From Lingula anatina (lineage: Eukaryota > Animalia > Brachiopoda), in assembly GCA_051362555.1 (NCBI GenBank), contig CM120642.1, positions 30,814,001 through 30,878,000 of the forward strand: 64,000 nucleotides of DNA, written 5' to 3'. Of this stretch, positions 1 to 64,000 are shown piece by piece. The notes beneath the pieces were generated by a model that was not told where the DNA came from, searched no databases, and saw only the letters and a program-made list of their open reading frames with translations. A program made the position numbers and the translations under genes. The first letter of the stretch is position 1. Each line of letters opens with the position of its first letter.

Positions 1-4
1 TCAG

Positions 5-46
<42 letters not shown>

Positions 47-230
47 CATTGTACATGGGAGGAAAATGGTCTCAATCTGTCATAAAGGCCTCTTACCAAT
101 CCTCGACTTAAGTCATCATCACATTATTAAAATTTTCACTAGTTTCTCAAGTTGTTGGTGGGTTATGAGAAGTTTTCTGTCAGTTTTTAACTATCGTCAT
201 GTGACGGAGCAATCACGTTGTAGATAAAGT

Positions 231-710
231 GAGGTATCAATGTTGAATCAACGTTGATGGTCAACATTGAAACTATGTTGATATGACGTTGACTATGAAA
301 GTTGACTCAACGTTGAACCATCAAGGTTGAATCAACCTTGAGGTATCAATGTTGAATCAACGTTGATGGTCAATGTTGAAACTATGTTGATATGACGTTG
401 ACTATGAAAGTTGACTCAACGTTGAACCATCAAGGTTGAATCAACCTTGAGGTATCAATGTTGAATCAACGTTGATGGTCAATGTTGAAACTATGTTGAT
501 ATGACGTTGACTATGAAAGTTGACTCAACGTTGAACCATCAAGGTTGAATCAACCTTGAGGTATCAATGTTGAATCAATGTTGACGGTCAACGTTGAAAC
601 TATGTTGATATGACGTTGACTATGAAAGTTGAATCAACGTTGAACCATCAAGGTTGAATCAACCTTGAGGTATCAATGTTGAATCAACATTGATACTTCA
701 ATGTTGAATC
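231..710. repeat. 109-bp tandem array (~4.4 copies) of palindromic TCAACGTTGA/TCAATGTTGA motifs; present in every unit
   Basis: GAGGTATCAATGTTGAATC starts at 231, 340, 449, 558 and 667. Equivalent arrays start at 6245, 12260 and 18276. Confidence 0.95.
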
Positions 711-1984
711 AATTTTCAAATTAAGTTGAATTTAAAAATTGAATTAACGTTGATATATCAATTAGGCTATCAGGATATTTGATTGAAATTTGCCTGATGG
801 CTGAAGGTGTTCTCCAAGATATCAAGCATTTCTTGAAATAAAAAGACTCAGATCTGAAAAGGGGGGAAATAAGGAAAATTACCTACAAAAAAAGGTAATT
901 CCGAAAGAAAAGGGGGGGGGGGTCAGACCCCGGGACCGGCCCCTGTATCCACCTATGGGTCGTCAGATTCTTTTTAAACTTTCCAGTTTGATGCTCAGTG
1001 TTACGGACCAAAACAGCCCGAACATAAAAAAACACAAACAACAACTAATTTAACTATGAATATAATATATTACAAACAACGAACATACACTACATACACT
1101 AACTACATGTAATACTATCATGTTGCATAAACTTTAACATTTGTCAAATACAGTTAAATTCTAACAGATTCGTAGACAGTTAAGTTTTGAATACGCAATG
1201 TCACAGTTTTACGAGTCCTTTTCTGTTGAACGTTCCTCCTGATAGTGTGGGGTTTTGAAGACGCAATGTCACCGTTTTCCATGTCCTTATCTGTTGAACG
1301 ATCCTCCTGATAGTGTGGCCTCACAGAGTACTGTTAATAAAGTACAGTTTTTGTACTGTAAAAGTGTTACACACTGTCCACACTCACGTGTTGCATCAGT
1401 TCATGTTATCCGGAGTCTCGCACTTAATAACAGTCCCGCACTTAATTTACATTATACAAGTATGCAGGCACATACGGTAATTACTCATAAAAATTAAACA
1501 ACAAATTAGCTTTACTAAAATAATTATAACGTCACATCAGGTAGTTAAGATAATTTTAAGAATACAAAAACAAAGGGTCACCAGTCTAATTTTTTCTCAC
1601 AGCTAACTTGAATTTCCAGAAAAACAGGCATTTTTGGCTTTTTCAAGCTTTTTCTTCAACCTTGAGTAAATTTTGTCAATTTGCCATAAAGTAAGGGTGG
1701 TGACCCTATGTTTTTTTTTCTTTTTCTTAAAGATAACCTGAACATCAAATCTGGAAAGTTAAAAAAAAAAAATGACGATCGCTTTTTTTCACTAAATTAA
1801 TTTTAATGAAAAGGGGGTAAAACAAGCGTTTTATGAGGGGTAATTACCCCTATGCATACCTCTCTAGTGAGATAATCATTTAAAACTATTATCAAGGTTA
1901 TGATTAAGGTTATAAATAAAGTTAAGGTTGACCCAATGTTGAGATCCAGTTGATATGTCAACATTGACAAAGAGTTTACAAACA

Positions 1985-2440
1985 CAGGTTGATTCAATGT
2001 TGAAATCCTGTTGATCTATCAACATTGAAAATTGATTGACAAAGAAAGGTTAAATCAATGTTGAGACCCTGTTGATCTATCAACATTGACAATTGGTTGA
2101 CAAGAAAAGTTTGATTCAATGTTGAAATCCTGTTGATCTATCAACATTGAAAATTGATTGACAAAGAAAGGTTAAATCAATGTTGAGACCCTGTTGATCT
2201 ATCAACATTGACAATTGGTTGACAAGAAAAGTTTGATTCAATGTTGAAATCCTGTTGATCTATCAACATTGAAAATTGATTGACAAAGAAAGGTTAAATC
2301 AATGTTGAGACCCTGTTGATCCATCAACATTGACAATTGGTTGACAAGAAAAGGTTGATTCAATGTTGAGATCTTGTTGATCTATCAATATTGATGGATC
2401 AACATCATCTCAACCTATCCTCAATGTTGAATCAACGTTG
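1985..2440. repeat. 121-bp higher-order (61+60 bp dimer) tandem array with the same TCAACATTGA motifs; present in every unit
   Basis: TTGATTCAATGTTGAAATCCTG recurs with a 121-bp period (~1989, 2110, 2231), alternating with a TTAAATCAATGTTGAGACCCTG half-unit. Confidence 0.93.
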
Positions 2441-2453
2441 AGTGCCTGCTGGG

Positions 2454-3628
2454 AAAAAACCTAAACTTGAATAGAGATCTTTTATAACAATGCTTTCTCA
2501 GTGCGTGTGTTCAAATATTTCAAACACTTTATCTCAGCACTAATGTTCTTAAAATATCTGATACTTCCCCCAAAGACTATACATAAACTCAAATATATTT
2601 ATCAATTTGTTTAGAATAGGGCTTTAAAATCAACAGGTTTGTTATGATCATAACCTTGCTACTGCTTGGCAGTAATTATTTGCTCCTGCTAATTTCAAGA
2701 GACTGTACCCCGCTCCTCAAAGAAAGTATAGGCTTAGGGCATATCATAAATATTTATGTAAAAAACAATCATAAAATACATGAAATGTTCTTCACACTTT
2801 ATTGAGATATTCTTGAAAGTCCCACTACTTACAGCTGACGCCAGAAGGAAATGGTAAGGAAGAAACTCCATTCTGAGTACACAGTCCAGAGCCTTCAAAC
2901 AGTGCAGCTCTATCCCCTGGTTATCATAGATATATGTCCACTGTTTCTGAGCTACTGCAAACATGGTCTCAATGTGCAACCACCTGAAATGTGAACATAT
3001 TAAACTCTCTGTGCTGTTTATAATACCATGACACAATTCTAAGTTGAAAGCGGTTTCTCAATCACCCATCACTGGAATGAAAAAAAGGGACATCACTGGG
3101 ACGAAAAAAAAAGGGAAGTTTGGCATAGACAAATGATGTTTTATGGCAACGGTTTTCTTTTTTCTTTCTTAATCAATAAACAAATCTATGAAGATATTTT
3201 TTCTCAAAGAGTTTTTAATATTCCTATTGAACACTTTTTTATTCAACTGATTTTCATAAATAGGGCACCTGTTATGTTTACATTTGACAAACTCTTACCA
3301 ATATTTTTCAATAGACTGTTAAACTGATGACTACTGGCACAAAATGTAAAATGTTCCAAAACAATATATAACACCATGAGAGTAAAAAAAAAAATTGGTT
3401 ATAAAAGATTGGAAAAATTTATCCATTGAATAAGACGCATAAACTCAACCAAATCTCATGATATTGTGATGATGCAGAACCTCTTACTTGACATCTTGGG
3501 CTGTCTCCATGACATTCATCTCACACATAAGTTTCTTGGTCTGCCAGTCCATGGCAGCTACGTGACCCTTCCTGCCAGCTATCAGCAGAAACCTGCCGTT
3601 TCTGGTGTAGTTCATTCTGTACGGACCA
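2454..3628 (-). pseudogene. WDR46: WDR46 fragment (complete exon 2833-2983, partial exon 3488-3628, introns), unit 1
   Basis: Aligns to the resident WDR46 gene at ~31767-32940. Encodes [30 protein letters not shown]...LLASA. Has no 5' or 3' exons. Confidence 0.93.
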
Positions 3629-6010
3629 GATCAAATAGAAATAATACTGATAAAAACCCAGGAAATCGCCCTGTTGATTGTCAAGGAAGAGCAGAAGCAA
3701 CTGTCAGCAAACAAAACACAACTGTCTCCCCAGAAAGACCTGTTAAAAAGCTGAAGGTCAGCGCATCAGTTCTTGGAGTAAACAAATCTGTTGAAATTAT
3801 ATAAGATGTTTGAAAAGAAATGTATGATTAAACAATTGTTTTGAGACACAAAATTATAGTTGAATCTTGAACTTGAGTGACAATACACTGCACTTTGCAT
3901 GCAGCCAAACATGCACACTCTGGGGTAGCGCTAGCACTCGCCAATTTAGCCAAATGCTAAAACTGACTTAATTGGCTAAAGAAAAAGGGCTTGATTTGAC
4001 ATGTTTAAGCCAAATTATAACCATTTTGGTAACAAATTGACAAAAATGTGGTGATTTGGCTAAGCGAAAAAAATTGCTAGCGCTACCCCAGACACTTATA
4101 AGAAACTTCTATGCACCAGAGTTCAGATAAAGATAATTCATTTAGAAGAATGTTGATATTTATTTTTGTGGAACTCTGTAATTTGAGGTTAAATTTAACA
4201 TGTATTCTTGTGTCCTGTGGTTCCAGGTTGGTGAAACGAACAGGAAGTACACGTACGTCCCTCTGAGTAAACTGACCAGAGGAGCCACAGTGGATGTTTA
4301 CGCCGTGGTCAAGTTTTTCAAACCACCCACTAAGACACGAGGTTCAGGTAAAGTTTATAATACAGTTAATCCCAAATTGAAGATATGCCGTTCTAAAAAA
4401 ATGGAACATTGATTCACTGGAAGATCCATACAATGAAGTGGCAAACAAGAGACGTTTATCTCTCCACTTTTAGGGGATCTAATGCTCCTGGAACTTAGGT
4501 GTCATCTTTGTTTTTGTGCCTTGTTTCTGTGGCTAGATTTTTCTTACAGGAATGCAGTTTGTGCTAAGATAATGCATAAATTATTTACTTGAAAGATTGT
4601 AGGTTCCTTTTGGTTAGTGTAATTTAAAGATTTTTTGGAATCAGCAATTTAAAACATACCTTTGTCTAGTTGCAGGGAAGATACTTAATTTATGGTAATA
4701 GCAAAAACACTGTCCTCAGTCTTTTATTAATCAACAGACATACATGTAGTGTGTGAAGTGGGTTTCACAGTTTTGGACAAACAGACTTATCTTATGCTAT
4801 TCAGACTACTACATGGTACTTTCCTTGGTGGATCCATCTCTAGCAGACAAGGAGAAAATCAAATGCATTTTGTTTGCAAAGAGCGCTACAGATTTACCGC
4901 CTGTCCAGACTGAGGGAGAAATAGTCAGGATGCATAGACTGAAGGTAGTGAGACTGTTGTGTATATTATGACAATACTCCTTTATCTCATTAAAACATCA
5001 TCCAGTATTGATTTAATTTTTTTTTTCTTGGTGGATTAATGTCTGTTATATTCATGCTTTGTGCAGGTTGTTGGAAACATTTGTCAGCATGTTTTTATGA
5101 AGACATTTAAAACATTTTGATATTTCATGGTTTCTCAACTCAGTTTGGGTAGCTTTTGACAAATGATTTCTGTATTTAGATAAAAAAATCAAAAAATGAA
5201 AATGAAAATCAATTGAAAATACAAAATTCTTAATGTATGCTTTAGCCAGACCCAATAATTTTTAACATGTATGAAAAGAAAACATTCAGAGTGTGCTAAT
5301 GTGATCAGAAAAGCTCAAAATATGATTGCTTGCTCTATACTTTATATGCCCAGTAAACATTTGTGTCCGTTGCAGATTGGGACTTTTAATGGGGAATTAC
5401 AAGGACAGAACGGGCCAGGCTTCTCCTGTATTGTTTTCTCTGCTGACCTGGAGGATCCCATTGAACCTAAGTCCACCACCAGGGGGTACACTCTGACTGA
5501 CCAAGACAGGCTGAAGGTATGTGTGTAATTATGAGCAGCCTTAAGGTGATTAAATGTGATTTTGGTATTGTAATGTTATCTTTTGTTATGTTATGTGTTA
5601 TATTCACCTAGTCTCCTTTTTGTATCTCCGTTGAATTTAATGCACTGTGTAAACATGCACACATGCACAATCTTGTTACCCTTTTTGTACACACTATGTA
5701 CATAATTAAATAGAATAAATGTCCTGTGTGCTTAACAGTTACTTTGAGGAATTTGTTCTTAAAATATTAGTATTTAATTGCAGCACTTGCAATGTGAGTC
5801 CACAACTAGGAGTAAGATAACTGATTGTAGATTAATATTGTAAATGGAGATGATAAAATAAATATTTATTATCACTTGCATAATTGCGTACTTCAGGTGG
5901 AGGAGCTTAGAGAATGGTCTTTACAAGGGGAATGTTTCAGTCAAGAAAGGGATAACAGGTGCACTCTGGGAGAATGTGTGGTCGGCCAGTACTTTGATTT
6001 GTTGTGCCAG
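3629..6010 (+). CDS. POT1: POT1 N-terminal cassette copy 1 (remnant exon 3629-3756; exons 4227-4347, 4805-4944, 5376-5516, 5897-6010), OB1 domain
   Basis: [53 protein letters not shown] matches POT1 OB1 and the start of OB2. All sites are GT-AG and the frame is continuous (121+140+141+114=516 nt). Confidence 0.85.
3919..4092. mobile_element. MITE (~174 bp) in POT1 intron; copies at 9936-10109, 15952-16125, 21968-22141
   Basis: 18-bp perfect TIR TCTGGGGTAGCGCTAGCA / TGCTAGCGCTACCCCAGA. Flanked by CAC on both sides (possible 3-bp TSD). Confidence 0.8.
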
Positions 6011-6018
6011 GTAATCAG

Positions 6019-6060
<42 letters not shown>

Positions 6061-6244
6061 CATTGTACATGGGAGGAAAATGGTCTCAATCTGTCATAAA
6101 GGCCTCTTACCAATCCTCGACTTAAGTCATCATCACATTATTAAAATTTTCACTAGTTTCTCAAGTTGTTGGTGGGTTATGAGAAGTTTTCTGTCAGTTT
6201 TTAACTATCGTCATGTGACGGAGCAATCACGTTGTAGATAAAGT

Positions 6245-8470
6245 GAGGTATCAATGTTGAATCAACGTTGATGGTCAACATTGAAACTATGTTGATATGA
6301 CGTTGACTATGAAAGTTGACTCAACGTTGAACCATCAAGGTTGAATCAACCTTGAGGTATCAATGTTGAATCAACGTTGATGGTCAATGTTGAAACTATG
6401 TTGATATGACGTTGACTATGAAAGTTGACTCAACGTTGAACCATCAAGGTTGAATCAACCTTGAGGTATCAATGTTGAATCAACGTTGATGGTCAATGTT
6501 GAAACTATGTTGATATGACGTTGACTATGAAAGTTGACTCAACGTTGAACCATCAAGGTTGAATCAACCTTGAGGTATCAATGTTGAATCAATGTTGACG
6601 GTCAACGTTGAAACTATGTTGATATGACGTTGACTATGAAAGTTGAATCAACGTTGAACCATCAAGGTTGAATCAACCTTGAGGTATCAATGTTGAATCA
6701 ACATTGATACTTCAATGTTGAATCAATTTTCAAATTAAGTTGAATTTAAAAATTGAATTAACGTTGATATATCAATTAGGCTATCAGGATATTTGATTGA
6801 AATTTGCCTGATGGCTGAAGGTGTTCTCCAAGATATCAAGCATTTCTTGAAATAAAAAGACTCGGATCTGAAAAGGGGGGAAATAAGGAAAATTACCTAC
6901 AAAAAAAGGTAATTCCGAAAGAAAAGGGGGGGGGGGGGGGTCAGACCCCGGGACCGGCCCCTGTATCCACCTATGGGTCGTCAGATTCTTTTTAAACTTT
7001 CCAGTTTGATGCTCAGTGTTACGGACCAAAACAGCCCGAACATAAAAAAACACAAACAACAACTAATTTAACTATGAATATAATATATTACAAACAACGA
7101 ACATACACTACATACACTAACTACATGTAATACTATCATGTTGCATAAACTTTAACATTTGTCAAATACAGTTAAATTCTAACAGATTCGTAGACAGTTA
7201 AGTTTTGAATACGCAATGTCACAGTTTTACGAGTCCTTTTCTGTTGAACGTTCCTCCTGATAGTGTGGGGTTTTGAAGACGCAATGTCACCGTTTTCCAT
7301 GTCCTTATCTGTTGAACGATCCTCCTGATAGTGTGGCCTCACAGAGTACTGTTAATAAAGTACAGTTTTTGTACTGTAAAAGTGTTACACACTGTCCACA
7401 CTCACGTGTTGCATCAGTTATGTTATCCGGAGTCTCGCACTTAATAACAGTCCCGCACTTAATTTACATTATACAAGTATGCAGGCACATACGGTAATTA
7501 CTCATAAAAATTAAACAACAAATTAGCTTTACTAAAATAATTATAACGTCACATCAGGTAGTTAAGATAATTTTAAGAATACAAAAACAAAGGGTCACCA
7601 GTCTAATTTTTTCTCACAGCTAACTTGAATTTCCAGAAAAACAGGCATTTTTGGCTTTTTCAAGCTTTTTCTTCAACCTTGAGTAAATTTTGTCAATTTG
7701 CCATAAAGTAAGGGTGGTGACCCTATGTTTTTTTTTCTTTTTCTTAAAGATAACCTGAACATCAAATCTGGAAAGTTAAAAAAAAAAAATGACGATCGCT
7801 TTTTTTCACTAAATTAATTTTAATGAAAAGGGGGTAAAACAAGCGTTTTATGAGGGGTAATTACCCCTATGCATACCTCTCTAGTGAGATAATCATTTAA
7901 AACTATTATCAAGGTTATGATTAAGGTTATAAATAAAGTTAAGGTTGACCCAATGTTGAGATCCAGTTGATATGTCAACATTGACAAAGAGTTTACAAAC
8001 ACAGGTTGATTCAATGTTGAAATCCTGTTGATCTATCAACATTGAAAATTGATTGACAAAGAAAGGTTAAATCAATGTTGAGACCCTGTTGATCTATCAA
8101 CATTGACAATTGGTTGACAAGAAAAGTTTGATTCAATGTTGAAATCCTGTTGATCTATCAACATTGAAAATTGATTGACAAAGAAAGGTTAAATCAATGT
8201 TGAGACCCTGTTGATCTATCAACATTGACAATTGGTTGACAAGAAAAGTTTGATTCAATGTTGAAATCCTGTTGATCTATCAACATTGAAAATTGATTGA
8301 CAAAGAAAGGTTAAATCAATGTTGAGACCCTGTTGATCCATCAACATTGACAATTGGTTGACAAGAAAAGGTTGATTCAATGTTGAGATCTTGTTGATCT
8401 ATCAATATTGATGGATCAACATCATCTCAACCTATCCTCAATGTTGAATCAACGTTGAGTGCCTGCTGGG
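6245..8470. mobile_element. CMC/EnSpm-like element, unit 2
   Basis: Near-identical copy of 231-2453. Confidence 0.65.
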
Positions 8471-9645
8471 AAAAAACCTAAACTTGAATAGAGATCTTTT
8501 ATAACAATGCTTTCTCAGTGCGTGTGTTCAAATATTTCAAACACTTTATCTCAGCACTAATGTTCTTAAAATATCTGATACTTCCCCCAAAGACTATACA
8601 TAAACTCAAATATATTTATCAATTTGTTTAGAATAGGGCTTTAAAATCAACAGGTTTGTTATGATCATAACCTTGCTACTGCTTGGCAGTAATTATTTGC
8701 TCCTGCTAATTTCAAGAGACTGTACCCCGCTCCTCAAAGAAAGTATAGGCTTAGGGCATATCATAAATATTTATGTAAAAAACAATCATAAAATACATGA
8801 AATGTTCTTCACACTTTATTGAGATATTCTTGAAAGTCCCACTACTTACAGCTGACGCCAGAAGGAAATGGTAAGGAAGAAACTCCATTCTGAGTACACA
8901 GTCCAGAGCCTTCAAACAGTGCAGCTCTATCCCCTGGTTATCATAGATATATGTCCACTGTTTCTGAGCTACTGCAAACATGGTCTCAATGTGCAACCAC
9001 CTGAAATGTGAACATATTAAACTCTCTGTGCTGTTTATAATACCATGACACAATTCTAAGTTGAAAGCGGTTTCTCAATCACCCATCACTGGAATGAAAA
9101 AAAGGGACATCACTGGGACGAAAAAAAAAGGGAAGTTTGGCATAGACAAATGATGTTTTATGGCAACGGTTTTCTTTTTTCTTTCTTAATCAATAAACAA
9201 ATCTATGAAGATATTTTTTCTCAAAGAGTTTTTAATATTCCTATTGAACACTTTTTTATTCAACTGATTTTCATAAATAGGGCACCTGTTATGTTTACAT
9301 TTGACAAACTCTTACCAATATTTTTCAATAGACTGTTAAACTGATGACTACTGGCACAAAATGTAAAATGTTCCAAAACAATATATAACACCATGAGAGT
9401 AAAAAAAAAAATTGGTTATAAAAGATTGGAAAAATTTATCCATTGAATAAGACGCATAAACTCAACCAAATCTCATGATATTGTGATGATGCAGAACCTC
9501 TTACTTGACATCTTGGGCTGTCTCCATGACATTCATCTCACACATAAGTTTCTTGGTCTGCCAGTCCATGGCAGCTACGTGACCCTTCCTGCCAGCTATC
9601 AGCAGAAACCTGCCGTTTCTGGTGTAGTTCATTCTGTACGGACCA
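8471..9645 (-). pseudogene. WDR46: WDR46 fragment, unit 2
   Basis: Near-identical copy of 2454-3628. Confidence 0.93.
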
Positions 9646-12027
9646 GATCAAATAGAAATAATACTGATAAAAACCCAGGAAATCGCCCTGTTGATTGTCA
9701 AGGAAGAGCAGAAGCAACTGTCAGCAAACAAAACACAACTGTCTCCCCAGAAAGACCTGTTAAAAAGCTGAAGGTCAGCGCATCAGTTCTTGGAGTAAAC
9801 AAATCTGTTGAAATTATATAAGATGTTTGAAAAGAAATGTATGATTAAACAATTGTTTTGAGACACAAAATTATAGTTGAATCTTGAACTTGAGTGACAA
9901 TACACTGCACTTTGCATGCAGCCAAACATGCACACTCTGGGGTAGCGCTAGCACTCGCCAATTTAGCCAAATGCTAAAACTGACTTAATTGGCTAAAGAA
10001 AAAGGGCTTGATTTGACATGTTTAAGCCAAATTATAACCATTTTGGTAACAAATTGACAAAAATGTGGTGATTTGGCTAAGCGAAAAAAATTGCTAGCGC
10101 TACCCCAGACACTTATAAGAAACTTCTATGCACCAGAGTTCAGATAAAGATAATTCATTTAGAAGAATGTTGATATTTATTTTTGTGGAACTCTGTAATT
10201 TGAGGTTAAATTTAACATGTATTCTTGTGTCCTGTGGTTCCAGGTTGGTGAAACGAACAGGAAGTACACGTACGTCCCTCTGAGTAAACTGACCAGAGGA
10301 GCCACAGTGGATGTTTACGCCGTGGTCAAGTTTTTCAAACCACCCACTAAGACACGAGGTTCAGGTAAAGTTTATAATACAGTTAATCCCAAATTGAAGA
10401 TATGCCGTTCTAAAAAAATGGAACATTGATTCACTGGAAGATCCATACAATGAAGTGGCAAACAAGAGACGTTTATCTCTCCACTTTTAGGGGATCTAAT
10501 GCTCCTGGAACTTAGGTGTCATCTTTGTTTTTGTGCCTTGTTTCTGTGGCTAGATTTTTCTTACAGGAATGCAGTTTGTGCTAAGATAATGCATAAATTA
10601 TTTACTTGAAAGATTGTAGGTTCCTTTTGGTTAGTGTAATTTAAAGATTTTTTGGAATCAGCAATTTAAAACATACCTTTGTCTAGTTGCAGGGAAGATA
10701 CTTAATTTATGGTAATAGCAAAAACACTGTCCTCAGTCTTTTATTAATCAACAGACATACATGTAGTGTGTGAAGTGGGTTTCACAGTTTTGGACAAACA
10801 GACTTATCTTATGCTATTCAGACTACTACATGGTACTTTCCTTGGTGGATCCATCTCTAGCAGACAAGGAGAAAATCAAATGCATTTTGTTTGCAAAGAG
10901 CGCTACAGATTTACCGCCTGTCCAGACTGAGGGAGAAATAGTCAGGATGCATAGACTGAAGGTAGTGAGACTGTTGTGTATATTATGACAATACTCCTTT
11001 ATCTCATTAAAACATCATCCAGTATTGATTTAATTTTTTTTTTCTTGGTGGATTAATGTCTGTTATATTCATGCTTTGTGCAGGTTGTTGGAAACATTTG
11101 TCAGCATGTTTTTATGAAGACATTTAAAACATTTTGATATTTCATGGTTTCTCAACTCAGTTTGGGTAGCTTTTGACAAATGATTTCTGTATTTAGATAA
11201 AAAAATCAAAAAATGAAAATGAAAATCAATTGAAAATACAAAATTCTTAATGTATGCTTTAGCCAGACCCAATAATTTTTAACATGTATGAAAAGAAAAC
11301 ATTCAGAGTGTGCTAATGTGATCAGAAAAGCTCAAAATATGATTGCTTGCTCTATACTTTATATGCCCAGTAAACATTTGTGTCCGTTGCAGATTGGGAC
11401 TTTTAATGGGGAATTACAAGGACAGAACGGGCCAGGCTTCTCCTGTATTGTTTTCTCTGCTGACCTGGAGGATCCCATTGAACCTAAGTCCACCACCAGG
11501 GGGTACACTCTGACTGACCAAGACAGGCTGAAGGTATGTGTGTAATTATGAGCAGCCTTAAGGTGATTAAATGTGATTTTGGTATTGTAATGTTATCTTT
11601 TGTTATGTTATGTGTTATATTCACCTAGTCTCCTTTTTGTATCTCCGTTGAATTTAATGCACTGTGTAAACATGCACACATGCACAATCTTGTTACCCTT
11701 TTTGTACACACTATGTACATAATTAAATAGAATAAATGTCCTGTGTGCTTAACAGTTACTTTGAGGAATTTGTTCTTAAAATATTAGTATTTAATTGCAG
11801 CACTTGCAATGTGAGTCCACAACTAGGAGTAAGATAACTGATTGTAGATTAATATTGTAAATGGAGATGATAAAATAAATATTTATTATCACTTGCATAA
11901 TTGCGTACTTCAGGTGGAGGAGCTTAGAGAATGGTCTTTACAAGGGGAATGTTTCAGTCAAGAAAGGGATAACAGGTGCACTCTGGGAGAATGTGTGGTC
12001 GGCCAGTACTTTGATTTGTTGTGCCAG
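9646..12027 (+). CDS. POT1: POT1 OB1 cassette copy 2 (exons 10244-10364, 10822-10961, 11393-11533, 11914-12027)
   Basis: Same translation and splice sites as copy 1. Confidence 0.85.
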
Positions 12028-12035
12028 GTAATCAG

Positions 12036-12075
<40 letters not shown>

Positions 12076-12259
12076 CATTGTACATGGGAGGAAAATGGTC
12101 TCAATCTGTCATAAAGGCCTCTTACCAATCCTCGACTTAAGTCATCATCACATTATTAAAATTTTCACTAGTTTCTCAAGTTGTTGGTGGGTTATGAGAA
12201 GTTTTCTGTCAGTTTTTAACTATCGTCATGTGACGGAGCAATCACGTTGTAGATAAAGT

Positions 12260-14486
12260 GAGGTATCAATGTTGAATCAACGTTGATGGTCAACATTGAA
12301 ACTATGTTGATATGACGTTGACTATGAAAGTTGACTCAACGTTGAACCATCAAGGTTGAATCAACCTTGAGGTATCAATGTTGAATCAACGTTGATGGTC
12401 AATGTTGAAACTATGTTGATATGACGTTGACTATGAAAGTTGACTCAACGTTGAACCATCAAGGTTGAATCAACCTTGAGGTATCAATGTTGAATCAACG
12501 TTGATGGTCAATGTTGAAACTATGTTGATATGACGTTGACTATGAAAGTTGACTCAACGTTGAACCATCAAGGTTGAATCAACCTTGAGGTATCAATGTT
12601 GAATCAATGTTGACGGTCAACGTTGAAACTATGTTGATATGACGTTGACTATGAAAGTTGAATCAACGTTGAACCATCAAGGTTGAATCAACCTTGAGGT
12701 ATCAATGTTGAATCAACATTGATACTTCAATGTTGAATCAATTTTCAAATTAAGTTGAATTTAAAAATTGAATTAACGTTGATATATCAATTAGGCTATC
12801 AGGATATTTGATTGAAATTTGCCTGATGGCTGAAGGTGTTCTCCAAGATATCAAGCATTTCTTGAAATAAAAAGACTCAGATCTGAAAAGGGGGGAAATA
12901 AGGAAAATTACCTACAAAAAAAGGTAATTCCGAAAGAAAAGGGGGGGGGGGGGGGGTCAGACCCCGGGACCGGCCCCTGTATCCACCTATGGGTCGTCAG
13001 ATTCTTTTTAAACTTTCCAGTTTGATGCTCAGTGTTACGGACCAAAACAGCCCGAACATAAAAAAACACAAACAACAACTAATTTAACTATGAATATAAT
13101 ATATTACAAACAACGAACATACACTACATACACTAACTACATGTAATACTATCATGTTGCATAAACTTTAACATTTGTCAAATACAGTTAAATTCTAACA
13201 GATTCGTAGACAGTTAAGTTTTGAATACGCAATGTCACAGTTTTACGAGTCCTTTTCTGTTGAACGTTCCTCCTGATAGTGTGGGGTTTTGAAGACGCAA
13301 TGTCACCGTTTTCCATGTCCTTATCTGTTGAACGATCCTCCTGATAGTGTGGCCTCACAGAGTACTGTTAATAAAGTACAGTTTTTGTACTGTAAAAGTG
13401 TTACACACTGTCCACACTCACGTGTTGCATCAGTTATGTTATCCGGAGTCTCGCACTTAATAACAGTCCCGCACTTAATTTACATTATACAAGTATGCAG
13501 GCACATACGGTAATTACTCATAAAAATTAAACAACAAATTAGCTTTACTAAAATAATTATAACGTCACATCAGGTAGTTAAGATAATTTTAAGAATACAA
13601 AAACAAAGGGTCACCAGTCTAATTTTTTCTCACAGCTAACTTGAATTTCCAGAAAAACAGGCATTTTTGGCTTTTTCAAGCTTTTTCTTCAACCTTGAGT
13701 AAATTTTGTCAATTTGCCATAAAGTAAGGGTGGTGACCCTATGTTTTTTTTTCTTTTTCTTAAAGATAACCTGAACATCAAATCTGGAAAGTTAAAAAAA
13801 AAAAATGACGATCGCTTTTTTTCACTAAATTAATTTTAATGAAAAGGGGGTAAAACAAGCGTTTTATGAGGGGTAATTACCCCTATGCATACCTCTCTAG
13901 TGAGATAATCATTTAAAACTATTATCAAGGTTATGATTAAGGTTATAAATAAAGTTAAGGTTGACCCAATGTTGAGATCCAGTTGATATGTCAACATTGA
14001 CAAAGAGTTTACAAACACAGGTTGATTCAATGTTGAAATCCTGTTGATCTATCAACATTGAAAATTGATTGACAAAGAAAGGTTAAATCAATGTTGAGAC
14101 CCTGTTGATCTATCAACATTGACAATTGGTTGACAAGAAAAGTTTGATTCAATGTTGAAATCCTGTTGATCTATCAACATTGAAAATTGATTGACAAAGA
14201 AAGGTTAAATCAATGTTGAGACCCTGTTGATCTATCAACATTGACAATTGGTTGACAAGAAAAGTTTGATTCAATGTTGAAATCCTGTTGATCTATCAAC
14301 ATTGAAAATTGATTGACAAAGAAAGGTTAAATCAATGTTGAGACCCTGTTGATCCATCAACATTGACAATTGGTTGACAAGAAAAGGTTGATTCAATGTT
14401 GAGATCTTGTTGATCTATCAATATTGATGGATCAACATCATCTCAACCTATCCTCAATGTTGAATCAACGTTGAGTGCCTGCTGGG
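12260..14486. mobile_element. CMC/EnSpm-like element, unit 3
   Basis: Near-identical copy of 231-2453. Confidence 0.65.
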
Positions 14487-15661
14487 AAAAAACCTAAACT
14501 TGAATAGAGATCTTTTATAACAATGCTTTCTCAGTGCGTGTGTTCAAATATTTCAAACACTTTATCTCAGCACTAATGTTCTTAAAATATCTGATACTTC
14601 CCCCAAAGACTATACATAAACTCAAATATATTTATCAATTTGTTTAGAATAGGGCTTTAAAATCAACAGGTTTGTTATGATCATAACCTTGCTACTGCTT
14701 GGCAGTAATTATTTGCTCCTGCTAATTTCAAGAGACTGTACCCCGCTCCTCAAAGAAAGTATAGGCTTAGGGCATATCATAAATATTTATGTAAAAAACA
14801 ATCATAAAATACATGAAATGTTCTTCACACTTTATTGAGATATTCTTGAAAGTCCCACTACTTACAGCTGACGCCAGAAGGAAATGGTAAGGAAGAAACT
14901 CCATTCTGAGTACACAGTCCAGAGCCTTCAAACAGTGCAGCTCTATCCCCTGGTTATCATAGATATATGTCCACTGTTTCTGAGCTACTGCAAACATGGT
15001 CTCAATGTGCAACCACCTGAAATGTGAACATATTAAACTCTCTGTGCTGTTTATAATACCAAGACACAATTCTAAGTTGAAAGCGGTTTCTCAATCACCC
15101 ATCACTGGAATGAAAAAAAGGGACATCACTGGGACGAAAAAAAAAGGGAAGTTTGGCATAGACAAATGATGTTTTATGGCAACGGTTTTCTTTTTTCTTT
15201 CTTAATCAATAAACAAATCTATGAAGATATTTTTTCTCAAAGAGTTTTTAATATTCCTATTGAACACTTTTTTATTCAACTGATTTTCATAAATAGGGCA
15301 CCTGTTATGTTTACATTTGACAAACTCTTACCAATATTTTTCAATAGACTGTTAAACTGATGACTACTGGCACAAAATGTAAAATGTTCCAAAACAATAT
15401 ATAACACCATGAGAGTAAAAAAAAAAATTGGTTATAAAAGATTGGAAAAATTTATCCATTGAATAAGACGCATAAACTCAACCAAATCTCATGATATTGT
15501 GATGATGCAGAACCTCTTACTTGACATCTTGGGCTGTCTCCATGACATTCATCTCACACATAAGTTTCTTGGTCTGCCAGTCCATGGCAGCTACGTGACC
15601 CTTCCTGCCAGCTATCAGCAGAAACCTGCCGTTTCTGGTGTAGTTCATTCTGTACGGACCA
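14487..15661 (-). pseudogene. WDR46: WDR46 fragment, unit 3
   Basis: Near-identical copy of 2454-3628. Confidence 0.93.
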
Positions 15662-18043
15662 GATCAAATAGAAATAATACTGATAAAAACCCAGGAAATC
15701 GCCCTGTTGATTGTCAAGGAAGAGCAGAAGCAACTGTCAGCAAACAAAACACAACTGTCTCCCCAGAAAGACCTGTTAAAAAGCTGAAGGTCAGCGCATC
15801 AGTTCTTGGAGTAAACAAATCTGTTGAAATTATATAAGATGTTTGAAAAGAAATGTATGATTAAACAATTGTTTTGAGACACAAAATTATAGTTGAATCT
15901 TGAACTTGAGTGACAATACACTGCACTTTGCATGCAGCCAAACATGCACACTCTGGGGTAGCGCTAGCACTCGCCAATTTAGCCAAATGCTAAAACTGAC
16001 TTAATTGGCTAAAGAAAAAGGGCTTGATTTGACATGTTTAAGCCAAATTATAACCATTTTGGTAACAAATTGACAAAAATGTGGTGATTTGGCTAAGCGA
16101 AAAAAATTGCTAGCGCTACCCCAGACACTTATAAGAAACTTCTATGCACCAGAGTTCAGATAAAGATAATTCATTTAGAAGAATGTTGATATTTATTTTT
16201 GTGGAACTCTGTAATTTGAGGTTAAATTTAACATGTATTCTTGTGTCCTGTGGTTCCAGGTTGGTGAAACGAACAGGAAGTACACGTACGTCCCTCTGAG
16301 TAAACTGACCAGAGGAGCCACAGTGGATGTTTACGCCGTGGTCAAGTTTTTCAAACCACCCACTAAGACACGAGGTTCAGGTAAAGTTTATAATACAGTT
16401 AATCCCAAATTGAAGATATGCCGTTCTAAAAAAATGGAACATTGATTCACTGGAAGATCCATACAATGAAGTGGCAAACAAGAGACGTTTATCTCTCCAC
16501 TTTTAGGGGATCTAATGCTCCTGGAACTTAGGTGTCATCTTTGTTTTTGTGCCTTGTTTCTGTGGCTAGATTTTTCTTACAGGAATGCAGTTTGTGCTAA
16601 GATAATGCATAAATTATTTACTTGAAAGATTGTAGGTTCCTTTTGGTTAGTGTAATTTAAAGATTTTTTGGAATCAGCAATTTAAAACATACCTTTGTCT
16701 AGTTGCAGGGAAGATACTTAATTTATGGTAATAGCAAAAACACTGTCCTCAGTCTTTTATTAATCAACAGACATACATGTAGTGTGTGAAGTGGGTTTCA
16801 CAGTTTTGGACAAACAGACTTATCTTATGCTATTCAGACTACTACATGGTACTTTCCTTGGTGGATCCATCTCTAGCAGACAAGGAGAAAATCAAATGCA
16901 TTTTGTTTGCAAAGAGCGCTACAGATTTACCGCCTGTCCAGACTGAGGGAGAAATAGTCAGGATGCATAGACTGAAGGTAGTGAGACTGTTGTGTATATT
17001 ATGACAATACTCCTTTATCTCATTAAAACATCATCCAGTATTGATTTAATTTTTTTTTTCTTGGTGGATTAATGTCTGTTATATTCATGCTTTGTGCAGG
17101 TTGTTGGAAACATTTGTCAGCATGTTTTTATGAAGACATTTAAAACATTTTGATATTTCATGGTTTCTCAACTCAGTTTGGGTAGCTTTTGACAAATGAT
17201 TTCTGTATTTAGATAAAAAAATCAAAAAATGAAAATGAAAATCAATTGAAAATACAAAATTCTTAATGTATGCTTTAGCCAGACCCAATAATTTTTAACA
17301 TGTATGAAAAGAAAACATTCAGAGTGTGCTAATGTGATCAGAAAAGCTCAAAATATGATTGCTTGCTCTATACTTTATATGCCCAGTAAACATTTGTGTC
17401 CGTTGCAGATTGGGACTTTTAATGGGGAATTACAAGGACAGAACGGGCCAGGCTTCTCCTGTATTGTTTTCTCTGCTGACCTGGAGGATCCCATTGAACC
17501 TAAGTCCACCACCAGGGGGTACACTCTGACTGACCAAGACAGGCTGAAGGTATGTGTGTAATTATGAGCAGCCTTAAGGTGATTAAATGTGATTTTGGTA
17601 TTGTAATGTTATCTTTTGTTATGTTATGTGTTATATTCACCTAGTCTCCTTTTTGTATCTCCGTTGAATTTAATGCACTGTGTAAACATGCACACATGCA
17701 CAATCTTGTTACCCTTTTTGTACACACTATGTACATAATTAAATAGAATAAATGTCCTGTGTGCTTAACAGTTACTTTGAGGAATTTGTTCTTAAAATAT
17801 TAGTATTTAATTGCAGCACTTGCAATGTGAGTCCACAACTAGGAGTAAGATAACTGATTGTAGATTAATATTGTAAATGGAGATGATAAAATAAATATTT
17901 ATTATCACTTGCATAATTGCGTACTTCAGGTGGAGGAGCTTAGAGAATGGTCTTTACAAGGGGAATGTTTCAGTCAAGAAAGGGATAACAGGTGCACTCT
18001 GGGAGAATGTGTGGTCGGCCAGTACTTTGATTTGTTGTGCCAG
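15662..18043 (+). CDS. POT1: POT1 OB1 cassette copy 3 (exons 16260-16380, 16838-16977, 17409-17549, 17930-18043)
   Basis: Same translation and splice sites as copy 1. Confidence 0.85.
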
Positions 18044-18051
18044 GTAATCAG

Positions 18052-18091
<40 letters not shown>

Positions 18092-18275
18092 CATTGTACA
18101 TGGGAGGAAAATGGTCTCAATCTGTCATAAAGGCCTCTTACCAATCCTCGACTTAAGTCATCATCACATTATTAAAATTTTCACTAGTTTCTCAAGTTGT
18201 TGGTGGGTTATGAGAAGTTTTCTGTCAGTTTTTAACTATCGTCATGTGACGGAGCAATCACGTTGTAGATAAAGT

Positions 18276-20502
18276 GAGGTATCAATGTTGAATCAACGTT
18301 GATGGTCAACATTGAAACTATGTTGATATGACGTTGACTATGAAAGTTGACTCAACGTTGAACCATCAAGGTTGAATCAACCTTGAGGTATCAATGTTGA
18401 ATCAACGTTGATGGTCAATGTTGAAACTATGTTGATATGACGTTGACTATGAAAGTTGACTCAACGTTGAACCATCAAGGTTGAATCAACCTTGAGGTAT
18501 CAATGTTGAATCAACGTTGATGGTCAATGTTGAAACTATGTTGATATGACGTTGACTATGAAAGTTGACTCAACGTTGAACCATCAAGGTTGAATCAACC
18601 TTGAGGTATCAATGTTGAATCAATGTTGACGGTCAACGTTGAAACTATGTTGATATGACGTTGACTATGAAAGTTGAATCAACGTTGAACCATCAAGGTT
18701 GAATCAACCTTGAGGTATCAATGTTGAATCAACATTGATACTTCAATGTTGAATCAATTTTCAAATTAAGTTGAATTTAAAAATTGAATTAACGTTGATA
18801 TATCAATTAGGCTATCAGGATATTTGATTGAAATTTGCCTGATGGCTGAAGGTGTTCTCCAAGATATCAAGCATTTCTTGAAATAAAAAGACTCAGATCT
18901 GAAAAGGGGGGAAATAAGGAAAATTACCTACAAAAAAAGGTAATTCCGAAAGAAAAGGGGGGGGGGGGGGGGTCAGACCCCGGGACCGGCCCCTGTATCC
19001 ACCTATGGGTCGTCAGATTCTTTTTAAACTTTCCAGTTTGATGCTCAGTGTTACGGACCAAAACAGCCCGAACATAAAAAAACACAAACAACAACTAATT
19101 TAACTATGAATATAATATATTACAAACAACGAACATACACTACATACACTAACTACATGTAATACTATCATGTTGCATAAACTTTAACATTTGTCAAATA
19201 CAGTTAAATTCTAACAGATTCGTAGACAGTTAAGTTTTGAATACGCAATGTCACAGTTTTACGAGTCCTTTTCTGTTGAACGTTCCTCCTGATAGTGTGG
19301 GGTTTTGAAGACGCAATGTCACCGTTTTCCATGTCCTTATCTGTTGAACGATCCTCCTGATAGTGTGGCCTCACAGAGTACTGTTAATAAAGTACAGTTT
19401 TTGTACTGTAAAAGTGTTACACACTGTCCACACTCACGTGTTGCATCAGTTATGTTATCCGGAGTCTCGCACTTAATAACAGTCCCGCACTTAATTTACA
19501 TTATACAAGTATGCAGGCACATACGGTAATTACTCATAAAAATTAAACAACAAATTAGCTTTACTAAAATAATTATAACGTCACATCAGGTAGTTAAGAT
19601 AATTTTAAGAATACAAAAACAAAGGGTCACCAGTCTAATTTTTTCTCACAGCTAACTTGAATTTCCAGAAAAACAGGCATTTTTGGCTTTTTCAAGCTTT
19701 TTCTTCAACCTTGAGTAAATTTTGTCAATTTGCCATAAAGTAAGGGTGGTGACCCTATGTTTTTTTTTCTTTTTCTTAAAGATAACCTGAACATCAAATC
19801 TGGAAAGTTAAAAAAAAAAAATGACGATCGCTTTTTTTCACTAAATTAATTTTAATGAAAAGGGGGTAAAACAAGCGTTTTATGAGGGGTAATTACCCCT
19901 ATGCATACCTCTCTAGTGAGATAATCATTTAAAACTATTATCAAGGTTATGATTAAGGTTATAAATAAAGTTAAGGTTGACCCAATGTTGAGATCCAGTT
20001 GATATGTCAACATTGACAAAGAGTTTACAAACACAGGTTGATTCAATGTTGAAATCCTGTTGATCTATCAACATTGAAAATTGATTGACAAAGAAAGGTT
20101 AAATCAATGTTGAGACCCTGTTGATCTATCAACATTGACAATTGGTTGACAAGAAAAGTTTGATTCAATGTTGAAATCCTGTTGATCTATCAACATTGAA
20201 AATTGATTGACAAAGAAAGGTTAAATCAATGTTGAGACCCTGTTGATCTATCAACATTGACAATTGGTTGACAAGAAAAGTTTGATTCAATGTTGAAATC
20301 CTGTTGATCTATCAACATTGAAAATTGATTGACAAAGAAAGGTTAAATCAATGTTGAGACCCTGTTGATCCATCAACATTGACAATTGGTTGACAAGAAA
20401 AGGTTGATTCAATGTTGAGATCTTGTTGATCTATCAATATTGATGGATCAACATCATCTCAACCTATCCTCAATGTTGAATCAACGTTGAGTGCCTGCTG
20501 GG
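18276..20502. mobile_element. CMC/EnSpm-like element, unit 4
   Basis: Near-identical copy of 231-2453. Confidence 0.65.
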
Positions 20503-21677
20503 AAAAAACCTAAACTTGAATAGAGATCTTTTATAACAATGCTTTCTCAGTGCGTGTGTTCAAATATTTCAAACACTTTATCTCAGCACTAATGTTCTTA
20601 AAATATCTGATACTTCCCCCAAAGACTATACATAAACTCAAATATATTTATCAATTTGTTTAGAATAGGGCTTTAAAATCAACAGGTTTGTTATGATCAT
20701 AACCTTGCTACTGCTTGGCAGTAATTATTTGCTCCTGCTAATTTCAAGAGACTGTACCCCGCTCCTCAAAGAAAGTATAGGCTTAGGGCATATCATAAAT
20801 ATTTATGTAAAAAACAATCATAAAATACATGAAATGTTCTTCACACTTTATTGAGATATTCTTGAAAGTCCCACTACTTACAGCTGACGCCAGAAGGAAA
20901 TGGTAAGGAAGAAACTCCATTCTGAGTACACAGTCCAGAGCCTTCAAACAGTGCAGCTCTATCCCCTGGTTATCATAGATATATGTCCACTGTTTCTGAG
21001 CTACTGCAAACATGGTCTCAATGTGCAACCACCTGAAATGTGAACATATTAAACTCTCTGTGCTGTTTATAATACCAAGACACAATTCTAAGTTGAAAGC
21101 GGTTTCTCAATCACCCATCACTGGAATGAAAAAAAGGGACATCACTGGGACGAAAAAAAAAGGGAAGTTTGGCATAGACAAATGATGTTTTATGGCAACG
21201 GTTTTCTTTTTTCTTTCTTAATCAATAAACAAATCTATGAAGATATTTTTTCTCAAAGAGTTTTTAATATTCCTATTGAACACTTTTTTATTCAACTGAT
21301 TTTCATAAATAGGGCACCTGTTATGTTTACATTTGACAAACTCTTACCAATATTTTTCAATAGACTGTTAAACTGATGACTACTGGCACAAAATGTAAAA
21401 TGTTCCAAAACAATATATAACACCATGAGAGTAAAAAAAAAAATTGGTTATAAAAGATTGGAAAAATTTATCCATTGAATAAGACGCATAAACTCAACCA
21501 AATCTCATGATATTGTGATGATGCAGAACCTCTTACTTGACATCTTGGGCTGTCTCCATGACATTCATCTCACACATAAGTTTCTTGGTCTGCCAGTCCA
21601 TGGCAGCTACGTGACCCTTCCTGCCAGCTATCAGCAGAAACCTGCCGTTTCTGGTGTAGTTCATTCTGTACGGACCA
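20503..21677 (-). pseudogene. WDR46: WDR46 fragment, unit 4
   Basis: Near-identical copy of 2454-3628. Confidence 0.93.
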
Positions 21678-24072
21678 GATCAAATAGAAATAATACTGAT
21701 AAAAACCCAGGAAATCGCCCTGTTGATTGTCAAGGAAGAGCAGAAGCAACTGTCAGCAAACAAAACACAACTGTCTCCCCAGAAAGACCTGTTAAAAAGC
21801 TGAAGGTCAGCGCATCAGTTCTTGGAGTAAACAAATCTGTTGAAATTATATAAGATGTTTGAAAAGAAATGTATGATTAAACAATTGTTTTGAGACACAA
21901 AATTATAGTTGAATCTTGAACTTGAGTGACAATACACTGCACTTTGCATGCAGCCAAACATGCACACTCTGGGGTAGCGCTAGCACTCGCCAATTTAGCC
22001 AAATGCTAAAACTGACTTAATTGGCTAAAGAAAAAGGGCTTGATTTGACATGTTTAAGCCAAATTATAACCATTTTGGTAACAAATTGACAAAAATGTGG
22101 TGATTTGGCTAAGCGAAAAAAATTGCTAGCGCTACCCCAGACACTTATAAGAAACTTCTATGCACCAGAGTTCAGATAAAGATAATTCATTTAGAAGAAT
22201 GTTGATATTTATTTTTGTGGAACTCTGTAATTTGAGGTTAAATTTAACATGTATTCTTGTGTCCTGTGGTTCCAGGTTGGTGAAACGAACAGGAAGTACA
22301 CGTACGTCCCTCTGAGTAAACTGACCAGAGGAGCCACAGTGGATGTTTACGCCGTGGTCAAGTTTTTCAAACCACCCACTAAGACACGAGGTTCAGGTAA
22401 AGTTTATAATACAGTTAATCCCAAATTGAAGATATGCCGTTCTAAAAAAATGGAACATTGATTCACTGGAAGATCCATACAATGAAGTGGCAAACAAGAG
22501 ACGTTTATCTCTCCACTTTTAGGGGATCTAATGCTCCTGGAACTTAGGTGTCATCTTTGTTTTTGTGCCTTGTTTCTGTGGCTAGATTTTTCTTACAGGA
22601 ATGCAGTTTGTGCTAAGATAATGCATAAATTATTTACTTGAAAGATTGTAGGTTCCTTTTGGTTAGTGTAATTTAAAGATTTTTTGGAATCAGCAATTTA
22701 AAACATACCTTTGTCTAGTTGCAGGGAAGATACTTAATTTATGGTAATAGCAAAAACACTGTCCTCAGTCTTTTATTAATCAACAGACATACATGTAGTG
22801 TGTGAAGTGGGTTTCACAGTTTTGGACAAACAGACTTATCTTATGCTATTCAGACTACTACATGGTACTTTCCTTGGTGGATCCATCTCTAGCAGACAAG
22901 GAGAAAATCAAATGCATTTTGTTTGCAAAGAGCGCTACAGATTTACCGCCTGTCCAGACTGAGGGAGAAATAGTCAGGATGCATAGACTGAAGGTAGTGA
23001 GACTGTTGTGTATATTATGACAATACTCCTTTATCTCATTAAAACATCATCCAGTATTGATTTAATTTTTTTTTTTCTTGGTGGATTAATGTCTGTTATA
23101 TTCATGCTTTGTGCAGGTTGTTGGAAACATTTGTCAGCATGTTTTTATGAAGACATTTAAAACATTTTGATATTTCATGGTTTCTCAACTCAGTTTGGGT
23201 AGCTTTTGACAAATGATTTCTGTATTTAGATAAAAAAATCAAAAAATGAAAATGAAAATCAATTGAAAATACAAAATTCTTAATGTATGCTTTAGCCAGA
23301 CCCAATAATTTTTAACATGTATGAAAAGAAAACATTCAGAGTGTGCTAATGTGATCAGAAAAGCTCAAAATATGATTGCTTGCTCTATACTTTATATGCC
23401 CAGTAAACATTTGTGTCCGTTGCAGATTGGGACTTTTAATGGGGAATTACAAGGACAGAACGGGCCAGGCTTCTCCTGTATTGTTTTCTCTGCTGACCTG
23501 GAGGATCCCATTGAACCTAAGTCCACCACCAGGGGGTACACTCTGACTGACCAAGACAGGCTGAAGGTATGTGTGTAATTATGAGCAGCCTTAAGGTGAT
23601 TAAATGTGATTTTGGTATTGTAATGTTATCTTTTGTTATGTTATGTGTTATATTCACCTAGTCTCCTTTTTGTATCTCCGTTGAATTTAATGCACTGTGT
23701 AAACATGCACACATGCACAATCTTAATTGTTACCCTTTTTGTACACACTATGTACATAATTAAATAGAATAAATGTCCTGTGTGCTTAACAGTTACTTTG
23801 AGGAATTTGTTCTTAAAATATTAGTATTTAATTGCAGCACTTGCAATGTGAGTCCACAACTAGGAGTAAGATAACTGATTGTAGATTAATATTGTAAATG
23901 GAGATGATAAAATAAATATTTATTATCACTTGCATAATTGCGTACTTCAGGTGGAGGAGCTTAGAGAATGGTCTTTACAAGGGGAATGTTTCAGTCAAGA
24001 AAGGGATAACAGGTGCACTCTGGGAGAATGTGTGGTCGGCCAGTACTTTGATTTGTTGTGCCAGGTAATCAG

Positions 24073-24114
<42 letters not shown>

Positions 24115-27100
24115 CATTGTACATGGGAGGAAAATGGTCTCAATCTGTCATAAAGGCCTCTTACCAATCCTCGACTTAAGTCATCATCACATTATTAAAA
24201 TTTTCACTAGTTTCTCAAGTTGTTGGTGGGTTATGAGAAGTTTTCTGTCAGTTTTTAACTATCGTCATGTGACGGAGCAATCACGTTGTAGATAAAGTGT
24301 ACTAAACTATGGCTGTGCTATTTCGAATAGTTTCATATTTCAGGTAGTTGGTATTGGAGAGATAGAGGTGGAGATTGGCAGGTGTGTTTTACTACAGGTG
24401 TGGGATGGGACTAAGATGTCCAGGTAAGTCTTCACACCTTAAAATATATATTGGGAATTTATCATGTCACATCACCTGAAGCTTTTGGGGACTAACTTTT
24501 GCCCTTCTTGCCAGGATGTTGTGCTGTGAGATGGGGGGGGGGGGGAGTTGCTGTCTTGTGACTGTTCACATCACACTTTTTTTGGTGATATATGACTTTG
24601 ATAAAAAATTCTCCTAACCTTAATAATTTTCTGTTCATATCTATTTTAAATTGTAAGTTTACTATCAGTTAAAGGGAGCACATACAAAATGAACAGAATT
24701 CTAAGTTTAACATAATGCCTGCAGAGGTTCATTTTAAATTCATACCTGCAAAATGATCAGAGAATTTGGCATAGTTGTGTTGTCAGCTCTACTAGAACAT
24801 GTATGTGTTTTTACTGCACACCTCATAATGACAGTTTACTTTGTTCTCACATATTTTTTATAACTATTGAACTGTTAAGCAATGTACATGTTTTAGAGTT
24901 ATGTCTTACTGACCCAAGATTTTTTTCTTTTTTTTTTTCTTTTTTAGGAAGACTGACTTTTGTGTGACAGTGCCTTCTTGTTCTTCAACAACTTGCAATT
25001 AGTTCTTCGATTCCACATCACTTTCAGATAATATACTGATCTCAGGACCATTTTGTCTTTTTTTTCTTTGTATTTACAGCCCCTATCATAAGTGTGATAT
25101 TGCAAAGGAAGACATTCACATAGATGAGCAACTTACAGAAAGAGTCCTGGACTTCATTGTTGATGTCTATGTATTTGATGACCATGTGCCTGTTGCTCAA
25201 AAGTTAAAGGTGAGAAAAAGATGGTCTAAACAGTAGATGTCTCAGTTCTCTCAGAATACTGCAAATGAGTCTCAAGAGACCAAAACTGTCGGCATGTAGT
25301 GTGTGAAAAAATTGGTGGGTATTTACAAATTATATACAGTAGTATTGGGGTTTCTGTCTTATTGGAACCAGTTGTCAGATTTGTCAGCTTTACCGATTCT
25401 CTTCTACTGTTTTTTTTTCTTTTTTTTTTTTACATTAGCTCTGTGGGCAGCCTCTCATTTTATTGATATGAACAGACATATTTTCAAGTAATTTTCCATT
25501 TTTGTCAGCCAAATTAAATTATCTGTAGCATTTGAGTTAGTTACAGGAGTATATATGTTAGCATTGGCTCAGGTTCGCATTAATAGAAACTGTAATCATT
25601 ATTACACTAATGTTTTTCTGTATTCTTAGCCTGGTCAGTTTATCATGCTGAAGAATCTCCATGCTGCTATGTATAAGGATGAAGACACCCGTCCCGAGTT
25701 GAGTGCTGTCCCCACCATAGAACTCTGTCTGCACAAGGGGACATCATATGGCCGAGGAATAATGGTCATGGCTGAAGGCAGCGGGGAAGTGACCTGTTTA
25801 AAAGACATTATGAATGGGGTATGACCTTTCTAGGACTTGTGCCTTTTTTTCCAACAGATCTACTGAAAGTGTCATTTATGAACAGGTCAACATTTGGTGA
25901 CATTTTTATTTCTTCGCTTACTAAGAGTGCTCTCAGGCAGACTGACTAATACCAGAAATAGACATATTTACACAGTAGAACAACAGGTACCAAAGACCCC
26001 CAACATGGACGAGGCATTGAAAGCAAACAACCTTGTTCTGTTAACTTTTCTAGGACCTGTCTTAGTCTAATTGTAGGCATGTCTTTATGGTGGAGATTTA
26101 CTATTGATGAGCTGTTGTTAACTGATTTTTTATTTGTACACTAGGTTTTTGGAGCAATATGTTGTAATATGATTTGTGCAATGGTATTGATTCAAAGCAG
26201 GCATGAAGAAAGTGATATGGACATTTGAGTCTATTTTCAGGTTTGTCCTCAGCTGCAAGATGAGGGGGCACCTGGTAGTCCCAATAATCCTCAGCCAAGT
26301 ACTTCTACGGGTAAGTCCACAAGCCCTGGAAAGATGGGGGAGACAGCAAACAAAAACTCTAACAGTATGTTCAGCAGAAATGTGATATTACCTAGTTTTC
26401 CCCAACCCAGTACATCCAAAGGAGTTTCAAAAAGCCCAAGAAAAAGTAGAGACACAGCAGACCAGAGGTCAAGCAGGGCAGAACATAGTATTGGACATTC
26501 TACGGAACCAAGAGTAGAAAATGTAGTCATAATTGATGAGAGCGAGTCTCTTGATTTGAACAGCAGTCCTAGTGGCAAAGACACAGTGGGAGGTGTCCAG
26601 GCTGGTGGTACCCCCTATAGTCCAAGAAAAACACCAAACCAGGCTAGGAAAGTGGACAGATGCCTTTTGAAAACTGCATCAGGTATTAAAATTGGTCTCT
26701 GACGTATATTTTAATTTTTTTTAATATATGTATTACGTTTGTTTAATACATTTAGCAAAGCTTTGTCTGCCCATCTGAAAATTCTGAAATAAAATACATT
26801 TTCCTACATTTTACCTTTAAAGCATAATGTAAAAGTACATGGCACTTTGATAAATTGAATAATTTCCAAATAAACTTAAAAAGGGGCACCACATAGACAT
26901 CTTTTGTCATCTTTAATTTTGAAATAGTCATTGAATGGCAAATAAATGTCTATTTGACGTTTCAGTTATCAACGGGCACCATCACTTAGAAATCTCCACA
27001 ATACAAGAAGTCTTACATCACAGCGTTCCCCACACGTTCCGAGTTCTTGCCCAGGTCCTGGACTACCAACCCAAGCAGCCTCCATACATACGACTGACGT

Positions 27101-28266
27101 GCCCTATGTGCCATTACTTGTAAGTATGTGGAGTCTGGAAAAACTGGGTCATCTCTCTCTATCTCTCTCTCTCCTACACACACACACTAAAAAAATAAAA
27201 AAGATTTATGAAATTGGTTTTATTTGAGCACAGATAGATCGGCAACACCAGTAGTCCAATGAAATGTAATATTGTGCCTGTTTTTGTTTTCAAAGTTAGG
27301 ACCCACTTTCTGTCTAAAGTTTTCTTGTGAAGCACACCTCTTGACCCGTGTCATTTTTAATAGAAATGTAGTCAGTTTCAAGCTGTATAAAAATACCATT
27401 CATTAGTGAATTTGAAGCTGTATATAAAGATGCCAGTGTAAAGGAGCACTTCTGGGCACTGTCAAGTGGTTTCTACTTTCACTTTCACTTTTTCTGTGTA
27501 AACTACTTGCACTTATTTCCACCAGGGCAGTTCCAGACTCCAAATGGCTTACGGAGCACGTTCCCAGCAGAGTACAGGATAAAGTTCCTTACTATTCCTG
27601 TCCTCAGTGTGACCAAAGGTCAATCTCAGCAGCAACCAGTTCCGAGTGGTCAGTAACCAGGGTGACCAGTGCCGGGACTGAAGTGACCAGCACAGATGGT
27701 CAGGTAGTGGTCAATGGGCAGGAGCTTGAATATGTGTACATGATGGAGTTTTTACTGGAGGATGGGACTGGCTGGCTGGTGGCCAGAATCTGGAAGCAGC
27801 ATGCAGTAAGGGTTCATTGAGTGAAAAATGTGTTATATGACCATTGGTGATATATGCTTTATTTGGTTTAAAGAGCATTTATTTTTTTTGGGAGGGGAGG
27901 GGGGGGGGTTGAAATGCAATTACTTTTTTTCCTGGTATGTATGTCAAATGAAACAAATAAATATTTAAGCAATATATCTGTTCAGCCATTTTATAGTACA
28001 TAATTCTATCAATGAAATGGATAAAAAGTATTCTATTTCCTGTTATTCGTTAGGTCACTTTCCTGAATGACATTTCTCCTGAAACACTCATCTGGCAGGA
28101 GGATGGAGTGAGGTTTGTGGAAGGACAGTTAAAGGAATTGTCCCCAAGGCCAGGAAGAAGTGAGCAAAAACCATGGCTGGAATGTTGTCTGCTGTCATAC
28201 AATGGTCTAAACGGAGAACGGCTTTATCACATATTTGATACTACTTTGGCATTGGACTGTTTGTAA
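21678..28266 (+). CDS. POT1: Protection of telomeres protein 1 (OB1-OB2-linker-OB3); native 5' end not in window
   Basis: Exons 21678-21805 (5'-truncated), 22276-22396, 22854-22993, 23426-23566, 23951-24064, 24344-24423, 25080-25209, 25630-25818, 26241-26682, 26966-27119, 27526-27805, 28054-28266 (TAA), all in frame. Motifs [58 protein letters not shown]. Confidence 0.95.
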
Positions 28267-28740
28267 TTTTTTAGCATTATTTGTGTAGCCTGAGATGGAA
28301 GACGGGACTCTGACTGGCGCATTGTCAGCTATGAGCTGTTCAGAATCACCTTGGGTTTTTATATCTTCAGTATCATTTACTGTTTGTTGAACATATATCT
28401 AGTTTTATTACAGTAATCCCCTCTCTGTGCAGCTTATATAAACGAATGTGTTTGATGTTTAGAATACAGCAGATTAACTCCAACATGCAGGTTTATGAGC
28501 TGATCAGAATGTTATTAATATAAGTTGTTTATAAAAGACTGAAGACAGCATCACATTTTATATTCACATGTAACAAAATGCATGCCAAAGTTACGAGAAG
28601 TTTACAGATAGAAAGACCACATTTATACAACAATAGGCAAAAAGTATTGTTTATTTTTATGAGTTAACCCATGTGTTAAGTTATAAATAAAAATGAACCG
28701 TAAATAAAAAAGATTTTTACATTTTTTGGTACATAACCCA

Positions 28741-30024
28741 TCATGTTGCCTCACTTTTTTTCTTAAATCTATCAAGAACACTTTTTGGTCCAAAGTAACG
28801 TTTATCATTTTTAAGTTTTTCTCTCTTATCTTCTTGCCGAAGCTGTACAATTTCTCTGATTGTCTCTTTCTTCTCCTGTTCCATGACACCCTTCTTCCTC
28901 TGTATGTGCTTCTTTCCTTTACTTTTGCCTTTCATTTTGTATTTTGGTTCAAAGTCTATTTTCTGGGGCTTCAGGAACTATTGGAAATATAACAAATATT
29001 ATAGTAAGCTTTACAACTGCATTGGGAACAACAATGATGAAATGAAATTTTTCAAACATCACTTTTTTTACAAAAAATGTTCGGCATAAAAAAGCGCAAT
29101 ATAAAATGTACATAATTTCACTGTAAGAAATAACTGGTGGTAAAGTACAAAAAGTTTAATTCTTTAACCATCCACAGACACTTTACTCATCCTGCATGTT
29201 GCCTTGATGGTTAGACCTTAAAGACACGTCAACACTTACAAGAAGTTTGTTCCTCTCTTCAATTTTTTCCTGGAGAGTTTTAGTGTCAATTTTCCCCAGA
29301 GCACCTGTATCCAAACTGATCATATCTGGTTGTATCTGAAATGAAAACCCAACTTGTTTGTAGCCTAGCAAAAATAAATAATGTTACTAAATCAGTACAA
29401 TAAATGTTGATAATCTGAATGAGTATGTCATAAAAGCAATTCACTACACACATTCTCTTGTGGCATATTTTTCCAGAGCACTGTCTTGAACAAATCCCTG
29501 GCTAAATCTCAGAGCAAGGATGTGAAAAAAATTGATAACTCAAGAGCTCTCAACAATTAATTTTTGGAGCAGGGAAAAACTCAGGGTTTATGAAAACTCC
29601 ATCCCACCCAGCACTGATAACAACACCACTAACCCTGCAACTATTTCTATACACTATACAGAAGTTCCCACAAACACAGAAAAATAAATAATAAAATTGG
29701 AAAGCTTAGAAGGGTAAACACGAAAACCAGCACAAAAATAATGACAAAAAATCAAACAAAAAGCTCTCTGTCCCTATCATACCTTTTCCAGCAACATTTT
29801 AACTTCTGCCTGCCTTCTTTGTTGTTTTGTTTGGTATGGGTTGGTCTCCAGAGCATCATAATTGGCCTCTCCAGCACCTGGGGGTAAGATATAATAACAA
29901 ACATTTGGTTCATCAACTCTTCTTGACAGATGTTTGGTAACCCCTGCTTTGTTGAGAATCCCTTTATACAGCAACAGTCGATTAATTGAATCACTTTTAA
30001 TTAGAAAAACTTCCCTCCCTCCCT

Positions 30025-30074
<50 letters not shown>

Positions 30075-33000
30075 ACACACACACACGCACACAAGCTTAT
30101 TAAGTCTAGTATTACCACTAATTCCTATTAATCCACCACTTTACCTGGCACAAGTAAACTAGAGAAGCCGTTCCCATGTCCCACTCCAAGGACATCTTCA
30201 TATGGACAGAATTGCAGGTTGGCCACAGGACTCCTCAGTCTGTGAGACAGGTATGGCTTTGTCATGGTGTGTCTACAACAGTCCTGGTACACCTGTGAAA
30301 AAAATAACATGACATGTATTAGTAAGACCACGGCCAGATGTTAAAATGTAACTAGGCAAACCATCAATTACAAGGGCAAATGGGGAGGGGGTGGGATATT
30401 CTAACAGGCTGGCAGAAACATCAATGCTATACCTGAACATTTGCCATTAATCTAAAATATTCATCAGAGTTAATGTGTCAATGTTAGTTTCAAATTACAA
30501 CCTTAAGGTATGGACCTGACAGACCCCGCTATAGAAATGGCCTAGATTTGCAAAACTGCAGAAGAAGTGTGCTGGAGTCAATAAGTAAGAAAAACTTGAT
30601 ACCTCCACAACATTCCCTATGCCAGCTGCGAGGACATCTTTCTGACTGAAGGCAAGATGGCCGGCCCCAGCAGATATCCTGTAGTTTTGGAGAGGTTTGA
30701 ACATCCTCATGTCCCAGATCTTCAGATATCTGTCCACGCCAGATGTGGCCATGTACCTACAGCATTACACATTAATAATTAATAATAATTAATAATTAAT
30801 TAATTAATAATAATTAATAATTTTTCATATATTCCAAAATTTACAGGCTTAGTAAGACTATCTGATATTTAGTTGGAGTAATTTTCATATTTACACTGTT
30901 TTGTCTATCACTGAATTTATTTTGTCTACCAAGATGCCACTCTGGCCTTATAAGAATTATCAACAAGGCAAGTCCATCACTAGTTGAGACAAGGTAATTT
31001 TTTTTCATTAAAAACAGCAAATTAAAGTTTGCTATTTTTTCTGTTTCTAAATATAACTTGGAAAATACCTTATATTTTCCCTTCAAGCTATCAACAGGAC
31101 TAGTTGGTCTACTTTACAAGCATGTATTCATATCCATAAAAGGAAAAATAGGGTGGTTGTGTAGAAAAAGGTGCAAAATTACAAAGAAAATACTTACATT
31201 CCTTTGTTATTGACAGCCACAGATCTCACTCCCCCACCATGACATAACATCTTCACCAGAGGTTCCTTCACATTGGGGGACCACAGCGAAACTGTGCCTG
31301 AAATTATTTCTGATTTTCAAAGCCAAACCTCTTTTCCGGGTTTAAACACTCCATGGTACGGTGTTTCAAATGCTGCATTTTAATCTTTCCAAAATCTTTC
31401 TGTGTTTTAATTCTTTCCAAAATAATCAATGCACTTGAAATGGAGATTCGAAATCTGGAATAAATGCTTACAAACCAACTTGAAATTTTGTGAAAACAAC
31501 CTTTGCTTACTTAACGATGCACAAAGATCTAAGATTGCATACAGGTATTATTTAAACATTCACATAAAAAACAATGACAAATGCTAATGGGTTAAGAATC
31601 CCAAAGTTGACTGCATTACCTCCAGCATGGCCCAGATGTATGATTGCATTGTGGGGATTCTGGCACATGACGTCAAGGCGCCCGAGGTGGGTTTGGAATC
31701 CAGCAACTTTCTGGCCAATAGACACATCCAGGTAGGAAAGGTAGCCCTTGGCATTCTAGACCAAACAAAAAACTTGAATTAGAATAGAGATCTATTATAA
31801 CAATGCTTTCTCAGTGCCGTGTTTAAATATTCCTAAAACTTTATCTCAGCACTAATGTTCTTAAAATATCTGATACTTTCCCCAAAGACTATATATAAAC
31901 TCAAATATATTTATCAATTTGTTTAGAATAGGGCTTTAAAATCAACAGGATTGTTGATCATTACCCTGCTACTGCCTGGCAGTAATAATCTGCTCCTGCT
32001 ATTTCAAGAGACCACACTCCTAAAAGGAAGGATAGGGCACATCATAAATCTTTATGCAACAGCCATACTCTCAATTTACTGCTGCTATCAAGCATTAACT
32101 CAAAACACATCAAATATAACCATAAAATGCATGGAAAATTCTCCAAGCTTTATCAAGATATCCTTGAAAGTCCCACTACTTACAGCTGACGCCAGAAGGA
32201 AATGGTAAGGAAGAAACTCCATCCTAAGTACACAGTCCAGAGCCTTCAGACAGTGCAGCTCTATCCCCTGGTTATCATAGATATACGTCCACTGTTTCTG
32301 AGCTACTGCAAACATGGTCTCAATGTGCAACCACCTGGAATGAGAACATATTAAACTCTCTGTGCTGTTTATAATACCATGACACAATTCTAAGTTGGAA
32401 ATGCTTTCCAAATCACCCATCAATGAAATGAAAACATAAAAATATACTTTTCTTCTTTCTGAATCACTGAACACAGCTTTGAAGATATTTCCTAACAGAG
32501 AGTATTTAATAATTTTATTGAACACTTTTTTATTCAAATGATTTTTATAAATAGGGCACCTGTTATGTTTACATATGACAAACTCTTATTGAATCATTTC
32601 AATAGACTGTAGAACTAATGACTATTGGTCAACGTCAAAAAATGTAAAATGTTCCAAAACAACATATAACAGTATGTACCATGAGAATAAAAGAGAACAT
32701 TTAAAACTGGCTCTAAAAGATTGGAAAAAATTATCACTTGAATATAGAAATAAAGTCAACCAAATCTCATGATAATTATGATGCAAAAAAAACTCATACT
32801 TGACATCTTGGGCTGTCTCCATGACATTCATCTCACACATCAACTTCTTGGTCTGCCAGTCCATGGCAGCTACATGACCCTTCCTGCCAGCTATCAGCAG
32901 AAACCTGCCGTTCCTGGTGTAGTTCATTCTGTACGGACCAAACTGGTTCAACTCCAACTCAAAATACTGCAAAGAAAAACATCTGAAATAATATCTTATT

Positions 33001-36000
33001 ATAACCAAACTGTAAAAGCAGACCAAACTGGTTCACCTCCAACTCAAAATGCTGTAAAGAAAAAAGTCTTCAATAATACCTTATCATGACCAAACTATTA
33101 CACATAAGGGAGACTGGGGTGGGAATTATCTTGATGATCTTCATATATCATATGTATGACATAAAATGCACTGCTAACCTACTGCTCAATATACACGTCA
33201 TTATGCCTCATAATTCTATTGTGCACTATATTAAGCTGTTAAGTAGTCCATTATTTAGTCCTTACCTTCTGAGCACTGGTGATATCCACGGCACTGCTGA
33301 TGTCATGCTGTGTGATCTGGGAGGTCTCCTCGCCTTCATCAGCTTCTAGATACCTGAATAACACAGAATGATTAGCTCAATATTATATCGTTTTGTTCTC
33401 AAAAATAAAGCCTAATACAAGTTTAATAAAATCTATAATAAACTTTCCATAATCTTGACAAGCCAGTAACTTCAGTCTATTACCCCAAGATGTTAATATA
33501 GAAATAACTGGCAAGTCCCAGAAAATTAGTCTTGTTCCAAAATCAAAAGTATGCCATGCCTTAAGCCAGTTAAACACTTCCATGCATTTCTTGCATATTT
33601 ACTCAATTTAAAAAAAGCAATTGTGGCAATTTCATCACTTAAAAAGGCTGCAACACGTTTTTGGGCTTAGGTGATTTTGGAAGAAAACAGAGGTACTGGA
33701 GACAATTATACATAAAAATTTTATATATTACTGTCCAATAAAACAGTCTCTTTCAACAATAAAAACTGTAACATTTAAAATATAACCCTTGTAAACTGAC
33801 CCTTGTTCGTCACTAAGAAGGAACTCGGAGCGTGCTGCTTGTCTTACAGCCTCCTTCACACGTTCTTCTTTTCTGGAAAAAGTATCCTGATGATATTTTG
33901 TCTTCATGCCCCTCTGCAACCAAAACATGAACATGGGACAAAATTATGAAAGAAAAATATTAAAAATAAACTGGTTATAATTTCACAACATATCATACAC
34001 TGGAAAAATTATAAAAGATAAGTATTCAAAACAAACTGGTTTTTATCCCACAAAACCATACACTCTACATTTTAAAGTCGATACAAAACAGAGTGGTTAC
34101 TTGTTTAGTGTCTTAACCTCACCTCTCCCCACCAGACACACAAATGTAAATAAAATTACTAATCAACAGCCATAATGTACATGCTATTATGAATCAATCC
34201 TGTTACTTACAGTGTCTAGCTTTTCTCCTCTTCTATATTTCTGTAGTTTCTTTTTAGATATTGGAGCATCACCTGGGTATGGGTCCACCTAATGTTAATA
34301 TAGTATATATAAAAAACAATATATATCAAACACTTTAGACAAATCCTAAAATGTACATTGCAATTACTATTTAAAAAAAGAAATCAAAATTTACCAATGT
34401 TATATAATAAATAATCTATGCAGGTTATTTATCTCCCACTGAAAGCTTTGTTAAGAACTCTTAATAACAGAAGCTCATTAGTTTATATCATAATGTATTG
34501 ATAATAAAAAATATAGTTTACTAATTTAATAGGTTAACCCCATATTCATTATAGCAATTCAGAAAATTTCTTTTTTACCTTTTTTCTAACATCTGTTTCT
34601 TGTTTATTTTTCTTTTTTAATATATGTCTGTTTTTGCTAGATTTTGTTTCTTCTTGTCGAGCTGTCTTCATTTCCTTTATTTTCTTCTTTCTTTCTTTTC
34701 TCTGTTCCTTGAGAAAGGTGTCTACATCAACCGTGTATTCTTCAACTTTGCCTTCATGACCTGCTTCATCAAAGTACCTCTTGCTTTTCATTTTCTTCTG
34801 TAATTTATTAATTTCCAATAAATCAATCATATTCGAACAAGCTTCAATCCATATCTATACAATAACATACTCTGATATAAGACTGTAACTATCTTGATCA
34901 TTATAATTTTTAACGCTTCCCATTAGTTTAAAAAAATTATATTAATATACTAGTAGTACTGTATAATCTCTTTTCAATTTCCTAAAATTTTAAGAGTTAG
35001 GGGTCACTCATATTTTTGCCTTAAAAAGGTTACGTTTAATTCATCAATATGTATAGAATGCTATAGAAGCAATGCAGTTTAAGTATGGTTAAAAATTTTT
35101 AAACTGAATATAAATTTAATTGTTACTCTGTCACTGATGAGCATTACTAGGTAGATCACAATCCGCTAGGGGCGCTACAGTCGTAACTGTCCACGGGCAG
35201 TGAAGTGTTAAACTGAAGTCGGCCTGCTGACAGTTCGCCTATGGAACCCCTTTTATAAATCTCTCTTTTAGCGCTGCGTAAAAAAACTAATACAAGCCAT
35301 TAACTAAATAAGTTGTAAATCAAAGAGTAAAATCCGGTCACATGATTTTCCCATGTTGCAGTCTTTGACAAGTTTCGGTTCTGTTTGTTTTAAGTTTTGC
35401 CTCTACAAAATGCTAAAAAATTTCAGGTAAGTGCTGGTATCATCTTTTTGAAATTTATATCCAGCAAAGTTTATGAAATTTGCTATATTATGTAGAAAAA
35501 TCATGAAATTTGAAGGTTGCGAAGTATAGTTAATTTAATCCGCAATATTACATGATGTGAAAATTACCACAGGGAAATAGCTCTGCCCTGATTAGTCACA
35601 GGCTATGTGAGCCAGACAATAGGCTGAGCACACAAAGACACACAGGGTGCTCTGCTGCGCCTGAGTGATCACTGCTGGTCAGTGGGCACAGGTTTTGAGC
35701 TGAGAAGTGTGGACACTTTTGGTGGATTTTTGCAGTTAAAAAACTTCAATATCTTTGTTGCTTGTAGGAATATTTAAAAAATTCCAAATGATTTCATCCG
35801 GTTTTTGCATTACCTTTCAGATGATATAAGTATTTTAATTTTCTGATCAGTTTGAAAATTTTTCTGATATACCTAGCATTACTGTGTAACTTTCCATATC
35901 GCATGAAACAGTATAATTTTTCCCCATTTATGATCTTACAAGTCCCAACATTCTACATAGATTTCATGAATCTAAAACAGATATGTGTTTCCGAATATGG

Positions 36001-36083
36001 AGGTTAATCAAAATGAACAGATTGCATACCTTTGCAGTGAAATTAGTTAGTTCACGTGGACTTACCTGCTTCTCCCCCTCCAT
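28741..36083 (-). CDS. WDR46: WD repeat-containing protein 46 (Utp7/BING4 family, SSU processome)
   Basis: 14 in-frame GT-AG exons: 36083-36066, 34797-34579, 34288-34211, 33913-33801, 33353-33266, 32966-32800, 32334-32184, 31755-31620, 31297-31198, 30756-30603, 30292-30145, 29877-29783, 29335-29240, 28977-28741. Motifs [66 protein letters not shown]. The small first exon (MEGEKQ) is less certain. Confidence 0.95.
30034..30091. repeat. (CT)n/(CA)n microsatellite in WDR46 intron
   Basis: Visible dinucleotide runs. Confidence 0.9.
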
Positions 36084-36190
36084 GCTGTTTGTGCTTGTTA
36101 CACATGCGCAGAGTCCTATTTACCCACAATGCCTTGTGAAATTGGCGCGGCATTTATCGCGTAGAAACAACTGGGAAATATATAGAGGTA
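36050..36190. promoter_or_regulatory. Putative compact bidirectional promoter WDR46/CDC7
   Basis: The WDR46 ATG (36083, -) and a + strand donor GAG|GTAAC (36187/36188) are ~100 bp apart. Contains TTGGCGCG (E2F-like, 36142-36149), CATGCGCA (NRF1-like, 36103-36110) and CACGTG (36053-36058). Confidence 0.6.
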
Positions 36191-36599
36191 ACTTTTTTTC
36201 TCTGTTATTCATAGTTAGGCTATGTATTTTATCTCTTTTTAGCTTGAGAAAATTAGATTTTATTATGATGATCTAAATATATGGATTATTTGCTTCAGAG
36301 ATTGTTGGTAAATTGTTCTATGAATATTTATTTTTGTCAAATACACAGCTCATACATGTTGATTGAGGCGGGAGAGGATTCCATTGATTTAGCCGTAGCC
36401 TTGAATTTGGTTTAAAACTCATGTAGTAATCTATAATCTGATAGCAGGTTTGACGAATTTATACTTTTAAGATCACATCTTTGTATCGATTATGTATTCG
36501 ACTGTGTAAGTGGAACTAGAAATGTATCAATACTTTTGTTTTTGTTAGGATCAGTCCCCACCAGGTGGCATTGGGTCCTATTTTCTACCTCACGACAAA

Positions 36600-43823
<7,224 letters not shown>

Positions 43824-46800
43824 GTTATACTTTTGTGACTAATATGAAATAAGAGGACCGGATGTCAAATATGTAGATTGTTTATTTTTACTAATTAATT
43901 ACTGATGAGTGGTAAGAGGATAATTTTTTTTTTGTCATATTTGAATTTTTAGAAAATTTCTTTTCACCGACATGAAATCATTAATATGTATATATATCAT
44001 CAACATTTTTGTTTGTTTCATTAAAAGACATCTTTAAAATTGAAGTTAGTTGTTGTTACCTATTAGCTACAGTCAAAAACAAAGAGATCGTATAGTAGAT
44101 GGGTAATTAACCGGAAACCAAATCCACTTCTTTTGTAACATTTGCACATATTTTACAAGTCCCTCATAAAATATGTGAGTTGCTCTTTGTAACAATTGTG
44201 AAATTTCAGTAATTCATCCTTATTTTTAGCCTTTATGCTTCTCCTTTTTTAGTTGGAATGCAAAGAATGCGATTTGAAAGTAGGTGTAAGACATGGATTA
44301 TTAATTTTACTAAAAAAATTGAACTATTTATCAGTGGCCAGGGATGATTCCAAGAAATGAGTCGGCTGTTGAAGAATCAGCGGTGTAACTTTGTCGATAT
44401 GATGAGCACTTTAGGTCTAAATATTGTTACCAATGTTTTGGCATGGTTCAGCAGGCAGAAGAAATTTGGATCTCTTTTGAGAACTTGTGGACATTACATG
44501 GCACTTTGCTATTTAAATTGAATATCATTTTCTAAATATAAAAAAGCTTTTAACAACAAATCCAATTTTTTTACAAGTATTTTATTGTCTCTAATTCACA
44601 TGTATTCATCACTTATACACAAGATACAATTGATACATTTTGATACTATATTGGTATACAGACAACCCGATTAAAACATAACTTATTTAAAAGAGCCATT
44701 CAATCTTTAAATTAATTTTAAACGTCCGCTCCTGCATGTACACGTTGTATTTGTGGTGCAGTTGCTGCTGTTTGTCATCTCCTGAGTTAGGGTCTATAAT
44801 ACATAATTAACAATCAGCAGAAATTGCATCCACCTGTCTGGACCTTGCCTTCCAGCAGGCCAGTTTATCTTCATAATTTTCTTAATCTAAGGCTTCTCAC
44901 GTTTGCTAAATAGATATGGTTGGCAGAAGGTCTCTGTAATATGTATATTTCGGCAAAGTGTTATGGTAAAACGATTTGTCTCTTCCCCCGTTGTAAATTA
45001 ATATTACTGCCTTGCGACATTTCACTCCAACTGCATGCAATATTGTCATGCTTAGTAACATTTCGAAGTTCAAATCTGTTTGACAATTTGCGTTATATAT
45101 TCAGCTGTTACATAGTGTAAAATGTCTGTTTGATCCACTAAGAGAAAATATCACACAAAAACACACAAATACTCCCAAACAGAGGCTCTACATGAAACTT
45201 AAATACGTTATATCATTGACTACAAAGATAAGACTATGACCTGATACAAAAGCAGACAAGAAAATGGCTTTAAAATCATGTAAATTTTAAAGTTATGTGG
45301 CATCATCAATACTAAAATGTAAAAAAATTCAATATTTAATCTTCCCATTAGAACTGCGTCAGTTCATCCAAAATTTCCCCCATTATGATCTAAAACTAAT
45401 TATTTCCCCCCATAAAAATTTTAATTTCCTCCTGAAAAATCTATTCAATATTAAAACCACTGATTTTTAAATTCAAAGGTGAAGGTAAAACTACGATCAA
45501 TTGAGAATTGAATAAAGAAAGATCACCTGCATTTAAAATCTCAATTATAGGTCCAATTCTACTGTTACATGCAGCTAAACATTTATGTACATAATTACAA
45601 GTTGATTTTTCCAATCGTACAGTATTTGACATTGATATATATTCATAAATGCAACCAAAACAGAAGTAGGCATGTCCCAAGATGTTGGTTTCTGACCATT
45701 ATCCTTATCTCCACTGCTTTGCACTTGTTTTTTATTTCTTCAAATAACAACCAATCAATTGTTATTTTTCCCTTGAAATTGACAAGCTGGAAATCAAGCG
45801 GACACATTTTAAGACTTAATGGTTATGTATTTTACCTAGCCTCACAGCCTGCTGAATCTTACTCTAGTTAACTGAAGCTTACCATCTTAAAATTAGTTCA
45901 TCACTTTTTACAGAACGTCCCTGATGTTGATTGTGCAAATCTGATAACTGAGGTCTAGGATAATGACACCGTCTTTAATAATCAAGCTACCAATCCTATT
46001 TGGGCCAACCTTTTTTTGTGTACCTTAATAGAAATATGAAATGTGTGACACCACGTGTATTAATGCCTTTTCCACATAACTTCTACACATGAAGAACTAC
46101 TAGGCATTTACTACTTGAAACACACATCATGGTCAAAAATAAATCACCGTGCTTGAAGAATGTGAGAAATGAAATAGAAAAGTATGTCCACTTCCACTGT
46201 TTTCAAAAGTGAAAACATCCAGCTTTAACTTTACTTTGACTCTTAAGGGGGATGGGGGGGGGGGGGGGGGGTTCAGAGGTAGGCATAAAAGCATTTTTGC
46301 AGACTTGGATTAATTTCCCCAAGATGAGGTTTTGTTAAAAGGATTGAGGTAGATCAACACTTAAGAGACAATTAAAACAAGTCTGCTTTGGAGGTGGGGT
46401 GGGTAGGGGTAGGGGAGAGAGAGAGAGAGAGAGCTTAAAATTGCTGTAATCTGTTATTTCTGCTTACTGTACGCTAATGCCCCATATTGTAGACATTACT
46501 GAATAGAAAGAGCTGACTAATTTCCTGTTCTTTTACTGTACGAGGTTTTTATAAGCATTTTCCACCTGAGGTGCTTAGATAATAAAAAATAATAATTATA
46601 ACTGGTTCTGGTACTTATATATATTTCTCCTGAGAAAAGCTGGTTTGTGAGGTATTACTAACTTGTGCTAGTGCAATAAGCCTGCAGCAACTGTGAAACC
46701 AACATCATGGACACAAGAAGCTTCCAGCATAAACATTATACATATAAAACTAACAATAATTAGGAATCTTAGACCTGCAAATGAAAACTAACACAGGTAA

Positions 46801-49704
46801 CAAAAGCAACCTGTCTGGATTTTTTTTTTTTTTTTTTTTTGGGGGGGGGGGGGGGGTAATCACAGGAAAGTTACACCACAATTACAAAGAATTTGGAGGC
46901 CTTTGTGATCAGTTTGTTCTCAAACTTTCATGAAATATGAAATCCTAACAATTTACCACTGGACATTCCCAGCCCACACATGATGTGAACAGACCACATT
47001 CAAAGGTCATTTCAATAAAGATTTTCTTCTTTTTTCCTCTCCAACTGATCACCACAGATAATTTAATCCAGGAACCAGGCTGTTTTTTTTAAATCATATG
47101 GTGCTTTTTATATCATGATGAACGTATGGACTTGCGCTTTGTGGTCTAATAATCAAGTACCACTAATAGCAAATTTTTCCACAAACAAAACATTAAATAT
47201 CATGCACAAAAATTAATTGGTCTCATAGTGCAGCTTTTCACTTGTTTAGCAAGGTTTCAGTTTATCCAGACATTACAACGTGGTAATTCTATTCATATCA
47301 TTAAATAGCATAGGACCTAATATATGGCCACATAAATCCATAATTAAATTCCTTTTTACAACCCCCTCCCCCCCCCCCCCCCCAAAAAAAAAGAAAAAAT
47401 GCATACAGAAGTTTAAGAAAAGCTGCTCCCAGAAATGATCAACACTTTTACTGACAATTTCCTACTTACTAGAGCATCACAATTAAGCACCTCTTAAATT
47501 TATTTTTCAGTACTTCATTGATTCAATAATGATTCAAATGATGACAATTATGTATGTGCACATCTACTGATAAAATATCATAGCTACTAATATATATATA
47601 TATATGTATATGTAAAAGCACATTTATATGGTATATTACAGAATAACATATTTAGGTCAGTGTGACACATGGTTTTGCACATATACATTGAACAGTGTAC
47701 AGAACACAGGGCTATACTTCTACATATCTACATGTAATGAATTAAATACCCGTAGTACCCGTAATAATGTTTTGCGAACCTTTTACACTCTCTCCTCATA
47801 CACCAATATAATTTTTAACCACTGGGACAAAAAAAAAAAAAATTCAGCAACAGAAAGAATATGAACAACTTAAATAGCTGGTGAACAGTATCGCAACTGA
47901 AATTTTGCATTCAATTACTTACATTTAGGAAAGGGTGTCTATGTGTATTTTACAGGGCAACATTTCAGGTACCTATTAACTCAAAAGGCAAGAGAGTGAA
48001 CAAAATGCACCAATTAGTCATTTTCCTTCAGCATCAACTTTGTATTATAGCTGATTACAGCATAGAGTTTTCCTTTGCCAATGTGGATATAAAAGGGAAT
48101 ATGGTTAATAGAACAAGCCATACTGTGTCATCAGGGTCTCCAAAGCACTTCAGACAGGAGACAACAATACCACTGGCTATTTGGTAAGTGCTTAATCTGT
48201 AACCAGAAAGACGACCACCTAATTTGTGTTCAGTGTGATTTTCTTGGCTGCTTGATGATTCTACTGAAGGGAAAACGACAAATGAAATGCACTTTGTTAC
48301 TCCAGATTTCTCTAGCATGACAGCTTCATGTATGACTATAAATCCAACCAAGAATCTGCATGGGCTTAATGCAATAATGACACGTCTTTTGGAGGCAGTT
48401 TACATACATAAAACATATCAACAAAGTTCACCAATAAATGTTGACATTATTACAAGATGGAACACATACGGTTAAAAACAATTCAAAATCTAAGTGGGAG
48501 AGTAAATTAGGGGGTAACTTAACATGCCATTTTTCCAGGCACCACTAAAAATAGAGAAGCCCTGCTTATAAAAAAATCCTAAATGTAACGTCTAACAGAG
48601 GAACTATTTACTGAACAAAATTAACTAAAAAAAGATTTTTCATGTATAAACATCTGATAAAAAGACCTATTACAGATTAATCCATGTGACCATCCCTATC
48701 AATGAAAGAAGATTTTTCACTGGTTAACGTGAGCCTGGTCATGTTCCACTGCTGTAAGAAGGACAGGGATTGGGTGTTCAATGAACTACACCACAGCTTC
48801 AGTGTAGCAGTTAATCTGTGCAATACTATAGTCGAAAGACTCCTTAGTGTTAATAATTTCATCATTTTTGTCCCAATCCATTTTTAGAGTTCAAAAATAG
48901 GCATGACTAGGGCTAGTATGGCATCTCCAAAGTTTGCTCATCTTCTTCATTCTTCCGCAAACCTTGTAGACCAGTATGTGTAAAATCTTGCCTCACCAAC
49001 CACTGTTGAAACAGTCCTGGCTGACAACACTACAGATGAAAAAAAAAGTTCTTGTTTCAACCATTTCTGTCCACCTTGAGTTGATAATGTAAGAGCATGC
49101 CCCAGTGTGACAGAGAAGTGTGAGAAGACTTGTCGGTCATTGCGTTAGCTGTGACAGAAATTGTGTTGGATTTCAATAGGGGATGAGGTCTCAGTGGTGT
49201 GAAATGTCATTATGTTGTGAAAAACATTTCTCCCTCCTTCACTCTAGTCTCAACATTCCACATCTATTGTTCCTTTAAGAAAGGGAACCACTGGCATTCA
49301 GAATTGGTATCATTTCTGTATGATACCAGTCTTTATAAATCACCAGATTTAAATCCCTGTGGCTTCTTTCACCCGTATATATATATAAGTTTCTATCTTC
49401 GTAACTGTATTCTCTCCGTATGAAGTTATCCTACATTGTTACTCTGCTTTCTGTGCTCCTTGTCATCAAGTAACAATTAGGACCCTTCAAAATATTCATT
49501 TTGAGAGTTCTTTTCATTCATTAATATCACTTTAAGGTCTACACATTGATAAACAACTTTTTATCAGTCCTATCTGACAGCTGTTTGTATCCTCCTTCAT
49601 CCCTTTCCTCTGTTTATCTCTATAAAATAATATCATGATATTATAATACTTGAGGGTGCGCCATGAGACCCGTTTCCCTCCATTTTACGATGATCAAGCC
49701 CGTG

Positions 49705-50011
49705 CTACGATGCGATTGGTGTAAAAGAGTTAGGGGTGCATTCCATGCTACTCTCTAGTGATCCTTTTGAGGAACCTTTGCCACTGCGGGTGCCCTTTGG
49801 AGCTGCTGCGGGCTGAGGCTGCCCCACGGGACCTAGAAATCACAACACCTTTCAATCATATGATGATACTTTATTAGAGATGCCAAAAGCATCTGCATGT
49901 CATGTGGGAGGTAAAGAAAGACCACTGAAGATTAATGTGTATATGTATAAAACTGGCTTATAATGCATTAAAAGAAAAATTGAAGCAATATTGTCCATCT
50001 ATATTGGTTGC

Positions 50012-50052
<41 letters not shown>

Positions 50053-53000
50053 TGCATGTATGTGTGTGTGCGTGCGTGCATGCATGCATGCTTTGGCATA
50101 TGCATGTCTGACAAATGCTCCCATTGGCAATCATCAAATGGAAAAAACTCTTCGGTAAAAACTGTCCTAGAATGCCCCACTATACCAAAGCTTCCCTGAC
50201 TCACCAGTATGTGTGTGTATGTACCACAGTGCTCCCGTCAGTAAGACACCAATGACAAATGCTGCAAATGCTATGCCCACCACTGTCCCTGACTCCAGGC
50301 CATACACTATATGAGTAGGCTGCTGCTTGCCCTTGGAGCTGTCTGTGTGTAAACGGGTGGCTGGCCCGTCACTAGGGATTGGGAGACCTGGAACAGAAAA
50401 TACACTGGGCATTAGCTAGCTAAATTATTGGCTAAATTCTAAGTCAGAATGAGAAGAGTAAGGAGTGGTGAAATGGATGCAGCACTTAAAGGAAAGATTC
50501 AATTCTATTATAAAGTTCACACCCACAGTCTTGAAGTCAGCTACATGTATATGGTGGCTGTAATGTAGTCTACTGTTGTAGCCCTTTTTCCGAAAATTTG
50601 CTTGTTATATGGATCACTGCTTTCGCGAAAAAGTGTGTGTGTGTGTGTGTGTGTGCGTGTGTGCATGCATGCATGCGTGCGTGCGTGCGTGCGGATTAAG
50701 TATTGAAGTGTGTGTGGATTAAGTATAGACACTAAAAGTTGAGCAAATTTTCAAACTTTTACCCCACATTACCTTGTTACAAGGTTCAAAACTACATAAG
50801 AACTTCCACTTACTTGGTATTCTTGGCTTAGTGGGGATGACAGTTGTGCTACTCCTGACCCTCTCTATTTGTACTATCGGCCCTGCATACACCACTTTGC
50901 TGTACTCAGAGGGGGCCTGGAAGGCTGGTTCCTGCCCCTCCCCTACAGTCATACGTGACGTCAGACACATCTTACCAGGGGGCATACACTGAAATGATAC
51001 CACGACGATAAACCATCTTATCAAGCACTTGGTTCATACATGAAAAGCAAATCACTAAAATGTTCAGTACATGTCTGACATCTTTTCTCACTGAATAGTT
51101 ATCAGGTAATAAAAGTGTGTTACTTTTTACCTTCCTCACTGGCGGATTCCTGTTACTCCTCCCGTCTCGACTACATGTGTCCACCTCGCAGTTCAAGAAA
51201 GCTATATTTTTCCGCGACAGCCGTGCAAACTCAAAGCTGAACCTTTGCTGTCTGATCCAGAGAGACTCCAGAATGTTCTTCCCAGTCCCTTTGGTCAGCC
51301 ATTTTAAGGTATCATCCATCTTGCAGCCCCTGTCAAATAGCATTACCTTGTCACGCTCTCCGTAAGCGGTGTCCGAGAGCCAGCAGCCCAGCAGCATGGG
51401 CTGGATAATGGCGTCTGAAAAACAGAGAAAAAGGAACTTGAAACTTAACATAAATGGCTCTTGAAGCTCATGAATGTGTTGTATAAATGGAAAACTATTT
51501 CATATTATGCTTGTCTTCAGTATGAAATGGCTGCTTCCATATTTGACAGGATGCCAAATAAAAACAGAGAGGTGACAGCACAAGTGAAATTATTTACATT
51601 TTAACTTTTACATATACGTTTGAATTTTAGGTTTTAATCTCCGTTTTGTACACAGCTCTGAAAAGAACAAGGAGCACACTTATATTATTATTATTATTAT
51701 TATTATACATAACAATGCTTTCAGTGGTTGATGAGTTCGCAAAATTACTGCAATTATCAAATCCCAGTGCATACACAATTTACACATATTCAGACAAAGT
51801 TTTTCCTGGATTATGGCCATAAACCATCTCCCCATACACATACCTCCAATTACATCCACTCCAACAAAGATGGTGCCCCCCTGTTCAACCTGCAGCGGTG
51901 AAGAGACCTCTGGCTGGATGAACTGGTCATCCTTGTAGAAGGACAGCTTGAAGCCCAGCTCAGGCAAACTGTCCCCTCGGATCACATTGGTGGACTGCAA
52001 TGAAAAAACACCGCTCAACTCAGGCTACAGATCATGCCAATAGCTGAGATACCATTTCAGAATCTTCTCTTATATATCAATAGATGAAGGAATTAGTTTT
52101 GATAATTTTCCTAAATGAACTCTTGGCACACATAAGTCTTTATTATTAAGTTATATATTTAGTTGTATGTTGTATTTCTTTAGTTAAATGTTGTATTTCT
52201 TTCCTGTTCATTTGTTTATAGGTAAATGTGATGTATCCTTGTACTTTGTGTATTTTTTAGAATGTTCCTTTGCAATGTCAACAAAATGTTTCTCACCGTA
52301 TTTTTGTCCACAAAATACCTAGGCATACATCTAAATTCTTTATGTATGACAAGGTCATATATAGTCAAGTCTTCATCATCACTGTAATATGTACCATCCA
52401 GAGACGAAAAACCAGAGCCTTCATTGTGATCATCTGGCACCTGTCTACCATTGCGCCAATTTATTATTTCATCATCCCTTTGGCGCCTATGTATTATAAC
52501 CTGCAAAAATCAAATGAAATTTAAGCTGACTCTTGGAGAAAAGATAGCTAACTTAAATGACCTTTGGTACTTTTGATCTCACATGATCTCAATCCATGTT
52601 CTTGAAAATTAAAAGTGTTATTCTTGTTGAAAAAACTGATAATTCAATATACCATCCAAACTAACAGCTATGCAAAGTCAAAAAATACAAACCAAATTCT
52701 GATCTCTATCACAAAAACTCTACAAGAAGACTGTTCAAGTCCAACCCAGCTATGTCAATTACTGTCCCCAGGATAAACTTGACTGCATACTTACTGAGTT
52801 GACATAGCTCCTCAAGCCTGTGTCTTTGTTCCTCTTCAGCACCGTCCGACACTGATGGTAACCCGTCTTAAAAATGAAATGTGTGGCATTTTCTTCCGGA
52901 CGACATTTGTCATCCACCAGGGACAGCTGCTCGGCCCTCACCCCACAGGGCTGAAATGATATTATCATATTTATTTCTATGACCTCAGGCCCCAGTAACT

Positions 53001-56000
53001 TGTTACAGCACCCTCATAGAAATCCTACTCAACTAAGCCGGGAATCGACTTAGATTTTTTTTTTTATTCTATTTTTTTTTTTTTTTTTTTTTTTTTGTGA
53101 AACCGGGCCAAATTGAATAACAAATAATCCCCTTATGATCTAAAAAGTACAGCATCAAGGAATATTTCTAAAACATAGTTAACTCTTGTATCAATATATT
53201 TTCATTCAAAAAATTCTACGCAATCCTGTTCATTTTTGATATAACCACACATAGCGAACAAAAGTATAGCAGTACTAGTAACTGGTGCTCACATTTACGT
53301 ACCCTCATGATACAAGTTCCATTTATAACAAATCATCCTCTATATCATTCCAAAATTAAATACCTGCAGAACCAGCTTGTCTAACGTGGCCTCGAGATCC
53401 TGCTCATTGCACGCTACTTTCAATGCATGCTGGAGAGCCGTTTTCGTCAAATCTCTGTTGATAAAAGGGGATTTAAGTCCATGTCCCGTGGGTCCGCGAC
53501 TTCTGGAACGAGATGAGGTAGCCATTCGGGACCTCGAGGTAGTGGTGCTGGAGGTGGTGGTGGTTGAAGTAGTTGGAGTGGTTGGGGTGGTGTCTGGAAA
53601 GAGTTGAAAAGGCAATTTCATTTATAAAGACATATATCTCATATCTCAAGATATACTCATCAATGCTTTGATAATGGCCAATCTCTTTACTAGGCACTTT
53701 CAAATTTTCAGAATAAATATCACTGTCCACTTAAGATTCTGTGATTACTGGGAGAGAGAACTTCAGACAATAAAGAGCACAAAGAGAAAAGTAAACCTAT
53801 ATACTGATTCAAAATATTAAAAGCATCACTATTCCTCTGAGAGAAAACTCAAGTATATTTAGTGAAATCAATTATCTCAGTTGTATTTCTGGAAGAGAAC
53901 AATTGATCAACTTACTCAGAATCTGAACATCTTTGACCAGTAAGTTCATTCTGTTGGCGATCTGCACCTCAGTGTACGAGACGATCGGCCCATACTGCCT
54001 CTCTGACCAGCTGATCAGCTCCTCTCGACTACGATTTAATTCGTCATACTGGATGGTGGTGTGCATTTTTACTCCATTTCTGCTGATGCTGCGGTTTGCC
54101 TGAATGAACACATATGGACGTTTTACATTAGGGTGCCTGGATAGGGTGTAATATGCAATGAACGTAAAATGAAAAGGTTTGACAGTTTCTATCTACCCAA
54201 GAAAAAAAAAGAAAAAAAAAAGGTCTAGATAACTTTGCACATTCAACCTACAGTGTTTCAGCAACCATGGCCAACATGCATCATTAATATCACTCTTTAA
54301 CTTTTTGAGTCATGCAGTAAAATGATAAACCAACAAAGGCAAACACATAACCTCCATGGCAGAGGCAATGATCACTAACTAAGACCTTACCACAATTTCT
54401 AGACGCCCAACGAGGTTCTTGGTCTTGATATGCCAGCTGATGTCCTGATGAGCTTTCAGAATCAGAAGGAGATCCCTACTGATGCTGCGCTCCTTCTCCG
54501 TCACTATGTTGATGGTGACACTTGCACCCTCCCTGGCCACTGGGGCTGAAGAATGGAGTTCTATGATGTGAATGTCCCTGAGGAAGAAAAAGAAAAAGAT
54601 GAATTCCGATTTTTTACATGGAATTTCAAAATCTTAAAACTCAAACTTGCCCCCCCCCCCCCCCCCCCCCCCATACCTTGACACTGAGGCTGAATAGTGG
54701 GACTCGTGAATACAAAAAAGTAAGAAAGAAAGGGAGAGATTGATATTTTGATATTTTTTCCCTGGAATTTCTAGAATTGTTGTGACCATAAAGAATGAAG
54801 TTTGTGGACTAAGAAAAGCACATACAGCACTTGTCTTTCTGTCTTTATCTCTTACACTATATTAAAAGAAAAGAACTGTTTATGTGACAATTTTTACAAA
54901 AAACTCTATGACTGATGTTTTTTTCAAAGCGCATGTACAAAAATTTTTCAAAGCTCATCTACAAAAATATAAGGAGTTGTAATTCTTAAATCAAGAACTC
55001 AAAGTTGTAATGAACCTTTTCATACATATGGGATGAATGTTCTAAAGTTATATAATTTTGTACGCTTAATGCTACAGACTAAATCACTGGGAAAAAAATG
55101 AAATTGAAAAAATTGAAACTGAACAAAAAATCAAACACAGCTTGCCATTTATGTTCAAATATTTACAAGCTCTTCAACAAGTTCAGGTCACATATGCTTT
55201 TTTAAAGTTTATACCCATCACTCTTCTGTACTACTGGAGTGGGTGCTTAAGTGAAGACGTGTGCTTATCAAAAATGCTATCAGCAAACATCTTTTTCATG
55301 TCGTATAAAATATGACATTTACCACCTTTTTGAGACAGCAAGTGACAGAAGTGTTATTTGTTGTTGTTGTTGTGTTAAACTAAACTGATTATATCACAGC
55401 TGTTTTAGCAAGGTCAATATTGAAATATGGCAATGTTCCCCATTACCTAACCAGCCAAAACCCCGTTATCTCATAACAGTCACAATCAGTCCAAAATGCA
55501 AAATGCTTGAAAAAATAAATAAACAGAGGCAGACCTTCACCTGTTGTAAAACTAGGCCAAGTCAGAGTACTTTAACAAAAAACAAAAGGTTAGCAAAGCA
55601 GCCAGGGTTAAAAAAGGGAAAAACAAAAGCATGTTAACGTTGGCCCCTAGGGAGCCCATTATTTTATCTGTGAAAGCAATCTAGTACACCATTGGCAAGC
55701 ACATTCCCCAGCACTGAATTGTGACATAAGATTTAAATATGGGGAAACCACAACAATTGACTTAGTAAAGGTCAGTGATTTATGAGTTCAACAGTAATGT
55801 CATCTAGGAATACATCTTGCTTTCACCTTGTTCAAGTGACTGGCTAGTGAATGTTTAATTTTATTTATTTATTTATTTATTTATTTTGTGTAGGGACAAC
55901 TTTATTGAAATTTCAGTTGCCAAAGTGACAATGTTCCCCAGTTCCTGGAAACAGTTCTCAGATAAAGGGGACTTGGTGTTACAATGTACTGGTGTAAACA

Positions 56001-59000
56001 ACTAGATCAATGGACACCTTATCTCAGGTTAATAATTATCTTCAGAATAATTTAACAGCTAACTAACTAGGAACTAAATATACTGGCCAGGGATAAACTA
56101 TGTGGACTCAGTTGAAAGGACTGCTTGTCACAGTATGACGTTTTTACCGCAAAAGCGAACAGAACACAGTTAATCAATGAAGGACACATCCTGTAAAAGA
56201 TGATCCGTTTTTGTATAACCAGCATGGTTATAACTTTACATAGACTGAAAAAAATTCAATTTACCCTCTTATTTAGGAAAATTATTTTTTCATTTCACGA
56301 TGAAAACTTTTGTTGTGCACTACCAGCAGTGAAAATATCACACATCCTGGTTTGCCCTTAACAGATGTTGACTTCACTTTTTTCAATTTCAATAATTTTG
56401 GTTGCTGATTTTATTTTACTTTTTTTTCGTTTTCAAAAGGTTTGATGCAATAATTAACTTTTCATCTTTGACATTTTTCACCTAGTAACATCAGATAGCT
56501 ATTTATTTTATTAATTCATTTCATAAATAACTAAATAATCATATCAAAATTATCTACATTATGCCTTAAAGGGATAACAACTTCACTTTGGCAAAAAAAA
56601 TAATAAATAAAAGATTTTCCTGGGGTATACCATTTTCCATACTTACCAATGGTAAATGGATCCATTCAATATCAGTCCCTGTTTTTTTCTAAAAAGTTTT
56701 TTTTTAATCAAAACTCTAAGTCTATTATTATGGAGATATAGCCATCTACGAAGGTCCACATGGTCTGCAAGCACAGATTCCAGAATAATTACACTAACCA
56801 CTGTTTTGGTGATAAAATGTTTACAATGTATTTATTGTGAATTATGAATCTCATATGAACAGTTTGTTATCCCTTTAAGGTCACTGAGTCAAAGCAGTTA
56901 TAACAATAACTATCTTCTGATATTTCATTTCTGTCAAATAGAATAAAACTATTTTCTGGGTTAAGGAACTAAAAACAATATACACAGCTATCACTGATCT
57001 TTTTCTCCACACTTCACCTAAATACTTAAAAGTACACCCTAATGATTAAAAATATCTAATTTTAATATCACAGGGTAAACACCCACAAATACTGCATTTT
57101 TCCAAGAAATAAACCAGCATATATTCATAATAATTGGAAATTTGAATTACTGCTTCTGAACATAACAATATATTAAATCACAATCCAACACTAAGAGCCC
57201 CTCCCAGTGTCCCTATGTCATAGGAAAATTTAATGTGGACTTGCAAAGGCAACTGTATACCTGAATTACATCTTAGTTATTTCATTTCACATTTCCACCT
57301 AATAAATGACCAGAGATAGTGTTTTATTTACAGCCCGTTACTATCCAGGAAACAGTACACAAAAGCAAGCAAATAAAACAGATGAAACAGTTGCAAAATA
57401 GGGAGTATGCACTGTTTGGATCTTGCCTGAAGGCAAATCCTAGAACCTAACACATCACTTAAAACTATTAGCTTGGTCCTATAGGATTCCTTAGGAATAT
57501 GGCTCAATGGGATCCTATAGAAACTTATAGAATCCTATAGGACTCTTTCGTTAGGGCAGTTCCCTAAATAAAACAGAAGGTGTGCTTCCCAACTCACTGT
57601 GATATGAATTGTGTGTCATATTTGTGAAAACACATCACAGAATCCCATACGTTGTGGTAGCAGAAAGTGTACTCACTGCTTTGACATTCCCTCCCTAGAG
57701 GTCTCTGCACACCCTGACATGGGCTGGGGCTGAATGTATGCCGCAACGGAGCTGGAAGATTCAAATGGCTTCTGAAAGATACAGCTGCTGGGAGATTCGG
57801 GAGCTGAAAAAGAAGAAAGATGAAATTATATCAGATGGAAAATTAAAATGTAGTAGAAGCATATTAAATTTCATGTTAGTTGGTGGGATGTAGCTCATTG
57901 TATGAAAACTTTTACTATGACAGAACATCTTTTTTATTCCATTCAATATAACACAGTCAAGATTCAAACTGCCCATGATTTCCAAAATGCAAGTGATATT
58001 ATTTTGTCTGGTATAAATGAGAAATGTTTAACTGTACTTCACCAACTTCACAGAATTAATAAATTTTTTTAGTAATAACCAATCATCACTAAAACTCTTC
58101 TTAAGTCACCCATTTCTTCTCTCGTAGAAAGAATGCGGTTTTATGTCTCCACTGATTTCTTCTCTTGGCTTAAGATGCATCAAGATCTATAGGAAATTAA
58201 GAAAGCTAATCTACTTACCAATGCCAACTTGTTTGAAGACATTGTTTCCATTCATGACCTCCATCAAAGATGTCACGGCATGGAACTTGCGCTCAGACCA
58301 CTGTAGTAGGGTCTTACTGTCAGCTGGCATATTCTGGCGGCGCTCATTCTGCTTTTTAACGATATACGTGTCACCTGATATCCGCGATCCCGGAGACAGC
58401 TGAAAAGACAATGATAAAATAAATGTTAGTTAATCAATATTTATAGGATGAGGATTTTAAAGTGGCAACAATTAATAATGAGATCACCAGCAAAATCCAA
58501 TCAATTCTAAATTGGCTCACTTTTGACCTATAGATCTTAAAAATTTTATCAAAATCTTCCCATATTTTTTTAGTCAAGCTATTAATGAACAAACAAACAA
58601 AAGTAAAAAAAAAAAAAAACAAACCTCTCTGGCTAAGGTAATTAGAGTGCTGTGTAACATTATATTATAAAGTTCAAAGATGATGTTTGTAAGTTGAAAG
58701 CAATGAGTGATCTACTGAATGGTAAAAAAATAACTTTCGGTGGAAAGATCGTCTTCCAACAAACACTATTTTTACACAACATTGATATCATATTAATACA
58801 AAGTCGTAATGTCTTAGGATAAATATAAACTGAGCGCGGTTTTGTGGAAAGAATGCGTGTTGTTCTGTTTCCAGTAGATTTCATTTAACCCAGATAAAGC
58901 ATTTCTTTTATATGATGTGTTTAATAACACTAATCTAAAAACACCATTCCTGTGACAAAAGGTTACATTACAAAAGCTTTTTAAAGCTACAATTTTAAAA

Positions 59001-59509
59001 ACCTAAGCTATATTTGTGAAAGTACAATAGGCAATGGCAAAGAGCAATTTAACTAAAAGCCAATTTTTTAAAGGCTTTCTCTGAAGTACCTTGTAAACTT
59101 AGGTGTGTTCTTGGAAAAATAACAATTAATAAAGAAGGTTATTTTTCTAATCAATAGAGCTCTTTAACAGCATCTCTTAGGAATCAAACTTCTGAGGCCT
59201 TGAAAATGTGAAGGTATTGTTCTGTAGCCTGGTTCTACTGAAATGGTATTTTAACATTCATCTTCCAAGCTGCAACAAATGTGCTGTTCATGTGTATCAC
59301 TTGTATTTCAAGGTATACGTTACATGCCACAAACATCACACCGTTACTACCCACATTACAACCTCTCTCTTCATATCTTGGCATCGTTATGAGACATGTA
59401 AGCAAAATAATCCTTTTATTTATCTTTATTTTATTTGGGGGGGGGGGGGGGGGGGTAGGGGCTTGAGTTTTTTTTAAACATTCACAGACCAAATAAATAA
59501 ACAAACAAA

Positions 59510-59587
<78 letters not shown>

Positions 59588-62500
59588 AAGTCCAACTTCA
59601 TACACATGAAAATATGAATAGCTAAAAATTGTCCATTTTCACTTGATTTTGTAGTGCAAAAAAGGCTTCCACTTCAGACAGCGTGAATGGACAACCAAGA
59701 AGGTGCAAACAAACTGATGGCAACAAAGTACTAGTAATTAAATTTCTTTCAAGAATAATTTTTACTTGCTTTGCACTGGTTATTTTCTGTGTGATATTCA
59801 CAAAATGGAGAAGGGCAAGTCTTAGAAATTAAATGGTCTTTGAGACTTTGTACAATAGAAATTGTTTTACATCTTACAAAGTATAGAGTTTGGCATTTGT
59901 TTACATGACAGTTCTCACCAAAACAATTTAAAAATTTTTAAATTTCAAAATAAAATTTTGAATAATTAAATATCCCTTACACTTTGACATCTTTATTCAA
60001 ATCTGTACAATAATACCACAAAGTAAACAAAAGTACCATTTCAGTAACTTTTTTCACATAAGCAAAGTTATCTTGAGATATTTTTCCCATTATAAAGGAG
60101 CATGTCACAGATATTTTCGCCCTCTTCCTTTCTATGCATACACAGCCTTGGATATATAATAACTCTCCCTTTCTTCATCATCATTTCCCAAGTTTTTATT
60201 AATTTAACCCTCTATATATAACTCTCTCATTTTAAAGTGCTTTGGCTCGAGCAGTATTATCTCAGTTAAGTATTTCTCCATTCAAACCATCGCCCAGTAA
60301 CTGTGCCAAGCTATGAGTACGCAGCAGGGCCTCCAGCCTGACCTTTTGACTGGCCTCGTGACTGGCTCTCCACACCCGTCACCATAGCAACAGAAATGTT
60401 ATCATGGTCAAATGGTCATTCTATTCAGGATACGTTATCTGTTGCCCTGAAATACCCCCTGCCCACCAGTTGTAATTGCCTGTAGGAAAATAGCTCTCGC
60501 TCTGTCAAGCCCACATTATGATGATCAAGCTCTCTCTTCTCTCTCTCTGTGTGAACAGCTATTCACAAAAACAAACTTGATTTTTTTTTCTGCCTTGTCT
60601 AGCAAAATATCAAAAGTCAGAAGCAGGTTGACGACAATTTGCTGTTTAAAACTATACAAATACTCCATCTGAAGTTCATCAAAATACTGTTTACAACAAT
60701 AGATTACTTTTTTCATTTATTGATTTGTTTGCTTATGTTTTCATGGAAAGAGGCATTTGTATTGCCCTGCTGTAATGGCAATTTTTTCAATGGGCAAAAA
60801 TGATCAATCTTCCAAATACATAATTTTAAAATCATAAAAATTATATTTTTATATAGCATTTGTGATCCTTTTACAGCATATAATTTATAATAGCACTCAT
60901 TGTGTGTGTGTGTGTGTGTGTGGGTGTGTGCGCACACGCACGTACGCACAGGCATGTGTGTGAAATAAGTTTTGTAGAGAGCCTGTAATGTGTGTCTGTA
61001 AAACATTTTTCTGATTAATTCAGTATATACAATTATAAACAAGCAACCTGATTTCAGCATTCATGCTATTTTTCAGTTTCAGTGTTCAACACAAAGACGC
61101 CTAGGGTATAATGTGGTCTTTTGGGAATATTGTGCTATTTATAATGATTATAAATAGCTGGTATGTAATCATAGTGTTATTGACTCCACAAGAAGTTTCG
61201 TTACAAACAGTGGTATAAATTTTTTGCAATTGATCTACAATGCAATTTTATGTCCTCTGATGCAACTTTTGCAGTAATCTTTTCATCTTACACATCTCTC
61301 GCCAAATATAATCAGGGAAGCTTTAATTACCTATTTTTATTTTAATTTATTTATCAATTTATGTGAAAAAGTGACCTACCCAGAATATGCTTGAGCGATT
61401 GGCAATGTTCCCTGTTTGCAAGTGCCATGTCACTGGTTTGGCAGAACTCAACACAAACACAAGCGGACCTGAGTGGGGGCCTGAAAAATAAACAAAAACA
61501 ATCACAGGTTTGGTTAAATCTCTCAAAATTTTAATGAAACTTTAGTACAAGACAGCATGGATGAAAGAGGACTTTTAAAAATCCTGAAAATCCAGGCGCC
61601 AAGGACCTTAACCGGCCTATAAAGGTGGCGTGGAGGACATAATTACAACACCTTAATATCCTGATATTTTTGCAAGACTTTCATCTCTAAATAATTAACC
61701 ATGTGACTTACTACTTTAATCACTTGTCAAAACATTTTAAATATTGAATCTTTCACTATCCAATAACCTCAACCCCTCTTAAAAAACAAGCACACATCCT
61801 CTCCTATTACCTTTCCCTTATCTAACTTATCACCTTCATGAAGTCTTAATCACAATCAAGTTAATACAAATATAACTAGACTAAAACTACACCACTTAAA
61901 AATCTCTTATATTAAACAGGCAGGTGCCGGGAGCAGGAATAACTTAGATAAACAATCAACTCTATCCCCTTCTAATATGGGATGCTGCTGTGTGCCATGC
62001 TGTGCAACAACAGCTCGAATACTATTCAAGCCGATGATGTAATCTGGGATTCATTAAGTTCCATCCAAATACATGTGAAAGGGCCAGAATGAAAATTTCT
62101 TGAAATCAGGACTTCCATAATAATCAGTTGATTAACCACATTTGTAAACAAGAAAAATAAATATGTTGGGAGTTGATAGGTTTCACTGCTTTGTTTCTGA
62201 ACACAACCTAGGAGGGACTCAAAACAAAAACAAAACTTTCTAGGTAAGGACCTATATTCATCACACACTTGCACTCCAGGTGTTGCTAAATCCATACCTG
62301 TTCACTACAAACAGGACTTAAAATATGTGACTTATCTGCTCAATTCATACCTGCACTGGCTGCATACATACAAACAGGACTTAGAGCATGTGACCAAGGC
62401 TGTGTTCACAACTAGTTGATGCGCAAACTAACTAGTTCCTAGATCAAATATGGCAAGACCTACTTGAAAATGTGCCAAAATTTAATAGCTCTGCCCCTGC

Positions 62501-62871
62501 TGGAACGACACACGTGGGGGTGGGGGGGGGTGGGGTAGGTGGGGGGTTCAGTTGTGTACCGTTTTTGTTCGGCAGACTATATAGTCCATGGACCAACTTG
62601 TTGTGAGCAAGGCCTTATCTGTTAAATTCATACCTATTCATTACAAATAAAACCTTACCGGTGAACTCTAGAGGTAGAATATGTAGAGTTATAACAGGAT
62701 GGTCTCCTCCGAGCAACGTTCCCTGTAGGTTGATCACGTGGACTTCCTTGCGACTAGGAGTGATATTAGAACTTACGCACCCTCCAGATGGCGTGAGCTG
62801 CTCGTAGACAGGAGAGACGTAGGGAGAGGAATAAGGATAGGTGATGGCACACTTCGATGCAACTTCAGGGG
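49705..62871 (-). CDS. TGFBR3: Betaglycan / TGF-beta receptor type 3-like (endoglin/TGFBR3 family; orphan domains + ZP module + TM); 5' signal-peptide exon outside window
   Basis: In-frame exons 62871-62659, 61480-61380, 58399-58219, 57803-57677, 54577-54391, 54099-53916, 53593-53364, 52950-52795, 52500-52297, 51994-51844, 51414-51140, 50988-50814, 50387-50205, 49832-49705 (TAG). Motifs EVHVINL, LVFVLSSAKPVTWHL, IHIIEL, NATHFIFKTGYHQCRT, QRFSFEF, and TM GLESGTVVGIAFAAFVIGVLLTGALWYIHTHTG. Confidence 0.92.
50014..50091. repeat. (GT)n microsatellite with GCAT/GCGT extensions; similar tracts at 50633-50693 and 60902-60945
   Basis: Visible runs. Confidence 0.9.
56570..56874. mobile_element. Kolobok-like MITE (~305 bp)
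   Basis: TTAA|AGGGATAACAA ... TTGTTATCCCT|TTAA: 11-bp TIR with purine termini and TTAA TSD. Confidence 0.8.
59491..59588. repeat. (TAAA)n tetranucleotide microsatellite
   Basis: About 20 perfect TAAA units preceded by CAAA variants. Confidence 0.95.
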
Positions 62872-64000
62872 CTGAAATTGAAAAAGAAGACGAAGTTGTT
62901 AATTGAGATGCATTCATTCCATGAAACAAAGCAATCTCTCTGGGTATGTGAGAACTCTAAGATCTCACACAACGTATACAACTTAAACTTATAGTTTAAA
63001 TTTTCAGCAAGAACAAGATATCACTAAATAATTAGAAATTGGCAAAAAAAAATGTAATGCAAGAAAAAAAATCCTTATTTACATTCACCAAAGTTCAAGT
63101 GTTTATTTTGCACAATTAGCAAAACCTGCACATTAACAAAATATGCTGAAGAAGGCAAGGCACTCATCATAATAAGTTCCACAAGCCTGGTTACATGCCA
63201 AAAATTATTTGGGATATGCACATATTAATTGATTGAAAAAGGTATTATCACAAATATGTTACCTAAATCTTCAATGAAGAAGTCATATGCTATTCTAACT
63301 TATGTCCTATTCTAAAACAACCCACTCATTTTATATTATACACTGAAAAGAAGCAAAACCATATCATCAAACATATTTAAAAAGTGTGTAATGGGGGGGG
63401 GGGGGGGGTTGGCAATCTGCACGCATGAAATAATAGAAAGTGTGAAGATATCAATACTGTGTAAACACACAACTAGGCAAAAATCCATACAGCTGGGCTG
63501 AAATTTATTGCTCAATTTGTAACATAGAACATGGACTGTACACAGAGCTGGCTGAAGGTCTCCATACAGGGATGGATTTCTTAACACTTACAATGACTGT
63601 TAATTATGTGCTAAGCGCACCAATTTAAACAATATCCAAGATTTTTTTTTCACTTTTATTTAGTTTTGAAGCAATATCAGTCATCAAGGGGACCACAGGA
63701 TCAAGATTAATCGATTTTTGATGCAAAATGGCAAAGTAAGCTATAATCTTCAGAAAAAAAAATACACCATGTTTTCTTTGGTAAATTTCATATTTTGATT
63801 TCAAGAATTTATATAATTTACATCTTTATTTTCAAAAGTTACAATCTCAACCATTCTATGAAAAAGAAAGAAGTCAGGCTGAGGACACTTGGCACAGGCC
63901 TCACTAGGATAGCTTATTGCTCTTGAAATTGGCATCAGGTCAACCAATAGTACATTCCACTCTGACCTCTTCCATCAAACTAAACAGAACGATGCAACTA

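Follow-up and report, generated by a model that had tools for sequence, protein, structure and literature searches.

POT1 exons and the repeat array

In a self-comparison of the window (i.e., the whole analyzed stretch of 64,000 nucleotides of Lingula anatina DNA), positions 1-24299 were found to form a 6.0-kb head-to-tail repeat with 99.8-99.9% identity between the copies, introns included. Each unit carries the same four POT1 exons (A-D, together named the cassette); exons E-K follow the last copy, and a WDR46 gene lies behind them on the opposite strand. The following features were distinguished:

1..231, + strand: intron D tail from one more copy upstream; its last 178 bases equal 24122-24299, with no differences
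232..6245, + strand: unit 1 (6014 bp)
6246..12260, + strand: unit 2 (6015 bp)
12261..18276, + strand: unit 3 (6016 bp)
18277..24299, + strand: unit 4 (6023 bp), the sole unit running on into exons E-K
232..2453, no strand assigned: patchwork of repeats opening each unit (109-bp, 68-bp and 61/122-bp tandem arrays)
2454..3628, - strand: WDR46 (UTP7) fragment, one exon plus the larger part of another, a copy of 31767-32940
3469..3474, + strand: two in-frame ATGs within the antisense WDR46 exon; their frame stays open across exon Z as far as exon A
3629..3756, + strand: remnant of POT1 exon Z (linker before OB1), 128 bases, donor intact
4227..6010, + strand: cassette copy 1 (exons A 4227-4347, B 4805-4944, C 5376-5516 and D 5897-6010)
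10244..12027, + strand: cassette copy 2, identical exons A-D
16260..18043, + strand: cassette copy 3, identical exons A-D
22276..24064, + strand: cassette copy 4, identical exons A-D; B-C and C-D joints present in RNA
24344..28266, + strand: POT1 exons E 24344-24423, F 25080-25209, G 25630-25818, H 26241-26682, I 26966-27119, J 27526-27805 and K 28054-28266, with the stop
28748..36080 (ends approximate), - strand: intact WDR46 gene, with spliced RNA joints at 28977-36030

The window start falls inside the array, which comprises four units and the tail of a fifth; the expectation of the original prediction that a further copy lies upstream was borne out, as window bases 1-231 are the tail of that copy's intron D. 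Pairwise alignment of the units revealed two substitution sites (850/6864, and 3029 with T in units 1-2 and A in units 3-4), both outside exons A-D, i.e., 2 per 6 kb, while the other differences were a 1-nt insertion, a 4-nt insertion (at 23723, unit 4 only) and homopolymer or GT-repeat lengths. The patchwork of repeats is the same in units 2-4, the unit breakpoint being the start of the 109-bp array, and is likely transposon-derived. From exon D to the next exon A there are 4.2 kb (235 bases of intron D, the 2.2-kb patchwork, the WDR46 fragment and exon Z), which is more than a plain POT1 intron. Between exons Z and A (21968-22143, and in the same place of each unit), a 175-bp MITE-like element with terminal inverted repeats was observed, which is matched by hundreds of RNA reads from other loci.

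Exons A-D (121+140+141+114 = 516 nt, 172 aa, stop-free) are letter-identical in 4/4 units, with AG/GT ends at 16/16, which agrees with the earlier claim of four POT1 exons repeated four times with intact splice sites and no stops. Likewise, the cassette was confirmed to be in phase 0 at both ends, and the continuation into the OB2/OB3 exons to be limited to the last copy. This copy together with exons E-K gives a 667-aa frame with 646/670 positions identical to the L. anatina POT1-like protein P0001, and the protein encoded by the cassette is 100% identical to L. anatina XP_013394446.1; the assignment of the gene to POT1 holds, and every sequence feature tested agrees with it. OB1 (PF02765) was recognized with 110.7 bits at residues 19-151 of P0001, a stretch with the same sequence in the cassette. 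OB2 (PF16686; 88 bits, residues 172-299) follows OB1 and is complete solely past the last copy, exons E-K encoding the remainder of OB2, the linker, the split OB3 and the stop. Units 1-3 stop within the first strand of OB2: with the domain limits taken from Pfam, PDB alignments and the AlphaFold model of P0001 (mean pLDDT 73.9), the cassette end (residue 181) lies inside the predicted first OB2 strand (E175-190), which is consistent with the orphan OB2 strand that had been suggested for each repeat. The split C-terminal OB3 matched human C-terminal structures at E 1e-17, its zinc cysteines (C510/C513/C541) were invariant across 24 sequences, and PF25507 reached 26.3 bits, slightly below its cut-off of 27. 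In the human protein, the POT-hole residues are Y9, R80, H82 and R83, according to the accessible part of PMC13557083. These align with Y17, R91, H93 and R94 of P0001, so the POT-hole is kept in OB1, as had been proposed. Exon G (25630-25818) is three codons shorter than in P0001. By sequence, the POT1 part of the window is POT1, yet it appears to be incomplete as a gene.

In the region of 28748-43823, the gene order is POT1 (+), WDR46 (-) and CDC7 (+). WDR46 and CDC7 are located head to head, and RNA was observed on both strands at ~35-36.6 kb. Further on, the minus strand of 48000-62956 carries exons of a ZP-domain gene (PF00100, E 0.014), which we take to resemble TGFBR3/betaglycan.

Exon Z, the WDR46 fragment and the 5' side of the units

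The exon Z remnant is present in every unit (ending at 9773, 15789 and 21805 in the other three). Five reads of the RNA run X14 pass from exon Z into exon A, covering just the last ~42 bases of exon Z; since these reads enter exon A from precisely that sequence, exon Z is a real POT1 exon, linker-like and in frame with exon A. The RefSeq model XP_013394446.1 starts at an ATG at window position 22249, in the intron/acceptor region before exon A, and is probably 5'-incomplete because RNA joins exon Z to A. The single recorded Lingula POT1 protein also lacks exon Z and OB-N, and a search with exon Z for a full-length Lingula POT1 gave two candidates, none of which scored, and is weak evidence.

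In every unit, the 5' side of exon Z is taken over by an antisense WDR46 exon cut mid-exon. No in-frame ATG is present within the exon Z remnant, and a profile of 56 homologous N-terminal extensions gave no credible match to an OB-N exon in the six frames of the window. OB-N is present in most metazoan POT1s, as stated in the available part of PMC8653790; among 154 homologs, at least 100 residues precede OB1 in 77 and fewer than 60 in 63. Because exon Z lacks an ATG and the OB-N profile found no match, the native POT1 start appears to be absent from every unit. The ATGs at 3469..3474 are a possible, chimeric candidate start.

The WDR46 fragment (1.17 kb) was also found at 8471-9645, 14487-15661 and 20503-21677. 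A PDB sequence search linked it to human WDR46 (E 7e-19), and Pfam gave no WDR46 name from the single exons. Its source gene appears to be the intact WDR46 at 28748..36080, with which it shares 79% BLAST identity with gaps; 280/289 exon and 725/810 intron positions are identical (85 aligned intron sites differ, plus gaps). All nine exon differences are synonymous, and the expressed WDR46 alleles share four of those nine letters with the fragment. An old decayed pseudogene was considered and rejected, as 9/9 synonymous differences would have a chance of ~6e-5 under a simple dead-copy model. RNA joints which seem to go back (32332->21535 and 31755->20882) were also dismissed; they are read as WDR46 alleles that fit the fragment better and not as real transcripts. 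The WDR46 intron at 33352-33801 has CC..AC ends, with one extra letter in X12/X13 reads, which is either an allele difference or a non-canonical donor.

DNA and RNA reads over the locus

Contigs of two of the 12 contig runs (X1 and X3) were examined, and contig depth is no copy number. In X1, contigs without substitutions relative to the unit had a depth of 596-629 against about 160-255 for the window-like downstream contigs (i.e., the unit was ~2.7x deeper), and the contig across 24299 had the intermediate depth of 392; divergent contigs with a depth of 77-90 were present both in the unit and downstream. X1 is perhaps pooled, and perhaps the assembly's own sample, in which case its read support is not independent. 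In X3, the depth was 143-156 in the unit and ~86-117 in homozygous stretches downstream (ratio ~1.5), resembling two copies of the 3' half. The listed X3 contigs showed no substitutions relative to the unit (22150-24299) and many relative to exons E-K and their introns (24344-28266), including five within 24374-24433, and the haplotype seems to switch near the array end. The unit-to-unit junction was absent among the X1/X3 joints and among the 15 of 31 loose ends listed. Given the ~2.7-fold excess of the unit in the X1 contigs, the amplification probably exists in the DNA itself and probably differs between animals.

RNA was analyzed in five of the nine runs (X12, X13, X14, X15 and X18; 6-25% of each), with a POT1 depth of 3-10 reads. 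Three synonymous sites (22344, 22870 and 23992; exons A, B and D) gave 57 read-site observations, 56 of which carried letters other than those of the window. The ratio of RNA depth in exons A-D to that in E-K was 1.15 in X12, 1.23 in X15, 1.13 in X18, 1.5-1.6 in X13 and 2.83 in X14, where a homozygous five-unit transcript would be expected to give ~5. The excess in X14 does not come from the units of the window, because 5/5 of its reads are non-window at 23992. The amplification is not shared species-wide, the five RNA samples carrying other alleles with ratios of 1.1-1.6 (four) and 2.8 (one). The 12 RNA joints listed for X13/X14 included 7/10 canonical POT1 joints (5/6 of the joints internal to E-K). 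None of the 12 was the D-to-A joint that the original prediction had pointed to, and A-B, D-E and E-F were equally absent. This search had low power: a skipped GT repeat adjoins the D donor, two joints were lost to repeats, and the animals have alleles other than that of the window. In a wider RNA mapping (15 of 36 joints listed), WDR46 joints crowd the POT1 joints. In the five RNA animals, POT1 is transcribed from other alleles without a clear signal of the repeat, and these animals are uninformative on the transcripts of carriers. Altogether, the array is most likely a genuine and very recent structural variant, which did not show in the RNA of the five animals. Many RNA reads were just 90-95% alike to the window; this high allelic divergence across the locus may reflect a species complex. 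Plus-strand RNA depth was low over 19528-20855.

Origin of the array and its possible products

The orientation of the junction between WDR46 position 32940 and exon Z is that expected from a tandem duplication of 21678-32940, and it favours a head-to-tail duplication of which 32940 would be the far breakpoint. The reading that we prefer, with confidence only a little above even, is that the array is a very recent 6-kb amplification in a 5'-truncated, promoterless second POT1, and that an intact POT1 lies upstream of the window. A headless array of this kind would likely yield little or no poly-OB1 protein, capping being provided by the intact upstream gene.

The junction suggests as the first event a head-to-tail duplication that spanned ~11.3 kb between POT1 exon Z and WDR46 32940 and joined a divergent working haplotype (left) to the haplotype of the window (right). 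The left copy would comprise the promoter, the start codon and the whole POT1, followed by a headless WDR46, and the right copy a headless POT1 followed by the intact WDR46. Because the fragment combines wholly synonymous exon differences (9/9) with ~10% of differing intron sites and four of nine letters shared with expressed alleles, the left copy would thus have derived recently from a working, divergent haplotype. Repeats may then have settled in the dead WDR46 piece, and the unit would have arisen by a further tandem duplication that began in these repeats and ended 235 bases inside intron D of the right copy (the junction is visible in the window, the mechanism presumed), with unequal crossing-over leading to five or more units. 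The 178 bases left of all four unit junctions show 0/178 differences from the last copy. This identity in 4/4 junctions indicates that the unit junction was made from the right-hand headless copy, which makes an intact POT1 upstream more likely. A deletion in the divergent left copy as the origin of the unit was rejected, since 0/178 differences would have a chance of 0.004 at 3% divergence; gene conversion could mask such an origin.

The in-frame outcome would be a by-product of many phase-0 introns. As phase 0 applies to 6/10 introns after exon A (55% by length), chance alone would give an in-frame unit about half the time, and the in-frame cassette is weak evidence. In a crude matrix built from 22 introns, no AG of the D-to-A intron outscored the exon A acceptor, and the strongest cryptic acceptor ahead of exon Z (3478) is in frame. 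If a promoter feeds the array, the likely product would be a transcript with (OB1)n in frame. The repeats show no sign of selection, as the copies are 99.8-99.9% identical including introns; with two substitution sites per 6 kb, they are too young for exon and intron divergence to show it. In the human protein, TTAGGG is bound by OB1, which also harbours the POT-hole, and TTAG by OB2, according to the accessible portion of PMC7617103. Extra OB1 modules could add ssDNA contacts, each dragging along half a strand of OB2, and extra POT-holes would add no valency at a chromosome end, which has one 5' junction.

The original prediction went on to splicing from an upstream promoter, giving (OB1)n-OB2-OB3. 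Its groundwork (gene identity, frame, POT-hole, OB2 strand and fifth copy) stands, and the splicing step gained no support: the WDR46/Z junction cuts each unit from the POT1 5' end, and none of the five RNA samples expresses the amplified allele. The separate intact POT1, which the prediction had set against itself, is deduced here from the junction, upstream of the window, and the poly-OB1 reading is left standing as the less likely one. In this model, which we hold to be possible though doubtful, the repeats and the WDR46 piece were inserted upstream of exon Z in the only POT1 of the haplotype and then amplified, so that exon D would be joined to exon A in carriers, either directly or through a cryptic in-frame exon with its end at Z, the product being (OB-N)-(OB1)n-OB2-OB3. 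It is a tentative claim that a segregating allele thus has, as its sole POT1, a gene with five or more identical OB1 modules before one OB2-OB3, and rather unlikely that its product is a multivalent telomere end-binder whose valency shifts by unequal crossing-over. POT1 is commonly essential, and in an essential gene only an in-frame event survives; the intact splice sites and the kept frame suit such an intragenic event, as do the top-scoring exon A acceptor and the in-frame acceptor at 3478, and the identical 178-base tails fit it too. However, it calls for a templated insertion of the neighbour's fragment in its own orientation and from a divergent allele, one junction more than a tandem duplication, and would damage an essential gene on the 5' side of its exon Z. 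The two 3'-half types in X1, in unequal amounts, also speak against it, together with the best 150 HMMER hits, none with more than two OB1-like stretches, and, at low power, with the 12 listed joints, which hold no D-to-A joint, and the five loose reads entering A from Z. Against the headless duplicate, in turn, stand the sole recorded Lingula POT1, the position of the intact copy beyond the window, the X3 pattern (two 3'-half copies and a unit ~1.5x deeper), which equally fits an intragenic duplication, the 2.8-fold RNA depth of X14 on exons A-D, and the in-frame ATGs with a fair in-frame acceptor (3478) in the unit. In favour of the headless duplicate, the X1 mix of divergent and window-like contigs departs from the 1:1 of a simple heterozygote.

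An assembly artefact, in which the assembler looped one or two real units through the WDR46 duplicate and the satellite-like repeats, is improbable. The near-identity of the copies, with differences mostly in homopolymer or GT-repeat lengths, would suit it, as would the lack of the unit-to-unit junction among the listed X1/X3 joints and loose ends and the single X1 contig passing 24299 in the downstream form, but the X1 depth of 596-629 in the unit against 177-241 downstream and 392 across the boundary argues for real copies, and so do the substitution separating units 1-2 from 3-4 and the 4-nt insertion marking unit 4. Even less probable is a cryptic promoter in the patchwork, with translation from the antisense WDR46 ATGs giving a chimeric leader-(OB1)n-OB2-OB3 protein beside normal POT1: the frame is open from 3469 via Z into A and some plus-strand RNA covers 19528-20855, but those reads sit on repeats and come from animals with other alleles, and no read was shown across the WDR46/Z junction.

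The headless-duplicate reading may be set beside several known systems. With metazoan POT1 (human, PDB 1XJV/8SH0/7QXB; PF02765, PF16686 and PF25507; Lingula XP_013394446.1), the window shares OB1, OB2, the linker, the split Zn-binding OB3 and the POT-hole, but it has the OB1 exons four or more times, each copy preceded by the WDR46 fragment, and lacks OB-N and the native start. Four-OB POT1s with OB-N (the parts consulted being those available of PMC8653790 and, for Ustilago Pot1, PMC9119445) likewise vary in OB-fold number and predict further 5' exons here, but OB-N is an ancient, divergent fold, which in the accessible text of PMC9119445 is without DNA binding, and no identical repeat of OB1. 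Segregating tandem or intragenic exon duplications and partial gene duplicates offer the same near-identical head-to-tail copies with introns, a chimeric neighbour-gene junction and a breakpoint in repeats, and are similarly not evident in other animals; unlike that class in general, the event described here hit a telomere-capping gene, with the frame kept and the borders near those of the domain. A HMMER search with the cassette gave 489 hits; of the best 150, six proteins had two OB1 stretches and none had more. Two PF02765 stretches in one chain also occur in P0072 and P0080/P0172 (unnamed or weakly named), where they show no BLASTP self-similarity and are hence old and divergent. The literature search, outside which most subscription papers lay, found no report of a poly-OB1 POT1 or of this locus. 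In the Lingula genome paper (PMC13121700), "POT1" and "telomer" are absent from the main text, and "POT1", "POTE1" and "WDR46" from three supplementary files.

If the preferred reading is true, i.e., amplification in a headless second POT1, the locus is an ordinary though intricate structural variant. It also calls for caution, as gene models of this region can merge several units into a spurious poly-OB1 protein or place the POT1 start on an intronic ATG, as RefSeq does. If the array is instead driven by a POT1 promoter, the locus would offer a natural experiment on how OB1 valency affects end protection, in which carriers could be compared with non-carriers of the same species for telomere and overhang length.
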